From a virus, in the IMG/VR virus record IMGVR_UViG_3300045988_165550, positions 1-64,000 of that record: a DNA stretch of 64,000 nt, one strand, 5' to 3'. A program made the translations under genes and the position numbers. The notes beneath the pieces were generated by a model, which saw nothing but the letters and a program-made list of their open reading frames with translations, had not been told where the DNA came from and ran no database searches. Positions 1 through 64,000 of the stretch are shown here, one piece after another. How positions within the stretch are numbered: position 1 is the first letter of the stretch; each line of letters starts with the position of its first letter.

Positions 1-131
1 CACCACCCGACACTGGGAGTATGAGCCAAGAGCAGTCCATATCCTATAATATGGGTCTGAGCATCCTTTTTGCGTGTTTGCGCTCCACTTTTTGCAAGCA
101 TGAAGTTTTACCTTTTAAAGAGATTTAGATT

Positions 132-890
132 ATGATTCAGTTAACAAAGCAGAGTAGTGATAGCGAGATAAAGGCATACTTTATTCAAGTGTTGAACCTT
201 TCTAGAAGTAAAGAGGAGTTTCCCGTGAATCTGGATGAGGTATGGCCGTTGGTATTTAAGTTCCGCTCCGATGCTGTAAGAGCATTAACAAGGAGCAATT
301 TATTCGTGAAAGACATTGATTATCAAGTTTTGAGCACAAATGCTCAAAAGTCGGGAGTTTTCTCCCAGAATGCTCAAAAGTCTGGAGTTTTTGCCCAAAA
401 TGGCAAAAAGTCTGGAGTTTTCCCCCAAAATGGGGAAAAGTCTGATGACATGCAAGCTGACGGTAAAAGCGTGATGGGTCGCCCACAGAACACTTATATG
501 CTTAGTGTTCCATGCCTTGAGTTCTTCATTGCCCGCAAGGTTCGTTCGGTATTCGAGGTTTATCGCCAGGTATTCCACAAGGTAGCAGGTGGCGGCATCA
601 GTCTCGGCAACCAGGTGTTCCAGTCTGCACCTATGAGCCTAGAAGATACGCTTGCACCTTTGGCTCGCTACAATACAATGATAGAAGATCGTTTTGAAAT
701 CGTAAGAGGTACGCTAGCCAATGCCGGCATAGAGGATGGAGACGTAAGAGAGGAAGGCTCCCTGTCTAATATCTTAAATAAAAGCCGAGCTTATTATCAT
801 GCTTATCGTAACTGCATCAACAAACTGGTGTATGTAGAGACAGCCTTCAAACTGGAAGGTCCCGAAGCCTTCTCGATGTTCGAGGACTAA
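132..890 (+). CDS. AntA/KilAC-type phage antirepressor-like protein with internal decapeptide repeats
   Basis: The segment GRPQNTYMLSVPCLEFFIARKVRSVFEVYRQVF resembles the dY-x-Lt...AKe...R-YF core of Ant-type proteins. 3.5 tandem 30-nt repeats (NAQKSGVFSQ) are inserted at 339-443. Confidence 0.4.
   Translation: MIQLTKQSSDSEIKAYFIQVLNLSRSKEEFPVNLDEVWPLVFKFRSDAVRALTRSNLFVKDIDYQVLSTNAQKSGVFSQNAQKSGVFAQNGKKSGVFPQNGEKSDDMQADGKSVMGRPQNTYMLSVPCLEFFIARKVRSVFEVYRQVFHKVAGGGISLGNQVFQSAPMSLEDTLAPLARYNTMIEDRFEIVRGTLANAGIEDGDVREEGSLSNILNKSRAYYHAYRNCINKLVYVETAFKLEGPEAFSMFED
339..443 (+). repeat. Tandem 30-nt coding repeat, 3.5 copies (AATGCTCAAAAGTCKGGAGTTTTYBCCCAR)
   Basis: Read directly. Units at 339-368, 369-398 and 399-428, plus a partial unit at 429-443. 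In frame, encoding NAQKSGVFSQ/NAQKSGVFAQ/NGKKSGVFPQ/NGEKS. Confidence 0.95.
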
Positions 891-936
891 TCGGCAGAAG
901 AAAGATGTTTAAAGACTGAATAATAGAAAAAGCAAG

Positions 937-1036
937 CCGCACGCTCCTCACGCCCTGCAAGGGCAGAAGCTTCTAGCCCAGGGCATCGCCCTGGGTATAG
1001 GCGTGCGGTTTCCTTCGCCCTGTAAGGGCAAAAGCC
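937..1036 (+). repeat. Triple-hairpin palindromic element, copy A (REP/MITE-like)
   Basis: Hairpins GCCCTgcaAGGGC (952-964), CCCAGGGCatcGCCCTGGG (977-995) and GCCCTgtaAGGGC (1017-1029). Outer stem CCGCACGC (937-944) pairs with GCGTGCGG (1001-1008). The reverse complement is repeated at 13703-13796. Confidence 0.85.
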
Positions 1037-1187
1037 TTACCTAAACTACTAAAACGAATTAATAAATTCCCCCTCTAACTATTTGTGTTTTAAATAGTTA
1101 TATTTTTCACTTTAAGTACAATTACCGACCTCCACCGCACTGGCTTGTGCACGACACATCCCAGCGGAGAAAATAAATAATTGATAT

Positions 1188-1735
1188 TTAGAGCGATACA
1201 GCCTTGTAGTTTTTCCTGAGAACTTTGAGTCTCGCGCGGCAGCGACCACCGCCCTGGTATGTTGACCCACTGCCCGCCTGCCTGGATTCGTCAGGAACTA
1301 TGCGGACGGCACCCCGGCAGGGTGGAGAGGGCCGGCAGGATGAACGGCAGGGGATCGCCCCGCCCTGGCTGGCTCGCTGCCCTTCCCTCACCATCTGGAA
1401 GAGGGGAAGAGGACGAGGCGGGCAGGATGACAGACGGCCGAGGCCCTGCCCTGTTGCTGGTCGATTGATTGCGAGATGTGGGCGAGAGGGTGAGCGCTGG
1501 CGATGGTGTGGACGGTGGAGACAGCAGACAGAACAGGAAGAGAGGCGAGGAACTGGCGAAGATGTCGGCGGCATCCTTCGCCCTGGTTCTCTCTCTTCCT
1601 GTTTCGTCTGCTGCTTTGCTCTTTCCTTCCCTCACCACCTGAAGGAGAGGACGGGGACGAGGACGAGGCGGGCAGGATGGCAGACCGTCGAGGCGCTGCC
1701 CTTCCCTTTCCGTTTGCTTTTGTTCTTTCTCTATA
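1188..1735 (+). ncRNA. Candidate large structured RNA or DNA element (G+C-rich island)
   Basis: G+C-rich block between A+T-rich flanks. Only overlapping low-complexity R/G/P-rich ORFs on both strands. Long imperfect hairpin 1522-1561/1576-1613. Long-range pairing 1238-1245 with 1374-1381. A 75-nt repeat occurs at 1381-1452 and 1625-1702. The final GC hairpin is followed by a T-rich tract (1700-1731). Confidence 0.3.
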
Positions 1736-1881
1736 TATAATAAGGTATATAATATAATAACTAACATACAATATATAATAGCAATAACACAATAAATAAT
1801 ACGTAAAAAGGTAATGATGTTTTATTTTTCTGTTTAGAAACGTTAAATAATACACTATATGATAACTTTTCCCTTTAAATA

Positions 1882-1913
1882 TTTGGTAGTTATTACTTTT
1901 TGTAGTATCTTTG
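1882..1913 (+). promoter_or_regulatory. Bacteroidota-type promoter, class A (TTTGGTAGTT -33 region, TATCTTTG -7)
   Basis: TTTG at 1882-1885 and TAnnTTTG at 1906-1913, 24-nt offset. Same architecture as 8135-8166 and 22299-22330. Confidence 0.6.
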
Positions 1914-1957
1914 CAGCACAAAATAAAAACAAAGTAGAACATTAAAATAATAAAGTT

Positions 1958-2806
1958 ATGAAAAAGAATAATAATATCAAGCAGTTAAAGGAGATCGTAA
2001 ACGAAAATTTGTTTTTTGATCTTAATTACCAGGGCGTGCAGGCTTACAATATCAGCAGCGCGAACGAATACGAGGTTATTATCGGCTTCCGTAAGTGTAA
2101 CGGCCGTTACTACTTCATTGACCGCAACCGTAACAAATACTTAGCAAGCAGATACGACCGCGCCGACTTCATCGCCGGCGAGATGCTGGAGCAGAAGGCA
2201 CGCGAAGATGAAACGGTAGCCGAAGCAATCGAGGACATCGAGAAGACAGGCAAAACCAAGATTTTAGTAGATTTAACTTGGGAATATATCAAAGCTTGCG
2301 AGGCTCGCGGAATTGATCCTGGCGAACTTGTAGACAGTGAGGCAGACAACGCCGGCAACGTTTATATGATTCATTGCATAGAGTCTGCGAAGGACGAAGA
2401 GAACGGCGAGGGCGAAGAGAACAAAGAGAACGCAACAGCTTGCGAGCCTTCAAGGCTCGCCGGCATCCTGGCAAAGATGAAGAACGGCGCAAAGGCAGCA
2501 GCAGAAAAGGCGGCGTTTGTCTTTAGTCTGGTTGTATTCTTCGCGGTTGGTCTCTTGTCTGTTTACGTTGCGGTGTCCGCGATAGCTTCAATCGTCGAGG
2601 CGCTGGGCATTTGCGGCAGCATCTGGGGCGCACTCCTTGGCTCGGTCCTTGTGCTAACTGTTGGCCTTGATTTCATGGCTTTTGTTGCTATTAATACAAT
2701 GGCAGTACTTTCGTACTTTTTCCCTTCTGAGTTTGAGAAAGCGCAAAAGCCACATTTCACAAAGCCTTTTTCGTTCTGGTATCGTCTGATAAATGAAAGT
2801 TTATAA
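1958..2806 (+). CDS. hypothetical membrane protein (soluble N-terminal half, multi-TM C-terminal half)
   Basis: ORF directly downstream of the class A promoter. Hydrophobic segments FVFSLVVFFAVGLLSVYVAVSAIASIV and LGSVLVLTVGLDFMAFVAINTMAVL. Confidence 0.6.
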   Translation: MKKNNNIKQLKEIVNENLFFDLNYQGVQAYNISSANEYEVIIGFRKCNGRYYFIDRNRNKYLASRYDRADFIAGEMLEQKAREDETVAEAIEDIEKTGKTKILVDLTWEYIKACEARGIDPGELVDSEADNAGNVYMIHCIESAKDEENGEGEENKENATACEPSRLAGILAKMKNGAKAAAEKAAFVFSLVVFFAVGLLSVYVAVSAIASIVEALGICGSIWGALLGSVLVLTVGLDFMAFVAINTMAVLSYFFPSEFEKAQKPHFTKPFSFWYRLINESL

Positions 2807-2834
2807 TAATACAACAATATAAATATATAAGATC

Positions 2835-3110
2835 ATGGAAGCAAAAACAATACATAGCAGTAATATTTCATTTGTCGAGGTGCTCGCCGCCCTCGTCGAG
2901 TTCTTCACCCTCTGCGCTCTGTTTTTCATTCAGGGCATAACGAAGACTGCGAAGACAACAGAAAGAGCCGCCCGCATCGCTTGGCGCTGGCTCAATACCC
3001 GCCACTTATTCGGGGATGACTCCGAGGCGGTCACGCTCACCGGGTGGCAATATCTGGGAGTTGCTGCGGTTGCTATCGTCTGCGGTCTCCTGTTCTCTAT
3101 TAAGTTTTAA
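2835..3110 (+). CDS. hypothetical small membrane protein
   Basis: 91-aa ORF with two hydrophobic segments, tightly packed in the operon. Confidence 0.5.
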   Translation: MEAKTIHSSNISFVEVLAALVEFFTLCALFFIQGITKTAKTTERAARIAWRWLNTRHLFGDDSEAVTLTGWQYLGVAAVAIVCGLLFSIKF

Positions 3111-3147
3111 TTATACGTTATACAAAACATTTTAAAATCGGAAAGTT

Positions 3148-5592
3148 ATGAAGTACTTTAATCATATTACCACAGCAGAAGAAATTAAAAAGCAGTTCCG
3201 CGCTTATTGTGTAAGTATGCACCCTGATAAGGGCGGAGATCCTGAGGAGTTCAAAACGATGATGGCGGAGTATAACGACATTATCAAGAACTTCGAGCGT
3301 GCAAAGGAAGAGGCAAGAGCCGAGGAGGAAGCACGCAAGGAAGCCGAGGAGGCACGCAAGGCAGAAGAGGAGCGCAAGCGCAAGGAAGAGGAGGAGGAGC
3401 GCAAAGCAGCCGAGGCACTCCGTGAGATCATCGCAAAGTGGGAGGGCAAATTAAAGACTGTGACCCCTGCGGCTGGATGGTACGAAGCCCCAGACGCTTC
3501 TTATCTCGCCGCAGTGAAATATAACATAAAGAAGATGTTAAACGAATATTTCCCAGGCGTGAAATTTAATATCTCTTTACGGACTAAACTTTGGAGCGCA
3601 TCGGCCGAAATATCTTGGGTAGATGGTCCGACCGTTGACGAGGTGGAAGACGTGAAAGAGCTTTCTTTTTTTATTTCTCATTATCACGTTTGTGACCCTT
3701 ACGAGGATTATGGACACGACGAAGAGAAGAAGAGCACCAGGGCATGGCGTGAGAAGTTCGGGCAGATTTCAGATGATCGCTTTAAATTTACTCGCACTTT
3801 CTCGGAGTTCGGTAAAGCTGAAGTTATGGCAAAGATTTACGAGGTTTTCCCACAGTTTGAAGGGATGACAAACAAAAACGATGCCGCCGCAATTGCTTAT
3901 GATGATATTTACCGCCTTCAAAAATTCTTTGGGTTCATTTATAAAAGATCTTGCGAGCGTTGGCAGGATATGAGCGACGAGGAGAAGACGGCAGAAGCTG
4001 CATTTAATCATAAATATTATGACCAGTGCAGAGAATGCAAACAAATCGACAGTTCTAACTGGTGGACGGGAAAAACTCCTTTGTCGGCCGTTTTAGATGT
4101 ATTTTTTAAATATTACACCATCAGCGAAGAAACCACACGAGCAGCAGCAGAGGCAGCAGCCGCGCCCGTTTTTGAGCCTAAGCACGGCGCAACCTGGCAG
4201 GCAATTAAAAAGGCACTGGGCGCAAATGTTTTCTGCGTGCCTGTAGATGGTACTTGCCATTATAAAGAGATTTCATTTTATGAAGCCGCCGAGATGGTAG
4301 CGAATGGCGAAAAAGTGTACCTTGGCAAGCCTGCAATGTATGACGGTGAAAGGTGCATTTATGGCGTTAACGGCGGCGGTGCTAAGGTTCAGCAGAAGCG
4401 CGCCGACAAGTTCGCTTCCGTAGGTATTCAAATCTCAAATTATGGCTATAATAGTTATAAGGATGTGGAAATCTTGCAGTTCGCCGCAAATGTTCTCGCA
4501 GAGCTTCGCAAGGATGCCGAGGAGGTCGAGAAGCAGCGCAAGGCGTGGGAAGAGGAACAGAAGAACGGCAAACAGACTGCACGCAAGGCAGACCGCAGCC
4601 AGAAGGCAGCGAAGAGCGAGAAGGCAGCCGAGGGCGTGGATATGGCCGCAGCACCTGCCGAGGGTCTGGAACTGGTAGAGATTGCCGAGGGTGTGGCAGT
4701 CGTGGGCGATCAGCACACGACCTACAAAAACCGCAAGCAGATTAAAGCGCACGGCGCAAAATGGAACAAGGAGGCGCAGCAGTGGCAAGCAACCACCGCC
4801 GAGGCCGTGGCAGCTCTTCGCGAGTGGTTCGGCATGACTGAGCAGAGCGCAGCGGATGCGGAAACCTGCGAGCAGGTGGAAGCCGTCGGCGTTCTTGCTT
4901 CTGCCCTCTCCTTCCTTGTCGGTGCTATCGTATCAGCAACCGAAAAGGCAAACGAGGCACTAAAACAGGCAGCAGCAGAAGCGGCGAAAGCTACCGCCAA
5001 ATTTGAGGCAGAGCACAGAGCAGAAGAACGCAAGGAGGCCGCCGCCATCCTTCGCGAACAGATAAAGAAAGTATCTGAACAGGTGGCGAACCTGGCCGGC
5101 ACTCTCTCGCAGATGCAAGAACGTTTGAACGCTCTGGAATCAGGGCAGGACGCAAGCGAGAAAGCGACAGAAGAGCCACAGACGGGCGCAACCGCACAGG
5201 ATGGAGCAACCACCCAGCAGCAGAACGAAACAACCGCACAGAGCCGCCAGAAGGGCGGCAGCGGTTCGGGTGTCTCTCTCGACATGCTGCGAGCAGCAGC
5301 GGAAGACGTGGAGCGGCTCACGTATGCCAACGAGCACGGGCGCGCGGCACTCGCTGAACTATACGCCCTTTGCGCCTGCGGCGTTGACGTTCGCGACCTC
5401 ATAGACGAGTTGCGAGAGCTGAACACTTCCGAGGCGCTAGGGAATAAGCCAGCGCCGGAGATTTGGGCGAAGCACTCACAGATCCGCCGAGCTGCAAGAA
5501 ATCGCGCAAAGGTTGTATTAAGTGCCGAGGAGCTCCGGACCCTTTACACCTGGGACGAGGGTTCCGAGGCGAACAACGGCAAAGCCGCATAA
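3148..5592 (+). CDS. J-domain (DnaJ-like) protein, 814 aa, with E/K/A-rich coiled-coil regions
   Basis: N-terminus EEIKKQFRAYCVSMHPDKGGDPEEFKTMMAEYNDI carries the HPD tripeptide in J-domain context. Confidence 0.8.
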   Translation: MKYFNHITTAEEIKKQFRAYCVSMHPDKGGDPEEFKTMMAEYNDIIKNFERAKEEARAEEEARKEAEEARKAEEERKRKEEEEERKAAEALREIIAKWEGKLKTVTPAAGWYEAPDASYLAAVKYNIKKMLNEYFPGVKFNISLRTKLWSASAEISWVDGPTVDEVEDVKELSFFISHYHVCDPYEDYGHDEEKKSTRAWREKFGQISDDRFKFTRTFSEFGKAEVMAKIYEVFPQFEGMTNKNDAAAIAYDDIYRLQKFFGFIYKRSCERWQDMSDEEKTAEAAFNHKYYDQCRECKQIDSSNWWTGKTPLSAVLDVFFKYYTISEETTRAAAEAAAAPVFEPKHGATWQAIKKALGANVFCVPVDGTCHYKEISFYEAAEMVANGEKVYLGKPAMYDGERCIYGVNGGGAKVQQKRADKFASVGIQISNYGYNSYKDVEILQFAANVLAELRKDAEEVEKQRKAWEEEQKNGKQTARKADRSQKAAKSEKAAEGVDMAAAPAEGLELVEIAEGVAVVGDQHTTYKNRKQIKAHGAKWNKEAQQWQATTAEAVAALREWFGMTEQSAADAETCEQVEAVGVLASALSFLVGAIVSATEKANEALKQAAAEAAKATAKFEAEHRAEERKEAAAILREQIKKVSEQVANLAGTLSQMQERLNALESGQDASEKATEEPQTGATAQDGATTQQQNETTAQSRQKGGSGSGVSLDMLRAAAEDVERLTYANEHGRAALAELYALCACGVDVRDLIDELRELNTSEALGNKPAPEIWAKHSQIRRAARNRAKVVLSAEELRTLYTWDEGSEANNGKAA

Positions 5593-5611
5593 ATCGAGAG
5601 CCAAGGGCACC

Positions 5612-5635
5612 GGGTGAGGGTTCAATCCCTCACCC
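5612..5635 (+). terminator. Stem-loop after the J-domain gene (GGGTGAGGG ttcaat CCCTCACCC)
   Basis: Perfect 9-bp stem read directly. No clear U-tract. Confidence 0.4.
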
Positions 5636-5747
5636 CTACCCCCTCAAAGCTTCGGAAATCCTACGTTATAGCGTGCGTATTTCTTCACTGAAAAAATCGC
5701 CCGCAAGAAAAAATTTTCTTTTACTCATCAAAAAAGCAAAAAATAAA

Positions 5748-7235
5748 ATGATAGATTATCAAAATATATTTAACCGTGATTTTTACACCACACCCCGCGA
5801 GGTCTTCGATATGATGACCCAGGGCGAGAGCCTGGCGGATGCCGTAATATTAGAACCTTCTGCAGGTTCTGGCGATATTGTAAGATACTGCAAGCAGGAC
5901 GGCGCAAGATACGTGAAAGCTTGCGAGATAAACGACGTACTACGGAGCGCCTTATATAATGAGTGCAACGTGATAGCGCCAGACTTCCTGACGGTACAGC
6001 GTGAGCAGGTGGCAGATATAAACTATATAATCATGAACCCGCCATTTACTAGCGTAGAAAAGCATATTTTGCACGCCTGGGAGATTGCGCCGGATGGCTG
6101 CACGATTTTAGCCCTTTGCCCTTCTTCCCGCTTCAAGTTTGGTTGTTATGGTGACGATAAGAAATTAAAGGAACTGGCGGAACTTTATGGCAGCCGTGAG
6201 GAATTGGGCGATGTTTTCAATACTTCGACCGCCGACCGCCGAACAGATGCGGAAATCTCGCTTATTCGTCTTTATAAGCCATCGGAAAAAACAGAGGATT
6301 TCGAGGATCTGGAATTTGACGAGACACCGGAAGGCTGGGACGATATGGGCAACGGTCAGGAGGGCGTAATCAAATACGATGCCGTGCGCGATATGGTGAA
6401 GCGGTACAATTCAGCCCTGGCGCAGTTTGATGCCGTGCAGGAGGCAAGCAGAAAGATAAATGAAGATATAAAAACCTTCACGGCTTGCCGCATTCATTTT
6501 GGCGCTCACGGGGATGACTGCCGAGGCAACAAGTTCCAGAACATCACCCGCGACCGATTCCGCAAGGAGTTGCAGCACGCAGCGTGGAGCAGTATTTTCG
6601 AGCTGCTCAACATGCAGAAGTACACCACCAACGTACTACAGGAGAAGATCGCCCGATTTGTTGAGACCTCAGAGGCTCGCCCCTTCAATCTGAAAAATAT
6701 CTATCTGGTTGTCTCTTCTGTATTACAGAACATCGGAAACATCATGGAGGAGTGCGTGGTTAAGGCATTCGACACGATTTGCAGCCTGTCTGCCGAGAAC
6801 TCGACAGCGGGCGAAAAGTGGAAGACGAATAGCAATTATATGGTGAACCAGAAGTTTATTGTAGATTACTTAGACTGTGAAATGAATTACCGCGGGTATC
6901 TGGATTACAGCTTTTACTCATCCGATGGCCGCCAGCGAGAAATGGAAGATTTTTTCAAGGCGATGAGCTTCCTAAACGGCAAGCCGCTAACTGATGAGTA
7001 CGCCCGCCCCTTCGAGCAGAATGTGGTACGCCGCTGCACCGACTTCGGCAAATGGTTCTATTTCGATTGGTTCCGTGTGAAGTTTTACAAAAAAGGTACG
7101 ATGCATTTTGAGTTTACCGATATAAACATCTGGTATCGCTTTAATCAGGTAGCCGCAAAGCATAAAGGCTGGGCAATCGGCAGCGTATCTCAGTGCAAGG
7201 CTCGCAAGGTATGGCGAGATATTCAGAAACCGTAA
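5748..7235 (+). CDS. N6-adenine DNA methyltransferase (motif I then NPPF) with a long C-terminal extension
   Basis: VILEPSAGSGDIV is SAM-binding motif I and IIMNPPFTS is catalytic motif IV. The start was moved to ATG 5748, because the track ORF from 5463 reads through the upstream gene end and hairpin. Confidence 0.8.
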   Translation: MIDYQNIFNRDFYTTPREVFDMMTQGESLADAVILEPSAGSGDIVRYCKQDGARYVKACEINDVLRSALYNECNVIAPDFLTVQREQVADINYIIMNPPFTSVEKHILHAWEIAPDGCTILALCPSSRFKFGCYGDDKKLKELAELYGSREELGDVFNTSTADRRTDAEISLIRLYKPSEKTEDFEDLEFDETPEGWDDMGNGQEGVIKYDAVRDMVKRYNSALAQFDAVQEASRKINEDIKTFTACRIHFGAHGDDCRGNKFQNITRDRFRKELQHAAWSSIFELLNMQKYTTNVLQEKIARFVETSEARPFNLKNIYLVVSSVLQNIGNIMEECVVKAFDTICSLSAENSTAGEKWKTNSNYMVNQKFIVDYLDCEMNYRGYLDYSFYSSDGRQREMEDFFKAMSFLNGKPLTDEYARPFEQNVVRRCTDFGKWFYFDWFRVKFYKKGTMHFEFTDINIWYRFNQVAAKHKGWAIGSVSQCKARKVWRDIQKP

Positions 7236-7297
7236 GCCCTCATTATGGAGGGTTTTGGAAATCACATATTATAGAACATATTTAAAATTTAGAAATT

Positions 7298-7774
7298 ATG
7301 GAAGCAAAGAATAATAAAAACAACGGTATGAACGTTATAGAGAATAAGGAAACAGGTTGGCAGGTGAATGCAGTATTGCCATTTGCTGAGTATCACAACT
7401 TTTTCATCAAGGGCAAGATAGTCATTTCCCGCCTGGCTGATATGGTGTGCGAGAGTCTCCGCATCGACAGAGAGGATGCAAGCGCATGGGCAAAGGATAT
7501 TCGCCTGATTGTCTGGAGCGAGATTTACCATTACGATGATAAGCGCCAGCAGTATGAGAACGATGAGGAGCACGATAGAGCTATCTCTGAGCAGATACTG
7601 GGCGATGCCATCACCCTGCGTGAAGAGGCTTATGAATACGCCCAGATGATAATGGATCACACACCGGGGGAGAAGCAGGAGTTCCTTGAGTACTGCTGGA
7701 AATACGTATCTCAGGCAACGAATCGCGTTAACCGCATGACGAAGATATTTAAGCCTTCAGACGTTGAGCAGTAA
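7298..7774 (+). CDS. hypothetical protein
   Basis: 158-aa ORF with an A-rich start context (ttagaaattATGG). No recognisable motif. Confidence 0.6.
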   Translation: MEAKNNKNNGMNVIENKETGWQVNAVLPFAEYHNFFIKGKIVISRLADMVCESLRIDREDASAWAKDIRLIVWSEIYHYDDKRQQYENDEEHDRAISEQILGDAITLREEAYEYAQMIMDHTPGEKQEFLEYCWKYVSQATNRVNRMTKIFKPSDVEQ

Positions 7775-7903
7775 CCGCCCATCATCCATACAGGGGAAGC
7801 CCGAGAGCCTTCCCCTACCCCGTCCGGCAGACCGGCAAGCGTGGATCACCACCACGGCGAGGTGCGTTATTTTAAACATAACTTTAAAATTTTAATTTGT
7901 TTA

Positions 7904-7929
7904 CGCTGAAGCGTCAGCGCTTTGTTTTT
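7904..7929 (+). terminator. Rho-independent terminator (CGCTGA agcg TCAGCG + T-rich tail)
   Basis: 6-bp stem followed by ctttgttttt. Confidence 0.6.
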
Positions 7930-8134
7930 AAAAAGGCTGTCTGCAGTTCGAGAGGATAGCAGCAGCCGAATTTCGCCCATGGTTGGCCAAGGATGATAAG
8001 ATTTCTATCCTTCTGGGTCCGAATCTCAGGTGGGCGACAAGAGAAGAAAGAAGATAAAAAGGTGTTGAGAATTTACTTTGAAAATAAAACAAAGGTTAAA
8101 AATGCACCTAAAATAGCAATTAAAGTGCATTTTA

Positions 8135-8166
8135 TTTGGTAGTTTCAAAAATTCTTTGTACCTTTG
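8135..8166 (+). promoter_or_regulatory. Bacteroidota-type promoter, class A (TTTGGTAGTT ... TACCTTTG)
   Basis: TTTG at 8135-8138 and TACCTTTG at 8159-8166. Drives the six-gene cluster. Confidence 0.65.
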
Positions 8167-8215
8167 CATCAGAAAATAAAACAAGAAGATAAATAAAAAC
8201 AATAATAATCATTTT

Positions 8216-8241
8216 AGCCCTAGCGCATCACGGTTAAGCGA
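8216..8241 (+). promoter_or_regulatory. Conserved hairpin leader, copy 1 (AGCCCTA GCGC ATCACGGTTAA GCGA)
   Basis: 7 nt upstream of ATG 8249. 3-bp stem plus a G/A mismatch. Confidence 0.7.
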
Positions 8242-8248
8242 CGAGAAT

Positions 8249-8647
8249 ATGAAGAAGAATGATATTACATCATTAGATGATCTCAAGGAGTTTTTGGTAG
8301 CTTATCAGGAGGAAAATCCGGAGGATGATTGCTGTGAGTTGGTTCGTGGTATCTGCCAGGAGAACGGATGGATTTATACCGCTGATTCTTCAATCGGTTA
8401 TGATGATGAGGATTTCGCCACCGATGGTGAGCACATCCTTTCTTTGACTTCTAACGGCTTCGAGGTTCTTCCTAACGACGGACAGGACATCAACCACAAC
8501 GGCACTGATATTACGGTTCGTGAGGATAGCGAGAATTTCTTTGTGGATTTCAACACCGGTCTGGGCGAAGGCATCTACCCAAAGGCAGATTGGACGCTGG
8601 AGAAGGCTATCAAGGACCAGGAGAACATCTATAAAGAAAATAAGTAA
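8249..8647 (+). CDS. hypothetical small acidic protein
   Basis: 132 aa, D/E-rich. Preceded by leader copy 1. Confidence 0.7.
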   Translation: MKKNDITSLDDLKEFLVAYQEENPEDDCCELVRGICQENGWIYTADSSIGYDDEDFATDGEHILSLTSNGFEVLPNDGQDINHNGTDITVREDSENFFVDFNTGLGEGIYPKADWTLEKAIKDQENIYKENK

Positions 8648-8656
8648 TCACATCTA

Positions 8657-8683
8657 AGCCCTAGGCGCATCACGGTGAAGCGT
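8657..8683 (+). promoter_or_regulatory. Conserved hairpin leader, copy 2 (AGCCCTAG GCGC ATCACGGTGAA GCGT)
   Basis: 6 nt upstream of ATG 8690. Stem closes with a G-U pair. Confidence 0.7.
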
Positions 8684-8689
8684 AGTAAT

Positions 8690-8983
8690 ATGAACGATAA
8701 GAAAGTATATGTTGTCCTTTGCGACAAGACTATCACCAATGTTTTTGATTCTCCAGAAAAGGCTTTCAATAGCCTTCCTCAGAAAGATGAGTTTACGGAA
8801 GTTTATCAGACTATACGTACTTGCGACGGTGAGGAAGCAATTATCCCTACAGCGGATAATTTCTATCTGGGTACCCCTATTTATGTTCATGTAGCAGAGC
8901 ATACGGAGGATGTGATGGGATTCCAGGTAGAGTGCCAGGAAGAAACCTTTGTTTACGAGATTAAGGAGTTTAAAGTAAAATAA
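8690..8983 (+). CDS. hypothetical small acidic protein
   Basis: Start set to ATG 8690 by analogy with the other five leader-ATG spacings. The track start at 8675 is a GTG inside the hairpin. Confidence 0.65.
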   Translation: MNDKKVYVVLCDKTITNVFDSPEKAFNSLPQKDEFTEVYQTIRTCDGEEAIIPTADNFYLGTPIYVHVAEHTEDVMGFQVECQEETFVYEIKEFKVK

Positions 8984-8992
8984 TAACCATTC

Positions 8993-9019
8993 AGCCCTAG
9001 GCGCATCACGGTTAAGCGC
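8993..9019 (+). promoter_or_regulatory. Conserved hairpin leader, copy 3 (AGCCCTAG GCGC ATCACGGTTAA GCGC)
   Basis: 6 nt upstream of ATG 9026. Perfect 4-bp stem. Confidence 0.7.
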
Positions 9020-9025
9020 AAGAAC

Positions 9026-9637
9026 ATGAAGAAGTTTTTTGTATATTTCGACAAGAAAGTTATCATCAACTCAGCAGAAGAAGCCGAGGAGTTTATTAAT
9101 AGCCTGACCGACAAAAACGAGCCTGGCGGCAGAAAACTGGAGGTTAACTACAACGTTCACGCTCTTCTGAAAAAGATTTATCAGGATGAGCAGGCGGGCA
9201 GAAAATTGCAGACTACGGGCTGTAGCCCTTCATCCTTCATCTATTGCTATCCTGCCCTTGCTGATACACCTGAAGAGTGCGAGAAGGCTATCATAGCGAA
9301 AGAGGCAGCAGACCGCAAGCGCAAGCAGGATGAGGAGATCCAGGAGAAGCAGCGCATAGCCCGAGAAATCAACGAGCGCCGCAAGGAGCTGGCTGCGATG
9401 CCGAAGGGCACCTATACCGTGGAGATTATTATCTCCATTCTCGACCATCACACCTGCGGTCCTTTTCATGATGTAGCCATTATCGGGTGCCAGGCCGAGA
9501 ACGGCGAAGATGCCTACAAGAAGGCGACGGAGAAGCTGAGAGATAAGTACGGCGACGACCTTCTCGATTACGAGACTATCGCCACCACTCAGATTATCCC
9601 CGTCCCTGCGTTACAGATAACAAGTACTTTGTTATAG
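9026..9637 (+). CDS. hypothetical protein
   Basis: 203 aa. Preceded by leader copy 3. Confidence 0.7.
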   Translation: MKKFFVYFDKKVIINSAEEAEEFINSLTDKNEPGGRKLEVNYNVHALLKKIYQDEQAGRKLQTTGCSPSSFIYCYPALADTPEECEKAIIAKEAADRKRKQDEEIQEKQRIAREINERRKELAAMPKGTYTVEIIISILDHHTCGPFHDVAIIGCQAENGEDAYKKATEKLRDKYGDDLLDYETIATTQIIPVPALQITSTLL

Positions 9638-9673
9638 CATTGGCGATTTATTACTAGTTTATAGATTATATTC

Positions 9674-9699
9674 AGCCCTACCGCATCACGGTTAAGCGG
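9674..9699 (+). promoter_or_regulatory. Conserved hairpin leader, copy 4 (AGCCCTA CCGC ATCACGGTTAA GCGG)
   Basis: 7 nt upstream of ATG 9707. Compensatory C-G pair relative to copy 3. Confidence 0.7.
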
Positions 9700-9706
9700 A
9701 TAAGAT

Positions 9707-10297
9707 ATGAGAATTACAATCGATGGTGGACATAATATATTATCCTGCGTAAATATTCCTCTTTGTGATGCTAAGTACACGAAGTTTGGTGAAGGCTTTT
9801 TTGATAGTGAAGCCCTGGAAAGCAGTGATACCTTGGAGGATATTGTCCGTGAACGCTTTGAGTCTTTTTCAACACGCGAAAACGGATGGAAGGAGTTTTC
9901 AGAGTGGAAAAAGAAGAACGAAGATAAAGCCTGGTACGATTTGCGAGAGGGCGAGAATGGAGGTCTCTACATTGTTGCCGGTGATTCTGAGAGTATTAGG
10001 TTTATATCAAAGGTTGATTTTCTTGCACTCGATTATAAGGGTTACGAGATAAACGTTTATAGCTGGGGTAAGGATCTCTACTCTTTTGGTTTCTGGATAG
10101 ACCCTGAAGGCGGAATCCTTCGAGCTTCTGACGATGAGCGATCTTGTTTCTTTTATGATGATTTGGAAAATGACGCAGCAGATTATCCGAGAAAGGATTT
10201 CAACTTCAAGGCAGCTCTCGATGATTTGGTCGCACATAGCGACGACTATCAGAATAGCAACGAGGATGAGGAGGAAGAAGACGACGAGGAGAAATAA
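9707..10297 (+). CDS. hypothetical acidic protein (poly-D/E C-terminus)
   Basis: 196 aa, ends NSNEDEEEEDDEEK. Preceded by leader copy 4. Confidence 0.7.
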   Translation: MRITIDGGHNILSCVNIPLCDAKYTKFGEGFFDSEALESSDTLEDIVRERFESFSTRENGWKEFSEWKKKNEDKAWYDLREGENGGLYIVAGDSESIRFISKVDFLALDYKGYEINVYSWGKDLYSFGFWIDPEGGILRASDDERSCFFYDDLENDAADYPRKDFNFKAALDDLVAHSDDYQNSNEDEEEEDDEEK

Positions 10298-10301
10298 AAA
10301 A

Positions 10302-10342
10302 GCCCCGACCGAAGCCGGGGCAACCGCGAGCCTTCCGGCTCG
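10302..10342 (+). terminator. Two tandem GC hairpins (GCCCCG..CGGGGC; CGAGCC ttcc GGCTCG)
   Basis: Read directly after stop 10297. Weak U-tract. Confidence 0.45.
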
Positions 10343-10544
10343 AATCTACTATAGTAGAAATTTGGCTCTGTAAGAGCGTTTAAATCCACAGACTTTGAAG
10401 AGTCTGACCGTCAACGGAAGCTATATGTTTCTTTTTATTCCATAAAGGTTCGATTGAAATCTTCCGAAGACGGTGCAAATTTAAAAAATAAAATAATACG
10501 GCGTATCAATTTACCTGAAAAATTATAGAATTTTATGTTTTTAA

Positions 10545-10570
10545 AGCCCTACCGCATCACGGATAAGCGG
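10545..10570 (+). promoter_or_regulatory. Conserved hairpin leader, copy 5 (AGCCCTA CCGC ATCACGGATAA GCGG)
   Basis: 7 nt upstream of ATG 10578. Confidence 0.7.
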
Positions 10571-10577
10571 AATAAAG

Positions 10578-10856
10578 ATGTTTAAGATATTGCACGCCTT
10601 CCTTGATTATCCCTTCTGCTCGTTCGAGTTTCTGAATCTCGACACTCAGGATCATATATTTGCTTCATTCTTCGATGATCCTCTCTATGAGCTTCTGAAA
10701 GAGTGCGGGGTGAATTACGACCACGAATTAGAAGGGAAGATAATAGAGAAGATTCCGTCCGATTTGCGCATACATACCAGGGAGTATGCCGTTATCAGGG
10801 CGCAACAATATTTAGACGGTTCTTGGTTCTTTCCCTGGCTAAAGAAGAAAAAGTAA
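10578..10856 (+). CDS. hypothetical small protein
   Basis: 92 aa. Preceded by leader copy 5. Confidence 0.65.
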   Translation: MFKILHAFLDYPFCSFEFLNLDTQDHIFASFFDDPLYELLKECGVNYDHELEGKIIEKIPSDLRIHTREYAVIRAQQYLDGSWFFPWLKKKK

Positions 10857-10867
10857 TATAATCATTC

Positions 10868-10893
10868 AGCCCTACCGCATCACGGCGAAGCGG
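10868..10893 (+). promoter_or_regulatory. Conserved hairpin leader, copy 6 (AGCCCTA CCGC ATCACGGCGAA GCGG)
   Basis: 6 nt upstream of ATG 10900. Confidence 0.7.
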
Positions 10894-10899
10894 ATTTTT

Positions 10900-11409
10900 A
10901 TGGAGAAAGATAGATTTGTCGTAAATCCCAGTAAGACCGAATCAGTAACATGGACGGTTGAAGATAATGTATCAGGCATAGGAATCACTTTCGTAGAAGG
11001 AGATTTGTTTGATACTTGTAGATATTTTGTCATCGACAAAGAAAAATGCAAGAATAAGGATATTGATGGCATCGTTGCAAATATCACTAAGTGGATAGGT
11101 GAGAATCACTTGGATCTGGCTGTATGCAACGTTTCTGCCCGATTACGCGCTATCTGGCTGATGAACGATTACTATAGCTTGGCAGTTATTACTCGGGCTA
11201 TTAAGGGTATCTCTCCTAACGATGTGGATATGGCGAATGCTTCTGATATTCTCTTTAACAAGGTTCGCGATTACGTTCTTACGGGCGATGGCGAAAATGA
11301 GTTCAATCATCTCATAGGGCGAACTCGACTTCTGGGTGCGGTATCTATGCTATCAGATAAAGAGGCAATGGAACTGTTTTTGCGTGGCTTCGGTTTATTG
11401 GAACTATAA
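10900..11409 (+). CDS. hypothetical protein
   Basis: 169 aa. Preceded by leader copy 6. Confidence 0.7.
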   Translation: MEKDRFVVNPSKTESVTWTVEDNVSGIGITFVEGDLFDTCRYFVIDKEKCKNKDIDGIVANITKWIGENHLDLAVCNVSARLRAIWLMNDYYSLAVITRAIKGISPNDVDMANASDILFNKVRDYVLTGDGENEFNHLIGRTRLLGAVSMLSDKEAMELFLRGFGLLEL

Positions 11410-11563
11410 AGCCAAGGCTGAAATAGAAGTTGGTAATTATGCAGCTGATATTGCTCATTGGCCGGACTATTTATCCAGCGAGCAGCAAAACGAAGCGATG
11501 GGTAACGATAGCAAGTTTATCGAAGCTGAAGGTTTTGAACTCGAAGAGGAAGAGGAAAATTAG
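11336..11563 (+). CDS. possible overlapping ORF or +1-frame extension of the preceding gene (acidic tail)
   Basis: The portion after 11409 (KAKAEIEVGNYAADIAHWPDYLSSEQQNEAMGNDSKFIEAEGFELEEEEEN) looks protein-like. The only in-frame ATGs are at 11336 (74-nt overlap) or near the 3' end. Confidence 0.25.
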   Translation: MRYLCYQIKRQWNCFCVASVYWNYKAKAEIEVGNYAADIAHWPDYLSSEQQNEAMGNDSKFIEAEGFELEEEEEN

Positions 11564-11642
11564 AACACAAAAAGGCTTTGGCCAAACTTCTATTTCGGGA
11601 AAATAGAACATTTTATAGCAACTTTTTAAATTCACAAAGAAA

Positions 11643-12206
11643 ATGGAGAATAACAAAACATCAAACAAGAAGGGGAGACCTGCAGCAGAGGGCAAGGCTC
11701 ACAAATACGTGGTGCCCGATGATGTACACGACTGGATCAGAAAGCACGGAGGCAGCCGATATATCACGGATATTGTACGCGCTATCGAGGCTGCGACCTT
11801 AAAGGCGCAAGGACAGCAGCAGAAAAGCGAGGAGAAGGAACTGAATAATCATGACAGCAGCCCTTCGGTGCAGGCTTCTAACTTCAAACAGGTAATCGAG
11901 CATATTTGCATACCTGTGACAGATGAACCTATCGAGGAGCAGGATCGCAAGCTGATTTGCAATGTGAAACGTATCAGATATGGTTATCCTGTAAATTCTG
12001 ATTCTAATGGTGGATCATGGAGGTTAGATGAAGATGTAGATGCAACAACACTTCATAAACTTGCCGAAATAATTCGCCAGTGTTTGAAGAGCGATTATGA
12101 TCAAGGCCTTTGTTCGGGAACTCCTCACAGATTTGAAGACTACGTTATAGAAGGCATAGAGATTTGCAAGGATTCTGGGGTAGCTACTGTTACCTTCGGT
12201 AGCTAG
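11643..12206 (+). CDS. hypothetical protein
   Basis: 187-aa ORF with a basic N-terminus. No recognisable motif. Confidence 0.6.
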   Translation: MENNKTSNKKGRPAAEGKAHKYVVPDDVHDWIRKHGGSRYITDIVRAIEAATLKAQGQQQKSEEKELNNHDSSPSVQASNFKQVIEHICIPVTDEPIEEQDRKLICNVKRIRYGYPVNSDSNGGSWRLDEDVDATTLHKLAEIIRQCLKSDYDQGLCSGTPHRFEDYVIEGIEICKDSGVATVTFGS

Positions 12207-12220
12207 TCACTCCTCGTTAT

Positions 12221-12246
12221 AGCATCGGTGAAACTTCATCGATGCT
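12221..12246 (+). terminator. Hairpin AGCATCG..CGATGCT followed by the conserved box GCTGCGACAAAATTATAAA
   Basis: 7-bp stem read directly. The 3' arm plus box recurs at 14821-14841. Confidence 0.45.
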
Positions 12247-12296
12247 GCGACAAAATTATAAACATTAATATTAATACTTTAAAGATTATAGACATT

Positions 12297-12419
12297 ATGA
12301 AAAAAGCAATTACTTACTCCCTTGCAGCCCTCGCCTTCGTAGGTGTAGCCGTGCTGCTCTTCTCTACCATCGGCGTGGCAGTGTTTTTCCTGCCCCTTCT
12401 GGCAGGAGCATTCAAATAA
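12297..12419 (+). CDS. hypothetical small membrane protein (40 aa)
   Basis: MKKAITYSLAALAFVGVAVLLFSTIGVAVFFLPLLAGAFK. ATG 12297 is preferred over the GTG at 12228, which lies inside the terminator. Confidence 0.45.
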   Translation: MKKAITYSLAALAFVGVAVLLFSTIGVAVFFLPLLAGAFK

Positions 12420-12462
12420 GATATATCAATTTTAATACTTTCGTTTTAAAGATTATAAGATT

Positions 12463-13767
12463 ATGACTAATAAGGAACTGAATATGGCTATCCTCAGTAA
12501 GTTGTATGAGATAGCCGAAATGATTTGGCAGAAGATGGCACGAAACGACCATGGTTGTTTTCGTGCCAGCGAGATAGCAAAGAACCTGGATAAGATTTTT
12601 TGCTGGGGTGATGTAGATAAGGATGAACTTTTTCAGGTAGAGGTGGATAGCTTCCGCTGCGAGTTTGCTGCTGCGTATATCTTTCGTCTTGTTACCAAGT
12701 TCGAGGGGCTTGCCGGTATCGGCAAGAATGCGCACATGTTTACTTATCAGGAGGAGGATAGCAAGGAACGTGGATGCGTATGCTTCCAGGCTACCAGGGA
12801 GATGGCAGAGCTTTGCGATTTCGTCAACAAAAAGCATAATATGGCGGCAATAACCAGTATCTTTATAGATGCAGAGAAAAACCGCCTGGTGGCTACTGAT
12901 AGCCATAAGCTGCTGGCTATGCCTGTTACCATCACTCAAAAATCGGGTGATACCCGCGAAATGCTTATCAATGCGAAGACCTGGAAGAAGATGTGCGCAA
13001 AGATGAAGCCAGGCGAAGTGTACGACCTGGTGGCAGTGAAACTGGATAATCGTGAAGAGGCTACCGTGATAGAGTTTGATGGCTTGACTTCCTATGAGCC
13101 TTCTCCTTGCCGGTTCGTAGACTGGGCTTCCTGCTTTGGCAATATCTTCGACGGATATTGTGCTCATGTAGGCGATAGCTGGGATGCTATCCGCAAGATG
13201 ATCCGCTCCAGCAAGGGTGGAGATTGTGCTTATCTTTCCGGTAGGATGGGCGAAAAGTTCATCCAGATAAAAGTGGGCGAAGACGTGGCGACCTTTGCCA
13301 CCGATGAAGTGCTGAAGCGTAGTTTCGCCCTGTGTTTTGGACGTGAGCATCTACTGGCTATTCCTCAGTTGGATATTCTGTATCTGGGCACCGAGGCGAA
13401 GACTCCGAAGATGGCTGAGTGCAAGAACGGAAACATCTATCTGCTCTGCCCTCGCAAGGATGGCGATTCGTATATCGGCGAGAAGGTGGCTGCGCCATCT
13501 TTAGAGAAAAAGGTTGTACCATCTTCAAAGAAAAAGGTTGCATCGTTATCGCACATCTGTGATTTTAAGCCTGTATGCGGCTATCTTGCATCATCGCCTA
13601 TCATTGTACCATTTGGGCGTGATAAGGGCGTAGGCGCAAGGAAAAACCACTATCTGGTAGGCGTGGCTGCCTGCCCTATGCCACCACCTGGGGATGAGAT
13701 AAAGCTTTTGCCCTTACAGGGCGAGAGGGGTGCGCCTATGATTACCCAGGGCGCTACCCTGGGCTAG
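12463..13767 (+). CDS. DnaN (beta-clamp) domain-like protein, divergent
   Basis: IFIDAEKNRLVATDSHKLLAMPV matches the clamp signature l-vATDghRLa. The 3' end runs into triple-hairpin element copy B, so the true C-terminus is uncertain. Confidence 0.45.
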   Translation: MTNKELNMAILSKLYEIAEMIWQKMARNDHGCFRASEIAKNLDKIFCWGDVDKDELFQVEVDSFRCEFAAAYIFRLVTKFEGLAGIGKNAHMFTYQEEDSKERGCVCFQATREMAELCDFVNKKHNMAAITSIFIDAEKNRLVATDSHKLLAMPVTITQKSGDTREMLINAKTWKKMCAKMKPGEVYDLVAVKLDNREEATVIEFDGLTSYEPSPCRFVDWASCFGNIFDGYCAHVGDSWDAIRKMIRSSKGGDCAYLSGRMGEKFIQIKVGEDVATFATDEVLKRSFALCFGREHLLAIPQLDILYLGTEAKTPKMAECKNGNIYLLCPRKDGDSYIGEKVAAPSLEKKVVPSSKKKVASLSHICDFKPVCGYLASSPIIVPFGRDKGVGARKNHYLVGVAACPMPPPGDEIKLLPLQGERGAPMITQGATLG

Positions 13768-13796
13768 GAGCTTCTGCCCTTTCAGGGCGTGCTGCT
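13703..13796 (-). repeat. Triple-hairpin palindromic element, copy B (inverted relative to 937-1036)
   Basis: Hairpins at 13710-13722, 13745-13763 and 13776-13788. The reverse complement aligns with copy A over about 90 nt with scattered mismatches. Confidence 0.85.
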
Positions 13797-13899
13797 TGAG
13801 TAGATTTAATAAAAACGTGAAGGTATATAATAATTCCGGAAGCCTTTGCGTTACTTTAATATACATATACATTATAGAACAATTTTAAAACTAGAAAAT

Positions 13900-14730
13900 A
13901 TGACAGATAATAAAGAGATAGTTGTCATTCCATGTAATGATCACGCCATTTTCTTTGATGAGTTCGGCGTATTGCGTGAGCGCATCGGTATTGCATGGAA
14001 GAAAGATAAAGACTGTTTAGAAAAGCTGGATAATCAGTATTATATCAGCGAAGAAGGTCATTGGAATCTTCCTGCAGGTGAGAATGACGATTTTGAGTAT
14101 AGCCCCATCATCGCCCATCGTGGAGAGACGGTACCTTTTGAAAATCTACGTGACATCTTTGGATATACTCGATATATTTCATCGGTTATTCCCGACCTGA
14201 AGGGTTATGATGTTCATATAGACAAATCGAATATGACCGGTTCTTTAAAGGTATTTATTGACTACGATTTCTATGATGACGAATTTCCTGATGGCGGATG
14301 TTCATCCTACGAACTGACGGTAGAAACAGACAGGGAAGTATTAGTTATGTCTTTATTGGAGAGTCTGCGCTTTACGAATCTCGGTTTAGAGGATAGAGAT
14401 GTGGATGTACTAGGGACACTGAAAGACTACCTGGTCCCTTTCCTGATAGAATACTGCAAGCTGATGAGTTCAAAGGTTGAGTTTGGAATATTCTTCCGGA
14501 AATCAACCTCAAGTGATGCTGACCTACGCAAAGATAGAAATCGCATCATCTGTGAGGATGAAAAGAAGTATCTCGGACTGATACGAAAATTTGTGAAGGA
14601 GGAATTTGAAAAGGAGTGGAACAATTTTCTGGACAGAGAGTATCAGAAGGAACTTTATAAGAAGAAGCATGACGAGTGGCAGCAGGAAGCCGCCAGCGGG
14701 TACGACAGGAATCCTAATCTGATGGAGTAG
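13900..14730 (+). CDS. hypothetical protein
   Basis: Start set to ATG 13900 (context aaaactagaaaatATG); the track start is a TTG. No recognisable motif. Confidence 0.6.
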   Translation: MTDNKEIVVIPCNDHAIFFDEFGVLRERIGIAWKKDKDCLEKLDNQYYISEEGHWNLPAGENDDFEYSPIIAHRGETVPFENLRDIFGYTRYISSVIPDLKGYDVHIDKSNMTGSLKVFIDYDFYDDEFPDGGCSSYELTVETDREVLVMSLLESLRFTNLGLEDRDVDVLGTLKDYLVPFLIEYCKLMSSKVEFGIFFRKSTSSDADLRKDRNRIICEDEKKYLGLIRKFVKEEFEKEWNNFLDREYQKELYKKKHDEWQQEAASGYDRNPNLME

Positions 14731-14790
14731 TTATCGCTATGTACTGGTTATGCTATACTGGTATTATAGCAGCATAACAGAAACTTTATA

Positions 14791-14825
14791 GCAGCAGGGA
14801 AAATCCACGGATTCCGCCCTGCTGC
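14791..14825 (+). terminator. Hairpin GCAGCAGGG..CCCTGCTGC followed by the conserved box GCTGCGACAGAATTATAAA
   Basis: 9-bp stem read directly. Confidence 0.5.
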
Positions 14826-14865
14826 GACAGAATTATAAATAAAAACTTTCTAATTTTTTTGGCTT

Positions 14866-15831
14866 ATGAAAACAAAGACGTTTTTGTTTGCCACCACCTT
14901 CATGATGATGGCAGCGTGCATGAATACTTCATGCAGCAAGTATGCAGATGAGTTTACGGATTCCTATCAGGACGCACAGACGGATGCAGCCGTGGGCGTG
15001 GAGCATGTGAAGCTGAACCTTTCGGCTCCGGAGGTTGCTCTGGGCGACGGATCCGCTACCCGTGCAGTCCTGCAAGCCGACGGCAAGAGCATGACGGATA
15101 TTTATATCTTTGATTATAATCAGACGAGCGGTAAACTGCTGCAGGTGCTTCATCAGACCAATAGCGCCGAGGATTTTGCGCAGCCTGATATGACGCTTGC
15201 TTATGGCGACCACACCTTGAAGGTGATTGCCACACGCAGCGTCTCCCCTACCCTGCTGGATGCCGATTCGGCTGCATGGGCTGCGAAGGATAATGTGCTC
15301 ACGCCTATCTCAGACAAAGTGCCGGCTATCTTGACGAGCGGCAAGACTTCGGATAGCTTCGGGGCTACCAAGGACGTGAGCGTTACGCCCGGCAAGGCAT
15401 TGGCGGTGAATATCCAGATGGAGCGTATCGTGGCGAAGCTGGTGCTTGACGTGACGGATGCGATTCCTGCGGATTGCAGTAATCTGATGATGGGCCTGGA
15501 TGAGTACTGCCATTTTTCGTGGGAGGATTTCGACGTTATACAGCCGGTGAGAAATCAGAGAACCTACGATATGACTACCTATGCTGGCGGAAATGGCGTG
15601 TTGATTACGTATTTCGTGTTGGTGCCATCGGATGGCTATTCATCGGATATTACCTTTACCCTGGGCAAGAAGGGCAGTGATAAGCCTTATTCTAAGTTCA
15701 CGGTGCAGAATGTTCCGTTTGAGCGTAATAAGGTTACGACGATTAGGGGTAAGTATTACAACCACCAGTCGGGCGTTTCCTTTTCGCTGAAGGCGGAATG
15801 GAATAAGAACGGAAACGATGTGGAGATTTAG
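14866..15831 (+). CDS. lipoprotein, Bacteroidales fimbrillin (FimB/Mfa2)-like
   Basis: Signal peptide plus lipobox (MMMAAC). The overall pattern (SATRA..., MERIVAKLVLDV) resembles fimbrillin-family lipoproteins. Confidence 0.4.
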   Translation: MKTKTFLFATTFMMMAACMNTSCSKYADEFTDSYQDAQTDAAVGVEHVKLNLSAPEVALGDGSATRAVLQADGKSMTDIYIFDYNQTSGKLLQVLHQTNSAEDFAQPDMTLAYGDHTLKVIATRSVSPTLLDADSAAWAAKDNVLTPISDKVPAILTSGKTSDSFGATKDVSVTPGKALAVNIQMERIVAKLVLDVTDAIPADCSNLMMGLDEYCHFSWEDFDVIQPVRNQRTYDMTTYAGGNGVLITYFVLVPSDGYSSDITFTLGKKGSDKPYSKFTVQNVPFERNKVTTIRGKYYNHQSGVSFSLKAEWNKNGNDVEI

Positions 15832-15869
15832 ATTATAGTTGATAGTTTATAGTTTATAGACTATAGGGG
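15832..15869 (+). repeat. Heptamer array (ATTATAG TTGATAG TTTATAG TTTATAG ACTATAG)
   Basis: 7-nt periodicity read directly. Confidence 0.8.
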
Positions 15870-15877
15870 AAATCAGA

Positions 15878-16420
15878 GGGTGCAAACGTACTCTAGACTA
15901 TCGTACTATTGAACGTTTGCACCTTTGTTCTTTTACACTATAGTACATTTCCATCTCTACATTTTGGTACACCCGCACCTTTGTTCTTTAGTACTATAGT
16001 ACATTTCCATCTTTACACTTTTGTACATCTACACCTTTGCCCTTTAGTACTTTTGTACGCTTACACCTTGGTACGAGGTAAACGGTTTCGTAGATATGAT
16101 TTTCAATTTTTGAAGATAAAAACGGGGCTTTCGCACGATTGCACTTTTCGCCTTTCGTACTCTAGTACTATCGCACTATCGTACTATCTAATATCCACAC
16201 CTTAGAACCTTCCGCCATTTGTACTATAGTACTATCGTACTATTTCTATTCTTAATAATTAAATAAGATTAAAATCTTAGAAATATATACGGATTTACTT
16301 GCAGGATTCATTTATTTTTCGTACTTTTGCACCGTAGTACTTTGGTACGATAGAGTATTTGAGCTTAGGTTCATTTGTACTTTAGTACTCGTAGTTTGAA
16401 TTTTATTATTAATACTTTAA
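15878..16420. repeat. GTAC tetramer-box array upstream of parA; candidate centromere/operator
   Basis: I count 21 GTAC between 15888 and 16390. 56-bp tandem units at 15919-15972, 15975-16030 and 16031-16078. Repeated GTACTNTAG(T)ACTATCGTACTAT blocks. Inverted repeat GGTGCAAACG..CGTTTGCACC at 15878-15923. Confidence 0.6.
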
Positions 16421-16432
16421 AATATAAAGATT

Positions 16433-17326
16433 ATGGCAGAAAATAGATTGAAAGAAGTTCTTGCCTTTGTGAACCACAAGGGCGGTGTTGGTAAGACTAC
16501 AACCGTGCAGAATTTGGCTGTAGGTTTGCGCAGATTCGGCAAAGGTAAGTTTGGGCTGAATGCGGCTGGCAAGCAGCGCAAGCCACGCATCCTGCTCATC
16601 GACCTCGATCCGCAGGGTTCACTCTCCTTCCTCTTTGACCGTAGCGCGACCAAGCACCCCGAGCAGCTCACTATCTACGATTCGCTGGTAGAGCAGAAGC
16701 CTATCCCTATCTATCAGGTAAGAGAGGGCATCTATCTGACTCCTGCATCCAAGAAATTGATTACCATTGAGCCTTTTTTGAATCAGCGTGCAGTGCCGAG
16801 AAAGGCACTCTTCAAGCTGATGGCGAAGCCGCTCGCCCTGATGAGCGAGGAGGATGGCGACCTGGCGAGTGATGGCATTGATTACAAGGATGGCGTAAAC
16901 GTGATGGAGGCGTTCGATTTCGTGTTGCTCGATTGCCCACCTGCGCTGTCCCTGCTTACCTATAATGCGCTGACGGCTGCATCGGGTGCCGTGCTTCCGG
17001 TGCAACTGGAAGCCTTGGCAACGAAGGGTATTTCTGAAATCATCAATGCCATTAAGGAGACTAGAGAGGATTTGAACGAAGGTTTGAATATCCGTGGAAT
17101 CCTGATGGTGATGAGTAATGATCAGACGAGAGCCACTAAGGAATATAAAGAATATCTGGGCACGACGTTCGCAAAGTATCTTTTTGATTCCTACACCCGT
17201 CGTGATACCAAGATGGTGGAGGCGCAGTCAATGAAGTTATCCATCTTTGAGCGCACGCCTTACTGCAGAGTAGGTTTAGACTACGAGCAATTTACCAAGG
17301 AAGTGATGGACACCATGCCCGATTAA
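16433..17326 (+). CDS. parA: ParA/Soj-family partition ATPase
   Basis: Deviant Walker A NHKGGVGKTT, LLIDLDPQGS, and Walker B FVLLDCPPAL. Confidence 0.9.
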   Translation: MAENRLKEVLAFVNHKGGVGKTTTVQNLAVGLRRFGKGKFGLNAAGKQRKPRILLIDLDPQGSLSFLFDRSATKHPEQLTIYDSLVEQKPIPIYQVREGIYLTPASKKLITIEPFLNQRAVPRKALFKLMAKPLALMSEEDGDLASDGIDYKDGVNVMEAFDFVLLDCPPALSLLTYNALTAASGAVLPVQLEALATKGISEIINAIKETREDLNEGLNIRGILMVMSNDQTRATKEYKEYLGTTFAKYLFDSYTRRDTKMVEAQSMKLSIFERTPYCRVGLDYEQFTKEVMDTMPD

Positions 17327-17358
17327 TGTTTCATATAATGATTTATAGATTATAGATT

Positions 17359-17739
17359 ATGGTAGAAAAAGTAAAGAAGCCGTATAACGTATTTACGCTT
17401 GAAGGTTCTGACCTCGTAGAGGAGAACGAGAAGGTTTTAAATGAGGATGCAACGCCCGATTCTTCATCATCTGCTGCATCACCCACACCGCAGCCGAAGC
17501 AATCCCCACAGCAGGAGCAATCAGGGCAGCCAGCGCAGCGCATTGCGCCTGTAGTAAACGTGAAGCCTGCGAAGACTACAAAGACCGTGAAATTGATTCT
17601 CCCGATAGAGTATTATTTTTCGTTGTCAAGAATCAAGGAATGCACCAACAAGTCTTTGCAGGACTTGGCAGCTCAGGCCGTGATGGATTTCGTGGATAAT
17701 TTCGGGAAGAAGCAGGTAAACGAAAAGTCAGATATGTAG
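17359..17739 (+). CDS. small partition partner, ParG/RHH-like centromere-binding protein (putative)
   Basis: Sits immediately downstream of parA. Disordered P/Q/S-rich N-terminus. The C-terminal KTVKLILPIEYYFSLSRIKECTNKSLQDLAAQAVMDFV fits a beta-strand/helix/helix (ribbon-helix-helix) pattern. Confidence 0.5.
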   Translation: MVEKVKKPYNVFTLEGSDLVEENEKVLNEDATPDSSSSAASPTPQPKQSPQQEQSGQPAQRIAPVVNVKPAKTTKTVKLILPIEYYFSLSRIKECTNKSLQDLAAQAVMDFVDNFGKKQVNEKSDM

Positions 17740-17781
17740 GTAAACGAAAAGTCAGATTTGCAGGTAAACGAAAAGTCAGAT
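17714..17781 (+). repeat. Three direct repeats of AGGTAAACGAAAAGTCAGAT (24-bp period)
   Basis: Copies at 17714-17733, 17738-17757 and 17762-17781, overlapping the parG-like stop. Related AGGTAAAA..TTTTACCT palindromes at 17785-17812 and 18092-18120. AGGTAAACG also occurs at 16077. Confidence 0.9.
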
Positions 17782-17837
17782 TGAGGTAAAATCTTACTAA
17801 AGTCTTTTACCTGATTTGGTACCAAAATAGTACCGAA

Positions 17838-18286
17838 GGGTATAGTTTTTGGTACCAAATCACTGCATTTATGGCTAAGTTTGAAGCGTAAAGTATTGAA
17901 TTTCAAGCATTTATATACTGCAAAATGTATCATACTAATGTATTTCTCATTATACCAAATGGTTAAATGATTGATTTCCAAATTATTACGATAAAAACTT
18001 AGCCATAAATGTAGCGACTTTCGGACCAAAAGGTACAAAAGGGTTATAGTTCTTGGTACGCAACAAGTCAATACATTTGTGGCTAAGTTTGAGGTAAAAT
18101 CCTACTAAAGTATTTTACCTTCTTACTAAATCTTTTTACCGAGGGTTATAGTTCTTGGTACAAAGGGTTATAGTTCTTGGTACAAATGGTTATAGTTCTT
18201 GGTACGAAAATACCAAATCTGGAGGGTTATAGTTCTTGGTACAAAGGGTTATAGTTCTTGGTACAAAGGGTTATAGTTCTTGGTAC
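17838..18286. repeat. Iteron-type origin: seven 19-nt iterons GGGTTATAGTTCTTGGTAC plus one degenerate copy, around an A+T-rich tract
   Basis: Iterons at 18041, 18143, 18165, 18187, 18224, 18246 and 18268 (22-bp period within the triplets). Degenerate copy at 17838-17855. A+T-rich 17890-17995 is bracketed by inverted CATTTATGGCTAAGTTT (17866-17883 / 17995-18011). Confidence 0.8.
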
Positions 18287-18410
18287 ATTAAAAATCTCGA
18301 AAGTGTAGTGTTTATCGGGGTTTCCGACGATTTCGGGGTCCCTATACTAATACTAATACTATTTATTATATCCGTATATGAAAGAATGAAAATATATATA
18401 GGTAATAGTT

Positions 18411-19700
18411 ATGGCCAAAAAAATAGTTGAAAAAGTATCCGACTCTACTCAGGTATCGTTTAAAGACCTGGAGAGGCAGCCTACCGCCGAAGAGCTTTGC
18501 AGTTTACGGTGGATAAAGACTCCGTGTTCCTATGCTTCGCTAGGCAGCACGTTCACCCTTTTGCAGCAGGACATCATGCTACAAGTGAGTGCAAGACTTC
18601 AACGATACATCAATCAGTATTACGACCAAATGCGATATAAGGAAAAGACTTACCCTAAGTCACCTTTCCTTTCTGAAGAGCAGAAGGACGAGGCATTGCA
18701 TATTCAGCTTGATATGTCTGACCTGGTATCATCACGTTCAAATTATAAGGAAATGTTTCAAGAGTATGCTGATGGCAAGGTTCCCGTAGCCGAGCAGATC
18801 AGCGCCCTGAAGATGTATGTAAGGAAGGATAATGTGGTAGATCTTTATCCGGTGTTTGATAAGATTTCTCTTCCTAAGAAAGTATGGAAGATGCAGGACG
18901 GGACCGAGAAATGGGCTTATTCAGGTATCATAGATTTGCGTATTAATCATTTCATCGCTGACTACGCTTTCGACTTGAGTAAGGGATATATTCCACACAT
19001 GGCTCGTGTAGCAAAGACGAGCAAACGAAGGGTAACACCTAGGGTGTATCTTTGGCTGATGGAGAATAAAGACCGCTCTAAGAAAAGAAAGGGCTTGGAT
19101 GATCCGCTATCGGTTACGCTCGAAGACTTGAAGGATTTTCTGGGTTGCTATGAAATCAATCCAGAAACAAACGAAAAGGTGTATCAATATCCGAGATATT
19201 CCCGATTTAAGAAGGATGTTCTTGATAAGGCGAAGGCTGACCTGATAGAGCAGGCAAAGCGAAATGAGATTGACATTACTTTTGATTACAAAGAGCACTA
19301 CCTGAATGGAGGAAAGCGTGGCAATCCTGATTACATCACCTTTGAGGTGTTCTATACGCCCCTGGGAAGGCTTCACAAGGCTGGAAAGTTTACTGAGGGT
19401 GAATTGTTCGATGCGAAGGCATTCGATGTAGCGAAGAACGTGCAGCCTGCTTCTTCTAAGATAGAAACGAAAGTAGGCGAGGGTGGCGACAAGTGGAAAG
19501 CGTTCTGCAACCTCATTATAGGCGACGCTGAGAAATCACTGATTTCACGCCTTTCCTTCGTCGGCATGAAGAACGACCGCTTTTGCGTGGAGTGCAGCGA
19601 TGAGGATTTTGAGATGATCCGAAAATTAGGTATCGAGGATAAAGCAAAAGAGTTCTTTGGGTGCAAAGGTTCTTTTGCTCCGGTGTTCTACCGAGGATGA
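18411..19700 (+). CDS. plasmid-type replication initiator (Rep), putative
   Basis: 429-aa ORF immediately downstream of the iteron array, next to parA. Assigned mostly from context. Confidence 0.55.
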   Translation: MAKKIVEKVSDSTQVSFKDLERQPTAEELCSLRWIKTPCSYASLGSTFTLLQQDIMLQVSARLQRYINQYYDQMRYKEKTYPKSPFLSEEQKDEALHIQLDMSDLVSSRSNYKEMFQEYADGKVPVAEQISALKMYVRKDNVVDLYPVFDKISLPKKVWKMQDGTEKWAYSGIIDLRINHFIADYAFDLSKGYIPHMARVAKTSKRRVTPRVYLWLMENKDRSKKRKGLDDPLSVTLEDLKDFLGCYEINPETNEKVYQYPRYSRFKKDVLDKAKADLIEQAKRNEIDITFDYKEHYLNGGKRGNPDYITFEVFYTPLGRLHKAGKFTEGELFDAKAFDVAKNVQPASSKIETKVGEGGDKWKAFCNLIIGDAEKSLISRLSFVGMKNDRFCVECSDEDFEMIRKLGIEDKAKEFFGCKGSFAPVFYRG

Positions 19701-19707
19701 TTTTTGC

Positions 19708-19800
19708 AGTTGATAGTTGATAGTTTATAGTTGATAGGGCATTTTTTCTGCTATCAACTATAAACTGTCAACTATTAACTATTAACTATCAACTATTAAC
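19708..19800. repeat. Heptamer arrays forming a long inverted repeat (GTTGATA x4 / CTATNAA x7); probable terminator
   Basis: Left arm 19708-19737, right arm 19751-19800. Confidence 0.8.
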
Positions 19801-19804
19801 TTTT

Positions 19805-19840
19805 TTGTCCCCATCATTTCTGAGAAAATAGCTACCTTTG
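19805..19840 (+). promoter_or_regulatory. Promoter class B (TTGTCCC-N21-TACCTTTG)
   Basis: TTGTCCC at 19805-19811, -7 box at 19833-19840. Confidence 0.6.
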
Positions 19841-19870
19841 CATCAGAAATATTAAAAACAATGAAAACGT

Positions 19871-20500
19871 ATGAAAAGGAAAGAGATTATTCATCTACTC
19901 TTGATAGCAGTAGCGATGATGATGTTTGCGGCATGCGCTTCCTCTCGACGGGTGGTTAGCAACAATCACCAGGAGACGAAGGATAGCGTGAAAACCGAGC
20001 AGCAGGATAGCGTGCATAAGCAGGTGGCAGTGAGCGATAGCGCCGCCATGAAGGTAAATGAGGACAAGCACGTATCTGTCACCTCCTCGGAATCGGGCGA
20101 ATATGAGGAAACTATCCAGGAGAATATCACCGAGTCCACTGATTCTTCCGGCAACAAGCAGAAGACTACCCAGCGCACCACTCACCGCAAAGGCACTCAC
20201 AACAGCCAATCTTCCTACGATGAGCGTTTGCAGCGACAGCAGCAGGAAATCAATCAGATGCAGAAGACCATCGATAGCCTATCCATTCGTACCCGCAGCG
20301 ACGTGGGCACCCATTGGGCAGCCATCGATAGCTTATCGGATATGCAAGAAAAGAATACCGAGGAGACAAGAAAGGCTACCTGGCAGCAGACGGCAAGAAA
20401 GAACGCCTTCGCGTTGTTCCTGATATTAGTAGTAGTGCTGATATTGACAACCTTCAAAAAGCATAACGACTATGGGCAAGGGCAAGAAAAGAAAGAATGA
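19871..20500 (+). CDS. hypothetical lipoprotein with a C-terminal TM anchor
   Basis: Signal/lipobox LLIAVAMMMFAACASS. C-terminal hydrophobic FALFLILVVVLILTTF. Confidence 0.6.
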   Translation: MKRKEIIHLLLIAVAMMMFAACASSRRVVSNNHQETKDSVKTEQQDSVHKQVAVSDSAAMKVNEDKHVSVTSSESGEYEETIQENITESTDSSGNKQKTTQRTTHRKGTHNSQSSYDERLQRQQQEINQMQKTIDSLSIRTRSDVGTHWAAIDSLSDMQEKNTEETRKATWQQTARKNAFALFLILVVVLILTTFKKHNDYGQGQEKKE

Positions 20501-20780
20501 TTACGATCTCGTAGATAATGAGGAACAGGCAGAGGTTACGCTGCAGGATTTCGTCATTCCGGCAAAGATAGAAGCCTTCGGTAAGCAGTTTGAACCGATG
20601 AATCACTGGACGGAAGACTGCGAGGTATTTAATGATGCCCGGCTTCGGGAGTACTTCAAGGCGATAGTCTGTCCGCTGGGCGACCCTTTGAGCCTATACC
20701 TTCAAGAGCTAGGCTATAAAGGCTTCCACATGCAGCATGACGAGAGCGGCGAGCCGGTTATCTATTGCCGTGCTCTATAA
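20472..20780 (+). CDS. hypothetical protein
   Basis: 102-aa ORF overlapping the previous gene by 29 nt. Confidence 0.5.
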   Translation: MGKGKKRKNDYDLVDNEEQAEVTLQDFVIPAKIEAFGKQFEPMNHWTEDCEVFNDARLREYFKAIVCPLGDPLSLYLQELGYKGFHMQHDESGEPVIYCRAL

Positions 20781-20808
20781 ACTATAAATTATAAACTATA
20801 AACTAAAT
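20775..20808 (+). repeat. Heptamer array (CTATAAA ACTATAA ATTATAA ACTATAA ACTAAAT)
   Basis: Read directly. Confidence 0.75.
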
Positions 20809-20818
20809 ATAAGGATTT

Positions 20819-21376
20819 ATGGGTAAAGATAAAAGACCTCACAACTATCTGAAGATAGCAGAGGAGAGTGAGACAGGCAAGAAGCTGAAAGCATTTCTTG
20901 CTGAGTGCAGTGAAGCAAGCGAAAAGGCTCGCATCTGGGTAGAGAAGCAGGGCGGTGATACTTATTATGAGTCGCCAGAAGGCTTTGCCGGGGGCGTGGT
21001 GATGGTGGAGTTCAAGGACACCATTAGCAAGGAAGGTTGGACAAACGTTCAGACTCCTACCAAGGACGGAATGAAGAGCACTTCTCTCTTTATTCCGGAA
21101 GAGAACAGCGAACTGGAAAAGGAGATGATGGCGCTCCCTGTAGTAAACGAAGCGGCTCTTATTGCCATCTTGCAGTTCAAACCTAAGATGGCAAAGGATA
21201 AGGACGGCAAGGAAGTTCCTCTTCCCTTCACCTTTGGTAATACCACGCCTGTGCTCTTCCTGCATCATGGCTTCTTCTACACCGATGTGCCTTACGAGAG
21301 CGCAAGCACCGATTGCCAGGCCATCACGGAGAAGGAGTTCCTTCGCCGCAAGATGGCGGCAGTAAACGAAAGCTAG
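20819..21376 (+). CDS. hypothetical protein
   Basis: 185-aa ORF. No recognisable motif. Confidence 0.6.
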   Translation: MGKDKRPHNYLKIAEESETGKKLKAFLAECSEASEKARIWVEKQGGDTYYESPEGFAGGVVMVEFKDTISKEGWTNVQTPTKDGMKSTSLFIPEENSELEKEMMALPVVNEAALIAILQFKPKMAKDKDGKEVPLPFTFGNTTPVLFLHHGFFYTDVPYESASTDCQAITEKEFLRRKMAAVNES

Positions 21377-21450
21377 ATTACTATTTTTTCGTGTATATAT
21401 ATCATCTATATTTTAGTTTTGGAATTTAAGTTATTAAGGTTAACTTTCTG

Positions 21451-21488
21451 CAGCCAGCCGCCCGTGATGGGTAGCTGGCTGTTTTTTA
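21451..21488. terminator. Bidirectional terminator (CAGCCAGC..GCTGGCTG + TTTTTT)
   Basis: 8-bp stem between convergent genes. Confidence 0.7.
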
Positions 21489-21492
21489 TTAT

Positions 21493-22185
21493 CTAAGGCT
21501 CACGGTGGCGAATATCCTCTGCCACCATTCCGTAGTCCGCTTGCTGGGGACCTATGCGGCGGGTCAGCTCCGTGATGAGCTTCTGCTGGTCGCATATCTG
21601 CTTCTGCTGCTCGGCTATGATGTCGAGCATGCGGTTGAGCGTATCTATGCTGATACCCGATTCTGCCGTCGGCTCAGAAGCAGTCTCTACGATAGGAGCC
21701 GAGGCGGTAGCCGCGCCCTGCTTATTCTTTCCTTCTTCTTCCGTTCCTTCACATCTCGGTTTCTCTTCCCCGTTCCCGGCGATTCTGTTGCCGATCAGTC
21801 CAGGAACCACCGACTTGATTCTATCCACGTCGAGCGGGTCACGCAGGGCACGTGTGCCCATTTGCCGTTTGGCATCATTCCCTAAGTATCCGCCATCCGG
21901 CTCAAACTGGTCGCCTATATCAGGGCGCACGTATTCCACCCCGCAACAATCACCATCTCCCATAGGGTTAGCATCCGCATCTACAATAAATGCCGAAAGC
22001 GGAACATGAAACGCATTGCAGAAACGCAGCAGGGCGATGGTAGGCAGCGGCGACTTCATGCGCACCCAACTATCCAGGCATGTATTACTCGTTGTGCCCA
22101 TTGCTCTCATCACCTGCTTGTTGGTGATGTCCCTGTTAGCTTCCATCCACTTGTTTAGGTAGCTATAATTATAAAAGTACTTCAT
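21493..22185 (-). CDS. XRE/CI-type helix-turn-helix repressor-like protein
   Basis: N-terminal ITNKQVMRAMGTTSNTCLDSWVRMKSPLPTIALLRFCNAFHVPLSAFIV fits an XRE HTH. Divergent from an early-type operon. Confidence 0.6.
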   Translation of the reverse strand: MKYFYNYSYLNKWMEANRDITNKQVMRAMGTTSNTCLDSWVRMKSPLPTIALLRFCNAFHVPLSAFIVDADANPMGDGDCCGVEYVRPDIGDQFEPDGGYLGNDAKRQMGTRALRDPLDVDRIKSVVPGLIGNRIAGNGEEKPRCEGTEEEGKNKQGAATASAPIVETASEPTAESGISIDTLNRMLDIIAEQQKQICDQQKLITELTRRIGPQQADYGMVAEDIRHREP

Positions 22186-22189
22186 ATCT

Positions 22190-22197
22190 CAAATATA
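22190..22197 (-). promoter_or_regulatory. -7 box TATATTTG four nt upstream of the repressor ATG (possible leaderless transcript)
   Basis: The minus strand reads TATATTTGagatATG. No clear -33 element. Confidence 0.3.
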
Positions 22198-22298
22198 TTT
22201 ATAAGGTGAATAACTCTATTCTGTTCATCTGAAAAACCAATTAATATACCTAACCTATGTTAAATTCCCCTAATTTCTGAAAGAAAATATAGGTAACG

Positions 22299-22330
22299 TT
22301 TGGTAGTTTTGATTTTATTCTTTAAATTTG
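22299..22330 (+). promoter_or_regulatory. Promoter class A (TTTGGTAGTTTT ... TAAATTTG)
   Basis: TTTG at 22299-22302, -7 box at 22323-22330. Confidence 0.6.
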
Positions 22331-22356
22331 CACCAAAATTAAGAAATAAAATTGAG

Positions 22357-22851
22357 ATGACAAAGGAAATCTTAGAAAAAATATGTAGAAAAAATACTCC
22401 ATTGGAGGTAAACGATGTTTCAGTGGAGGAAAAGAAGAACTTAGCTGAGTTTTTATCGACTAAGGGATTCACTACTTCTACTTTCTATCTCAGATTTTTC
22501 CAGAAAGGTTTTGATGCCTGGGAGATCCAAGGCGTTAACGACTGCAAAAAACAGTTCTTAGCTATACCCGAAGTAGGTAAGCTATTAGCTGAATACGTAG
22601 AAACCGATGCACTGGGCAACGAGATAGGCAAGAAAGGCTATCTGGCAGAACTTGCCAAGAGCGACGAACCGGGTGTGTTCTATACCTGCTTAAAGAAGGC
22701 GAACAATGGACTCTGCATGAAGTTCTTCGCCTTTATGGAGGAGCGGGGCATGAGCCGCACCACCATCATCAAGCGTTTCACCGCTGATGATTGGAAGCCA
22801 TGGGAGCAGGAAGGCATCAAGGCACTTTTAAGCATTCATAACTACAAATGA
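22357..22851 (+). CDS. hypothetical protein (first gene of the rightward early operon)
   Basis: Start moved to ATG 22357 because the track start at 22300 would include the promoter. Confidence 0.6.
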   Translation: MTKEILEKICRKNTPLEVNDVSVEEKKNLAEFLSTKGFTTSTFYLRFFQKGFDAWEIQGVNDCKKQFLAIPEVGKLLAEYVETDALGNEIGKKGYLAELAKSDEPGVFYTCLKKANNGLCMKFFAFMEERGMSRTTIIKRFTADDWKPWEQEGIKALLSIHNYK

Positions 22852-23537
22852 TAGATGTAACTGTTGATTTAGAAACCTGTTCGCTTTCTCCCACCGCTGC
22901 CGTGATGAGTATCGGCGCGGTGGCGTGGAAGCGCTACGGAAAAGAATCGCCTTTCTTTGATGAAGGCGACGGCGTTTTGAGAAATTCAACTTTCTCTGCA
23001 CATGTGGATTTACGATCCATGTTCCTCAATGGCTTCACCTTCGATCAGAATACGGCAGACTGGTGGGCAAAGCAGAGTGACGAGGCGAAGGCTGCCTTGC
23101 TCGACAACGACAGCGACGAGGAACCTTGCCGGCCGATTGATGTAGTCGTTAACGACCTATTCGGGTGGATAACCTATATCAAGCAGAAACTCGGTGATGA
23201 AGACCTTTGCCTTTGGGCGCAGGGCACCGACTTTGATGTGGCCATCTTGAGATATATCTGCTACAAGCTTGGCATCAAGTTCGAGATAAAGCATACCCAG
23301 TTGAGAGACCATCGCACGTTCTACCTGGAAATGGCAAGAATCTTGTGGGATGCAGCTGGGGTTCATGAGGAACCTTTTACCCTCGACAGGGCTTATGCCT
23401 TGACTACGGACTATAAAGACATCGCCGATGATGAAGGCGCGGCACATGATCCGCTCTTTGATTGCAAGCGCAGTATTTATAGTACTTGGCAGATGATGCA
23501 GAAAATAAGGGAAGCAGCCTATGCCCCGTCTATTTGA
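22848..23537 (+). CDS. DEDDh 3'-5' exonuclease
   Basis: Exo motifs VDLETCS, GTDFDVAIL and AHDPLFDCKRS (H-x4-D). Confidence 0.75.
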   Translation: MIDVTVDLETCSLSPTAAVMSIGAVAWKRYGKESPFFDEGDGVLRNSTFSAHVDLRSMFLNGFTFDQNTADWWAKQSDEAKAALLDNDSDEEPCRPIDVVVNDLFGWITYIKQKLGDEDLCLWAQGTDFDVAILRYICYKLGIKFEIKHTQLRDHRTFYLEMARILWDAAGVHEEPFTLDRAYALTTDYKDIADDEGAAHDPLFDCKRSIYSTWQMMQKIREAAYAPSI

Positions 23538-23937
23538 TTTGCCTTATATCCCTAACCGGAAGGGCATTCAGCAGAAGCACAGAAATCTATCCCGATATAA
23601 GCTGCTGCATCGCTTCGCCTATACCGAGACGATGAGCGGACTGAGGGATGATATTCCGACACTGCTATTCTATGCGCCATTCGCCCTGTTAAAAGATACC
23701 TGCGAGTATCTTTGCAGGATGATGGGGGGCAGCGTGGAAGATATGATCATCACGCCGTCGCATAGTTGCCGCCGAAAGAACGGAAAAATCTATTGGAGGC
23801 AGGAGGTGCAGATTATCGGTCTAGATACCGATTTTCTCACGATGGAAAGTCTATCGCAGATGATAGTACACCGTATGGAAACCATCTGCAACTGCAAAGT
23901 AAGGCGTTATCGCCTGGAAACATTCTTGAATTTATAA
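23521..23937 (+). CDS. hypothetical protein
   Basis: 138-aa ORF, Cys/Arg-rich. Confidence 0.5.
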   Translation: MPRLFDLPYIPNRKGIQQKHRNLSRYKLLHRFAYTETMSGLRDDIPTLLFYAPFALLKDTCEYLCRMMGGSVEDMIITPSHSCRRKNGKIYWRQEVQIIGLDTDFLTMESLSQMIVHRMETICNCKVRRYRLETFLNL

Positions 23938-23964
23938 ACGAAAAGATATGAAGAAATAAAAGAT

Positions 23965-24480
23965 ATTCTGCATGACATCATGCAACTTCGGTACGATATA
24001 CACTTCGTTTCCGATTTTTATTTTGTTAGACAACCGAGCCATCGGTTAAATGGCAGGAAGACCAGACGGGCGATAGGTGGACGCTGAAAAGCTTCACTAA
24101 TAAGTTGATACCCCCCCACCGCAGTCTCGGAACGATAAGTGAAAAGTCTGATTAAAAAGCCTGAGGAATACCTATCGATGCGGTAAGCGGGGCATCCTCG
24201 AAATTTGGCGGTGTCGCCCCGAAGGTCTTCTTTCTTTGACAATATGATATAAAGAGAATAGGGGAGGCAGTCTGGAAACGCTCTTAAGCAGGGGTAGTGG
24301 GAGTCAGTAATGCCCCACGACTATGCTGTACACTGCATCTTTGCAGCGGGCGAGTACCACAGATTTTCAAATGCTCCGACCGCTCGCTCTGGGAAATAAC
24401 CTGGCAAGATGTAAACACTTGAAGTTTGTCCTACCCTCATGCAGCCGTTCCCAGCGATTCCGGCGCTGGCGAGGTCAAGA
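23965..24480 (+). ncRNA. Candidate structured RNA / long structured leader upstream of the primase gene
   Basis: 594-nt gap with no credible ORF. Nested complementary pairs 24057-24063/24224-24230, 24071-24078/24170-24177, 24088-24093/24216-24221, 24118-24122/24180-24184 and 24291-24296/24431-24436. Local hairpins at 23969-23984 and 24333-24346. Ends with CCAGCG hairpin repeat copy 1. Confidence 0.3.
24445..24469 (+). repeat. Hairpin repeat CCGTTCCCAGCGATTCCGGCGCTGG, copy 1
   Basis: Stem CCAGCG/CGCTGG. Family also at 33803, 35499 and 63873. Confidence 0.85.
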
Positions 24481-24531
24481 GTGGTGCCTTCCTTTTCTCT
24501 TTTAACTCTATAATTACTCTTGGTATAAGAT

Positions 24532-27500
24532 ATGTTATTCCACCCTATATTAAACCAGATTGCCAATCTCGACATGGCTTTCCTTGTGAAGCCAGCCGAT
24601 GAGCAGCGCATCGAAGGACAGACGGCTTGTTTCTGTCCCCTCTGCCAGAAGGAAGAGGCAGACGATGGCGAGCAGAGCAAAGCGAAGCAGACACCGCACC
24701 TCATTATCTATAATAATGAGCGTGGTGGTATGTATAATGGTGTAGGGGTGGATAATGATACCAAGGCAGAGCATGGTGCCTTGCGCTGGATGTGTACCAA
24801 GACCGGAAAGTATGGCTACGGTGCAATCGAGCTTTATGCGGCAATGCGCAAGTTGCCAATGCACGGAGCAAGCCTATTGCGTCTTTGCCACGACCTCGTG
24901 GCAAAGGTGTATGGCGACAACGAGAAGACAAGAGCCAAGTGGCCGATGCTCTTTGCCAGGATGGACTACCGTACCATCGCCCCACAAACGATTGAAACGT
25001 TTTCTTTTATTCCAAAAACTGACTTCAATCCCCAGGAGCTTGCAGCCCTTGGGTGCGAAGTTACATCCGTAAAAGGCATTCCGCAATACGGCTTCGGTAA
25101 GGACTTTAATACTACGATGCTAAATGAAGATTTCCGCATATACGCCGTAGATAAAGTAACCCTGCCTAACGTGGTGAGAAACGGACAACTGGTAAGCGAA
25201 ATCATTTACGGCACTCCCTGGAACCCGCTGTTCGTCTGCTTCGCTACAGACGTAATAGCGCCGCAGGGCAGCTGCGGATGCTTCTTTCGTCCAGCCATGC
25301 AGCAAGACCCCATCGTCTTCTCCACCTGCGAGGATCACAGCGTGAGAAAGGTGAGTAAGTGGCTGATGGGTGATAAGGTTTTCACCTATGCGATGGACCA
25401 TCGGAGTAATAACTCTACTGCCGTTCACTCGGCAATAGAAAAGCTGCAACCCGATGAACCTTATACAGAGACTAAGGAGATATGGGTGGAGAATGAAACG
25501 AAGGAAGGAGCGCCGAAAGGTACTTATCATAGTGAAGAGGAACCCATAGAAGTGGGCGACATCAAGGCTCAGAACATCGTGTTCTGTAGAACACCCGAAG
25601 ACGCATTGAGCATTTATTATGCCATGCGTTCCCTGCGTCAGGATAAGGCGCAAGATAAGCATTTTCAGAAATATTGTTGGTATCACGTAGCCTTCTCGCT
25701 AGGCAGAAGAAACTTCTGGTATATCGAGCGTGGGCAGTGGAGGCAGGAAAAACTCGACTTCAATGCTTTGCAGTATCAGAAAATGAAGCGATTTGCCGAA
25801 AGGGTCATCATGATTTACCCTAACGACATTGCCAGCCAAAGGGATTGTGGAGCCATCGCAACTAAGTATTGCGATATTTGTTATGCCACGCTGCCCGATG
25901 GCTTCAGAAGCAGATATAATCAAAGGTGGAACTGGTTGTATGGTTGTTCACCACGAAGCGTGAGAGATTATCTGATGTGCTACCACATGGATGATGCCGA
26001 CAATTTTAAGTTCGACCACGATATAAGGTTGCCGCTATATTCGAGATTGCGGGGAGCCAACAATACGGACCCATTCGAGATAGAATATCCTCGTGATCCG
26101 AGAAGCGGCAAACCTAAACCGCCTACCTGCAAGGTATCGCCTACCAAGGTGTGGCTCTTTATGACCTGTCACGGCTATTACAGAATGATAGACCCTGAGA
26201 GTACCGACCTCGTAGGTCAGTATATCCATCTAGACAGATGCTTTGTTGAGTACATCGACCAGAAGAGTATCATCCAGGCAACAAAGGTTCAACTTCTGCA
26301 GTTCACTGAGCAGAGTTGGCGGTATAATGACAAGGAGCGCAAGATGATGTCAGATTGTGCGAATCTGATAGACAAGAATTTCAGTGAGAAATCGGCTGGA
26401 GGCTTGCAGAGCATGGTGATAGATTTCACTGAAAGTTTCGATGCGCATACGGAGTATTTCTTTTTCCGCAATGTGGCGTTAAAGATTACGCCAGAAACCA
26501 TCATGCCGGTTAGCTATGAAAAGCTGAACTTCTTTATCCCAGCCTTGGCAAAGAAGCCGTACGATTTCACGATGAGGGTATTCAATCCTCCTTTCGTTAT
26601 CAGCGAGAGCCAGGAATATAAGGATAAGGTAGCAGCCATCGCCCAAGATGAAGCGCAGGTTAATGAGGACGGTTCACCTGTCTTTACGAGAGCCGAAATT
26701 GAACAGAAGAAGAAAGACTTGGAGGAATGGTCGCATACCTATCAGTGGCAAGTTGATTGGCGCGGCAAGCAAGAAAAAGAACTTTGGGCACCGCTCCGTG
26801 TTATCAGAGGCTGTTCCAACGTATTGTGGCGAAGAGAACGTGATGCGATTCGTAATAAGGAGCCTCTTACTAAAGAAGAACAGGCTATCATTGATTCTCA
26901 TTTTGCCAACATGATTTCTTGCATCGGAAGAGTGTGCTATCGTTCTTGGGCAGATATGACAACTATATGCCCATATCTTTTGGAAGATGAAGTGAAGGAT
27001 GAAAAGCAGGCAAGTGGTGGTACGGGAAAATCCATGATGATTAATATCCTCGTCAACTCGGCCGTAAATGTACTGCATATAGACCTGAAGAAATACAAGA
27101 CAGAAGATAAAGCGCAGTTTGCGCTTACTGATATTCTGAAGTATCCTGGAAAATATAGGGTAGTGCATTGGGAGGATAAACCATCTAATTTCTCGGTGGA
27201 ATACTTCTATAATATAGTCACATCAGGCTCGCAGGTTGAACGGAAGTTCGGAGATCCAATATCACTGAATCTGGATAACTCTCCTATCAATGTCATATCA
27301 AGTAACTCACAGCTGAATAATGCGGCAGGTTCTACCGCCAGACGTTTTCCGCTGGTATCGTTTTCTGACAGATTTGCAGGAGCCAATCCGATGCTGCATG
27401 AATTGGAACGTTCTCCTAAAGACTTGATGAAAAGTCTTGCAGATTCTCCCGAAAAGATAGCCGAGCGAGACCGCAATCAAATCATTTACATCTGTGCTCT

Positions 27501-28212
27501 TGCCGTGCAGTTCATCATGCGCTATCATACCTTCGCTATCGCTCCTCAGAAGAACGTTCAGCGAAGATTGATGGTAAGGGAAATGACCGAAAATTCGGTG
27601 AACTACTTTGAATGGTTCTTCAGTCGAAACGATGTCTATGGAGTACCTATCTGCGCAGACGACATGTTTAGTGAGTTCATGCGAGATTGGGCTGATGCCT
27701 CTGAGGGCAAGAGCAAGGAATATAGCCGAGCTACCTTCAAGAAGAAAATCAGGAAGTATTGCGAACACATGGGTATTACCTGCAATCCTGATAATCTATT
27801 GGTGGGTGAGGACAACAAGCGTCATGGCTGCTTCAAGCTCCGAGCCTGGATAACGGAGGAATACTTCGTAGGCAGAGAGTGGGAGAATGATGATAGTGTA
27901 GAGCCGAAACTCATCCGCAGGGTGAAGACCAGTAAGCACGTCTATTTCTTCTTCCGTAGTGGTAAGGATCACATTCCGGAAAGCTATGACGAGTTGAAGC
28001 GGATAGCGAAGGAATATGTAGAGGGTCCCGACCCATTACCTTATCGTGATGATGATGGAAATATCGTTTCCCTCACCTCAGAAGAGGAAGAACGCTGGAA
28101 GGCATTCACCTCCCGCAAGCAGGGCAGAAGACAAGCTATCCCGAACGCTAGCGATAGCAGCAATGCTGCTGCTACCGTAGATGAAATAGATAAGAGCAAC
28201 CTGCCATTTTAG
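24532..28212 (+). CDS. primase/helicase-like replication protein (N-terminal Zn-finger region, C-terminal P-loop NTPase)
   Basis: CFCPLCQ...TPHLIIY...WMCTKTGKYGYGAIEL resembles a primase Zn-finger region. Walker A SGGTGKS near residue 830. Ends in ...DKSNLPF. Confidence 0.65.
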   Translation: MLFHPILNQIANLDMAFLVKPADEQRIEGQTACFCPLCQKEEADDGEQSKAKQTPHLIIYNNERGGMYNGVGVDNDTKAEHGALRWMCTKTGKYGYGAIELYAAMRKLPMHGASLLRLCHDLVAKVYGDNEKTRAKWPMLFARMDYRTIAPQTIETFSFIPKTDFNPQELAALGCEVTSVKGIPQYGFGKDFNTTMLNEDFRIYAVDKVTLPNVVRNGQLVSEIIYGTPWNPLFVCFATDVIAPQGSCGCFFRPAMQQDPIVFSTCEDHSVRKVSKWLMGDKVFTYAMDHRSNNSTAVHSAIEKLQPDEPYTETKEIWVENETKEGAPKGTYHSEEEPIEVGDIKAQNIVFCRTPEDALSIYYAMRSLRQDKAQDKHFQKYCWYHVAFSLGRRNFWYIERGQWRQEKLDFNALQYQKMKRFAERVIMIYPNDIASQRDCGAIATKYCDICYATLPDGFRSRYNQRWNWLYGCSPRSVRDYLMCYHMDDADNFKFDHDIRLPLYSRLRGANNTDPFEIEYPRDPRSGKPKPPTCKVSPTKVWLFMTCHGYYRMIDPESTDLVGQYIHLDRCFVEYIDQKSIIQATKVQLLQFTEQSWRYNDKERKMMSDCANLIDKNFSEKSAGGLQSMVIDFTESFDAHTEYFFFRNVALKITPETIMPVSYEKLNFFIPALAKKPYDFTMRVFNPPFVISESQEYKDKVAAIAQDEAQVNEDGSPVFTRAEIEQKKKDLEEWSHTYQWQVDWRGKQEKELWAPLRVIRGCSNVLWRRERDAIRNKEPLTKEEQAIIDSHFANMISCIGRVCYRSWADMTTICPYLLEDEVKDEKQASGGTGKSMMINILVNSAVNVLHIDLKKYKTEDKAQFALTDILKYPGKYRVVHWEDKPSNFSVEYFYNIVTSGSQVERKFGDPISLNLDNSPINVISSNSQLNNAAGSTARRFPLVSFSDRFAGANPMLHELERSPKDLMKSLADSPEKIAERDRNQIIYICALAVQFIMRYHTFAIAPQKNVQRRLMVREMTENSVNYFEWFFSRNDVYGVPICADDMFSEFMRDWADASEGKSKEYSRATFKKKIRKYCEHMGITCNPDNLLVGEDNKRHGCFKLRAWITEEYFVGREWENDDSVEPKLIRRVKTSKHVYFFFRSGKDHIPESYDELKRIAKEYVEGPDPLPYRDDDGNIVSLTSEEEERWKAFTSRKQGRRQAIPNASDSSNAAATVDEIDKSNLPF

Positions 28213-28214
28213 GC

Positions 28215-28246
28215 AATTAATAGTTAAGAGTTAATAGTTAATAGGG
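28215..28246 (+). repeat. Heptamer array (AATTAAT AGTTAAG AGTTAAT AGTTAAT)
   Basis: Read directly. Confidence 0.75.
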
Positions 28247-28302
28247 TATCATTAAGTTTATAAACAAGGAAATTGAATTTTTATAAAAATAATATTTAAA
28301 TT

Positions 28303-28914
28303 ATGGCTAGTTTTAGTGGAAATGTCGACCTTCTGGCTCTGAATGGAGCCAAGGTCTTAGTTGGTATCGACGAGAAGAATGCAAAGCGTCCTTACGTTTG
28401 CATTCCTCTCGATGTGAACGAAATTAGAGTAGAAGCATCTAAGAATGATGCAAGTAAAACTCAGGCAAAACTGAGAGTCAACATCTGGCCTTTCAATGAG
28501 GCGTATAAGAATAAGATACGCCAGAGTGCAGCCGAGCGTGGCGATACCCAGGTGAGTGTACCTACCCACGAAATGCAGCTCTCGTTCTCCACCGAGTACG
28601 TCAAGGCAGTAGCCAAGGCATTTCCGAAGCTCGTAGAGTCGGTGAAGGAAGCCAACAAGGAACGAGATCCGGAAATCGTAAATCAGGATTTCAACGATGA
28701 GAACTCTCACCTCTTTAAGGCAATCCGCACCCGTATGAACAAGCGAATCGCCAGCCTCTATCAGCCACAGACCGCGACCCAGCAGCAGCCATATCCGCAG
28801 CAAGCCTACGGCGCTGCCGGCAATGCCACCGCCTATGTACCGCCAGCTGAAGGAGGCAATGATTATTCATCAATGCCAGGTTACGACGATCCGAACAGCG
28901 ACCTGCCATTCTAG
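28303..28914 (+). CDS. single-stranded DNA-binding protein-like (non-canonical)
   Basis: Q/P/G/Y-rich linker followed by the acidic tip ...YDDPNSDLPF, resembling the SSB C-terminal DDDIPF. Located between the primase/helicase and the clamp. Confidence 0.55.
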   Translation: MASFSGNVDLLALNGAKVLVGIDEKNAKRPYVCIPLDVNEIRVEASKNDASKTQAKLRVNIWPFNEAYKNKIRQSAAERGDTQVSVPTHEMQLSFSTEYVKAVAKAFPKLVESVKEANKERDPEIVNQDFNDENSHLFKAIRTRMNKRIASLYQPQTATQQQPYPQQAYGAAGNATAYVPPAEGGNDYSSMPGYDDPNSDLPF

Positions 28915-28943
28915 TTAATAGTTAATAGATAATAGTTAATAAT
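28913..28943 (+). repeat. Heptamer array (AGTTAAT AGTTAAT AGATAAT AGTTAAT)
   Basis: Read directly, running up to the clamp ATG. Confidence 0.75.
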
Positions 28944-28946
28944 AAA

Positions 28947-30143
28947 ATGAAGATACAAGCGCAATCATCCCTCTTGCTTCGCCAGGCTTTACAAAAAGCA
29001 GCGAAGTGTATCGACAGCAAGTCATCCGTCGCCATATTGGCCAACGTACTCCTTACCCAGCGCAAGGAAGACGGCAAATTCTTTTTCGTATCAGCTACCA
29101 CTGATTCGGAACTTATCATTCCTGCACCCCTCACCATCGTAGAAGGAAGCTTCAAAGAAGATGCCGTTCTGCCTATTACATCATTACTATCCCTCCTCTC
29201 CACCCTCCCTGCCGACTGCGTAGTCACCATGGATCTGTCTCAGGACAAGGAGCGCAACATGAACATCGAGTACTGCACCCAGAACGGCGAAAATGTAAAA
29301 AAAGGTAATGTGAGTCTGGTTTATTTCAGCGCAGAGGCATTCCCTCGTGCTGCACAGCCCGATAATGCCAGTCTCCATATCTCCCTGCCGATGACAACCT
29401 TCAGCAATGTACTTTCTCATGCCGGCAAGTTCGTATCTGATTCCGATCTTCGCCCAGTGATGAGATGCCTCTGCATCGATGTAGCCGAGGATAGAAGTGA
29501 AGTTATCTTCGTAGCTTCCAACGGCCACGTCCTTATCAAACTGATTCATACCAACAACCCTTATACAGGAGGCAGCAATTTCTTCCGTAGTGGAACACCG
29601 GGAAAGATTCTCGTATATAGCTCCTTCTTCAAGACTTTTTCTGCTTTTGATGGCGAAGAGGATATTGATATTGAGGCAAACGAGAGCATGGTGAGATTCA
29701 CGGCAGGTGACATTACCTTCGTCTGCAAGAAGGCAGAGGGTCAATATCCTAACTACAATTCCGTCATCCCTAAGAACAATCCATATACGGTTGTTGTAGA
29801 CAAGCGAGAGCTGGCTAGCGTAGTGAAGCGTGTGGCTCTCTTCGCCAGTGAGAGTAGCAACCTTATTATGCTGAAGAAAGATGGCATGTTCCTCGATATT
29901 ACTGCGCAGGATCTCGACTTCAATATGGCAGCCAACGACCAGGTACTTATCAATGACAGTACCTGTCCGGAAGGTCATAGTATCGGATTCAAGGCAAGTA
30001 GTCTGCTCGATGTTCTTGCACCTATTCCTGATGATAGCATCTGTCTGCATCTGAGCGACCCTAGCCGTGCAGCAGTTATCACTGCCAATGAGTCATCGCC
30101 AAGAGCATTGACCATGCTCATGCCGATGATTATCAATGATTAA
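28947..30143 (+). CDS. dnaN: DNA polymerase III beta sliding clamp homologue
   Basis: N-terminus ...SSVAILANVLLTQ...SATTDSELII and internal VIFVASNGHVLIKL match DnaN signatures. The length of 398 aa fits. Confidence 0.8.
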   Translation: MKIQAQSSLLLRQALQKAAKCIDSKSSVAILANVLLTQRKEDGKFFFVSATTDSELIIPAPLTIVEGSFKEDAVLPITSLLSLLSTLPADCVVTMDLSQDKERNMNIEYCTQNGENVKKGNVSLVYFSAEAFPRAAQPDNASLHISLPMTTFSNVLSHAGKFVSDSDLRPVMRCLCIDVAEDRSEVIFVASNGHVLIKLIHTNNPYTGGSNFFRSGTPGKILVYSSFFKTFSAFDGEEDIDIEANESMVRFTAGDITFVCKKAEGQYPNYNSVIPKNNPYTVVVDKRELASVVKRVALFASESSNLIMLKKDGMFLDITAQDLDFNMAANDQVLINDSTCPEGHSIGFKASSLLDVLAPIPDDSICLHLSDPSRAAVITANESSPRALTMLMPMIIND

Positions 30144-30166
30144 ACTTACATTAAACTGATAAGATT

Positions 30167-30883
30167 ATGGACGATACATTGCTCTTTATCCCTCCCTGCT
30201 GCGTGGACAGAAAATTGCCACAGGCAGTGATGCAGGCACCACGGCGGGCACTGAGCTTCTATACTCACGGCGACGTGCTGGTGGATAAATTCTTCCACGC
30301 TGTCGGATGTATGGCCGATACGACTCCGAATCGTAGAACAAAGAACCATTTCTGCGTGATGGTGCTGGCTATGACCGTAAGCAGGACTTCTGCCACCGGT
30401 TATATCATCAACTACCTGAAGACTTGTTTTGAGCGTGAATGGATCACCCACCTGGTGCTCTCTACCGACAAGAGCGTAGAGGATTGGCTGGATATCCATC
30501 TGCGGGAGTATAAGGATAGAATCCTTTATGTGAATCATAAGGACGTAACAGCGCAGACTTCGCACATGGTTCTTTACAACGAGGAAAAGGCTTTCACCGT
30601 GGCTGGTCCGATGCTCGATACGCCAACGGGCAAGCTGTCGCATTATTCGATGGTACTCTATCCTGACTATGCAGCCTGGGATAACGCCTCTGACTGGTCA
30701 AACCCTTTAAAAAATATCTGTTTGCCAGATATATTGCGACACCGACAAAGGGTAGCCAAGGAGAAACGAAAGATAAAAAGCATCATCCTAGACCGTTTCC
30801 TGCATGCCCAGATGCCTCCTTATGCAGAGGATATGGAGCAGAAAATCCATCGTGATTATTACGACTTCGGCGGCAACGTGTAA
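30167..30883 (+). CDS. hypothetical protein
   Basis: 238-aa ORF. Confidence 0.6.
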   Translation: MDDTLLFIPPCCVDRKLPQAVMQAPRRALSFYTHGDVLVDKFFHAVGCMADTTPNRRTKNHFCVMVLAMTVSRTSATGYIINYLKTCFEREWITHLVLSTDKSVEDWLDIHLREYKDRILYVNHKDVTAQTSHMVLYNEEKAFTVAGPMLDTPTGKLSHYSMVLYPDYAAWDNASDWSNPLKNICLPDILRHRQRVAKEKRKIKSIILDRFLHAQMPPYAEDMEQKIHRDYYDFGGNV

Positions 30884-30913
30884 GCATTTGTAAACTGATA
30901 AATATGTATCGCC

Positions 30914-31225
30914 ATGACAAGATATAAGCAGTCTTATCAGAACCTTCGCCAGTTTTGCGAAAAGTGGCAGTGGATAGACCCACGCAGCGGTCAGCAGGTA
31001 ACTGGCTACGTGCATCCGCAGACGGCGAGGAAGGTGGAACGCAAGCCGTTCTACATCAAGTTCCTCACCAAGACGGGTCATGTGGATGAAGGTGAATGTG
31101 TCTGCCTGAAGGTAGATGTGCTTCGCCACCAGCGAAAGGTGCAGTTCGTCAACAGCAAGCAGATAAGGGTAGTGAACGACATCCTGGTACTCGAAGTGGA
31201 CGGAATCAGGTTCATTACCCATTAG
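30914..31225 (+). CDS. hypothetical protein
   Basis: 103-aa ORF. Confidence 0.55.
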   Translation: MTRYKQSYQNLRQFCEKWQWIDPRSGQQVTGYVHPQTARKVERKPFYIKFLTKTGHVDEGECVCLKVDVLRHQRKVQFVNSKQIRVVNDILVLEVDGIRFITH

Positions 31226-31326
31226 TGATGAGTGAGTAGTGATTAATGAGACTTCATGTTTTTTTGGTTAGTTAGATTATAGTTTTTTAAACTCTATGAT
31301 GTTCATCTTTTTAGGTGAATTGGTTC

Positions 31327-31358
31327 CCCTCCGGTGCGTGAGCATAGGAGGGCTTTTT
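31327..31358 (+). terminator. Rho-independent terminator (CCCTCC..GGAGGG + CTTTTT)
   Basis: Read directly. Confidence 0.65.
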
Positions 31359-31395
31359 AAACAAGAATACTCATTTTAAAAACGAAATATAAACT

Positions 31396-32013
31396 ATGAT
31401 AGAAATTCCATTTTTAGCAAGAATCGCCCTCATCCTGATAGGGGCAGTTCTCGTAGTCTTCATCTTAAAAAGACTTAAGAAGAAAAAGGCAGGAAACGCG
31501 TTAAAAGATTTAAGCGCCCTCACCGCCTTGGTTACGAAGTGGGAGCGTTCTGGCTTGCTTCATTGGCAGGTGAAGGGCAAGACTCTTTTGCTGGAGCAGA
31601 GCCTCGCAGTCTCCGTGATGTCGTTGGGATCTGAGAAATTCAAGAAGTTCCTCAATCTCTTAGCGCAGTTAAAGAATGCCGAACTGGTGGGTAATGCCTA
31701 CGAGCAGCAGCGCCTAGACCTGGAGACGGCAGCCGTGCGAAAGGCGCAGGAGCAGACCCTGAATAAACTCACCGATATTGATATTCAGCGCATCCGCCAG
31801 GATGCACGCAAAGATATGCAGCACATCGACATGAAGAGTATCCTGGATGCCATCCATGAGTTCGACATTATGATCATCCGCAGCAACGCTATCTCTTCGG
31901 CGGATGCCACCGAGGAAGGAGGCCAACTGGTAGCCGTAGGTCATTTCGATGGTAAGAAGGTGGAAATGGCAATGTGGGACGAAATCAAGAATGATCTGAA
32001 AGAAGAAAAGTAA
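31396..32013 (+). CDS. hypothetical membrane-anchored protein
   Basis: N-terminal TM segment IALILIGAVLVVFIL. Confidence 0.6.
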   Translation: MIEIPFLARIALILIGAVLVVFILKRLKKKKAGNALKDLSALTALVTKWERSGLLHWQVKGKTLLLEQSLAVSVMSLGSEKFKKFLNLLAQLKNAELVGNAYEQQRLDLETAAVRKAQEQTLNKLTDIDIQRIRQDARKDMQHIDMKSILDAIHEFDIMIIRSNAISSADATEEGGQLVAVGHFDGKKVEMAMWDEIKNDLKEEK

Positions 32014-32037
32014 TGAGGATAAAGATATAATAATAAG

Positions 32038-32069
32038 AAGGTATAGTCTTAAAACTATACCTTTTTTTA
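32038..32069 (+). terminator. Rho-independent terminator (AAGGTATAGT cttaaa ACTATACCTT + TTTTT)
   Basis: 10-bp stem plus T-tract. Confidence 0.8.
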
Positions 32070-32153
32070 GTATCTAATATATAATAATTCTTAAATTTAG
32101 ACCAAATTATAAATTAAACAATAGCTAACCTATCATTGTTTGAAATATTTTTG

Positions 32154-32161
32154 TATCTTTG
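32154..32161 (+). promoter_or_regulatory. -7 box TATCTTTG
   Basis: Matches TAnnTTTG. The -33 region is unclear. Confidence 0.4.
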
Positions 32162-32206
32162 CAACCGAAAGATAGGTAATATATACTTTTTTAAATAAAA
32201 AACGAA

Positions 32207-32374
32207 ATGGTTAATATCACCCATTGTTCGCAGAAGCCTGATGCCAAGCCTTGCTGGGTATGCCTGCACGGTAGGTATTGCATCGGCGGATTGTACTGCT
32301 GCAAACGGAAACGGTATGTGCAGTATCAGGACACCGCCGATTGCCCGGATAAGGAGATGGAGCAGGTTAGTTAG
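32207..32374 (+). CDS. small Cys-rich protein (55 aa), absent from the ORF track
   Basis: My translation: MVNITHCSQKPDAKPCWVCLHGRYCIGGLYCCKRKRYVQYQDTADCPDKEMEQVS. It lies downstream of a -7 box and upstream of the next gene. Confidence 0.4.
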   Translation: MVNITHCSQKPDAKPCWVCLHGRYCIGGLYCCKRKRYVQYQDTADCPDKEMEQVS

Positions 32375-32397
32375 TAACACAATAATAAGGTAAAGAT

Positions 32398-32793
32398 ATG
32401 GAAAAAGAATTTAAGGCCATCCTGCTTACCAAGGAGTCTTGGATGAATAGCCCACTGAGTGTGGCCAAGTATTCCGGAGGTGTGCAGGTTACTGGCGAAG
32501 GCGGTAAGAAGAGAACTCTCCTCATCGTGAATAAGGAGGGTAAAGACCTGTATCAGGTGGGCATCCCTTCTGGCGAGTCAGCCGACTTGGTAGATAAGGA
32601 GTTTATTCCTCTCTATAAGAAGCTGGGCAGAGATTTGTTTATTTCCATCGTCAATGCCAACCCTTTGACTTCCCGCAAGGAGCTGAAGGAAATCCTCACC
32701 CAGCAAGCCGAAATAAAGAAGAAGGGTGAGGAAGCCGAAAAGGCAGTAAGAAAAGAAAAAGAGAAGAGACAGAACCCTTCGTTTTTCGATTAG
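32398..32793 (+). CDS. hypothetical protein
   Basis: 131-aa ORF. Confidence 0.6.
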   Translation: MEKEFKAILLTKESWMNSPLSVAKYSGGVQVTGEGGKKRTLLIVNKEGKDLYQVGIPSGESADLVDKEFIPLYKKLGRDLFISIVNANPLTSRKELKEILTQQAEIKKKGEEAEKAVRKEKEKRQNPSFFD

Positions 32794-32833
32794 ATAATTC
32801 GAGTTTTAATACAATAAAGATTTATAGAGTAGA

Positions 32834-33283
32834 ATGAAAACATTAGAAGAATTTCAGAAACAAGTTCTTACTCCTTTGCGTAAGGAGAGAGACGACAAGC
32901 AGGACGCAGCGAGAGAAGTTCGCTCTAACGCTGCGGCTGAGTATATGAAGGCAAAGAAGATGATTGAGGAAAAGGAACATGCCTTCAAAGAACTGCAAGA
33001 GCAAGTACTGGAAGTATTCATACACCAGCAACTCCTCGACCGAAAGGCATATAAACTCCTGCTGACCGCCGAGCGTACAGATGCCTGCGCCAAGTATGAT
33101 AAAGCCAAGCATGATGAGAAGATAGCAAAACGCCGTGCCAACGAGGAGTATATGGATAAAGTAGGCATCGCCTTTTCCCAATATAACAAAGAACGAGTAA
33201 CCGCAGGCGAGCAGCCTATATATTACGAGAAGAGCCGTGAGGTCCTAGCCGAGGAACGCAAGGCTGGTCATAGTGAACAATAA
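32834..33283 (+). CDS. hypothetical coiled-coil protein
   Basis: 149-aa ORF, K/E/A-rich. Confidence 0.6.
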   Translation: MKTLEEFQKQVLTPLRKERDDKQDAAREVRSNAAAEYMKAKKMIEEKEHAFKELQEQVLEVFIHQQLLDRKAYKLLLTAERTDACAKYDKAKHDEKIAKRRANEEYMDKVGIAFSQYNKERVTAGEQPIYYEKSREVLAEERKAGHSEQ

Positions 33284-33294
33284 ACAACAAAAGC

Positions 33295-34380
33295 ATGAAC
33301 ACAAAACAACAGAATGTTCTTCGCACTCTTTTGAAGAAATATAAATTCAAGAGTGTGAGCAATATAGTCCGCCAGGAACTCGGAATCAATTTCGAGAACT
33401 TCCTACAGAAGACGGAACCCCTCTACGTTATTCCTCGCATCGCTTCCTGCTATGCCGTGGAAGGGGATAAAGAGAAGCTGAACGGTATCATTTACAAGGA
33501 ATGGCTGAAAGATGTGGTAGAAAAAGCCTGGGTAGCTCCTCTTAATGAATACACCGAGGAGTACGGCGAGCGCATCGTTCTCTCTGCCATCTATTACCTT
33601 ATCGACAATGGCTTGTGGGAAACCTACGAAGGTCGCCTAGCCCTGGATGCGCAGGAAGAAAATTACTACGACAAGCTGGAAGATATGCCTTCCGCCATCG
33701 CCATGGTCCAGGAACAGCAGCAAGCCGAGGAGAAGAAAGTTGAGGAGGAGAAAGCCGCAATGCCCCTCACTGGAGCACCTGGCAAAAATCCCCCTCTCGC
33801 TCCCGTTCCCAGCGATTCCATCGCTGGCAAAAAGGAATCCGCCCCAGGCTATACGCTCACCGCCGAAGATGCCGTAGCCCTCATCGGTACCACTTCCGAA
33901 ACCTGCGCTCAGTTGAAGCAGAACATCGAACGCCTGTTTGATTTCATCCGCACCGACAATGATACCGATGTCCTTCGTCAGAAGCTCTCCGACCTGCAGC
34001 GTCAGCTAGAAGCCCAGAAAGCCGAGCACCAAAAAGATATAACCGTCCTTCAGCAGAAAGTCGATGAAGCCAATGCCACTATGCAGAAGGCAAGCAATTA
34101 TATTTCTAAGCTGCGTCAGGAAGCCCAGGAAGTCCAGAAGCAATACGATGAGCTGAATGCCAAATACAAGAAAGCTCTGGATGAGCGTGATGATGCCGAC
34201 AAGGAGTTGGAAACCTGCAAGAAACTTCTCGAAGAGGAAGCCAATCGCGAGCAGCTTCCGAAGAAGAAAATCATCCCATACAGCGTTCTCGATGCCGTTC
34301 CGCTCTTGGGCAAGGGTGTAATGACGGGCTTGGTACCCGTCCTCTCCAAGTACAACATCGTGGTAGATTATAACAAGTAG
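33295..34380 (+). CDS. hypothetical protein with a coiled-coil C-terminal half
   Basis: 361-aa ORF. Contains hairpin repeat copy 2 in a P/A-rich linker. Confidence 0.6.
   Translation: MNTKQQNVLRTLLKKYKFKSVSNIVRQELGINFENFLQKTEPLYVIPRIASCYAVEGDKEKLNGIIYKEWLKDVVEKAWVAPLNEYTEEYGERIVLSAIYYLIDNGLWETYEGRLALDAQEENYYDKLEDMPSAIAMVQEQQQAEEKKVEEEKAAMPLTGAPGKNPPLAPVPSDSIAGKKESAPGYTLTAEDAVALIGTTSETCAQLKQNIERLFDFIRTDNDTDVLRQKLSDLQRQLEAQKAEHQKDITVLQQKVDEANATMQKASNYISKLRQEAQEVQKQYDELNAKYKKALDERDDADKELETCKKLLEEEANREQLPKKKIIPYSVLDAVPLLGKGVMTGLVPVLSKYNIVVDYNK
33803..33827 (+). repeat. Hairpin repeat CCGTTCCCAGCGATTCCATCGCTGG, copy 2 (inside a CDS)
   Basis: Stem CCAGCGA/TCGCTGG. Encodes ...PVPSDSIAG... Confidence 0.85.
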
Positions 34381-34388
34381 AAAAGCGT

Positions 34389-35087
34389 ATGGATCAAGGT
34401 ATCATCAATCCGAAGAATTTGTTTCTTTCAAGGGTAGAAAGAAAGGACAATATCGTTCTGATGCCTACTCCTGTTGGCAGACCCGAAGAGTTCGGCTGCA
34501 TAAAATTCAACAACGTCACAGAACGTTTATCGAAGCCCCGGGTAGTAGACCACGCAGAAACGGATGTTGAATTTGTCTTCCGAAACAAGATGGGTAGCGT
34601 TTATGCCGCGGTTTATCACAACGAAAAGGGCGAGGTAATCACAGATATGCTGACTAAGGCGAAAAGCTCTAAGTGGGAGTTTCACAATTTTAAAATCAGT
34701 TTTCTTCCTTGTTTTACGAATGCTTATATCTCGTCGATATATGGCTACAAGCAGATTTCTGAATTGCAGGTTGCGCAGGAATTATCTCGCTTCTTCGCAT
34801 TTGAAGGCGTTAAGTCAGTTATCGGAGATTATTCCATGTTGGCACTCCCCGGTGGCATAGCCGTAGCTCGATGCGTCTTCAAGGATGAGGAAATACTTTC
34901 TGCTGAGTTGTTCGATTTCGTAACATACGAGTCTCTTGATAGGGATGAAATCAAGGACATCTACTATCAGGAGTTCCATCAACACATTTCCGGAGAAGAA
35001 ATGAATATCTCTAATTTCCCCGAAGACTTTCTGAAGGAGATTCTTGCGGATAGTGTAGAGAAGATGCAGAAGAAATGTGATAAATAA
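34389..35087 (+). CDS. hypothetical protein
   Basis: 232-aa ORF. AGCGTATG start context. Confidence 0.6.
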   Translation: MDQGIINPKNLFLSRVERKDNIVLMPTPVGRPEEFGCIKFNNVTERLSKPRVVDHAETDVEFVFRNKMGSVYAAVYHNEKGEVITDMLTKAKSSKWEFHNFKISFLPCFTNAYISSIYGYKQISELQVAQELSRFFAFEGVKSVIGDYSMLALPGGIAVARCVFKDEEILSAELFDFVTYESLDRDEIKDIYYQEFHQHISGEEMNISNFPEDFLKEILADSVEKMQKKCDK

Positions 35088-35493
35088 AAGAATAGTCTTG
35101 AGAGAATGGAAAAGACAATGGCAAATAAAACAAAACGATATGGATAAAGCAGATTTCGATTATGATTTCTATCTCGTCACGCTCCGCACGGCTGATGCAG
35201 TAGGCATGACGGTAGTGAAGAAGGATGACTTGGCACGTGTCATGGCTATCATTCTCAACGAGGGAGGCAACGAGCAGTTTACCAACAGCTACAAGTTGAG
35301 GGTAGAAATGCAGTTTGCTCAAGAGAAGTATCATATCCGTGGTGGCGAAGCGCCCGACCCTAGATTTGTTCTCCTCTTGCGGCGCTATATCCGGGAGATA
35401 GAAATATATCAGGAGCAGCATAAAGGCGGTTATCCCGACTGGGCAGTAACCCTGATGAAGGATCGCTATGGCATCAAGCTCTATAATTGCTAA
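35077..35493 (+). CDS. hypothetical protein
   Basis: 138-aa ORF. Confidence 0.55.
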   Translation: MINKRIVLREWKRQWQIKQNDMDKADFDYDFYLVTLRTADAVGMTVVKKDDLARVMAIILNEGGNEQFTNSYKLRVEMQFAQEKYHIRGGEAPDPRFVLLLRRYIREIEIYQEQHKGGYPDWAVTLMKDRYGIKLYNC

Positions 35494-35498
35494 AGCTT

Positions 35499-35523
35499 CC
35501 GTTCCCAGCGATTCTATCGCTGG
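35499..35523 (+). repeat. Hairpin repeat CCGTTCCCAGCGATTCTATCGCTGG, copy 3 (intergenic)
   Basis: Stem CCAGCGA/TCGCTGG. Confidence 0.85.
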
Positions 35524-35554
35524 TCCAAAAGAAAACATCTAGAATAATAAGTAT

Positions 35555-36121
35555 ATGAAAATATTCAAGCTAAAAGAAGGTTCCAAGTCCTACGATTGGG
35601 TAAAGGACGTAATGTCAAAAGAACTCGAAGAAAAGAATGCGTATGGCAGACGAGTTCAAGAAGCGATGGGCATTCCTCTAGGTAATTGCATCTATCGCTC
35701 CGCCAATTTCTGCTATGCCAGAAAAGCGATTATCCATAAGTTCGAGTTTACCTCTGAAGAGTATGCTAAAATGGATAAAGATGTATGGAAGAAGCTTGGC
35801 GGCGGTGAATCTGTCGTATACGTAGTTCCTAGCCCGATAAGCGAGCAGGGCAAGCGTATCAGGGAAGCGATGCAATCATATAACCCCATAACCTGCCATG
35901 CTGAAATTCTTGAAAAGTTGGACTTGAAATCCATTGTTCGAGAAATCGACACTACCCCCGTCAGTCTTTTCACCCACGAGAATAAGTATTACTTCGTCCT
36001 CGCAGATGATAACATCGTTCTTGCCGATGATAACAACGGCGAGATAGAGTTGATAACCGAGGAGGATGCCAAGCGCCTCACCGGTTTCAAAGATGAGCGG
36101 GTAGATTATAGCAAGAAGTAG
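35555..36121 (+). CDS. hypothetical protein, paralogue of 37716-38237
   Basis: Shared pattern K-G-K-Y-..-K...E....Y..RV.EA.G ... VP....QG+......SY ... I..(K/E)L. Confidence 0.6.
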   Translation: MKIFKLKEGSKSYDWVKDVMSKELEEKNAYGRRVQEAMGIPLGNCIYRSANFCYARKAIIHKFEFTSEEYAKMDKDVWKKLGGGESVVYVVPSPISEQGKRIREAMQSYNPITCHAEILEKLDLKSIVREIDTTPVSLFTHENKYYFVLADDNIVLADDNNGEIELITEEDAKRLTGFKDERVDYSKK

Positions 36122-36149
36122 TAATATAGTTATGGCACTTGAGTAATGT

Positions 36150-36470
36150 TTGGATTTGCAACTTATACTCCTTGCGATATTTGTAATATTCCTTATCGTG
36201 CTGATGGAACAGATAGCAGAGTATATTTATTTTAAAAAGGATAGTAGTATGAAGATAAAGATTATTTCAGTTCGTCTTCCCAGATTCTTTAATGGGGAGA
36301 GACTCCCGAACTTTGCGGATGAGGTGAAATACTTCATCATGTATAAGAAACATTGGTGGCAGAGATACAGATACCTGAATGATCGTTTCACCCGTCCATT
36401 GAAGTTTGATAGCTTTGATGCAGCAAAAGAGTATCTGGAAAAGATAGGTATAGATTATAAGGGAAAATAA
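36150..36470 (+). CDS. hypothetical protein (start uncertain: TTG 36150, ATG 36204 or ATG 36249)
   Basis: With the TTG start the protein has an N-terminal TM helix LILLAIFVIFLIVL. Confidence 0.4.
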   Translation: MDLQLILLAIFVIFLIVLMEQIAEYIYFKKDSSMKIKIISVRLPRFFNGERLPNFADEVKYFIMYKKHWWQRYRYLNDRFTRPLKFDSFDAAKEYLEKIGIDYKGK

Positions 36471-36472
36471 CT

Positions 36473-36922
36473 ATGGCAAAGAAAGAAGATCCAATGAAAG
36501 AACCGGCAGAAGAATATGCAGGTTTAGGTAAGGAAGTCTTCATCTGTAAGAGAAAGAACTTCGGCAATCCTTCCCTGTGGCACAAAGTCTCTCTTGCTGA
36601 TGACAGCACAGTTTCTATCCCAAGCGATTCTGCCACAGGTAAGCAAACGAGTAAGAAAAAGCCCCGTAGTTTCACCGGCACTTTCATACTGGTAGATGAT
36701 AAAGAAGCACGATATGAAGCTCAGATGTTAGCAGTAACGGTATTGCCAGTATTCAGCAAGTCTATGCTATCCATCACCATGCCTCATGTGCCATTTGAGA
36801 TGCGGAACGATTTTACGAAATTATATCGCAACCCTAACAATTTCTTCTATAAGGAATTGGCCAATAGTTTATCTTATCCTATTCGTCTTGCCTATCGCGG
36901 TTTTATCACAGTTCAAAAGTAA
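36473..36922 (+). CDS. hypothetical protein
   Basis: 149-aa ORF. Confidence 0.55.
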   Translation: MAKKEDPMKEPAEEYAGLGKEVFICKRKNFGNPSLWHKVSLADDSTVSIPSDSATGKQTSKKKPRSFTGTFILVDDKEARYEAQMLAVTVLPVFSKSMLSITMPHVPFEMRNDFTKLYRNPNNFFYKELANSLSYPIRLAYRGFITVQK

Positions 36923-36927
36923 GTAAT

Positions 36928-37362
36928 ATGGCAGAAAAGAAAGTGTTAACCATTCACCTAACCGATGAGTGGTATCAGAAGATAGCTAGCGGAGAGAAGA
37001 CAGAGGAATATCGGGAATGCTCCTTATACTGGACGGTACGTCTTTTAAGAAAGGATGTTCCGAATAGGCCAGACGTGATAGCTGGCGTAGCCAAATATCA
37101 TCGTGCTGCCGATAGAGGCCTTTTTGTGCAAGGCTATCTCACCGGAGGACTCAAACACACTTCGGATAGTCCGGAAGATAGAACTTACCGCAAGGAGGTA
37201 TTGGAGCCTTTCACTCACGTTCATTTTCTCCTTGGTTATCCGAAAGATAATCAACCGTATATCGAGAAGGAAATCGACGAGATAACGGTAGATAAACCAA
37301 AGAAGGGTATGTGCCCAGATAATTGGTTAAAAAAGAATATGTTCGTAATCAGATTCAAATAG
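36928..37362 (+). CDS. ASCH-domain-like protein
   Basis: N-terminus VLTIHLTDEWYQKIASGEKTEEYRE fits the ASCH pattern (..f..I.sGeKt.E.R). Confidence 0.45.
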   Translation: MAEKKVLTIHLTDEWYQKIASGEKTEEYRECSLYWTVRLLRKDVPNRPDVIAGVAKYHRAADRGLFVQGYLTGGLKHTSDSPEDRTYRKEVLEPFTHVHFLLGYPKDNQPYIEKEIDEITVDKPKKGMCPDNWLKKNMFVIRFK

Positions 37363-37370
37363 ATAAGCGT

Positions 37371-37508
37371 ATGAAAGAAAGTCTTAGAAATTATTATTAT
37401 CACCCGGAATTTACAATGATGGACAAGTCCTTTATGATGATTCCTACTCCGAAAGATTTCGGGCAGTATTTGCAGAATATAAAACGTAATAGGAGAAGAA
37501 AGAAATGA
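37371..37508 (+). CDS. hypothetical small basic protein
   Basis: Start set at the AGCGTATG context. 45 aa. Confidence 0.35.
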   Translation: MKESLRNYYYHPEFTMMDKSFMMIPTPKDFGQYLQNIKRNRRRKK

Positions 37509-37762
37509 CGTTAGAGTTATCAATGGAGGAAAAGATAATCGTAACCGTTCTTTGGGTGTTCACGATATTCTTCCTGGTGTTGTTTTCTGGAATATTTGAA
37601 GGTGGGCATGAGCCTATAAAGCCGCCGGATATCCCGCCACCGCCGCCTCCATCTCGCCCTCATCCTCTGCTATTCCGCCGCAGATTAAGATTAAGAACTA
37701 AAAAACGAAGAAGATATGTTGTACGAAGCAAAACAAGGAACAAAGACTTACGAATACATTAA
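37505..37762 (+). CDS. hypothetical small membrane protein with a Pro-rich and Arg-rich tail
   Basis: TM segment IIVTVLWVFTIFFLVLFSGIF, then PPDIPPPPPPSRP. Confidence 0.4.
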   Translation: MTLELSMEEKIIVTVLWVFTIFFLVLFSGIFEGGHEPIKPPDIPPPPPPSRPHPLLFRRRLRLRTKKRRRYVVRSKTRNKDLRIH

Positions 37763-38237
37763 GGGTATTCTTGATGCGGAGAAAAAGGAGCATCAGGTTT
37801 ATATGGAGAGAGTAAAAGAAGCTGTGGGTTTCGAGTTCGATGATTACCTATGTTGTCTAGCTAACGACAGCAATGATCGAAAAATCGAAATATCCTATAT
37901 CTGGGTGCCTTTTAAACAATGCGAAACACTAGATAACAAGGCATGGCGAGTAATAGATTGGGATAAACGAGAGGACGGCCGATATGTAGCTATAGTGCCC
38001 AATAAGCGCTATAAGCAAGGAAGGCTGTTAGCTAGCGTACTCGACTCCTATAAATCTCTCATCGGAAAAGATGAGATAATAAAGGAATTGGGAATAGATG
38101 TATCTCATGTTAGTCCTTTTGGTAATAAAATTATGCTCTTTCGTCGTAAGGACTGCATTTTCGTTTCTTTTGATGATCGTGCCCGAGTCGAAGAGTGTAA
38201 TCTTGATTTCAAGAAAGTCGAGATAGAAGGATATTAG
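37716..38237 (+). CDS. hypothetical protein, paralogue of 35555-36121
   Basis: See the entry for 35555-36121. Confidence 0.6.
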   Translation: MLYEAKQGTKTYEYIKGILDAEKKEHQVYMERVKEAVGFEFDDYLCCLANDSNDRKIEISYIWVPFKQCETLDNKAWRVIDWDKREDGRYVAIVPNKRYKQGRLLASVLDSYKSLIGKDEIIKELGIDVSHVSPFGNKIMLFRRKDCIFVSFDDRARVEECNLDFKKVEIEGY

Positions 38238-38270
38238 GATTTTATTAATAGTGATAAAAGAAAATAGCGT

Positions 38271-38855
38271 ATGTTCATAGTAACAAACCCTCTCTTGGTA
38301 TTTCTGTTCGTGTTCTTAGTAATGATTATATTTGTAATCTGTGATAAGATAAAAGAAGAAAGATCTTACAGATTAAGTCATAGGCTTTGGGCAGGAGAGG
38401 AGAAATGCCAATGGGACATAGAATCTCAGTTCATTACTGGAGACTTGGTATCAATAGACTGCCATCGTATATATGAAGTTTTGGGGCGTATTTCTGAAAC
38501 GGAATATCTAGTCACCTATAATCGGCTTCTTAAAAAAGGGCATATTGTCGTGCATGTATCTAACATAAATGGTCTTAGAATTACTCCTGACAAATTGATG
38601 CAAGCAGGTTTTTCTTGTCCAGATTTTGTTGATCCGAAAGAAATGCGTTATGATGTGCCTTATAAAAAGGTATTCAAAAAGGATGGAACTGAAGTTATAA
38701 TAACTCGTAGTCCCAAGAGCACTATGCTAAGAAATTATTGGAATGTTCATTTAGAACATTATGATTTTGTTACTCCGTCCAAAAAAGATATTGTTTACAT
38801 CCACGAGTTGCAGCATTTTCTTTTTGGCCTAGGTCTTAATTATCGAGAAGAATAA
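38271..38855 (+). CDS. hypothetical membrane-anchored protein
   Basis: N-terminal TM segment. AAATAGCGTATG start context. Confidence 0.6.
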   Translation: MFIVTNPLLVFLFVFLVMIIFVICDKIKEERSYRLSHRLWAGEEKCQWDIESQFITGDLVSIDCHRIYEVLGRISETEYLVTYNRLLKKGHIVVHVSNINGLRITPDKLMQAGFSCPDFVDPKEMRYDVPYKKVFKKDGTEVIITRSPKSTMLRNYWNVHLEHYDFVTPSKKDIVYIHELQHFLFGLGLNYREE

Positions 38856-38929
38856 TTTTTAAAGCGTATGAAAGAAGAAGAGCGTGCAGCCTTGGCTGCG
38901 AGATTAAAATAATAAAAACATTAAAGATT

Positions 38930-39175
38930 ATGGCATGTAATTGTATTAGCAGAGTTGAAAAACTTATCAAGGAGAAGACCAACGAGAGTGGTTGCCTTGA
39001 TACAGGTATCGGTGTTCCATCGGGCATTGCGATGGTAAACATTTATGGTTTGTTCCATAAACAGAAGAAGGATGGTTCCTTCTGCGAAAAGTGGAACAAG
39101 GTCAATATCCTCCCCGAGTATTGTCCTTTCTGCGGGAAGAAATATGTGGAGGATAAAAAGGAAGATGTTCAATAG
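38930..39175 (+). CDS. small Cys-containing (zinc-ribbon-like) protein
   Basis: MACNCISR... and ...EYCPFCGKKY give a CxC / CxxC pair. Confidence 0.5.
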   Translation: MACNCISRVEKLIKEKTNESGCLDTGIGVPSGIAMVNIYGLFHKQKKDGSFCEKWNKVNILPEYCPFCGKKYVEDKKEDVQ

Positions 39176-39195
39176 AAAAAAACGAGAAATAGCGT

Positions 39196-39813
39196 ATGAA
39201 AAAATATTATGAAGATGAAAAAAATGCGGATCATTCCGTTATTCATCTGATGTTAAATACAAATTGTGATAATCATTGCATGTTGTGTTGTAATGACCAA
39301 TACGTTTTAAGTTCTGTTCCGGTTGTAACGGTAGAGGAACTTAACAACGCTAAAACGGTGTTGCTGACAGGTGGTGAACCTTTCAAGATTCCGTACTTTG
39401 CTGATTTCGTGCAAAATCTGCGAGGTCAATATAAAAACATAGAAAACCTTTATGTTTATACTTCTGGATATTCTATGTACCACAACTTAGAGCAGTGGAA
39501 CAAAAATGAGGTTTATACTGATATTGATGGCGTAAACATCTCACCTAAAGGAACCAATCGTGAGCGTTGGGCTATACAAGGTATGTTAGGGAAGAATGCG
39601 TTGGATATTTTCTTTCAGATATTTGCTTCCATGAAAAGCTGCAGGCTTATCTTAATGGACCGCAAGGAGAAAAATGACGAGCTTCTTTCTACTCTGAATC
39701 TTCAGCAATTCCGAGACCTTGGTGTCCGTTTCGATGTAGAGTATCGTGATTGGCAGAACAAATTTCAGCCTAATGGCGGGGTGTGGAGAAGATTACCTAT
39801 ATTGTTAAATTAA
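39196..39813 (+). CDS. small radical-SAM protein
   Basis: CDNHCMLC is a CxxxCxxC cluster motif. VLLTGGEPF is a GGE SAM-binding motif. Confidence 0.7.
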   Translation: MKKYYEDEKNADHSVIHLMLNTNCDNHCMLCCNDQYVLSSVPVVTVEELNNAKTVLLTGGEPFKIPYFADFVQNLRGQYKNIENLYVYTSGYSMYHNLEQWNKNEVYTDIDGVNISPKGTNRERWAIQGMLGKNALDIFFQIFASMKSCRLILMDRKEKNDELLSTLNLQQFRDLGVRFDVEYRDWQNKFQPNGGVWRRLPILLN

Positions 39814-39825
39814 ATAAGCAAGCGT

Positions 39826-40401
39826 ATGACACAAGAAGAATATATATCCTTGACTGCAAGTCAGAACGTTCTGAAGGAGATTCAGAAAGAATATCCTGGC
39901 AAGACGATAGATAATATTATTCAGCAGATAGGAGAAAGATTAAAGCATAGCGGACATACGTGCTGCTCTTATCCTACCACCTACAAAAATTGCTATAGAT
40001 TTGAATGCTGGATTCACGATAGAAGTGAACTACCCGATGGTAGCGGCAGAAGAATTACTCTCGAAATCAAAAACAGAAGCAACACTGCACGCACTTTAAT
40101 GGTATTTGACCAGACTTATGATCCTATAGCAAAGGAACCTGTATGCGGTTATATCCGTGGGTTTTCCGTTGATGAAGAGGTGCGGCAGAAAGGTATCGGT
40201 TCGGAAATGCTTAGACGGCTTGAAAATCAAGCAAGAGAAATAGGCGTTCATGTTCTGCTCATTGAAAATGAAATCAAGCCTACTTCGGGTTCATGGGCAG
40301 ATGAATGGCTTTCCGGCAAGGGCTATCATTCTGATGCACCTGGTGACACTCGTCTGTATCATTATCAAATGATGTACAAAAGATTAGTTGATAGTTATTA
40401 A
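39826..40401 (+). CDS. GNAT-family N-acetyltransferase
   Basis: VRQKGIGSEMLRRLENQAREIG matches GNAT motif A. Confidence 0.6.
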   Translation: MTQEEYISLTASQNVLKEIQKEYPGKTIDNIIQQIGERLKHSGHTCCSYPTTYKNCYRFECWIHDRSELPDGSGRRITLEIKNRSNTARTLMVFDQTYDPIAKEPVCGYIRGFSVDEEVRQKGIGSEMLRRLENQAREIGVHVLLIENEIKPTSGSWADEWLSGKGYHSDAPGDTRLYHYQMMYKRLVDSY

Positions 40402-40412
40402 AACGATTGCGT

Positions 40413-40871
40413 ATGAAGATAAAGATAGAACAGATAAAGGAGAAGATTGCAGGGTTTATCTTTGACCTTATCATAGAATCGGGCAGTAAGTCTAAATTCT
40501 TCCGTAAGTACACCAACCATCGTTTTCGTAAGCAGTACGAACGATTGACGGGTAATGCCGCTTGTAGGATGTATAAACGCAACAGCGATTTGGAAAGAGA
40601 GATTATCAAGCTGCGTGAAAAGATTAATACTTTGAAGTGTAGACTTCGTTCAGCTTATAATAAAATAAAAGTCGTAGCTACGGAGTACCCTAAAAACATT
40701 CCGTGTCCTCACGGAGAAAAGGATGAGATAAACCATGACCCTGTCAGAACAGATTCCGTTGAATGCTGGTGCTGCCCAGGTTTCGTAGACAGAGTACCCG
40801 AAGATGGTACCATCATCTGCTGGAATAAGAACTTTGAGCAGAGTGAGGATTTAGAGAATAAAGAAAAATAG
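40413..40871 (+). CDS. hypothetical Cys-containing protein
   Basis: Start moved from TTG 40407 to ATG 40413. Contains CPHG...ECWCCPGF. Confidence 0.55.
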   Translation: MKIKIEQIKEKIAGFIFDLIIESGSKSKFFRKYTNHRFRKQYERLTGNAACRMYKRNSDLEREIIKLREKINTLKCRLRSAYNKIKVVATEYPKNIPCPHGEKDEINHDPVRTDSVECWCCPGFVDRVPEDGTIICWNKNFEQSEDLENKEK

Positions 40872-40914
40872 CGAAGAGTAATAGTCAGTAACAAAGAAAT
40901 TAATAGAAAAAGAT

Positions 40915-41739
40915 ATGGCAAAGAATAACGATTATCTTGTAAAAGCAAAAGAGTACCTAGCCGCAATGAAGACTATGTACAACCTAGAGCAGTTGGCAGA
41001 TGGGGTTCGCCCTGATAAATACAAGTACATCTGTCAAAAGTATGGTATTGATGAGAACGAAGCCATGAATATGTACTCTGTTCTTCAGAAGATGAAGAAG
41101 GAATATTATATGGTGAACTATAAGAAATCGGCAGCTTTGGAGCGCGTCCTGGCTATTGCTGAGGAAGCCTATGTTACCTATAATCATGATCGTGTCGATT
41201 TTTACGTAGAACTACACTCCCCTGAAACAAGATACAAGTATATTCTTGTAAGTTTCCGCAAACCAGGCGAAAAGTTGGTTCAACAGGAGTTCAATATAAC
41301 AGACCCGAAAACCTTTCCGGCTGTCACCGACATGATGAATAGCGGTTTCGAGATTGTCGGTATGTCACGACAGGCAGACGAGATAGAAAGTACAAAGTAC
41401 GATGGAGTCGATGACGATAGAAGGATTTACATCCCTATTTATGATGGCGACGTGCTTCTCTGCTACTTAGAGAATCCTGACAGTATTTTCTCTCATCATA
41501 AAGAATGTGGTCTCTATCTCTGCCATGCTGGTGTTTATCATCGCCTCGTCTATACTCCTGGTAAAGGATACGTAAGACATCATAAGCCAGATGAGGATGA
41601 AGATTTCGAGTTGGATATTAGCGAAGAGTCTTTCAGTCAGTACGTCTTGACATTATCCAAGAAATTCCGTAAGTTAGGTAACATCCATTCCGGCATCGGT
41701 TTCCTCATGGAAGAAGATAACAAGGAAGAAGAGAAATAG
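40915..41739 (+). CDS. hypothetical protein
   Basis: 274-aa ORF. Confidence 0.6.
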   Translation: MAKNNDYLVKAKEYLAAMKTMYNLEQLADGVRPDKYKYICQKYGIDENEAMNMYSVLQKMKKEYYMVNYKKSAALERVLAIAEEAYVTYNHDRVDFYVELHSPETRYKYILVSFRKPGEKLVQQEFNITDPKTFPAVTDMMNSGFEIVGMSRQADEIESTKYDGVDDDRRIYIPIYDGDVLLCYLENPDSIFSHHKECGLYLCHAGVYHRLVYTPGKGYVRHHKPDEDEDFELDISEESFSQYVLTLSKKFRKLGNIHSGIGFLMEEDNKEEEK

Positions 41740-41742
41740 CGT

Positions 41743-42090
41743 ATGACAAAGCAAGAATTGTTATCTACCCCTGCCTTTCAAAATGCAAGGGATGATGCTT
41801 TTATCTATCTAGTTGCATGGATTGATGACGGCCCATGGATAAGACATATTTCAGCTCCTAAGAAGGAAGATCAAACCCAGGACTGCATTTGTTTTCGCTC
41901 ATTCGAACCAGCGATTAGTAAAATACGCCTGTTAACAAATCCTTCTTTTCGTCATTCTAGGGGAGATAAGGTTTTAACCTTTCAATACTTGTATGGTTGG
42001 CATAAAACAGGAAGATGTGATGTTGATATTGACTCAGACGGCGATATTATCATTAGAGAGAAATTAAAAGAAGAAGATTATGCAGAATAA
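41743..42090 (+). CDS. hypothetical protein
   Basis: 115-aa ORF. AAATAGCGTATG start context. Confidence 0.55.
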   Translation: MTKQELLSTPAFQNARDDAFIYLVAWIDDGPWIRHISAPKKEDQTQDCICFRSFEPAISKIRLLTNPSFRHSRGDKVLTFQYLYGWHKTGRCDVDIDSDGDIIIREKLKEEDYAE

Positions 42091-43066
42091 AGAAGGAACT
42101 CCCGTAAAAGGAGCATTGATTTACCAGCCGCAGGGTGCGGCTGGTGAATATGCTAAGTGGGCAATCAATCTATATCATGGTTGCTCTAACGGCTGCACAT
42201 ATTGTTATAACCGCAGAGGTGTGTTGAGTCACGTCTTCGGCGATAAGCCGGAACTGGCGGCACCTATCATTAAGCAGCGAGATAAGCAGCTCAATGAATA
42301 TCTGAAGAAAAACAATATGACTGCACATGATGCTATTAAGAAAGGTGTTGTGGACCATGAAAGTCTCGTTGCCACCCATGCTCTTATCTCGAAGGATTTA
42401 AAGAAGATAGGAATAGATAAACTACGTCAGGATGGCGGTATCTTCTTCTCTTTCACTTGCGACCCATTCGATATAGAGGCAGATATGCTTATCCTGCATG
42501 GGACGGTTTTACATTTACTATTCGACCGTATTCCGGTCACGATATTAACAAAAAACGTAAATTGGTCGCAGACTGATTTGTGGAAGTGTACACTTCGAGA
42601 CCTTACAACAGATTATAAGGATATAGCCCGCCACCTCACCATCGGTTTTACTATCACTGGCAAAGATAAGTTTGAGCCAGGTGCTCCTTCTACAGAGAAG
42701 CGTATCGAAGCCCTGCGTAAGCTGCACGATGAATACAAGATTAAGACCTTTGTGTCTTTAGAGCCAATAACGAGTATTCATACCGCATCGGAAGTAATCA
42801 AGAAAACATATCAGATTACGGACGAGATACGCTTTGGTGCCCAGTCGCCTATCAAGAAGGACAGATATGATCCGAACGAGTTTGTCGGTTTCGTTATCGC
42901 GATTAAAACCCTGGCACGCGGTCTTGATTGCCGTTTCATGGTAAAGGATAGTATGTATAAGCAGGCAGAAACTTTTGAAGGTGCTTATAGAAATTTGTGT
43001 GTCAGAAATCTCGATGAGATAAGAAAGATTTATGAATCAAAACAAAAAGAAAATTATGAAAAGTAA
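42080..43066 (+). CDS. radical-SAM protein (SplB / DNA-photolyase-like size class)
   Basis: LYHGCSNGCTYCYN is a CxxxCxxC motif near the N-terminus. 328 aa. Confidence 0.65.
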   Translation: MQNKEGTPVKGALIYQPQGAAGEYAKWAINLYHGCSNGCTYCYNRRGVLSHVFGDKPELAAPIIKQRDKQLNEYLKKNNMTAHDAIKKGVVDHESLVATHALISKDLKKIGIDKLRQDGGIFFSFTCDPFDIEADMLILHGTVLHLLFDRIPVTILTKNVNWSQTDLWKCTLRDLTTDYKDIARHLTIGFTITGKDKFEPGAPSTEKRIEALRKLHDEYKIKTFVSLEPITSIHTASEVIKKTYQITDEIRFGAQSPIKKDRYDPNEFVGFVIAIKTLARGLDCRFMVKDSMYKQAETFEGAYRNLCVRNLDEIRKIYESKQKENYEK

Positions 43067-43694
43067 ATTGAAGTATTACGCTCAGGTTATAGGCGTTAAC
43101 CTGTTGGCTATATTAGTACCCCTCCTCGCCGTTGTCCTTATCTATGGCTTCGGCAAGTTAAAGAATACCTATACCCATCCTTGCGTTCTATCGCAGGAGA
43201 TATACGATTGCTGCTTAGAGGCGACTATCGTGGTATTGGCTGGTTTCTCCGTAGGTCTCCTGCTCGTTGGCTGGGCTGATAGCTGGCGAAAAACGAAGCT
43301 CAGAGTTCTAAAGGGCAAAAGAGAGCGTGAGGAATTAGAATTGCGTGTCAAGTTAGAGGTAGAGCCTATTGAGGAGAGAACGGAGCAGAAGAATACGCTT
43401 GCGCTTGGCGATTCCGAGTTTGAGGATATTTCCGGATTGACGGTTAAAGAGATTTGGGAACTCTATAAAGGGCGTGAGATAGATCTTTTAGGTGGTAATT
43501 TTTTTATTGCTGGTTACGACGAAGAGCCTAGCTTTGTTGTTGTCGGTACTAAGTTAGTTCAACCTAGCATAAGTTACGACGAGATGGTAGAAAGAATGGC
43601 TAGTAAAAATCCCGATAAGTGGCATGTAGAAAAAGGTTATGCAGATTACGGAACGCTTTCCACCAAATACATCCACATCTATAAAAAGAAATAA
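43056..43694 (+). CDS. hypothetical membrane protein
   Basis: Two N-terminal TM segments. Start is either ATG 43032 or ATG 43056. Confidence 0.5.
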   Translation: MKSKLKYYAQVIGVNLLAILVPLLAVVLIYGFGKLKNTYTHPCVLSQEIYDCCLEATIVVLAGFSVGLLLVGWADSWRKTKLRVLKGKREREELELRVKLEVEPIEERTEQKNTLALGDSEFEDISGLTVKEIWELYKGREIDLLGGNFFIAGYDEEPSFVVVGTKLVQPSISYDEMVERMASKNPDKWHVEKGYADYGTLSTKYIHIYKKK

Positions 43695-43712
43695 TAACTA
43701 AGCATAGAAGCT

Positions 43713-44045
43713 TTGGCAGCACCCAAAAGTAATTACAAAACGTTTTACGCCAATCTTTATTATACAAACCCATCGGCATGCGAAGGTAAAACATACTTTA
43801 TGCGTCCTATCCCAGAACACATGAAGCAGTTTCTCTCCGTTGTTGATGCGGATGCAGCTATAGCGCAAGTTCTAGTTTTTGCGAAGGCTCATCCCGATTT
43901 TTGTATGAAAAGGTTATGCGTGGTAACGTCTTTCTATACCAAGAAGGACAATTACAATTACCGTACAGATTACCAGTGGTACAGATGGAATAAAACTTCG
44001 CATAAATTTGAACGAGATGAATACCAGAAAAATGTGCATTGGTAA
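43713..44045 (+). CDS. hypothetical protein (start uncertain: TTG 43713 or ATG 43800)
   Basis: ORF from the track. Confidence 0.4.
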   Translation: MAAPKSNYKTFYANLYYTNPSACEGKTYFMRPIPEHMKQFLSVVDADAAIAQVLVFAKAHPDFCMKRLCVVTSFYTKKDNYNYRTDYQWYRWNKTSHKFERDEYQKNVHW

Positions 44046-44080
44046 TAAAGATATATTGAAAAGAATAATGAAGAATAGTT

Positions 44081-44662
44081 ATGCAAAAGAATTATTTATT
44101 TGATGTTGATGGCTTGCTGCAGGTGCTGCAAGCCATCAAGGAAGGAAAGCCCGTGGAGTATCGCCCACTGGAGGAACCTAATTGGCGAGATTTCGACCCA
44201 GAGGATTGTGATATAGATACGGAAAACTGTAAGTATCGAGTTAAGCCTTGTGAGTATGGAGAGAATATTGGTACTGTAGTTCTTCGTCCTGAAGACTTGC
44301 AGGAAGATAGAATTTATTTCTTAACGCATGGAGATTATAACACGAAGAATAAAGATTTTATCTGTGTAAAGAGTAATCTATGGCGTGAGAACAAGATGGT
44401 TACCTTTCATTTCTCATGGCAAAGTGATGGTGTTTGCGCTACGCTTTTAGTGGGCGATGTGAATGCAGAAGGCCGCCATAGCGAGCAATCAAAAGGCTTT
44501 GCTAACATAATCGCTCCTCATATTGTTTCTAATAATTTCGATGGTGTAGAAATCCGGCTGGCATCCCTGGCTCAAGTCGAGATACTGGAGTCTAAGTTAC
44601 GAGAAATAGGCTATGAGTTTGAGAACGGAGAAATAAAAAAGATAGATGGGAGCAAAGAGTAA
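44081..44662 (+). CDS. hypothetical protein
   Basis: 193-aa ORF. Confidence 0.6.
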   Translation: MQKNYLFDVDGLLQVLQAIKEGKPVEYRPLEEPNWRDFDPEDCDIDTENCKYRVKPCEYGENIGTVVLRPEDLQEDRIYFLTHGDYNTKNKDFICVKSNLWRENKMVTFHFSWQSDGVCATLLVGDVNAEGRHSEQSKGFANIIAPHIVSNNFDGVEIRLASLAQVEILESKLREIGYEFENGEIKKIDGSKE

Positions 44663-45242
44663 ACAAACACCGCTCCTTACCAAGGAGCAGGTAACAGAGC
44701 AGCTTCTTCAGCAGCATTTGCGCGGCTGGAAATCGAACCCTAAGTACATCGTAGAAAACCTGTACGTGTTCGACTGGGAGAGTGATATGCTCATCAAGAC
44801 CCGAAGCGGGTATTGGTATGAGGTGGAATGTAAAATCTCCCTTGCTGATTTTAAAAACGATTTCACCCATAAGCGGCAGAAGCATGAATTGCTGAAGAAT
44901 GGGGATGAGAAGCGTCGCCGCCCGAATCTCTTTTACTATTGCGTACCTTGGTACCTTAGTGCGAAAGTATATCCTCTCCTTCCTGATTATGCCGGGCTGA
45001 TTGTACTTAAAGCGGATGGTAAGCTGGATGAGATACAACATGCACACTGCCTGCATCTGCATAAGTACACCAACGAGGAGTTGAAGCTATGCGATAAGTT
45101 CTATTACGCCTACCGCAACTGGAAGGAGAACGTAGAGCGCCATCAGCCTACCGCAGAAATCAAGCGCCTGAAAGATGAGATTGCTTTCCTCAAGGCAGAA
45201 TATAAGGCCGTAGCCGGATGCGATATTAAAGACGCATTTTAA
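44646..45242 (+). CDS. PD-(D/E)XK nuclease-fold protein (putative)
   Basis: VFDWESDMLIKTRSGYWYEVECKIS gives D ... E-x-K spacing typical of the fold. Confidence 0.45.
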   Translation: MGAKSKQTPLLTKEQVTEQLLQQHLRGWKSNPKYIVENLYVFDWESDMLIKTRSGYWYEVECKISLADFKNDFTHKRQKHELLKNGDEKRRRPNLFYYCVPWYLSAKVYPLLPDYAGLIVLKADGKLDEIQHAHCLHLHKYTNEELKLCDKFYYAYRNWKENVERHQPTAEIKRLKDEIAFLKAEYKAVAGCDIKDAF

Positions 45243-45263
45243 TGATTAAAAGATTTATAGATT

Positions 45264-45911
45264 ATGGAAAAGATAGAATTAACAAAGGAACAGATAGAAA
45301 AGATAGCTGAAGGCATCAGCGTTATCTGCTTCCGTTTTGATTTGAAGACAAAAGAGTATGCGCTTTTTGAATATCCGAAAGTGAACATCTTTCACCAGTC
45401 GTGTGTATGGAATGATCCGTCTGAAGATTATTGTCGCAAGAAAGAAGTAAGACAGGTATTTCCTTCTTTTGAAGCAGAACATACCTATGACCATCCGATG
45501 CTTTTTAAGCCAAGTCTTGCAGAAGCGATTCAGGCAATGCCCCTCGACTTAATAGGAAAAGCAAATGCTTTCACCATTAAGCATAATGGCTTCAATGCCG
45601 ATGGTAGTAAACATGTGAGTATCGTTACTCCTTATCTTATCGGCGAAAAGATAGTGCAGATACCGCCTGTAAAGGATAAGAAGGAGGAAAAGCGTCTGCA
45701 TCTTTCACCATTAAAGGTTGGCGACCTCGTGGGCACTATTCTCGATGAGTATTGTCAGGTCAGTATAGATTGGCTTGCCCCTGATAACTATATACAATCT
45801 GCATGGCAGGGTTATCTGAATGATGTTCCGGAGGAATACTTGAATAAGCCTTTCCGTCCGATAAATATCATGACGGATTCAGAAAAACTTATTCATTTAA
45901 TCATCAACTGA
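45264..45911 (+). CDS. hypothetical protein
   Basis: 215-aa ORF. Confidence 0.6.
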   Translation: MEKIELTKEQIEKIAEGISVICFRFDLKTKEYALFEYPKVNIFHQSCVWNDPSEDYCRKKEVRQVFPSFEAEHTYDHPMLFKPSLAEAIQAMPLDLIGKANAFTIKHNGFNADGSKHVSIVTPYLIGEKIVQIPPVKDKKEEKRLHLSPLKVGDLVGTILDEYCQVSIDWLAPDNYIQSAWQGYLNDVPEEYLNKPFRPINIMTDSEKLIHLIIN

Positions 45912-45933
45912 TTATTTTAAAACAATAAAAAAT

Positions 45934-47157
45934 ATGAGTTTATATACAAAACAAGAAAAGGTGAAATCCCTTTGGCATCCTATTACCGATGAGGATTTTG
46001 AGATAGACTTCGGTAAGCCGTTTATTGTTTGCTGCGATGATGCTTCTCTCTTTATCGTGAAAAATTTTGCAGATATGTTTAGCTATCTGGATGAAGACCG
46101 ATTCTACGATGTCGAGGCGCAAACCCTGTCTGAAGAAGGCAAGGAGGAATTTCGAGAAGACTATTATGGATATATGTATCTCGACGAGGATTTCTACCAT
46201 GCGATAGATTGGGCGAAAGGCGAGTATATCGAGGACGTGAAAGGTGATCGAGAGAGACCTGAATTGTTTGTAATGTATGAATCGGGTCCCAAGGTGTTTG
46301 ACCATTTCGATTTTGGTCCGAGCGGTACTCCGGCATACGGCGGGGCACCGTTGCTGCGCAGAGAGTTCGCCGCAAGACATCCCGAATTATACCACGTAGA
46401 GTATATCGTTAATTTGAACCACGTTCCCGCAACATCCCTCAATGCCCTGTTTATGGCACCAATCGATGAGCCTAAAACCGCTTACGTGGTAACATCGGGC
46501 GAGTATAGTGACTACCACATCGATGGAGTGTTTTCCGATAAAGAGAAAGCCGATTTCTTTGCTGATAAAGACGGTGATAGAAGTGTTGAGGAATACGATA
46601 TTGACGATGAGCAGACGCTTCGACAAGAAAACTGGTATGAAGTCAAAATTTACGTAGGAGAGTCTTTGGAAACCAAAGACATTTCAGTACTGAACCTCTC
46701 TTACAATTCCTGGAACAAAATATTTGATGCTGTCATGTTCGCAAAGACTGGGGAAGATGATAGGTATTTCTCCTTCTATTTGGCAGCCATTAATCGTGGT
46801 AAGGCAAAGGCTATAGCTTTGGAGCGTTTTCATGCTTTATTGGCTGTGGAGTCTTCTCATTTCCCTATGTTGAGATGTGTGCGTATCGTAGACCCTGTCC
46901 GTAGTTATAAGATTTGGCAAAGCTTGGTGTTTGGCTATTTTGACTACAAGGCTTATTTCTGCCCTAATGATAGAATAGAGAAAACGCAAGATCTGTTTAT
47001 GAAAATAAAAGATTACCTCCCCAAACCACTGACCGAAGAGGACGAGGATAATATCGACTGGCAGAATCTTACGGAAGAAGCTTGTCTGCAGCTTATGCGT
47101 AACCATGGATTGGATATTGAATTGAAGAAAGATTTATCTTATGTTTATTATGACTAA
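45934..47157 (+). CDS. hypothetical protein
   Basis: 407-aa ORF. Confidence 0.6.
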   Translation: MSLYTKQEKVKSLWHPITDEDFEIDFGKPFIVCCDDASLFIVKNFADMFSYLDEDRFYDVEAQTLSEEGKEEFREDYYGYMYLDEDFYHAIDWAKGEYIEDVKGDRERPELFVMYESGPKVFDHFDFGPSGTPAYGGAPLLRREFAARHPELYHVEYIVNLNHVPATSLNALFMAPIDEPKTAYVVTSGEYSDYHIDGVFSDKEKADFFADKDGDRSVEEYDIDDEQTLRQENWYEVKIYVGESLETKDISVLNLSYNSWNKIFDAVMFAKTGEDDRYFSFYLAAINRGKAKAIALERFHALLAVESSHFPMLRCVRIVDPVRSYKIWQSLVFGYFDYKAYFCPNDRIEKTQDLFMKIKDYLPKPLTEEDEDNIDWQNLTEEACLQLMRNHGLDIELKKDLSYVYYD

Positions 47158-47192
47158 TAAGAAATAATACATTTAATCATTTACTAAGTATT

Positions 47193-47552
47193 ATGATGAT
47201 ACAGATTCAAGATTGGAAATGTGACAAGAAAATCGTGGTCGTGGATGAAATCAACCATGGCACCGTGCAGGTGGAGATACCGAAGCCTGGAGAGTATAAG
47301 GATAAATATTATCAGCATGCCGATTGCGCCATCTATAACCTTTGGGTGGATGAGAAATATCGCAAGCAGGGTGTGGCACGCCTCCTGATGGAGACTGCGG
47401 AGAGGGAAGCTAAGAAATTGGGATGCAAGTCTGTGCAGTTGGAATATGATAAAGAGAGCGGGTCTTTCGTTCTCCAGTGGTACCAGCGTCTTGGCTATGT
47501 GGTGAAGGCTTGCGGTATAGGTGGTCCGCTGCTGCTGGTAAAGAAGCTTTAG
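47193..47552 (+). CDS. GNAT-family N-acetyltransferase (minimal)
   Basis: VDEKYRKQGVARLLMETAEREAKKLG matches GNAT motif A. Confidence 0.6.
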   Translation: MMIQIQDWKCDKKIVVVDEINHGTVQVEIPKPGEYKDKYYQHADCAIYNLWVDEKYRKQGVARLLMETAEREAKKLGCKSVQLEYDKESGSFVLQWYQRLGYVVKACGIGGPLLLVKKL

Positions 47553-47557
47553 GTTCA

Positions 47558-47593
47558 TTGTCCCGCCCATCAAAAAATAATGTATTACCTTTG
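47558..47593 (+). promoter_or_regulatory. Promoter class B (TTGTCCC-N21-TACCTTTG)
   Basis: TTGTCCC at 47558-47564, -7 box at 47586-47593. Confidence 0.6.
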
Positions 47594-47617
47594 CAAACAG
47601 AAAAAGAAGTATAGTAT

Positions 47618-48154
47618 ATGGATAAAATAGAGGAGCAGATGATGCTGCAACAGCTCAAGTCAATTTATTGGCTGATGATGGACTCTTCCGGCAAGATGGA
47701 CTTCGCAAATAAAACGCTATGGGATGAGATTACTGATCTCAACCAGGATAGTGGCGATTACCGGGAAGAGGTGGTAGAAATCTATTTCACCGATGGCAGG
47801 TTTATACAACTGCATAACCGCAGTTTTGAATCGCTTATCAATAATTCCTATTCCGGTGATGACATCCAACTGCTGCTAATGAAAGATGAAAAGCTCTTCA
47901 AAGCAGTAGCAGATTGTGGCGCATGTATCTACGATGTTTACCTTCCGGTGGTTCGCATTAGATATGATGATCCGGAAACAGGAAGAACGGAAACTGAATT
48001 TCCTATATCCTCCGTGGTCCGCATAGCCTCTTATAGTAAAAAGGTAAAGTGGAGCGGGGAATGGGCTAAACTGAGTCCCGAAAAAGTGAAGCTGCATGAA
48101 CTTATGTTCCGTAACTTCCGTGAAAAATATCTCAGAGATCATCCTGAGAATTAG
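47618..48154 (+). CDS. hypothetical protein
   Basis: 178-aa ORF downstream of a class B promoter. Confidence 0.6.
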   Translation: MDKIEEQMMLQQLKSIYWLMMDSSGKMDFANKTLWDEITDLNQDSGDYREEVVEIYFTDGRFIQLHNRSFESLINNSYSGDDIQLLLMKDEKLFKAVADCGACIYDVYLPVVRIRYDDPETGRTETEFPISSVVRIASYSKKVKWSGEWAKLSPEKVKLHELMFRNFREKYLRDHPEN

Positions 48155-48365
48155 GAATTTTTCATTCTTCTAAATAATATATATAAGTGTTTTTAATCTT
48201 GTTTCAAGATTGTTTTATAAGATTGTTTTTATTTATAATGTATTTTGTTTACCTAAGTCCTCCTTCGTTGTGATAACGCGGGAGGTTTCTTTAGTCAAGG
48301 TCAAACGTGTAATAATGTAGTAGTTTTTGTATTACCATGTAATAATTGGTTTTGTATAAAGAAAG

Positions 48366-48398
48366 AAGGGGCGGTTGTCGTGATGACACCCGCCCCTT
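48366..48398. terminator. Bidirectional terminator (AAGGGGCGG..CCGCCCCTT)
   Basis: 9-bp GC-rich stem between convergent genes. Confidence 0.7.
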
Positions 48399-48405
48399 TA
48401 TCGTC

Positions 48406-48439
48406 CTATAAATTATTAACTATAAACTATCAACTAAAA
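48406..48439 (-). repeat. Heptamer array (CTATAAA TTATTAA CTATAAA CTATCAA CTAAAAC)
   Basis: Read directly, abutting the terL stop. Confidence 0.75.
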
Positions 48440-50443
48440 CTAAACGTTCCTTCCGTCCGGCAGTACGAACCAGCCGATATTTCCTCGCCAGAACTTGCAG
48501 CCCAGATATAGCGAGTCGAAGGCATCGGTGAAGTCGGTTCTCTGCTGCAACGGCAGGTTGTCTTCCGTCTCCGCTTTCTTCTCCTGACTCTTATCCTTTC
48601 GGAATCCCTGATAGCCGATACTTACTTCACAGAGCTGCATGGCGATAATCAAATCAGGGTTCTGAGTCTGATTGATACGGATAGCAGGATATTCGATACC
48701 GGCAAGGGCATTATTGATGATGCGATGCTTCACCTCGTGCTTCTCTGGCACACCCATATCTATTGCCGTAACATTCCAACCATTGCGCTCCAACTCCTTA
48801 ATCACTGCCTGGTAGAATCGCTCATCGGTCAAAGCATACGATGCACCCTGCTTTGCGGTGGCATCATAGAAGTAAACCACGTCTCTGTTGATGGCTCTCT
48901 TCGGAGCATAGTAATGTGAGAAATCATCTACCAACTCCCTCAGCTTGCGTTCGTTCTTCACATAGAAGCTTTTGATAACATTCACAGCCTCTACTCCGTC
49001 ACGCTGATATACCTGACCTACCACCAGGGTATTGATATTCGCATTGTAATCGAATGCCAGATAGAGAGGAAGGTCGTTCACGCAGTCAGCATCCATACGG
49101 CAATCGTTTCTCTCGGACAGTTCCTTCAAATCCGGCTGATAGCTCTCTGATGTAATCTTCTTGCCGCCGATGATGCCGGTAGCCTTCTGTGTACTCCAAT
49201 TAGCAACCGAAAGGGGATCTATCTCATTATCATTGACGTATCCATGCACTCTGTCTATGTCTAAATTTGAGTAGAAGCCATCATTAGATTTCTTGACTTT
49301 TACGTTGAGTATAGATACTGCGAAGGTGTATGCAGGGAGATCTCGTTTTAGCTGTTTGATGTAATCTTCACCGAGAATGTCAATATTTTCTAATGTAGAT
49401 GCACGTCTAACTACAAATCCGACCCTTCTTAACTCTCGAAGATACCCGTTTCTGAATTTATCCGATTTGTCAAACATTTGCATTTCCCAATACTCTTCTG
49501 GGGTAAGCAGATATTCATAATCGAATATTAACTCTGCATCATCTGTACTTACCAGATGATAATTTACGGCCATATCGACCATGTTTTTAGAAAGCTGCTT
49601 TCCGTGATTAGGTAATATTTTGAATTGACCTTCATGTTTAATCATTTTGAGTGCAATAGCTCGGATCATACTTCTCACTTCTATTGGTACTACGTGCGGT
49701 GTATGACCTGTTTTTTTTGAGTTATAGAGCAAATCATTATAACGTATTACCTTTCGGGCGTAGTCTTCAAGTTTATCTTGCACCCACTGATATGTCTTTC
49801 CTTTGAAAGGTCCGGATTCTATGATAAGCTCCAATTTTTCGTCTTCCCGCTCCAGCCAGCTTCCCTTCGCCGTCAAAGAGGCATCTGTAACAAACATCCT
49901 GCCTCTATAATAAGGGTTATATTCAGAAAACTCTATATTGCCTAATGGATGGGTCTGTCCTGATAGAGAAGGCATAAACTCTTCGTCGATTTTCTTTTTG
50001 TTTGCAAATCTACCTTCATCCAAAATGGCGTGTGAGAACGTATATGAGTTCGCTGATGCGGTCTGTGCGAGGGATATTGAAGCCCATTGTGCGCCGTTGG
50101 CGAACCATATAATATTATCATAATTTTTTGGCTTAAAAATTGCAGGACGGGCGTGTTTCGGAGGTCTTCCCCATCCCATGTGGATGCCTATTGTGAAACC
50201 GAACATTCGCTCCATTGCTGCCATTGTGCCAGGAATAGTTTTAGAAAAAGCTTGTTGTCTGGAAATAGCAAGCCAAGCGCCCAGCATGCCTGGCATAGAG
50301 TCCGACACTGCCCATACGCGTGGCGCTACCAAGCCATCAGTTTTACCTGTGCGTCGTCCAGCTATGACGATTTCATCTTTTGCTCCCATATAAAAGAGTT
50401 CTTGCTGGAATCTGTTTAAATATATTTGATGTGGTTGCTGCAT
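48440..50443 (-). CDS. terL: terminase large subunit
   Basis: Walker A IAGRRTGKT and Walker B HAILDEGRF. The size (667 aa) and a C-terminal acidic nuclease-like region fit. Confidence 0.8.
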   Translation of the reverse strand: MQQPHQIYLNRFQQELFYMGAKDEIVIAGRRTGKTDGLVAPRVWAVSDSMPGMLGAWLAISRQQAFSKTIPGTMAAMERMFGFTIGIHMGWGRPPKHARPAIFKPKNYDNIIWFANGAQWASISLAQTASANSYTFSHAILDEGRFANKKKIDEEFMPSLSGQTHPLGNIEFSEYNPYYRGRMFVTDASLTAKGSWLEREDEKLELIIESGPFKGKTYQWVQDKLEDYARKVIRYNDLLYNSKKTGHTPHVVPIEVRSMIRAIALKMIKHEGQFKILPNHGKQLSKNMVDMAVNYHLVSTDDAELIFDYEYLLTPEEYWEMQMFDKSDKFRNGYLRELRRVGFVVRRASTLENIDILGEDYIKQLKRDLPAYTFAVSILNVKVKKSNDGFYSNLDIDRVHGYVNDNEIDPLSVANWSTQKATGIIGGKKITSESYQPDLKELSERNDCRMDADCVNDLPLYLAFDYNANINTLVVGQVYQRDGVEAVNVIKSFYVKNERKLRELVDDFSHYYAPKRAINRDVVYFYDATAKQGASYALTDERFYQAVIKELERNGWNVTAIDMGVPEKHEVKHRIINNALAGIEYPAIRINQTQNPDLIIAMQLCEVSIGYQGFRKDKSQEKKAETEDNLPLQQRTDFTDAFDSLYLGCKFWRGNIGWFVLPDGRNV

Positions 50444-50468
50444 ATTCTTGAATTTTATTTTTATGCAA

Positions 50469-50504
50469 CAAAGTTATGTATTTCAAAATAAAGGGAAAGG
50501 ACAA
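50469..50504 (-). promoter_or_regulatory. Promoter class B on the minus strand (TTGTCC-N22-TAACTTTG)
   Basis: The plus strand shows CAAAGTTA at 50469-50476 and GGACAA at 50499-50504. Confidence 0.55.
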
Positions 50505-50595
50505 TTATTTGCAGGTAAGGGTGATATTAATACGAGAAGTAGGTTAATTATTTAAAAATAAAACAATTATTTTTTAGTTTACAGATTCTTTTTGT

Positions 50596-50603
50596 TATCT
50601 TTG
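50596..50603 (+). promoter_or_regulatory. -7 box TATCTTTG
   Basis: Matches TAnnTTTG, 25 nt upstream of ATG 50628. Confidence 0.45.
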
Positions 50604-50627
50604 CACTAATAAAAATAAAAAGTCAAT

Positions 50628-52205
50628 ATGCCACAGAGAAAATCAACTATAGCAGATAATCCTATCTTAATAGGTTGTTGGGATTATGAAGCAAATAATG
50701 GATTAGATCCTCATAATATCGGAGGGTCTTACGGAAACTCTTTGCAATGGAGGTGTGCAAAATGCAATACCCCCTTTATTGCTACGGGCAAGACGGTTAT
50801 ATCTCGCAATGGCATGTGTAGGAGTTGTTATCTTGAAGAGAAGAACAAATCGAGCCAGGAAAAAGAATCCTTTATTCGGTATGGGAGTTTAGCAGATGTT
50901 CCCGAAATAATGGCTTTGTGGTGTGATGATAATCCGGACCCTCGGACGTTACACAAGACGGATAAAGTGAAAGTTAATATAAGATGTGCAGATTGTGGCA
51001 AGATTACGAGCCATCCTATAATTGATATATATCGTAATCATGCTTTCTATTGTAAGGATTGTGCAGCAAAACGACGAGCAGAAAAATATCAAGCAGCCAT
51101 GATAGAGAAAACGGGATCCTGTAAGGATTATCCTGAAATAATGGAAGTGTGGGATTTTTCTCAAAATGATCTTGACCCAAGCAAGGTCCCGTCTGGCAGC
51201 CGATATATGATAAAATGCAAGTGTCCTATATGTGGTTCTAAGTGGAAAACGAAGGTTTTTCAAAGAAAGGGAAAGAAACCGATGTGCCGATTGTGCGCAA
51301 TTAGAAGTATGGTCCATAAAAGAGACGAGCAGAGAAATCAAGATTTTCTTGTTGACCAGCACAAATCTTTCGGTGATACGGTATATAGGTTTGTTAACTG
51401 GTGGCATCCTACGTTAAATGGCTCTTTGACTCCGTATGATATAGCTCCAGGTTCAGGCAAGACATACTACTGGAAATGTCCGAATAATCATGTATTTTCG
51501 GCAACGGCAAGCAATATGAAGTCGAGACGTTTTTGTCCTATATGCCGACCTACGATACATTCATCTTTCATAGAAATGGCTATTGCTTTTTATCTGCGGA
51601 AAGTCATAGATATAGACCAGTGGAAACAGATTGAAGGTACGAGGCAATCTATAGATATTTATATCCCACGACTTAAGGTTGGTATAGAGTATGATGGTGT
51701 TCGTTATCATAATAATAGAAAGCAAATTAAAAGAGATTGCAGAAAGTCTGAAATATTGGAAAGACAAGGCGTAAGACTGATTCGGATACAGGAGTGGCAG
51801 AGTGATAGTCATAACGACTCTACAATTTTTTATGATTACAACAAGGCTGATCTTCAAGGATTAATGAATACCTTGTGCGATATGTTGTCGATAGAAATGA
51901 TCTTGGTCGATTTAAACAAAGATACTGCTGATATATACAAACTTCTTTATCCTAAAGCTGTTCGTAATTCTATATCAGAGATTTCTCCTCAATTAGTCCC
52001 ATATTGGGACGAAGAGGCTAATGGTGGGGTAACACCTGAAAAAGTGAATGCTTATTCGGCTTTATTCTTTTATTGGCGCTGTCCTGATTGCGGAGCAACA
52101 TGGACCCAATCTCCAATAGGGATGAAAAGACGAAAAAGACTTTGCCAAGTTTGCCATCCGTATAATCATCATAAAGGCGGTAGGCGCGATGGTGAAACAG
52201 AATAG
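50628..52205 (+). CDS. multi-zinc-ribbon protein with a Vsr/DUF559-like PD-(D/E)XK endonuclease core (homing-endonuclease-like)
   Basis: Five modules of W-x-(n)-P...W-x-C-x2-C...C-x2-C. Core SIDIYIPRLKVGIEYDGVRYHNN...GVRLIRIQEW. Transcribed against the surrounding packaging operon. Confidence 0.6.
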   Translation: MPQRKSTIADNPILIGCWDYEANNGLDPHNIGGSYGNSLQWRCAKCNTPFIATGKTVISRNGMCRSCYLEEKNKSSQEKESFIRYGSLADVPEIMALWCDDNPDPRTLHKTDKVKVNIRCADCGKITSHPIIDIYRNHAFYCKDCAAKRRAEKYQAAMIEKTGSCKDYPEIMEVWDFSQNDLDPSKVPSGSRYMIKCKCPICGSKWKTKVFQRKGKKPMCRLCAIRSMVHKRDEQRNQDFLVDQHKSFGDTVYRFVNWWHPTLNGSLTPYDIAPGSGKTYYWKCPNNHVFSATASNMKSRRFCPICRPTIHSSFIEMAIAFYLRKVIDIDQWKQIEGTRQSIDIYIPRLKVGIEYDGVRYHNNRKQIKRDCRKSEILERQGVRLIRIQEWQSDSHNDSTIFYDYNKADLQGLMNTLCDMLSIEMILVDLNKDTADIYKLLYPKAVRNSISEISPQLVPYWDEEANGGVTPEKVNAYSALFFYWRCPDCGATWTQSPIGMKRRKRLCQVCHPYNHHKGGRRDGETE

Positions 52206-52208
52206 GGT

Positions 52209-52255
52209 CCGCTAGGCGTTCCTGCTGGTTTTAAATCCGGCGGAACGCCTAACGG
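52209..52255. terminator. Bidirectional hairpin (CCGCTAGGCGTTCC..GGAACGCCTAACGG)
   Basis: 14-bp stem with one mismatch. The right arm recurs at 63264-63277. Confidence 0.6.
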
Positions 52256-52281
52256 ATATGTCAGGTCTTTTTTTTACAGTC

Positions 52282-52563
52282 TTAGAGAAATTTTGCGGGC
52301 TGGCAATCATCGATTAGCTTGCGTGTTTCTTTGGCACACTCAGCCACGCATCTCTCGACTGCCTCGGTGATGTCTTGAATTTGGTTCTCACGCATATTGC
52401 CGTATTTATCGCAAGTGTCGTTTATTATTTTGTAGAGAACCTGATTTTGTAAAGCCTCCATATAATCTACGTACTCCTTGCAAGTACTGCGCCGAGGTGC
52501 TTGCACCCATTTAAGGAAGTCCTGTTTCCAGTCTTTCCATGTTTTTATTTTTATTACTATCAT
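52282..52563 (-). CDS. hypothetical protein
   Basis: 93-aa ORF. Confidence 0.55.
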   Translation of the reverse strand: MIVIKIKTWKDWKQDFLKWVQAPRRSTCKEYVDYMEALQNQVLYKIINDTCDKYGNMRENQIQDITEAVERCVAECAKETRKLIDDCQPAKFL

Positions 52564-52569
52564 TGTTGC

Positions 52570-52893
52570 TTACATTTTAAATTGTCGTTTCAAGAACTGG
52601 TTGCTCTTTATGAGTTCTATCATTTCTTCTTCTGAGTGTGCTCCCTCCCAGAAGAGTTCGGTATGGTCTCCGACCTTATCTTCATCTACAGAGAAAGGCA
52701 CGCCATAGTTAGTATAGGTTTCGCCGTGGTGTTGAATCAGGTGACGACCTGGATTTTTCCGGATGTTTTCTATCCAGACTTCATTATCACACTCGCACCA
52801 TTTATTATACTCCTCTCCTGTCAGTGTCATATCAATACCGATAGGGTAGTGCCCGGAGCACCCATTGGTTCCGAAATAAATAATCTTTGCCAT
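52570..52893 (-). CDS. hypothetical protein
   Basis: 107-aa ORF. Confidence 0.55.
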   Translation of the reverse strand: MAKIIYFGTNGCSGHYPIGIDMTLTGEEYNKWCECDNEVWIENIRKNPGRHLIQHHGETYTNYGVPFSVDEDKVGDHTELFWEGAHSEEEMIELIKSNQFLKRQFKM

Positions 52894-52905
52894 AATTTCG
52901 CAGAT

Positions 52906-53676
52906 TTAAAACAGGCTCGGTTGCATCATCTCTAACTTGATACGCTTGCAAGCCTTGTCGTAATATTCTTTGTTCAGCTCAAAGCCGATGAAGTTTCGCT
53001 TTTCTCTGATGCAGGCGATGGCGGTAGTGCCGCTGCCCATGCAGTTATCAAGAACGCACCCCCCCACATTGGTATAAGTACATATCAGATAGCGGAGTAA
53101 ATCTACTGGCTTCTGGGTAGGGTGGAAGGTATCGTTAGAATGTTCTTTGTCGAAGCATATAATGCTCTTTGGAAATTTTTCATCTGATACGATAGTAGGC
53201 ACTTCTTTATGATCGCCATAACAACCTCGCTTCAAACTATGAGAGCCATCTCCCCTTCGATGGTTCCTTTGATGTGGCGCACATTTTACCATTTGAGGAT
53301 TGTAGACAGGTTGTTTTCGATAGAATACTGCAATATCCTCATGCGAGCGCAGAGGCATCTTGTTGGCATTCAGAAAGCCTGTTACCCGTTGTTTGCTCCA
53401 AATAAGATTATATTTCCAGAGTTTCGGCTGTGACATCATAAGTTGTGCGGTAAACATACCTTGGCAGAAAAGAATAATCGCTGCATTGGGTTTGGTTATG
53501 CGCAGATATTCCTTCCATAATGGCTCAAGCGGGATAATACTATCCCAGCCACCGCCTTCACTCTTTTTATTGAGAACGCCATAAGGCAAATCGCAGATAA
53601 TGCAATCCACGCTTGCGTCCGGAATCTTTTTCATTCCTTCCATGCAATCCTCATTATAAATCTTATTTAACTCCAT
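52906..53676 (-). CDS. DNA methyltransferase, N4/N6 beta-class (motif IV before motif I)
   Basis: IICDLPYGV is a DPPY-like motif IV. VLDNCMGSGTTAIAC is motif I. Confidence 0.85.
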   Translation of the reverse strand: MELNKIYNEDCMEGMKKIPDASVDCIICDLPYGVLNKKSEGGGWDSIIPLEPLWKEYLRITKPNAAIILFCQGMFTAQLMMSQPKLWKYNLIWSKQRVTGFLNANKMPLRSHEDIAVFYRKQPVYNPQMVKCAPHQRNHRRGDGSHSLKRGCYGDHKEVPTIVSDEKFPKSIICFDKEHSNDTFHPTQKPVDLLRYLICTYTNVGGCVLDNCMGSGTTAIACIREKRNFIGFELNKEYYDKACKRIKLEMMQPSLF

Positions 53677-53679
53677 CCT

Positions 53680-53714
53680 CTATAAACTATAAATTATAAA
53701 CTATCAACTCTTAA
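53680..53714 (-). repeat. Heptamer array (CTATAAA CTATAAA TTATAAA CTATCAA CTCTTAA)
   Basis: Read directly between two minus-strand genes. Confidence 0.75.
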
Positions 53715-53933
53715 CTTCCCAATGTGCCATTTCGAGCAAACCTTGCACTGATAAGCCGTATATCCGGCAGCCATGATTTTAGGGTGCAGGTGCAGGAACT
53801 CGCAGGCTTCATCCTCACTCTCGTAGGCAACCTTGGCTTTCCAACCGTGGCTGCTTTTCCTCGTCCAGTGTTCCGGATCAGGACGGAAGGGAGGTATCTT
53901 GTTGGGATGATGATTTTCGTATCGCTTACTCAT
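53694..53933 (-). CDS. hypothetical small protein with a CxxC motif
   Basis: 79 aa, contains CKVCSKWH. Confidence 0.5.
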   Translation of the reverse strand: MSKRYENHHPNKIPPFRPDPEHWTRKSSHGWKAKVAYESEDEACEFLHLHPKIMAAGYTAYQCKVCSKWHIGKLRVDSL

Positions 53934-54711
53934 CGGCTGGTTCCTCCTTCATTTCTTTAGTCTGTTTGTCAGCCTCCTTCTCTTCCATCACCTCTTCCAT
54001 GTAGTCGAAGTAATCAGGAGCTTTCTCCGGAGTAGCATTCAGACTCTCCTCATCGGCTATCTGCTGCATATCCTTCACCGTCAAACCGTACTTGCGAGCC
54101 ATCTTGCGCTTATACTCATCGGTATAGTTGATACGGTCGTGCTTCACGATGCTTACATCCTGCGTAATGGCAATACGGCTCATATCCGGCATCTCATCCG
54201 TAGCATCCTTATCCTCCACGAAGTTGCCATATACATTAGCCAGGGCTTGCATACCCTTATCCACCGCGCGGTCGTTGTTCTGCTGCTTGCCTGTGCGGAT
54301 GAGCCATTCAGCGCTGCTCAGATACATCGCCTTGTGGCGAGGACTTTCATCGGTCTGGAAGAAACGGATAATGTGGTTGCAGACTGCCACATCATTATTC
54401 AGTTCCGTAACCGTGCGAGGTTTGATATTTCCTTCATCGTCAATATCAATATGCAGCGCCATCACCATTTCCTGCGCCTCTTTGTTGCCCTGTCCTGCCT
54501 GGTTCACGAAGAGCGTATAGTCGCGCCGTGCGATATTGCGGCAGGTGGTACGCGGGTCTATATCGTTGTTCTGCACCCAGCGTTTGTAGAACTCAGCACA
54601 AATCTGCATGCGGTACCGCTGTTCCAGTTTGGGGAACATCGTCTCCATGCTGAGACCATTTGATAGCCACTTGTCTATCCTCTGCAGGGTGTTTTGCGTT
54701 AATTGGCTCAT
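53926..54711 (-). CDS. hypothetical protein; possible small terminase subunit by position only
   Basis: First gene of the minus-strand operon that ends with terL. Acidic C-terminus. Confidence 0.25.
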   Translation of the reverse strand: MSQLTQNTLQRIDKWLSNGLSMETMFPKLEQRYRMQICAEFYKRWVQNNDIDPRTTCRNIARRDYTLFVNQAGQGNKEAQEMVMALHIDIDDEGNIKPRTVTELNNDVAVCNHIIRFFQTDESPRHKAMYLSSAEWLIRTGKQQNNDRAVDKGMQALANVYGNFVEDKDATDEMPDMSRIAITQDVSIVKHDRINYTDEYKRKMARKYGLTVKDMQQIADEESLNATPEKAPDYFDYMEEVMEEKEADKQTKEMKEEPADE

Positions 54712-54751
54712 TTTGCTTTGCAGTGTTTAATGTTATTTTTATATCTGCCCA

Positions 54752-54787
54752 CAAAATTACGAAATCTCCCCTAAATGGTTGGGACAA
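54752..54787 (-). promoter_or_regulatory. Promoter class B on the minus strand (TTGTCCC-N21-TAATTTTG)
   Basis: The plus strand shows CAAAATTA at 54752-54759 and GGGACAA at 54781-54787. Confidence 0.55.
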
Positions 54788-54793
54788 GGGAGA

Positions 54794-54883
54794 GATAGTT
54801 GACAGTTGATAGTTTATAGTTAATAGCATCCTTGCTCAAAGGCGTTAGCTTCTATAAACTATAAACTGTAAACTATAAACTAT
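54794..54883. repeat. Heptamer arrays forming an inverted repeat between divergent class B promoters
   Basis: Left arm 54794-54827 (GATAGTT GACAGTT GATAGTT TATAGTT AATAGC). Right arm 54848-54883 (CTATAAA CTATAAA CTGTAAA CTATAAA). Confidence 0.8.
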
Positions 54884-54886
54884 ATT

Positions 54887-54922
54887 TTGTCCCTAGCATA
54901 GGGCAAAAATATTCTACCTTTG
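54887..54922 (+). promoter_or_regulatory. Promoter class B (TTGTCCC-N21-TACCTTTG)
   Basis: TTGTCCC at 54887-54893, -7 box at 54915-54922. Confidence 0.6.
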
Positions 54923-54968
54923 CAATAGTATTAAGACAACATAGGATAACATTAAAAAGAAAAAAGAA

Positions 54969-55610
54969 ATGCAAAGTTTAATTCCAACTCTTACAAGGTT
55001 TTTTGCAGCCATTATCGGCTTAGTGTGGTGTACACTGGAACCATCTCTTAACTACATCGCCGTATGCTTCTTCGCCCTTATCTGCGACTGCTACACGGCA
55101 TGGCGCTGCAACTGCCGCATCTATTCCCGCTATCGGGAGGCTATCAAGAAAGATCCTCGATGCAAAATCGACGGGAAACTGAAATCTAAGAAAATGGCAA
55201 AGATGGTGAAAGATTTCTCCGTCCTCATTCTTGCGATATTCTTGGCCACGATGGTAGATACCGTCATACTCGATTTTCAGAACCCTCTTCATCTCGCTAA
55301 TTATCTTGCCGCCATTTATTGTGGTGTACAGCTCGTAAGTATTCTCGAAAACGAGAGTACCTGTAATGGGGCACCTTGGGCAAGAGTGATGCAGAAGATT
55401 GTAGCCGATAAAACCGAAAGGCACTTCAATGTGAAGCTGAAAGACTTGATGAAGGAAGAAGAAGAGGAAACTCCATCGGCTGAGAAGGCAGAGAAGGCTG
55501 AGAAGAAAGATGAAGTAGAAGCATCATCTGATAAGAAGGATAGCGAAAGTGATGCAGATAAGGATGAATGGGTTCCGTCGAAATCTGCCGACGATGCTTA
55601 CGACATATAG
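54969..55610 (+). CDS. holin-like membrane protein (phage holin family 4-like) with an acidic tail
   Basis: Multiple TM segments. ALICDCYTAW and KLKSKKMAKMVKDF resemble the lDyiTG / S+k..G..kK pattern of that holin family. Confidence 0.45.
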   Translation: MQSLIPTLTRFFAAIIGLVWCTLEPSLNYIAVCFFALICDCYTAWRCNCRIYSRYREAIKKDPRCKIDGKLKSKKMAKMVKDFSVLILAIFLATMVDTVILDFQNPLHLANYLAAIYCGVQLVSILENESTCNGAPWARVMQKIVADKTERHFNVKLKDLMKEEEEETPSAEKAEKAEKKDEVEASSDKKDSESDADKDEWVPSKSADDAYDI

Positions 55611-55672
55611 TGTCAATAACTCTTAATTTCTGTACGCTATCAGTTAATAATGTGTTAAAATCCCTTTGAATT

Positions 55673-56260
55673 ATGACAATATCAAATGTTTTGGAACACT
55701 GGGCTACGATCTACAAGCCCTTATCCCATGACCCGACAAGCAAGAAGCTGGAAGAACAGAGTTTCTTCCGCATTCGTGATATTGACGAGGAAAATATCTT
55801 TTCCCGAAACGCCAATATTATTCACTCTCCCTGTATGCTCTATCGTGTGGTTAACTCCGGAGAATTGAAATCGGATAAGCAAGCCCTGATTACTTATCAG
55901 GTCTGTTTCCTTACCAGACTGAAAGATTCCTCTGCTACGTTGGGCAGATATGATGGCAGCAAATTGCAGGCTGCATCGGATGATCTGATGGAGTATTGCG
56001 AAGACCTCGCCTCTTATCTCACTCAGCTTCGCCGCACGGGTATCTGTCCTATCACGGGCAGAAACTTCAAGACGGAAGAGCCTAAATTGGGCATAGAGTT
56101 ATCATCCGTCGATATAGAGAGTTTTGCCTATGGTGTAAACCCTCTTTTCCGTGGTCCGAGCTGGCTCCTTGCTGATTGTTATTGGCAGACTATCCGTCCG
56201 CTATATAACTTCCAATGCGGGAAGGAGCAGAAATATATCATTCCTGCATCGACTAAATAG
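55673..56260 (+). CDS. hypothetical protein (tail-module position)
   Basis: 195-aa ORF upstream of the tape measure gene. Confidence 0.55.
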   Translation: MTISNVLEHWATIYKPLSHDPTSKKLEEQSFFRIRDIDEENIFSRNANIIHSPCMLYRVVNSGELKSDKQALITYQVCFLTRLKDSSATLGRYDGSKLQAASDDLMEYCEDLASYLTQLRRTGICPITGRNFKTEEPKLGIELSSVDIESFAYGVNPLFRGPSWLLADCYWQTIRPLYNFQCGKEQKYIIPASTK

Positions 56261-56274
56261 AAAGGAAACGGCTT

Positions 56275-56838
56275 ATGGGAATCAAGACTAAACCCATCCA
56301 ATCGCCTTTTGCGCCTTTGAAAGATGTAGCCGGAATCTATCTCAAGCAGGCTTTGCTCGATATTCAGTTGAACTTCCAGAAGCAGCGTATCTACCCTACA
56401 GAGGTATATCGTGGCTACGAGAAGGTAAACCAATACCGGAGAAAGCACCACATGTGGTGGTCAAGAGGCGATGGCGCAAAATCCTTTGAGGGTACAGTAT
56501 ATCAGGCTAATGAGGAGACGGGTGAACTCACCGTAGGTATTCGCTACAACGATTATCTGAAGTTCGTGGATATTGGTGTAGGTCTGACCGGAAATCCTCA
56601 CGATCCAGAAGCTCATATCACGGCTGACAAGGTGGACCGAGTAAGGAAGGCGAAGTACAACACCCGATATATCAGAAAGTGGGATAGAAGGGAAGGTAAA
56701 TCTCACCGTCCGGCTATCATGCGAACCATTCGCAGACTGAAAACGAGATATGAGAACCATCTTGCCGATTACTACGGCTGGCAGGCTATCATGCAGATAG
56801 CAAAGGCGCTGGAGGATGACGGAATCAAGAGAGAATAA
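56275..56838 (+). CDS. hypothetical protein (tail-module position)
   Basis: 187-aa ORF immediately upstream of the tape measure gene. Confidence 0.55.
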   Translation: MGIKTKPIQSPFAPLKDVAGIYLKQALLDIQLNFQKQRIYPTEVYRGYEKVNQYRRKHHMWWSRGDGAKSFEGTVYQANEETGELTVGIRYNDYLKFVDIGVGLTGNPHDPEAHITADKVDRVRKAKYNTRYIRKWDRREGKSHRPAIMRTIRRLKTRYENHLADYYGWQAIMQIAKALEDDGIKRE

Positions 56839-56858
56839 TATTTTAAAAGAAAAAGATT

Positions 56859-59800
56859 ATGGCAGGTAAAATAGAATCCATCATTACGATGGACGGCAAG
56901 CAGCCTATCAAAGTGCTGCAACTCCTTCTCGATAAGGCAAAGGAGCTTACCGATCAGATGAAGCAGATGAAGCCTGGCACAGAGGAATACAAGGAGGCAG
57001 AGGCGAAAGTGAAAGCCTTGCAGTCTGCCCAGGTTCAGACCATCAAGACGACGGAGCGGCTGGAAGCTGTGGTTAATAACCTCGGTAATACTTCGCTCCG
57101 TAACCTTCGCCGTGCATTGGGTGAAGGCAAGCGCAAACTGGAAGGCCTTTCTGAAGCAGAGGAGGAAGAAGCAAAACATATCCGCTCTCTGATGAAGGAA
57201 GTAGGCGACGAGGTGCGATTGCTCGAAGGCAAGTATGTGAAGATTGAAAAAGGACTGAAGAACGTAAGGAATCAATCTGACCAATGGCTTAGTAAGGCTA
57301 TTGTTCAACAGAAAGACCTCGTGGCTTCACTCGAAAAGACAGGTACTTCATATCATCACAACCTCAGTACCTTAAAGCAACTGGAGGCAGAAGAGGATAG
57401 ACGCAAAGGGAAGATGGGCATATCGGAAGCTCGCCAAGCAGTAAGTGACAGCAACGCTTCTGCGTCCGATTTGCGCCGTGCCAAGGCTACGATTACAGAA
57501 GTTCGTGACAGAGTACCTATCGGTAACGCAAGTGCTATAGAAACTTATAATCGCGAACTTCAAACGATTGAAGAGCGTTTGAATGCCGTATCGGGCAAGG
57601 CTCAGAAGGCAGCGATCAGTTGGCAGCAGATGCGACAGGTTTTATCAAACCCTGGCAAGGCTTCGGGTGAGGACATTAAGCGCACAATGGACGCTATTCA
57701 GCAGAAAATTCAGCAACTCCCTGCTGGAAGCAAGGCTGTATCTGATTTACGCAGACAATATGCCCAGTTGGAGCAAACTCTGAAAGGCACTCGCCTCTCG
57801 CAAGCGCAGCTCAATGATATAGTTGCCCGCAGTAAGACTGGCAAGGCAAATATCAATGAGCTGAGACAAACTTATAAGCAGTTGGAGGAGGAACTGAATC
57901 TAATTAATACTAAGAGCGAGGCTTTTGCAAACAGACAGAAGGAGCTGAAGAATCTCAAGAAGGTTATTGATGATGCAACGGGTGCAGCCAACAAGCAAAG
58001 CAATGCCTGGCGTACGGCATTAAAGAACCTTACGGCATACGTGGGTATGTTTGCGGTATTCAATCAGGCTAAAACTTTACTTACTGGTGTTATTCAGAAG
58101 AACCTGGATATGTCAGACTCGCTGGCCAACATTCGTAAGGTTTCAGGCTTACTTCATCAGGATATTGACAAGATGGCGGTATCTCTGTCTAAGATTGATA
58201 CCCGTACATCTGTGCAGGAACTTCAGAACATCGCTTATGCTGGTGCAAAACTCGGTATTGGTGAGTATGGACCGGAAGGACTGGAGTCGTTTGTAAAGGC
58301 CGCCAACCAGGTAAACGTGGCATTGAAGGAAGACCTCGGTGATGAAGCGCTGTCTGCACTTTCCAAGATAACTGAAGTAATGGGACTTATCCCTAAGATG
58401 GGTGTAGAACAGAGTATGTTGAAGACGGGTAGCGCTATCTTCAAACTGGCATCTACCTCTACTGCTACGTCTGGAAAGATTATTGATTTTAGTAATCGCC
58501 TCCTCGCTATGGGTAAGGTCGGTGCGCTTTCTACATCCGATATTCTTGCTCTTGGTGCAGCCGTAGATAGTATGGCGATTGAGCCAGAAGTAGCAAGTAC
58601 TGCATTCGCAAAACTGATTACAGAGATACGAAAGGGAACATCTTCTATTGAACATGATCTTGGCTTGGCAAAGGGTACACTTTCTGAATTTCTGAAAGAG
58701 GGTAGGGGTATTGAAGCCCTGCAGACTATATTCCATAAGATGCGTGAATCAGGCAATGTCTTTGCCCTGGATAGTCTCTTTAAGGATCTGGGTTCGGATG
58801 GCTCTCGCCTTATTAAGGTAATGGTTACGATGGCAGAAAAGGCAGATATGCTCGATAAAGCTGTAGCTACCTCTCGTAAGGCTTTCGATGAAGGTATGGC
58901 CGTAACCCAGGAGTATAACATCCAGCAGGATACTGCAAAGGGTATTCTTGAGCGTGCCAACAATATGTGGAATAAGGCATTTACAAATCCTGACGGAATT
59001 AACTCCGTAAAGCAGTTGACGATAGCCTGGTATAATCTATCTCGTGCCTTGACAACCTCCACTGCATCCCAGAAAGCTGTTTTGGGTACGATAGACCTAC
59101 TTGTGCTTTCCTGCAAAACACTGATAGCATTGTTGCCTTCTCTCTTTGGCTTCTTCATTGGTAAGGGTCTCGCTATGGCAGCAGTTCAGCTTGTCAATAT
59201 CAGTAAGGCTGTATGGGCTTGGGTTATTGCGCAGAAAGCTTTGAATCTGGCCATGGCATCAAATGTTTTTGGTTTGGTTCTCGGAGTTCTGTCAACGCTT
59301 TACGCTTATTTTCAAAAGAATGCCAACGCAGCGCAGGATGCAGCCAATGCCGCCGACCATTTTACAAAATCATTAAGCGGAGTAAAATCTGAAGTAGGAC
59401 GTGCTACTCTTGAGCTGGACGGCTATAAGCGTGCCATCGACGGTGCTAAGAAAGGTACAAAGGAAAGACAGGCAGCTATAGATCAGTTTAATAATAAGTT
59501 CGGTTCTTATCTTTCCAAGCTGCTTACCGAGAAGTCAACTGTAAACGACTTAAAGAAAGCCTACAATGAAGCTGCCAATGCCATTGAGCGCAAAGTGATG
59601 GCTCAGGCTGCTGAGAAGGATATTCAACAACATGTGGCACCAAAGGCTGGAAGAGAAGCGCAGTTGCTTTACAACTACGACCAGCAAGCGCAGAAAAACA
59701 AAATGGGTCAGTATGGTAGTTCCTGGCTGAAGGCTTTTGTGGATGATAATCTCGCAAAGCATGGATTGAATTACACAATCAATGAAGTTATCAGGCGTAG

Positions 59801-62800
59801 TGGTGTTGGCAAAAATTATGGTTCTCAGCATAATAAAGGCTTAATTACAGCTATTAAGAACACGAATGGCACTCCATCCGCCGGTTATAGTTGGATCTCT
59901 TCTTCTAAGGGTGTTTATGGAGAAAAACATATTGACCATAATAGTGATAAATATTCTGATCAGGAACGGATGACTGCCATGGCGGTTGCTTACATCCGCC
60001 AGCGCGGAGCACGCGTAAAGTCACAGCAGGAAGTTGAAAAGAAATACAAAGATTTTCCTGGGATATTTGTTACAGAAATCCCTGGAGGTGTTAATACTGG
60101 AGGCGACGGTGGCGATTCCGGCAACAACGGCTCTGGCGGTGGCAAGAATACTCCAAAGACCGATAACACTGCTAAAAACGAGGAGCAGAAGGCAAAGACC
60201 CGCGCCAATGCCCTTATTGCCAATATCAAGGCTTTCTATGAAGAGCAGAAGCGTAAGTACCTGGAATGGGTAACGCAGATGAATGCTGATGGCGAGAAGG
60301 TAAGCGAGGGTCAGCAGCAGCAGATGCTTGCTCTTCTCGACGCTAAGACGAAGACGGCACTCGGTACGGCTCGTAAGTCTATCGCAACGATGAGTGATGA
60401 TTTTAAGAAGTTTTTCTCTCACATGGATGAGGATGTGCTTATCTATGATGATGAAACTTCCAAGTCCTTGTTGGAGTCTATCGGCAAATCGGATATTAGT
60501 GAGCTGCACGATCTTTTCCAAAAGCTATCGGGTGATTTGTCACGAGAGAACAATAAGACGCTCTCAGAGAACCTGGGTGCTCTTCTTGATCAAATCTTTG
60601 CCAATGGCTCTAAGGAATTGCGTGAGGCAGCAGAAAAACTTCTTGCCCAGCAGCGGGAGATTCAGAAGATACTCAACGAGAATGACTACACGGGCGCAGT
60701 CAACCGTTCTACTCGTAGTAATTTCGATAAGCTCAGATTCCTTCGCCCAGCGAGTGGGGTAGATGCAGCTACAGAGGAAGGCCTTCAGAAAATGAATGAC
60801 GCGTTCGACAAACTCACAACAAAGGCTCGCTCAACGGTGGCTATACTCTATACCATCAATCCGGAAAGTCAGCGTTTCCAGCAACAGTTTCTTGATTATC
60901 TTTCCGTAGCAAATAGCGGTTTCGATTTTGCAAAGCTCAATACGCAGGAGTTAAAGGCACTCTATATCGAGCTGATTAAATATACGGATAGCTACACCGA
61001 GGCAGAGAAACGTAAGTACGACTATGCAAAGAAGATTGCCGATCAAGCCTGGGCGGTAAATAAGCGCAATCTTGCCAACCAGGAAGCTCTTCGCAAGATG
61101 CAGCAGGAAAGTGCGCTCTTCGGTAAGCGAACCAATATGTGGTCTAACCTCGGTCTTGGTGATCTCACCGCCGACCCAGAGGTGGAGCTGATGAAGATGA
61201 AGATGCAGATGGCAGAAGATTATTATGCTTTCGTTTTCAAAAACTCACGTAACAAGCAGCTCCTCGACGAAGCAGACAAGGCTCGGCAGGAGGCAGAACT
61301 TGCCTATGTCAACCAAATGGCAACGGCGATGAAGAACCGCCTTTCTCAGATGCAGCAGCTCGTGCAGCCTATCGAAACCTTCGGTGCAGAGGTAGGCAAG
61401 GCATTTGCCGAAATGCGTAACGACGTAAGCAGCGCACAGGAAGCTATCAAGAACGCTCTGAAGTCTATGCTTGAGTCATGGGCTAATATGGCACTCAATG
61501 ACGTGAATACGCAGATGTGGAAGGCTATCAATGATGCAGGTGCCAAACGTGGTAAGAGGAAAGCACAACCTGGTATTGATGCAGCGAGAGCCAACGCTGA
61601 TGCCAATGCCGTGAAGGAGGATTTCTCGAATCTCGGCACAAAGGCGAACCCGATGTATGTGCGACTGGTGGATGAGGGTGCAGCTTACCTTACTCCGCAG
61701 CCGCAGTCTAACTTTGAGAAGATGACTCCACAGCAGCCTTCTCTCGGTTGGAATCCTGATGGTACACCTATCAATCCTAACAGTCAGGCTATTGTGCCTC
61801 CTTATGCGCCTCCTGCTACTCCTGAGCAGCAGAATACGCAATCACAGGGCAGTGGCGCGCCTCGTGCATGGGAGCATCGCAACAGAGACAATGCTAATGC
61901 GTTCTACAATGATGCCGCAACACAAACTGGTGCAGCAGCCGCCGATGCTATCGCAGGTGGCGGTTCCTTTGCTGATGCCGCAGCCGGTATCACTGGTTCC
62001 TTCATCGGCGGTGTGATGAATACCGAGTTCAAGACTGGCGGCGGCAAATCCAAGGAAGACAAGGAGAAAGCCGAGCAGTTAAAGAAAGAGAAGAAGCACC
62101 AGAAGGAACTGAGCAAAGAGGTAAAGAAGGGCAATAAGGATCGTGAGAAGGTTACAACGCAGGGTGTTCAGAACATCACGAATGTGACGGATGCCGGAAA
62201 CAAGGAGCAGACCGAGGGCACAAAGATAGCCTTGAATACAGGTATGGCTATGACCCAAACGGCGCTCACTGAGAACCTTAATAAAACGCAGGAAAATAAC
62301 GAGGCCATCATTCAATCGGATGCGGACCGCACGCAAGCAGGAATGACCTTCTCTATTGCTGGTGCCATCGGTAAGTGTTTCGACTTCTTGGGTCCTATTG
62401 CGGGTCCTATTGCAGCTGCGGGTGTGATGGCTACCCTCATGGGCTTGCTCCAGTGGGCACTCAACTCTGCATTCAGCGGCGGCAAGAAGAAGAGTAATAC
62501 CAATACCACCAATACCAAGCTTGTAACCGGTATGCTTACCTATGATTCCGGAAACGTTCAAGACTTGAAGCCATTTGTGGACGAAAATGGTGAATTGTAC
62601 TGGATGGCTGATGATAATGATAAAGAACAGGGCAAGAAGCCGTTCATGGCCAATAACGGCGAAGTGTATTGGACAACTGAGGATGATGGCAGACAGATGC
62701 AGGGTGTGAAGATGCTTACATCTCCAACCGCTACTACTGTGAACGGGCAGCCGTCTCTCGTAGCCGAGAGAGGACCAGAAATCGTCATTGGTAGGGAAAC

Positions 62801-63146
62801 TACCCATGCGATGATGATGAACAACCCAGGCTTGCTGAAAGCACTCGTCAACTACGACCGCAACTACTCAGGAAGAAACTCAGCAAGAAGGGCATTTGAT
62901 GATGGCAACGTGGGTGATGTTCTTGCAGCAGGCACGCAAGCAGGCAATGGTAATCTTTCGCCTGGCGCATCAGCGGCAGGCGACCTGGTTTCCGCAAGCA
63001 TTGCAAGCAATGCGGCTCTCCTGCAAGCCGTGAATGCGCTCATTCAGCGTCTGAATGAACCTATCAACGCCAAGATCAATATGTACGGTCGTGACGGACT
63101 GCATGATAGCCTGAATAAGGCTAATCAGTTTATGAAGAACAAGTAG
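56859..63146 (+). CDS. tail tape measure protein (2095 aa)
   Basis: Long coiled-coil regions. A TP901-type core-like segment (...AYAGAKLGIGEYGPEGLESFVKAANQVNVALKEDLGDEALSALSKITEVMG...). Central hydrophobic segments, G-rich linkers, and a size typical of tape measure proteins. Confidence 0.85.
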   Translation: MAGKIESIITMDGKQPIKVLQLLLDKAKELTDQMKQMKPGTEEYKEAEAKVKALQSAQVQTIKTTERLEAVVNNLGNTSLRNLRRALGEGKRKLEGLSEAEEEEAKHIRSLMKEVGDEVRLLEGKYVKIEKGLKNVRNQSDQWLSKAIVQQKDLVASLEKTGTSYHHNLSTLKQLEAEEDRRKGKMGISEARQAVSDSNASASDLRRAKATITEVRDRVPIGNASAIETYNRELQTIEERLNAVSGKAQKAAISWQQMRQVLSNPGKASGEDIKRTMDAIQQKIQQLPAGSKAVSDLRRQYAQLEQTLKGTRLSQAQLNDIVARSKTGKANINELRQTYKQLEEELNLINTKSEAFANRQKELKNLKKVIDDATGAANKQSNAWRTALKNLTAYVGMFAVFNQAKTLLTGVIQKNLDMSDSLANIRKVSGLLHQDIDKMAVSLSKIDTRTSVQELQNIAYAGAKLGIGEYGPEGLESFVKAANQVNVALKEDLGDEALSALSKITEVMGLIPKMGVEQSMLKTGSAIFKLASTSTATSGKIIDFSNRLLAMGKVGALSTSDILALGAAVDSMAIEPEVASTAFAKLITEIRKGTSSIEHDLGLAKGTLSEFLKEGRGIEALQTIFHKMRESGNVFALDSLFKDLGSDGSRLIKVMVTMAEKADMLDKAVATSRKAFDEGMAVTQEYNIQQDTAKGILERANNMWNKAFTNPDGINSVKQLTIAWYNLSRALTTSTASQKAVLGTIDLLVLSCKTLIALLPSLFGFFIGKGLAMAAVQLVNISKAVWAWVIAQKALNLAMASNVFGLVLGVLSTLYAYFQKNANAAQDAANAADHFTKSLSGVKSEVGRATLELDGYKRAIDGAKKGTKERQAAIDQFNNKFGSYLSKLLTEKSTVNDLKKAYNEAANAIERKVMAQAAEKDIQQHVAPKAGREAQLLYNYDQQAQKNKMGQYGSSWLKAFVDDNLAKHGLNYTINEVIRRSGVGKNYGSQHNKGLITAIKNTNGTPSAGYSWISSSKGVYGEKHIDHNSDKYSDQERMTAMAVAYIRQRGARVKSQQEVEKKYKDFPGIFVTEIPGGVNTGGDGGDSGNNGSGGGKNTPKTDNTAKNEEQKAKTRANALIANIKAFYEEQKRKYLEWVTQMNADGEKVSEGQQQQMLALLDAKTKTALGTARKSIATMSDDFKKFFSHMDEDVLIYDDETSKSLLESIGKSDISELHDLFQKLSGDLSRENNKTLSENLGALLDQIFANGSKELREAAEKLLAQQREIQKILNENDYTGAVNRSTRSNFDKLRFLRPASGVDAATEEGLQKMNDAFDKLTTKARSTVAILYTINPESQRFQQQFLDYLSVANSGFDFAKLNTQELKALYIELIKYTDSYTEAEKRKYDYAKKIADQAWAVNKRNLANQEALRKMQQESALFGKRTNMWSNLGLGDLTADPEVELMKMKMQMAEDYYAFVFKNSRNKQLLDEADKARQEAELAYVNQMATAMKNRLSQMQQLVQPIETFGAEVGKAFAEMRNDVSSAQEAIKNALKSMLESWANMALNDVNTQMWKAINDAGAKRGKRKAQPGIDAARANADANAVKEDFSNLGTKANPMYVRLVDEGAAYLTPQPQSNFEKMTPQQPSLGWNPDGTPINPNSQAIVPPYAPPATPEQQNTQSQGSGAPRAWEHRNRDNANAFYNDAATQTGAAAADAIAGGGSFADAAAGITGSFIGGVMNTEFKTGGGKSKEDKEKAEQLKKEKKHQKELSKEVKKGNKDREKVTTQGVQNITNVTDAGNKEQTEGTKIALNTGMAMTQTALTENLNKTQENNEAIIQSDADRTQAGMTFSIAGAIGKCFDFLGPIAGPIAAAGVMATLMGLLQWALNSAFSGGKKKSNTNTTNTKLVTGMLTYDSGNVQDLKPFVDENGELYWMADDNDKEQGKKPFMANNGEVYWTTEDDGRQMQGVKMLTSPTATTVNGQPSLVAERGPEIVIGRETTHAMMMNNPGLLKALVNYDRNYSGRNSARRAFDDGNVGDVLAAGTQAGNGNLSPGASAAGDLVSASIASNAALLQAVNALIQRLNEPINAKINMYGRDGLHDSLNKANQFMKNK

Positions 63147-63209
63147 AAAACGATTTTTTGTTGATTGTTTAGTTGTTAGTTTTTAAAGTTTTAGTTAATT
63201 GTTAGCAGG

Positions 63210-63241
63210 GCTGCTCCGCTGTGAAGCGTGGCAGCTTTTTT
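63210..63241 (+). terminator. Rho-independent terminator after the tape measure gene (GCTGC..CGCT gtga AGCG..GCAGC + TTTTTT)
   Basis: Read directly. Confidence 0.7.
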
Positions 63242-63872
63242 GTCTGCGGATTTCAAATCCGCAGGAACGCCTAACGGACACAATTTCTTTTTGGTCCCAT
63301 TTTGCGACCAAGCCCATCATTTAGTGGGCTTTTGATAACTCGCTGATTTAGTGGGCTTTTTGGTCTCAAAAGCATATCTTTGTCCCATTTTTCCCCGAAA
63401 TTCACTACTATATATAAAAATTTCCGTGTATTTTTTCTTTTCCCTAAAATCAAAAACCCCTAACCTCAAACTAGAAGTTAGTAGCATTAACGGCTTTGCC
63501 GTAAACATCAGACAATAAGGTAGTTATGAGGATATAAGGGAGTGGCAGCTAGCGAGAGAAATGCAGGATTTTCTACATATTTTCTGCATATTCCAAATAT
63601 ATTTTTGCATTCCTGCGTACATTAGTTTATAGAAATTAATTAAAAAATGAGACCAAAAATAAGAAAATCGCTGAAAAACAAGCAAATAGCAAAAAATCGT
63701 AGGGGGCTAGCAGTGGGACAATGGTGGGTCAGCAGTGGGGCAAAATCCCTCATTTTCTTCATTAGGGGACTTTAACATTTCGCCCTTCAAAATAAAAATG
63801 GGACCAAAATGAGACTTTTGAGACCAAAATCGGAAGTTTGGTCCCATTTTTGAAAAAACATCCTTTTCGCTT

Positions 63873-63897
63873 CCGTTCCCAGCGATTCCGTCGCTGG
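63873..63897 (+). repeat. Hairpin repeat CCGTTCCCAGCGATTCCGTCGCTGG, copy 4
   Basis: Stem CCAGCGA/TCGCTGG in a non-coding region. Confidence 0.85.
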
Positions 63898-63987
63898 TTT
63901 CCTCTCTCAAACCCATATTAAATGTTAAAAATATAACTTATTTCAAATATTATATAGATAACCTATATTCTTTTCGATTTATTTTTG

Positions 63988-63995
63988 TATCTTTG
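63988..63995 (+). promoter_or_regulatory. -7 box TATCTTTG at the window edge (TTTTGTATCTTTGCAGCA, near-identical to 1901-1918)
   Basis: Matches TAnnTTTG. The downstream gene lies outside the window. Confidence 0.45.
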
Positions 63996-64000
63996 CAGCA

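Follow-up and report, generated by a model that had tools for sequence, protein, structure and literature searches.

A short leader which recurs in front of six consecutive phage genes was found to be a genuine hairpin, and it is probably an undescribed signal controlling translation in hosts which do not use Shine-Dalgarno sequences. These hosts are Bacteroidia, the dominant Gram-negative bacteria of gut and rumen, which translate without Shine-Dalgarno pairing and in which the selection and regulation of mRNAs at initiation, especially of phage mRNAs, is largely obscure. The leader is compact, covaries strongly and recurs across hundreds of phage genomes from Prevotellaceae. Should it bind the ribosome or a specific factor, it would open a way into the control of Shine-Dalgarno-independent initiation, could be used as a ready-made expression part in the genetics of Prevotella and Bacteroides, and would mark islands of early or anti-defence genes in gut phage genomes. 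Systematic errors in start-codon assignment could then be corrected as well, since gene callers extend open reading frames through the leader.

Six leader copies and the genes behind them

The stretch of DNA analysed, here called the window, comprises 64 kb. The initial annotation had described six copies of the leader placed 6-7 nt before start codons, and exactly six were recovered, all on the + strand, with gaps to the ATG of 7, 6, 6, 7, 7, and 6 nt. Copy 1 (8216-8241, 49.2 bits in the covariance model) consists of AGCCCU at 8216-8221, a stem of CGC (8224-8226) with GCG (8238-8240), and the loop AUCACGGUUAA at 8227-8237, with the ATG at 8249; its fourth stem position, G8223/A8241, is a mismatch. 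In copy 2 (8657-8683, 45.1 bits) AGCCCU at 8657-8662 is followed by the stem GCGC (8665-8668) with GCGU (8680-8683), the outer pair being G-U, around a loop at 8669-8679; the stop codon of the preceding gene ends at 8647 and the ATG lies at 8690. Copy 3 (8993-9019, 48.6 bits) has the stem GCGC (9001-9004) with GCGC (9016-9019), the loop at 9005-9015, and the ATG at 9026. The last three copies share the stem CCGC with GCGG: copy 4 (9674-9699, 53.6 bits) at 9681-9684 and 9696-9699, with the loop at 9685-9695 and the ATG at 9707; copy 5 (10545-10570, 50.3 bits) at 10552-10555 and 10567-10570, with the loop AUCACGGAUAA at 10556-10566 and the ATG at 10578; and copy 6 (10868-10893, 48.1 bits) at 10875-10878 and 10890-10893, with the loop AUCACGGCGAA at 10879-10889 and the ATG at 10900. 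The covariation of the outermost pair was thus as originally described, and the loop sequence ATCACGG, which had been called invariant, is so within the window; its second base varies among relatives.

The core CGCATCACGG is found in the 64 kb at these six places and nowhere else, and 0.00 occurrences of the 26-nt leader pattern were expected by chance from 100 dinucleotide shuffles. With the covariance model, which was built from relatives, the six copies scored 45-54 bits and the next best match in the window 12 bits.

The six genes behind the leaders extend from 8249 to 11409 on the + strand according to the open reading frame list: gene 1 (8249-8647, 132 amino acids), gene 2 (8690-8983, 97), gene 3 (9026-9637, 203), gene 4 (9707-10297, 196), gene 5 (10578-10856, 92), and gene 6 (10900-11409, 169). 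The acidity claimed for their products was borne out, as all six have an isoelectric point of 4.05-5.45 and three carry net charges of -22, -10, and -28. Family clustering showed genes 1 and 4 to be distant paralogues and members of the commonest leader-associated family. The proposal that these might be DNA-mimic anti-restriction proteins had been drawn from acidity only and gained nothing further: Pfam and PHROGs contained no family for the six proteins, the confidently predicted structure of gene 1 (pLDDT 94) had no significant structural neighbour in PDB or BFVD, and the genes behind the leader in relatives include ones for lipoproteins and other proteins which are not acidic.

A host-type (Bacteroidetes sigma-A) promoter can be read from the sequence at 8135-8166 on the + strand. 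Its parts, TTTG at 8135-8138, 20 nt, and TACCTTTG at 8159-8166, fit the Bacteroidetes consensus, and transcription is predicted to start near 8172, about 45 nt 5' of leader copy 1. The window contains three near-identical extended copies of this promoter, at 1880, 8133, and 22297 (repeat family D10). While the promoter assigned in the initial annotation was thus upheld, the single operon placed behind it is plausible rather than certain, since a conserved structured non-coding stretch of 245 nt (10298-10544) separates genes 4 and 5. Terminators between the leader-preceded genes were not found on the + strand.

Pairing and spacing among relatives

More than 300 distinct copies of the leader were collected from about 220 contigs of uncultivated viruses and Prevotellaceae genomes. 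The consensus reads AGCCCU, 1-3 nt, a stem of 3-4 bp enclosing the loop A-N-C-A-C-G-G-N(1-2)-A-A, and 6-8 nt to the AUG. Among relatives the loop is 10 or 11 nt long, its second base is U in 80%, A in 10%, and G in 9%, and the length inside the leader varies by 0-2 nt. The end of the loop lies 9-11 nt from the ATG in 328 of 344 copies, and although this spacing is strict the sequence of the spacer is variable, with A at -3 in 62% and at -6 in 56%, T at -1 in 80%, and A at +1. The invariant AA of the loop falls at about -10 to -13, and the 8 nt 5' of the leader are G-poor and A/U-rich.

Pairing was followed in relatives, and it proved to be kept with compensation. In 149 distinct copies 97.6% of the stem cells were paired, compared to 11-30% in the slid controls of this set, with double changes at all four pairs, a pairing score which was reached by none of 500 shuffles; a second, independent set derived from the covariance model yielded 98.4%. 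At least nine stem types were seen (CGC/GCG, GAC/GUC, GCC/GGC, GCU/AGC, GGC/GCC, AAC/GUU, ACC/GGU, CUC/GAG, and UAC/GUA). As slid controls were paired in only 11-34% of cells, compared to 97-98% in the leader, the hairpin is real. A scan of the collection which ignored the stem gave 221 matches followed by an ATG, 211 of them fully paired, whereas chance matches without an ATG were unpaired. Where a base is inserted 5' of the stem it has a matching partner (C-G, U-A, G-C, or U-G). G-U pairs outnumber A-C mismatches on the sense strand by 10 to 5, which lends weak support to a folded sense RNA strand and is too small a difference for proof. The helix is not the minimum-free-energy fold, and its z-scores were not significant.

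No known family accommodated the leader. Rfam 15 gave no match at gathering score in the whole window; with permissive E-values, only chance snoRNA and lncRNA matches were obtained for 7800-11000, and on the copies themselves only a 16-bit match to REN-SRE. GenBank phages contained no match to the leader, and ARAGORN detected no tRNA or tmRNA in the window. A likeness to a tRNA D-arm (U-N-stem-A...GG...A-stem) breaks down at loop position 2, which is mostly U, and at the variable spacer. A Shine-Dalgarno site has a purine-rich core of the GGAGG type, which pairs with the 3' tail of 16S rRNA and lies 5-9 nt before the AUG. The position of the leader fits such a site, but its consensus has no GGAGG-like core and the hosts are Bacteroidia with a sequestered anti-Shine-Dalgarno sequence (PMC7797042).

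The two-part layout, i.e., a conserved single-stranded segment, a short spacer, and a hairpin with conserved loop and covarying stem, downstream of an early host-type promoter, is also that of a nut-like antitermination site, where AGCCCU would serve as boxA and the hairpin as boxB, and a modified host RNA polymerase would read through the early region. Sites of the lambda type combine boxA with a boxB hairpin, the GNRA-like loop of which has 5 nt, and occur once per early operon. The leader, in contrast, has a loop of 10-11 nt, lacks the boxA consensus in its alignment, and is repeated four to eight times per array (six times within 2.7 kb in the window), each time in register with a start codon, and there are no + strand terminators between the copies which would have to be overcome. 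This makes antitermination the most remote of the explanations considered. Small hairpins with a covarying stem and a sequence-specific loop recognised by one protein are known from the MS2 and PP7 operators as well as from boxB. These have loops of 3-6 nt and occur once or twice per genome, the MS2 operator including the AUG and boxB acting on transcription, whereas the leader has four to eight copies per genome, a loop of 10-11 nt, and an additional invariant 5' hexamer.

Transcription context and a possible role in initiation

Of 325 unique copies, 31 are preceded at a distance of 31-57 nt by a full TTTG-N18-22-TAnnTTTG promoter, compared to 1.5% of random positions, and these canonical Bacteroidetes sigma-A promoters sit upstream of array-first copies. 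The leader therefore lies inside transcripts of the host polymerase and is most likely part of host-made mRNA.

This bears on the alternative, raised in the initial annotation, of a compact promoter for a non-host RNA polymerase. Leaderless or near-leaderless mRNAs would then start at the leader, which would be read by a phage-encoded RNA polymerase or sigma factor that has escaped recognition, possibly as a DNA hairpin as with the N4 virion RNA polymerase. A pyrimidine at -1, A at +1, and a distance to the ATG fixed to ±1 nt would suit such a promoter, the length of 26-30 nt is close to that of promoters for single-subunit polymerases, every gene is preceded by one copy, and many open reading frames of the window have no recognisable function. 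Recognition of duplex DNA would however leave the Watson-Crick covariation over at least nine stem types unexplained. T7-like promoters are rigid, conserved duplex sequences of about 23 bp used by a phage-encoded RNA polymerase, and an internal insertion of 0-2 nt would be unusual for a promoter of the single-subunit type. N4 promoters, of which a few copies lie at the end of the genome, form stems of 5-7 bp with loops of 3 nt in DNA and are served by a giant virion RNA polymerase; a stem as short as 3-4 bp below a loop of 11 nt would not be extruded from the duplex. No RNA polymerase domain and no sigma factor was detected among about 60 scanned open reading frames of the window, no polymerase-like protein was seen among the large ones in the 64 kb, and the 2095-amino-acid protein is the tape measure. 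With host promoters upstream of array-first copies and no terminators between the genes in addition, a promoter for a non-host polymerase is disfavoured and appears improbable.

A hairpin which covaries, a fixed distance to the start codon, and a place within host-type transcripts make a role in RNA, at initiation, the best reading, and to this extent the RNA-level operator proposed in the initial annotation is supported. We infer that the leader acts in RNA, on initiation, and together with a trans-acting partner. About an even chance is given to the reading that the leader works in cis, as an RNA operator or enhancer of translation initiation to which a factor of host or phage, or the 30S subunit, binds; where it lies, how it folds, and its occurrence within transcripts all fit a generic cis-regulatory translational operator. 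In such a mechanism host RNA polymerase would transcribe the leader within the 5' untranslated region or the intercistronic spacer of early and accessory cassettes. The weak helix of 3-4 bp would present the conserved loop of 10-11 nt (A-N-C-A-C-G-G-N-N-A-A), with the invariant AGCCCU remaining single-stranded just 5' of it, and the base of the helix would lie 6-8 nt upstream of the AUG, a place occupied in other bacteria by the Shine-Dalgarno duplex. As the helix is too weak to fold stably on its own, binding by a sequence-specific partner is assumed. This partner may be an RNA-binding protein of either host or phage, or else the 30S subunit together with bS1, and would switch or boost initiation of all cassettes of an array together, forming a post-transcriptional regulon.

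The adenines noted in spacer and loop speak for a role in initiation, as in Bacteroidia adenines at -3, -6, -12, and -13 stimulate initiation (PMC6847099), those at -12/-13 being proposed to contact bS1 (PMC6847099; PMC7797042), and the ribosomes sequester the anti-Shine-Dalgarno sequence (PMC7797042). It speaks against such a role that in these bacteria initiation is normally lowered by structure and by G+C close to the start codon (PMC6847099). Since plain A/U-rich leaders suffice for other genes of this phage, the hairpin leader is not needed for translation as such. The leader showed no convincing complementarity to rRNA, nor to the conserved non-coding element nearby. A more specific and clearly more tentative proposal is that the leader is a dedicated Shine-Dalgarno-independent start-site signal for Bacteroidia ribosomes, where a preformed mini-helix and AGCCCU would dock on the 30S subunit in the Shine-Dalgarno duplex/bS1 region, which is otherwise not used, or bring in a specific factor of host or phage at this place. 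Accessory and anti-defence cassettes of the phage would thereby gain privileged or switchable translation, and a portable unit of about 35 nt including the spacer would let any open reading frame join the array, coupling shuffling to guaranteed expression.

Early transcripts may also be cut at such places. In the T7 early operon, where the first gene encodes an acidic anti-restriction protein, structured RNase III sites lie between consecutive host-transcribed genes. The leader could likewise be a processing or stability site, at which a host or phage endoribonuclease recognises AGCCCU and the hairpin and cuts the polycistronic early transcript, leaving monocistronic mRNAs with a protective 5' hairpin, as at the T7 sites, or inactivating early mRNAs in their initiation regions, as T4 RegB does at GGAG. 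It is intercistronic in a host-transcribed early operon, a conserved single-stranded segment adjoins the small hairpin, the G-poor and A/U-rich 8 nt upstream resemble many RNase E-type sites, and with RegB there is a precedent for early genes being attacked by a nuclease in their initiation regions (PMC3014915). Against this, a processing site would not need a start-codon register of ±1 nt, transcript-first copies bear the leader too, and no nuclease candidate is common to the loci. RNase III sites comprise about 20 bp of mostly double-stranded RNA, those of T7 being long irregular hairpins of about two helical turns, and a helix of 3-4 bp with no longer conserved pairing cannot be a substrate. 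Processing is thus considered unlikely, though less so than a promoter.

The T4 factors also offer a parallel for the operator reading, as one trans-acting phage factor, RegA or RegB, shuts off many early mRNAs at their initiation regions (PMC3014915). RegA sites are A/U-rich, unstructured, and poorly conserved and RegB cuts GGAG inside Shine-Dalgarno sequences (PMC3014915), whereas the leader is highly conserved and structured and no RegA or RegB homologue was recognisable. The closest analogue appears to be the start-associated sequences (SAS) of Cluster K mycobacteriophages. There a short asymmetric repeat, SAS/ESAS, is found in 11-19 copies per genome 3-7 bp before start codons, is confined to the non-structural arm in one orientation, precedes unrelated gene families, is essentially absent from the host genome, and is suspected to act in translation initiation (Pope et al. 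2011, PMC3203893). The leader resembles this repeat in its position near start codons and in how it behaves in the genome, including the single orientation and the unrelated gene families. SAS is, however, an unstructured 13-bp sequence, GGGATAGGAGCCC, with a Shine-Dalgarno core in a host using Shine-Dalgarno pairing, and the inverted repeats of ESAS show no covariation and were regarded as DNA sites (PMC3203893). The leader has a covarying hairpin, no Shine-Dalgarno core, and a Shine-Dalgarno-independent host, and bears no sequence relationship to SAS, which is thus an analogue and not a family to which it belongs.

Arrays and cassette exchange in Prevotellaceae phages

Carriers of the leader are related phages of gut and rumen; siphovirus-like phages and phage-plasmids of Prevotellaceae carry the cassettes. 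The guess of a Bacteroidales phage was right in outline, with GTDB matches mostly to Prevotella, Segatella, Leyella, and Hallella. Arrays contain four to eight copies, and within each locus every copy is on the coding strand. The leader takes the Shine-Dalgarno position of accessory and early genes, and of these only, which belong to at least 85 unrelated protein families. Upstream open reading frames end 6-11 nt before it and almost never enter it. No partner of the leader came to light, and no gene family was found near more than 18% of the arrays.

Homology breakpoints between related loci coincide with leader copies, which suggests that the leader is a junction where gene cassettes shuffle between phages. 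If it acts in initiation as proposed, this would be a by-product, the shared 26-30 nt serving as homology for cassette exchange. It might on the other hand be primarily a DNA recombination site delimiting mobile cassettes in an integron-like or linker system, possibly with the adjacent tyrosine recombinase, and affect expression only secondarily. The same 5' element on so many unrelated families and the mosaic breakpoints would agree with this, as would the 40 loci, out of about 223, in which a tyrosine recombinase gene on the strand of the array precedes it by 0.02-1.2 kb, and integron attC sites are a precedent for structure-specific, sequence-tolerant hairpin sites. But attC sites are imperfect hairpins of 57-141 bp with R/L boxes, located 3' of a promoterless open reading frame, and work with an IntI-type integrase and attI. 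The leader is far smaller (26-30 nt), lies 5' of the open reading frames, and has no R/L boxes; its strict 6-8 nt register to the start codon with a variable spacer would be unexplained; the arrays of the window and its closest relatives have ParA and Rep nearby instead of a recombinase; and ordinary homologous recombination would be expected to place breakpoints at any shared repeat. A primary recombination site is therefore rated very unlikely.

Mosaic breakpoints at repeats are also known from the PeSL cassettes of T4-type phages, where repeats flank small variable early open reading frames in hyperplastic regions and provide homology for modular shuffling (PMC2839356, PMC4122927). PeSL is a composite of a sigma-70 early promoter and a terminator-like stem-loop acting at the level of transcription (PMC2839356, PMC4122927), whereas the leader contains no host promoter motif and is in start-codon register. 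Strong conservation of the leader could stem partly from recent spread by recombination rather than from selection on each copy. The leader is also carried by the cultured strains Segatella copri HF1825, Leyella stercorea MSK.21.24, Hallella mizrahii, and Prevotella sp. ne3005, which makes experiments possible.

Six leader copies and their genes

The six hairpin leaders listed in the initial annotation were all recovered on the plus strand, at positions 8216, 8657, 8993, 9674, 10545 and 10868, and each of them ends 6 or 7 nt before the ATG of an open reading frame of 92–203 codons. The 26-nt pattern has a chance expectation of 0.00 and the core CGCATCACGG occurs six times across the 64 kb, always within the leader copies. 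A covariance model built from relatives scored the six copies at 45–54 bits, as compared to 12 bits for the runner-up match in the window. The single promoter that had been placed in front of the array agreed with the Bacteroidetes sigma-A consensus (TTTG at 8135–8138, a 20-nt spacer and TACCTTTG at 8159–8166), and the acidity which had been claimed for several of the encoded proteins was found for all six (pI 4.05–5.45). No plus-strand terminators were found between the array genes, and the internal copies leave too little space for a promoter.

An extended form of this sigma-A-type promoter is present in three near-identical copies in the window (1880–1928, 8133–8181 and 22297–22345; TATTTGGTAGTT...TTTGTA..TCTTTGCA.CA.AAAATAAAA), which probably indicate three early transcription units under common control. 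Of the families associated with leaders, gene 1 (8249–8647) belongs to the commonest; gene 4 (9707–10297) is its distant paralogue. The confident AlphaFold model of gene 1 (pLDDT 93.9) yielded two helices, a seven-stranded sheet and a C-terminal helix, and a Foldseek search of the model against PDB and BFVD gave no match at E ≤ 0.001. Just 3′ of the array two genes have a different repeated leader in common (12255–12298 and 12420–12463), TTAATACTTT...AAAGATTATA.A.ATTATG.

Occurrence in relatives and distance to the start codon

IMG/VR was scanned with exact patterns containing the CGC/GCG stem, the GAC/GTC stem or an unspecified stem, with at least 120 matches listed in each scan, and at least about 344 copies, 240–290 of them distinct, were gathered from the retrieved loci. 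A 22-base pattern run against GTDB, with one genome per species, gave 23 loci. Sixteen of these, mostly on contigs of 30–95 kb, bear the labels Prevotella, Segatella copri, Leyella, Hallella or Prevotellaceae and include four cultured isolates, S. copri HF1825, L. stercorea MSK.21.24, H. mizrahii and Prevotella sp. ne3005; the others, contigs of metagenome-assembled genomes under different names, are probably mis-binned. Among 50,697 GenBank phages no match was obtained by megablast of the region or by blastn of a 40-nt leader, and PLSDB plasmids gave chance-level matches only, the element being absent from them.

A genome carries one array of about 4–8 copies in 3–4 kb, flanked by dozens of small genes without the element, and the copies of any one locus share one strand. 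In 328 of 344 copies the end of the conserved loop lies 9, 10 or 11 nt before the ATG, most exceptions arising where an earlier out-of-frame ATG had been chosen, and the base of the helix lies about 6.5–7 nt from the ATG for 3-bp and 4-bp stems alike. As the sequence of this spacer is variable, its length is the conserved property. The proteins encoded 3′ of the leaders belong to at least 85 unrelated families, including small acidic proteins and lipoproteins with signal peptides. The upstream reading frame usually stops 6–11 nt before the conserved hexamer AGCCCU and almost never runs into the element, so that the intergenic gaps of about 42–46 nt consist almost wholly of it. Of 325 unique copies, 31 have a full promoter of the form TTTG-N18-22-TAnnTTTG 31–57 nt upstream, as compared to 1.5% of random positions, and copy 1 of the window has the same promoter-then-leader arrangement.

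Homologues of gene 1 (P0001, P0003, P0004, P0007, P0086 and others) are often annotated in public gene calls with 150–174 amino acids instead of 132. In these long gene calls the reading frame has been extended 5′ through the leader, and the covariance model matches within the called gene (for example in loci L261–L264, 10001–10486). Miscalled starts of this kind might be corrected with the help of the leader.

Alignment of window positions 7000–12500 to related loci showed homology blocks which begin and end at leader copies, with different cassettes between equivalent leaders in combinations varying by locus. Breakpoints at the leaders resemble the behaviour of the promoter/stem-loop (PeSL) cassettes of T4-type phages, which shuffle in the same way at repeats (PMC2839356). 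Such shuffling is expected of any common repeat of 26–30 nt and is by itself no proof of a dedicated recombination function. That the leader serves as a recombination site is very improbable, as this would leave its register with the ATG unexplained and a recombinase occurs in just one lineage. An integron-like system was rejected since the tyrosine recombinase adjoins the array in that lineage only.

A covarying stem and its possible role in initiation

From the gathered copies a consensus was derived which consists of an A/U-rich, G-free stretch, AGCCCU, A or C, 0–2 extra nucleotides, a 3-bp stem enclosing the loop A-N-C-A-C-G-G-N(1-2)-A-A, and an A/U-rich spacer of 6–8 nt before the AUG. 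The stem occurs as CGC/GCG, GAC/GUC, GCC/GGC, GCU/AGC, GGC/GCC, AAC/GUU, ACC/GGU, CUC/GAG and UAC/GUA, with some G-U pairs also, and an extra base 5′ of the stem pairs with the base 3′ of it as C-G, U-A, G-C or U-G. The covariation for which a check in relatives had been proposed was borne out, pairing being kept across copies by compensatory changes. In 149 distinct copies 97.6% of cells were paired, with double changes in all four pairs; none of 500 shuffles matched the score, a control which overstates significance as the copies are kin by descent, so that the slid controls (11–30%) and the count of independent stem types form the stronger argument. A set of 126 distinct covariance-model matches from other loci had 98.4% of cells paired (slid controls 0–34%). 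As two of the collection scans had the stem in their pattern, the stem-free scan and the flanking copies served as a control for ascertainment: 211 of 221 stem-free matches with an ATG at the proper distance were fully paired, and chance matches without the ATG were unpaired. Mutual information revealed no covariation beyond the stem pairs and lineage linkage, and none of the loop or the 5′ hexamer with any position. In thermodynamic terms the helix is weak: most window copies have another fold as their minimum-free-energy structure, and z-scores were not significant.

Because the stem covaries through nine types, a single strand must fold. Were the element read as duplex DNA, whether by a protein or by a polymerase, this covariation would go unexplained, and a stem of 3–4 bp with an 11-nt loop would not be expected to extrude from duplex DNA. 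Together with the location on the sense strand, in transcripts from host-type promoters and clear of upstream coding sequence, the covariation argues that the element very probably acts as RNA. A promoter for leaderless mRNAs agrees with the spacing and with T at −1 and A at +1, and is at odds with the covariation, the upstream host promoters and the absence of a detected polymerase; we regard it as quite improbable. Neither an RNA polymerase nor a sigma factor was found with Pfam or PHROGs among about 60 window reading frames scanned; many reading frames are without assignment.

The register of ±1 nt with the AUG across unrelated genes, with a drifting spacer, points to a role in initiation. 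A site of RNA processing or stability is unlikely, since it leaves the strict register without explanation and RNase III would need a longer helix, and for a nut-like antiterminator, the least credible of these readings, both copy number and register are wrong. The base of the helix occupies the position which in other bacteria belongs to the Shine-Dalgarno duplex. Within the spacer, position −3 is A in 62% and position −6 in 56%, and the invariant AA of the loop lies around −10 to −13. Adenines at −3, −6, −12 and −13 stimulate initiation in Flavobacterium, and a contact with bS1 has been proposed for those at −12 and −13 (PMC6847099). Since other genes of the same phage have plain A/U-rich leaders and structure normally lowers initiation in the host phylum, a specific point of control is a likelier role for the element than general enhancement.

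A hairpin this weak would need a partner, and the leader may be bound by a factor or by the ribosome. Clustering of all same-strand reading frames of 223 loci gave no family in more than 18% of loci, and any one window protein was carried by at most 27 of 184 loci, in a search bounded for most genomes to ±7–10 kb around the copies. As no protein family accompanies the arrays, the partner is more likely to be a factor of the host, the ribosome, or the product of a phage gene at a distance from the array. With moderate confidence we picture a factor- or ribosome-bound translational operator or enhancer which would coordinate a cassette regulon, whether by activation or by repression.

Rfam 15 contained nothing resembling the element at either the gathering score or permissive thresholds. 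A tRNA-like element was rejected, ARAGORN being negative and the likeness to a D-arm being broken by the observed variation. So, provisionally, was rRNA pairing: AGCCCU and CACGG gave only matches of 4–6 nt to a 16S sequence, in helical or distant regions. Resemblances to guanidine-II (ACGR loop), the pistol ribozyme (AAGCCCUA) and CsrA-type sites (GGA loop) were rejected because needed partner helices or bases are missing or variable, and Rfam matches to these were lacking. In behaviour the element comes closest to the start-associated sequence (SAS) of Cluster K mycobacteriophages, which is present in multiple copies 3–7 bp before the starts of non-structural genes of many families, is absent from the host and has no known function (PMC3203893). 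In contrast to the leader, it is an unstructured 13-mer containing a Shine-Dalgarno sequence, in a host using such sequences. T4 RegA/RegB illustrate that one phage factor can act on many early initiation regions (PMC3014915), although their sites are unstructured, unlike the leader. Coat-protein operators and boxB have in common with it a covarying stem and a specific loop, but not the copy number or the position. As the leader fits none of the family definitions tested, we would class it with start-associated, cis-regulatory leaders, as a new RNA motif family.

The carrier phage and its other repeats

The window encodes a tape measure protein (2095 amino acids), a primase/helicase-like protein (DUF5906, 1226 amino acids), a beta clamp, methyltransferases, an LPD29 polyvalent protein, a ParA ATPase (16433–17326) and a Rep3-type initiator (18411–19700). 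Upstream of the latter, eight 22-bp iterons (GGGTTATAGTTCTTGGTAC, 17834–18290) form a plasmid-style origin, which makes a phage-plasmid likely; the window looks like a siphovirus-like phage-plasmid with no close cultured relative. Related ENA contigs of 80–103 kb share this layout. Just upstream of the ParA gene 8-bp-phased repeats with GTAC (15896–16243) likely constitute a centromere-like partition site. Other lineages with the leader carry a tyrosine integrase gene directly 5′ of the array; the lineage of the window has ParA and Rep instead. A tyrosine recombinase of about 339 amino acids lies 0.02–1.2 kb upstream of the array on the same strand in 40 loci of one large lineage (for example L062 6508–7525 and L044 5449–6433).

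The space between gene 4 and copy 5 contains a non-coding element, conserved over about 190 nt (10296–10490) and probably on the minus strand, with homologues of 76–95% identity in at least 35 distinct loci and several covarying hairpins. On the minus strand it has a conserved TAnnTTTG −7 box near 10480–10487 (variants TAAATTTG, TATCTTTG and TATATTTG) and, at 10321–10296, an intrinsic terminator made up of GCCCCGGCTTCGGTCGGGGC and then T6; the consensus fold is more stable on the minus strand (−38.9 kcal/mol) than on the plus strand (−28.3). The element probably represents a small RNA gene of about 175 nt which lies within the early array in antisense orientation. As pairing partner of the leaders it was rejected, duplex energies being no better than those of shuffles.

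Intergenic runs of the heptad CTATAAA/TATAAAC (19741, 20758, 48389, 53663 and 54835; inverse at 15822, 17325, 19693, 28905 and 54789) could be bound by a phage regulator or be repeats associated with terminators. The sequence CCGTTCCCAGCGATTCCnTCGCTGG, a 7-bp hairpin whose 5′ flank is conserved, occurs in five copies (21751, 24426, 33784, 35480 and 63854). In the 34–42 kb region (T)AGCGT abuts the ATG of seven genes (starts at 34389, 37371, 38271, 39196, 39826, 40413 and 41743; for example AAATAGCGTATG), which looks like a repeated stop/start coupling and a second start-associated pattern of this genome.

Follow-up and report, generated by a model that had tools for sequence, protein, structure and literature searches.

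What is encoded in the 594 nt that precede a presumed primase/helicase gene of a gut phage, and how might it act? The locus lies in a stretch of 64,000 nt (positions 1 to 64,000 of IMG/VR record IMGVR_UViG_3300045988_165550), termed here the window. A preliminary description, made from the letters alone, had proposed that this gap specifies a folded RNA, not a protein or junk. That core proposal is supported, because covariation is found in both hand-made and unfitted alignments, there is a + strand G.U bias and no small ORF is conserved. As judged by comparison of related sequences, the gap is made up of two tandem domains of a new, conserved structured RNA family. No earlier description of such a family was found in the searchable literature.

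The gap and its neighbours

The gap (23938-24531) is real, with the stop codon of a 138-aa ORF at 23937 on one side and the ATG of a 1226-aa ORF at 24532 on the other. Contrary to what had been assumed, the genome is not tightly packed: its 59 genes leave 19 gaps of more than 150 nt, four of which, besides the present one, reach about 600 nt or more. The locus is arranged as follows.

23521-23937, + strand: upstream gene, a 138-aa ORF (p138) with no family match; its stop codon is the 5' edge of the gap
23938-24055, + strand: 5' part of the gap, conserved in sequence, without covariation support
24056-24231, + strand: unit 1, a multi-helix RNA domain (P1 to P5), from hand-made alignment A2 and model R2
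24251-24502, + strand: unit 2, about 250 nt long and branched, with the long-range helix P6 as its closing stem, from RNAalifold
24503-24531, + strand: A/U-rich spacer of 29 nt from closing helix to start codon (18-32 nt in all lineages)
24532-28212, + strand: downstream gene, a 1226-aa putative primase/helicase, weakly identified

The downstream product matches DUF5906 at 21-22 bits, under the 27.6-bit cut-off, and by tblastn a gene annotated 'DNA primase/TOPRIM' at 20% identity; a sequence search of PDB gave no relative. Homologues of p138 lie directly upstream of the RNA in all relatives, and genes for a clamp and an exonuclease also adjoin the gap region. The RNA is intercistronic within a polycistronic + strand operon. 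The TAnnTTTG promoter motif is absent from the window gap. The phage lineage is abundant in human-gut metagenomes, where single 90%-identity primase clusters hold up to 2415 member sequences, and its hosts are probably Bacteroidota, not Proteobacteria. A blastn search of INPHARED phages gave no match.

Does folding energy reveal an RNA here? MFE z-scores are -1.65 (+ strand) and -1.52 (- strand) for the whole gap, -1.42 for 24050-24240 and +1.0 for 24240-24480; for the gap and its halves, on both strands, folding energy alone does not go beyond chance. The evidence for structure is comparative, not thermodynamic, and is drawn from related sequences. The non-significant z-scores, together with the 85-97% identity of many relatives over the gap region, would suit a region without function that is similar through recent common ancestry, or an unannotated small protein gene. 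This is extremely improbable. Pairing persists across clades of fully different sequence (P3, P5 and P6 in clade D, and the compact units described below), and in slid controls across alignments paired cells fall to 27-60%. Nor is any small ORF conserved, as all five candidates lose starts and frames, stop early or have indels that are not multiples of three; a 60-aa ORF keeps its ATG in 9 of 51 sequences, with segment lengths not multiples of 3.

Two domains in tandem

The preliminary description was right that conserved RNA structure is present, but the fold differs from the one it proposed and about one-third of its pairings were wrong. Nine of its ten complementary words are placed exactly; GGGTAG is off by one and lies at 24292-24297. 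In the 5' part of the gap, the hairpin AACCGAgccaTCGGTT is found at 24032-24047 and not at 24043-24058. Both hairpins there (23969-23984 and 24032-24047) are conserved in sequence, and the second is almost invariant, clade D included, but its rare changes are not compensated. Unit 1 has the following elements.

24056-24063, + strand: P1 5' strand (GGAAGACC), pairing with 24224-24231
24068-24074, + strand: P2 5' strand (GGGCGAT), pairing with 24213-24219 (GTCGCCC)
24076-24098, + strand: P3, a hairpin bulged by one base and capped by a GNRA tetraloop (GAAA, 24086-24089), supported by covariation
24118-24123, + strand: P4 5' strand (ACCGCA), pairing with 24179-24184 (TGCGGT); register assigned by hand
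24133-24140, + strand: P5 5' strand (CGATAAGT), pairing with 24170-24177 (ACCTATCG)
24145-24163, + strand: near-invariant sequence (AGTCTGATTAAAAAGCCTG) in the P5 loop
24228-24237, + strand: pyrimidine/U-rich run (TTCTTTCTTT), which overlaps and then extends past the P1 3' strand

The unit comprises five helices, a hairpin with a GNRA cap, a loop with an invariant 19-mer and, as a candidate, a pseudoknot of 3 bp. In alignment A2, which was fitted by hand and in which the P4 register was chosen rather than derived, 96.5% of cells are paired versus 84.0% in shuffles and 35-48% when slid, and double (compensatory) changes occur in 19 of 44 pairs. P1, already recognized as GAAGACC/GGTCTTC, is GAAGAAC/GTTCTTC in clade C, and P2 is GGGTAAT/ATTACCC there. 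The GAAA mini-stem noted earlier is the tip of P3, where seven of nine pairs covary and the loop stays GNRA (GAAA, GCAA, GUAA or GGAA). ACCGC and GCGGT do pair, as P4, but as an ordinary nested helix and not as a pseudoknot; clade B has CCGCAGC/GCTGCGG, CCGCAAC/GTTGCGG and TACAGC/GCTGTA, and clade D has ACGG/CCGT.

P5 replaces a pairing between CGATAGGT (24071-24078) and ACCTATCG that fails in clade C, where TAATGAGT stands against ACTTATCG. The alternative partner, CGATAAGT (24133-24140), is perfect with ACTTATCG in that clade; clade B has GGGG/CCCC and clade D GCAGGA/TCCTGT. The proposed CGGGGC/GCCCCG helix also falls, since other clades have lost or replaced its 5' half, and GCCCC is part of P2. 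A T-run ends every unit in every lineage inspected by eye.

The candidate pseudoknot may form between GCC (24159-24161) in the P5 loop and GGC (24207-24209). Among compact units, an ACC:GGU compensation in one sequence (L273) is the single compensatory case on which the pairing rests. A second pseudoknot, GAGGA (24163-24167) with TCCTC (24195-24199), was rejected: its 3' segment is deleted in three clade-D sequences, and purine and pyrimidine runs pair trivially. A local GGCG...CGCC hairpin that would compete with P2, as in a possible switch, is not kept in clade C.

Unit 2 is larger and more branched.

24251-24269, + strand: P6 5' strand (AAAGAGAA-TA-GGGGAGGCA), pairing with 24485-24502
24291-24318, + strand: P7 5' strand (24291-24296, pairing with 24432-24437), then the bulged hairpin H2a (24297-24318)
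24334-24413, + strand: P9 (24334-24341 with 24406-24413) around a variable region (24342-24405), kept in variants
24421-24431, + strand: junction GAAGTTTGTCC, directly 5' of the P7 3' strand, with the motif GAAAGUUUGGC
24445-24469, + strand: CCGTTCCCAGCGATTCCGGCGCTGG hairpin, a branch within unit 2 and a dispersed repeat with four copies

In an unfitted MAFFT alignment of 35 sequences folded with RNAalifold, 98.6% of cells are paired versus 42-55% when slid, with double changes in 10 of 58 pairs. P6 in clade D and in L141 is GACGAATAGACCC/GGGTCTATTTTCGTC at the same places, an entirely different helix sequence. P7, seen earlier as GGGTAG/CTACCC, is GGATAG/CTATCC in L045. H2a keeps a conserved loop, CAGUAAUG, on a stem that is GTGGG/CCCAC, GTAGG/CCTAC, GTGTG/CACAC or GGATGG/CGTCC. 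A local hairpin had been drawn at 24333-24346; what is found instead is the long-range P9, which is kept in deletion variants and covaries in L045. Its interior is deleted in L034, L037, L038 and L051, and carries a 57-nt hairpin insert in L002, L005, L025, L033, L035, L045 and others. The CCAGCG hairpin, of which the window holds four exact copies, is supported by related sequences; L005, L008, L033 and L043 have an AT-rich inverted repeat in place of the CCGTTCCCAGCGATTCCGGCGCTGG hairpin, and L024 has lost it. In unit 1 and in the compact units, too, GAAAGUUUGGC is found ahead of the P2 3' strand. The preliminary description had missed both the tandem arrangement of two units built to one design and their membership of a family.

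Could the helices serve simply as processing or stability elements? The early mRNA of T7 carries intercistronic RNase III sites, and the long coaxial helices P1/P2, or P6, might likewise be RNase III-type sites, 5' stabilizers or insulators that uncouple the primase mRNA from the cistrons before it. The intercistronic position in a polycistronic + strand operon is suitable, the closing helices are 15-20 bp with small internal loops, and interiors vary and can be dispensed with, in contrast to the retained closing helix and AUG spacing. Such elements, however, could do without the invariant 19-mer, the conserved junction motif, the GNRA loop and the pseudoknot, and the core is conserved more than the stems. 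A processing role is regarded as quite unlikely.

A family found at one syntenic position

In more distant relatives the interval flanked by the same genes has a compact version of unit 1, of about 125 nt, whose tandem copies number 0, 1 or 2. The compact units are always on the + strand and end 18-32 nt before the start codon; the distance from the last unit to the ATG stays within this range whether the RNA is 60, 125, 300 or 450 nt. In an unfitted MAFFT alignment of 18 compact units, 95.1% of cells are paired and double changes occur in 11 of 24 pairs, a level reached by 0 of 500 shuffles; among 14 type-I compact units, 11 of 26 predicted pairs are compensatory. The comparative alignment of primase-upstream regions that had been suggested as a check thus does reveal compensatory changes. 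The sequences are closely related, with few independent substitution events, and all loci come from one syntenic phage lineage.

How is the window linked to the compact forms? Models built from one subtype detect the other at E 1e-12 to 1e-5. Model R2, made from distant compact units only, aligns full-length to 24055-24234 of the window at 17.8 bits (E 0.1), and reaches up to 33.9 bits (E 1.6e-5) on close relatives of the window. Unit 2 of the window is not detected by the family models, and model R1 does not recognize the window's own units, so the link rests on R2 and on intermediate forms. Model searches found no other copies in the 64-kb window.

All significant matches (E below about 0.05; about 130 loci) are in sense orientation and lie after a p138 homologue and before the primase ATG. 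Do related phages ever lack the region? Eleven of 75 relatives have no unit, although they have the same replication genes; in five relatives that were checked, 9-33 nt separate the end of the p138 homologue from the primase ATG. Occurrence outside this position was sought with short motifs. The invariant 19-mer gave 31 matches to species-representative genomes of unrelated taxa, about the number estimated by chance, none confirmed by R1. AAAGTTTGGCGCANCR gave 120+ mostly chance matches in IMG/VR; of 69 loci screened with R1, two were confirmed, both on known contigs. For the P3 hairpin, IMG/VR matches outside the lineage extend over nothing but the 20-nt hairpin itself, at loci without an Rfam family.

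The strand is indicated by counts of G.U versus A.C (138:25, 35:5 and 30:9), a 3-7 fold excess of G.U that points to a + strand RNA, and by GNRA loops, which are present only on the + strand. These data bear on a role at a replication origin, which the preliminary description had also proposed. ColE1 RNA II and the T4 oriF/oriG R-loops are structured transcripts that prime or mark initiation, and the present element might act as such a transcript, or as a folded ssDNA signal that loads primase/helicase. It adjoins the presumed primase/helicase, clamp and exonuclease genes, and three tandem 17-nt repeats lie between the two units of L141. Covariation alone cannot separate RNA from ssDNA, and according to the authors of PMC5737381 such motifs are hard to tell apart bioinformatically. 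Yet cumulative GC skew rises monotonically through the region (1-63 kb) with no inflection, 23938-24531 shows neither iterons nor tandem repeats, and in G+C it resembles neighbouring stretches closely (0.46-0.48). The absence of the element from 11 of 75 relatives that share the replication genes also speaks against an origin. The GNRA tetraloops, the frequency of G.U pairs, the pseudoknot and a helix that reaches across 250 nt are in character with RNA more than with transient ssDNA. An origin function is improbable.

STAXI and similar motifs (PMC2864571, PMC5737381) raise the same RNA-versus-ssDNA question, and are also tandem pseudoknotted units beside DNA replication or manipulation genes. 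The present units show no sequence or model similarity to them (no Rfam match), differ from each other and are much larger, and their GNRA loops and G.U bias favour RNA.

How the RNA might act

Does the RNA resemble one already known? Rfam 15 gave no match for the whole window at the gathering score, noise only (snoRNA and miRNA models) for the gap at E<=10, and nothing relevant for four compact-unit loci at E<=1. A search with a single compact unit (E<=10) gave c4-2 as its best match (14.7 bits, gathering 41; E 2.1), over model positions 14-63 only and with identity limited to a GGUAGCG-GNAA-CGCC hairpin. Models of ROOL and GOLLD gave no match even at E<=10. The window composite resembles these two RNAs in size (about 450 nt), many helices, variable insertions and carriage by phage, but it is visibly built of two smaller units and is tied to one gene, not to tRNA clusters.

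The c4 antisense RNA of P1 and P7 is excised from the leader of the operon it controls, and phi29 pRNA is an RNA cofactor of a phage machine. The present RNA may similarly be independent: a stable RNA processed from the operon transcript that acts in trans, as a c4-like antisense or a pRNA-like cofactor. Stable small RNAs typically have their 5' and 3' ends paired, as in P1, with a U-run after them, and the conserved loops could serve as recognition sites. The P3 hairpin (RGGUAGCG-GNAA-CGYC) is the sole part with any Rfam signal, and occurs also in c4-like RNAs of about 80 nt, from promoter to U-run, in unrelated environmental phages. With the c4 clan (c4, c4-2 and c4-a1b1) the units share a place within a phage operon leader and a closing helix around hairpins, and with the c4-2 consensus the bulged hairpin. 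The similarity is to one hairpin, however, far under the gathering score, and the present units, at 125-250 nt, have further helices and a pseudoknot, in phages whose hosts are probably Bacteroidota. When 24 units were tested with RNAduplex for complementarity to the primase start (-25 to +35), the mean z was -0.9 versus shuffles and no consistent site emerged. Many loci have no room for a promoter, and action in trans leaves the fixed spacing to the AUG unexplained. A role in trans is rather unlikely.

Of the three functions first proposed, a regulatory leader fits best, as the RNA without exception lies between two cistrons in sense orientation, and its distance to the ATG is short and fixed. 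We suggest, tentatively and at somewhat less than even chance, a cis-acting, riboswitch-like intercistronic leader that gates expression of the primase/helicase-like gene. The RNA would be co-transcribed with the flanking genes. In each unit the closing helix (P1/P2, or P6/P7 in unit 2) encloses a conserved core, consisting of a GNRA-capped bulged hairpin, the hairpin loop AUUAAAAAGCCUSRGRA and the junction GAAAGUUUGGC; in compact relatives the loop GCC would pair with the junction GGC. The core might form a pocket for an effector, which could be a small molecule or else a protein of phage or host, perhaps the primase, and binding would set whether the closing helix forms. Closed, and extended by A-U pairs into the U-run, this helix could act 18-32 nt upstream of the AUG as a structure that resembles a terminator or excludes ribosomes, and two serial units would make two gates. 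The fold, its conservation, strand and fixed position and the varying copy number are observed; regulation of any kind, a termination or translation mechanism and an effector are inferred.

Several observations are in keeping with a leader. In many loci a unit starts 10-15 nt after the upstream stop, which leaves no space for a promoter of its own. A conserved ACAAATGTAAAA box was considered as a per-unit promoter; this is unlikely, as it is absent in many lineages with a unit at that distance. A U-run follows each inspected unit, the units occur in 0, 1 or 2 copies like tandem riboswitches, and the covarying aptamer-like fold, invariant 19-mer loop and GAAAGUUUGGC junction are those expected of a riboswitch. 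All significant matches are upstream of a primase homologue on the sense strand, in a single syntenic lineage. On the other hand, inheritance of gene order could by itself account for the constant association with these genes, the element is missing from 11 of 75 relatives, and family models give the window units low scores or none. A conserved alternative pairing, anti-terminator or anti-sequestor, was searched for and none was found. A terminator would have to be a long-range helix and not a local hairpin: a + strand scan for intrinsic terminators found none, and the U-run follows the long-range P1 or P6.

Tandem riboswitches and other cis-acting leaders, such as the orphan riboswitch candidates known from comparative genomics, share with the present RNA a covarying multi-helix fold, invariant junction and loop nucleotides and a pseudoknot (a candidate here). 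Also shared are a constant place in the sense-strand leader of one gene, variable peripheral stems and a tandem arrangement of 0, 1 or 2 copies with a U-run after each. The phage RNA differs in having no recognizable separate expression platform or alternative pairing, P1 and a U-run being all that follows each unit, in being intercistronic and not downstream of a promoter, in its limitation to one phage lineage and in the absence of an Rfam match.

Lambda nut boxB and HK022 put are cis-acting phage antitermination RNAs of 15-70 nt, with no closing helix or pseudoknot. They too are structured RNAs of an early or replication operon, with a GNRA-type hairpin, and act on their own transcript, but in the present phage there is no evidence for downstream terminators that are overridden.

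What would the leader sense? The units could be aptamers of a new riboswitch class, or a protein-sensing leader, that couples primase/helicase synthesis to a host or phage signal, with the two variants as a two-input gate on the start of replication. This more specific proposal is a doubtful one.

A covarying RNA with a candidate pseudoknot, placed before a replication-initiation gene, would offer a new handle on the timing of replication in gut phages. If ligand-sensing, it would be an orphan riboswitch class found in a virus; if trans-acting or replisome-associated, a new kind of phage RNA. With copy numbers from 0 to 2 and sizes from 60 to about 450 nt, the family also provides a natural structure-function series: a minimal form of 60 nt, a core of 125 nt and an elaborated form of 250 nt.

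Fold of the gap upstream of the primase gene

Comparison with relatives establishes, at the level of sequence, both the fold and the placement of a structured element in the gap at 23938-24531 (+), between the stop codon of p138 (a 138-aa ORF) and the ATG of a putative primase/helicase ORF. The preliminary description had proposed a folded RNA here from complementary words, of which nine of ten coordinates are exact; GGGTAG is shifted by one position, and the correct place of the AACCGA...TCGGTT hairpin is 24032-24047. Three of the proposed pairings were overturned by the comparative alignment of unit 1 (24056-24231), and ACCGC/GCGGT, put forward as a pseudoknot, becomes a nested helix (P4). 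The gap is not unique in size: 19 gaps are longer than 150 nt, and besides this one four measure ~600 nt or more. Folding energy is within chance for the whole gap (z -1.65 and -1.52 on the two strands) and for its halves (z -1.42 and +1.0).

Fifty-three related loci were fetched via the primase. Outside clade D (L028, L029, L032 and L046, later joined by L092 and L093), these loci keep the gap at ~78-97% identity; in clade D, conservation is limited to blocks. Alignment of 24056-24231 gives four sequence clades and one common architecture.

Helices of unit 1, with variants among relatives
24056-63 / 24224-31, +, P1, GGAAGACC / GGTCTTCT; GAAGAAC / GTTCTTC in clade C
24068-74 / 24213-19, +, P2, GGGCGAT / GTCGCCC; variant GGGTAAT / ATTACCC
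24076-98, +, P3, bulged hairpin; stem changes, loop GAAA, GCAA, GUAA or GGAA
24118-23 / 24179-84, +, P4, ACCGCA / TGCGGT; CCGCAGC/GCTGCGG, CCGCAAC/GTTGCGG, TACAGC/GCTGTA, ACGG/CCGT
24133-40 / 24170-77, +, P5, CGATAAGT / ACCTATCG; perfect CGATAAGT/ACTTATCG in clade C, elsewhere GGGG/CCCC, GCAGGA/TCCTGT

The P5 loop carries a near-invariant 19-mer, AGTCTGATTAAAAAGCCTG (24145-24163). A structural alignment of 41 distinct sequences (A2) was made by hand, with gaps as N, the P4 register picked by eye, and the interior of clade D P3 and the P3 of L005 omitted; in this hand-made alignment 96.5% of 1675 cells are paired, against 84.0% in column shuffles and 35-48% with slid partners. Both sides change in 19 of 44 pairs, and the covariation score is 0.358, compared with 0.152 for shuffles and <=0.09 for slid partners. 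RNAalifold on a plain MAFFT alignment independently recovered P1 and P2 with their compensations.

For unit 2 (24251-24502), the structure was predicted by RNAalifold (in Python) from 35 non-D sequences aligned with MAFFT and left unfitted.

Predicted helices of unit 2
24251-58/24495-502, +, P6a, part of the long-range closing helix
24261-69/24485-93, +, P6b, part of the same helix
24279-84/24478-83, +, P6c, part of the same helix
24291-96/24432-37, +, P7
24297-24318, +, bulged hairpin with conserved loop CAGUAAUG and covarying stem
24319-25/24420-26, +, P8
24334-41/24406-13, +, P9

Paired cells reach 98.6%, a figure inflated because the structure was predicted from that same alignment, against 42-55% with slid partners; double changes occur in 10 of 58 pairs. 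The strongest points are qualitative. In clade D and L141, GACGAATAGACCC / GGGTCTATTTTCGTC replaces the AAAGAGAATAGGGGAGGCA / TGCCTTCCTTTTCTCTTT helix of other sequences. L045 has GGATAG/CTATCC as P7 and changes on both strands of P9. Deletions in L034, L037, L038 and L051 take out exactly the P9 interior, where other loci have a 57-nt hairpin inserted. L024 has lost the CCAGCG hairpin branch, which in some loci gives way to an AT-rich inverted repeat.

A dispersed 25-nt element, CCGTTCCCAGCGATTCYNNCGCTGG, consisting of a conserved 5' flank and the hairpin, has four copies, all + strand (24445-24469, 33803-33827, 35499-35523 and 63873-63897); no shuffle had as many matches to its hairpin pattern as the window. 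The copy at 33809 falls within a long ORF. The element may act in this phage as a signal for regulation, termination or processing. In L141, whose gap is 875 nt, a 17-nt repeat, GGATTTTCCGAAAGGTT, stands in three tandem copies between the units (1080-1135), and is absent from all other loci inspected. Two blocks, 23948-23967 (ATGAAGAAATAAAAGATATT) and the hairpin-forming 24032-24047 (AACCGAGCCATCGGTT), are near-invariant in all clades including D, without compensatory changes across them; they may serve as promoter elements or bind protein instead of forming RNA structure.

Compact units and family membership

Is the gap RNA a one-off? Primase homologues at 67-75% identity keep the order p138 -> primase with a much shorter gap, which holds one compact unit of ~125 nt (gaps of 128-184 nt) or two in tandem (~290-317 nt). 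The unit of L137 begins AAAGGACAGCA-U-GGCGAUG-GAGGUAGCG-GCAA-CGCCCUCC-UAUAAGUAAGC..., continues with a hairpin whose loop carries ...GAGCCUCGGA..., and ends ...GAAAAGUUUGGCG-CAUCGCC-UGCUGUCC-UUUU; ~20 A/U-rich nt then lead to AUG. In an unfitted MAFFT alignment of 18 compact units (A3), 95.1% of cells are paired (shuffles 87.5%, slid partners 27-60%), with double changes in 11 of 24 pairs, the pseudoknot included, a number reached by 0 of 500 shuffles. This 3-bp pseudoknot joins GCC of the hairpin loop with GGC of GUUUGGC and is supported by one ACC:GGU compensation and two G.U variants. Type I units, a second subtype with P1 GGAAAGACC/GGUCUUUC, have the loop AUUAAAAAGCCUCGGA, as in the window, and compensatory pairs at 11 of 26.

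Models built from one subtype find the other. With R1, made from type II units alone, type I units score E 5e-7 to 3e-3, a minimal unit of 60 nt in L142 scores E 0.015 and unit 1 of clade D scores E 0.024; the window's own units are not recognised by R1. R2, from type I units only, finds type II units (E 1e-12 to 7e-9) and window-type unit 1 in L002 (1.6e-5), L029 (1e-3), L092 (2.6e-3) and L034 (0.013), as well as 24055-24234 of the window at 17.8 bits (E 0.1 in a search of 270 kb); all these window-type matches are full-length and on the + strand. Unit 2 is detected by neither model. It follows the family design in having a closing helix and a bulged hairpin, with GAAGUUUGKCC directly preceding the P7 3' strand, and the L142 minimal unit contains its CAGUAAUG loop; because of this common design and loop, unit 2 is probably a second member. 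The alignments and models thus argue that the gap RNA is a family and not a one-off.

The element belongs to no Rfam 15 family: the scan that the preliminary description suggested gave no match at gathering scores in the whole window, and noise only in the gap at E<=10. It is rated a new structured-RNA family. Closest in layout are orphan riboswitch candidates and tandem riboswitches. Like the c4 system of P1/P7, it is a phage RNA embedded in an operon leader and, like STAXI-type motifs, it adjoins DNA-handling genes (PMC2864571).

A processed trans-acting RNA is unlikely; the sole Rfam echo is the c4-2 hairpin, which scores 14.7 bits where the gathering score is 41, and a search for an antisense target in the primase initiation region found none. 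Separately, unrelated environmental phage contigs (L343, L345, L347, L349, L350, L352, L365, L368, L371, L376, L384, L387-L389, L397, L399, L400, L406 and L407) carry an ~80-nt element in which a promoter-like box and a T-run accompany a closing helix (GGGAG.../...CTCCC), the hairpin GGGTAGCGGNAACGCCCC and a further hairpin. The element resembles c4/c4-2-type antisense RNAs; an Rfam scan of 18 such loci gave no family at gathering score.

Genomic setting, strand and origin

The window is a portion of a tailed-phage genome of ~100 kb. It includes a tape-measure-like ORF of 2095 aa, along with genes for a DNA polymerase III beta clamp and an exonuclease; nearly all genes are on the + strand. The related IMG/VR contigs reach ~110 kb and come mostly from one IMG dataset taken to be a human-gut collection; one distant tblastn match is labelled human fecal. 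We infer a Bacteroidota host because Shine-Dalgarno-like words are rare (1 of 59 gene starts vs 12% background), A makes up 47% of upstream regions, and there are 44 + strand occurrences of the Bacteroidetes -7 motif TAnnTTTG. Other + strand intergenic gaps of ~600-1070 nt (891-1957, 10298-10899, 15832-16432, 17740-18410), some with TAnnTTTG promoter-like motifs, have no Rfam match at gathering scores. "Primase/helicase" is a tentative name for the 1226-aa ORF (24532-28212): its DUF5906 match falls below the family cut-off, and tblastn finds 20% identity to a phage 'DNA primase/TOPRIM' gene. A PDB sequence search found no related solved structure, and the N-terminal 500 residues, which hold a CxxC motif, match nothing.

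Every significant match (E < ~0.05) falls on the + strand in the interval from p138 to the primase ATG, and a family-model search of the 64-kb window gave none outside this gap. No member outside the phage lineage turned up when species-representative genomes and IMG/VR were scanned for exact words. In all lineages the last unit stops 18-32 nt short of the ATG; for the window, P6 ends at 24502 and the ATG is at 24532. In many loci the unit begins 10-15 nt past the p138 stop; the RNA is therefore intercistronic. In the P0099 set, 11 of 75 loci lack a unit; L294, L266, L279, L280 and L310, which are without it, have a p138 homologue whose end is 9-33 nt from the primase ATG. Many compact units (L264-L339, L137, L139) have a conserved box, ACAAATGTAAAA, 15-40 nt upstream, just past the p138 stop; in reverse complement this box is TAcaTTTG, which matches the Bacteroidetes -7 promoter consensus and points leftward. 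The box is missing from several lineages that still carry the RNA unit.

G.U exceeds A.C in paired columns (138:25 in A2, 35:5 in A3, 30:9 in alignment A4) and GNRA loops occur on the + strand only, which fits a + strand transcript. By sequence alone a folded + strand ssDNA is a conceivable alternative, and the authors of PMC5737381 describe motifs of this kind as hard to tell apart; the pseudoknot and a helix spanning 250 nt are more natural for RNA. A coding region, or no function, is very improbable; across 51 relatives, neither start codon nor frame is retained in any of the five small ORFs. An origin or primer element is quite unlikely; cumulative GC skew rises monotonically through the region with no origin signal, and no tandem repeats were found in the gap. 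Tandem heptamers TTAATAG/TAGTTAA (~4 copies) occupy two intergenic regions just 3' of the primase gene (28217-28244, 28912-28945), and also build the long AT-rich inverted repeat replacing the CCAGCG hairpin in L005, L008, L033 and L043. These heptamers resemble iterons or protein-binding sites and, as candidates for the origin, may outrank the gap itself.

A putative leader of the primase gene

A cis-acting leader is the best fit, plausible if short of probable: the element lies between cistrons on the sense strand, its distance from the AUG is short and fixed, its core is invariant and its periphery variable, tandem copies number 0, 1 or 2, and a U-run follows each unit inspected. This U-run also lengthens P1 by A-U pairs. 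A processing or stability element is quite unlikely. For the cis-acting leader we infer regulation, an effector and a mode of action: effector-dependent closure of P1 (or P6) would serve as the gate, and the closed helix would attenuate transcription or, alternatively, block ribosome access to the A/U-rich initiation region of the primase gene.
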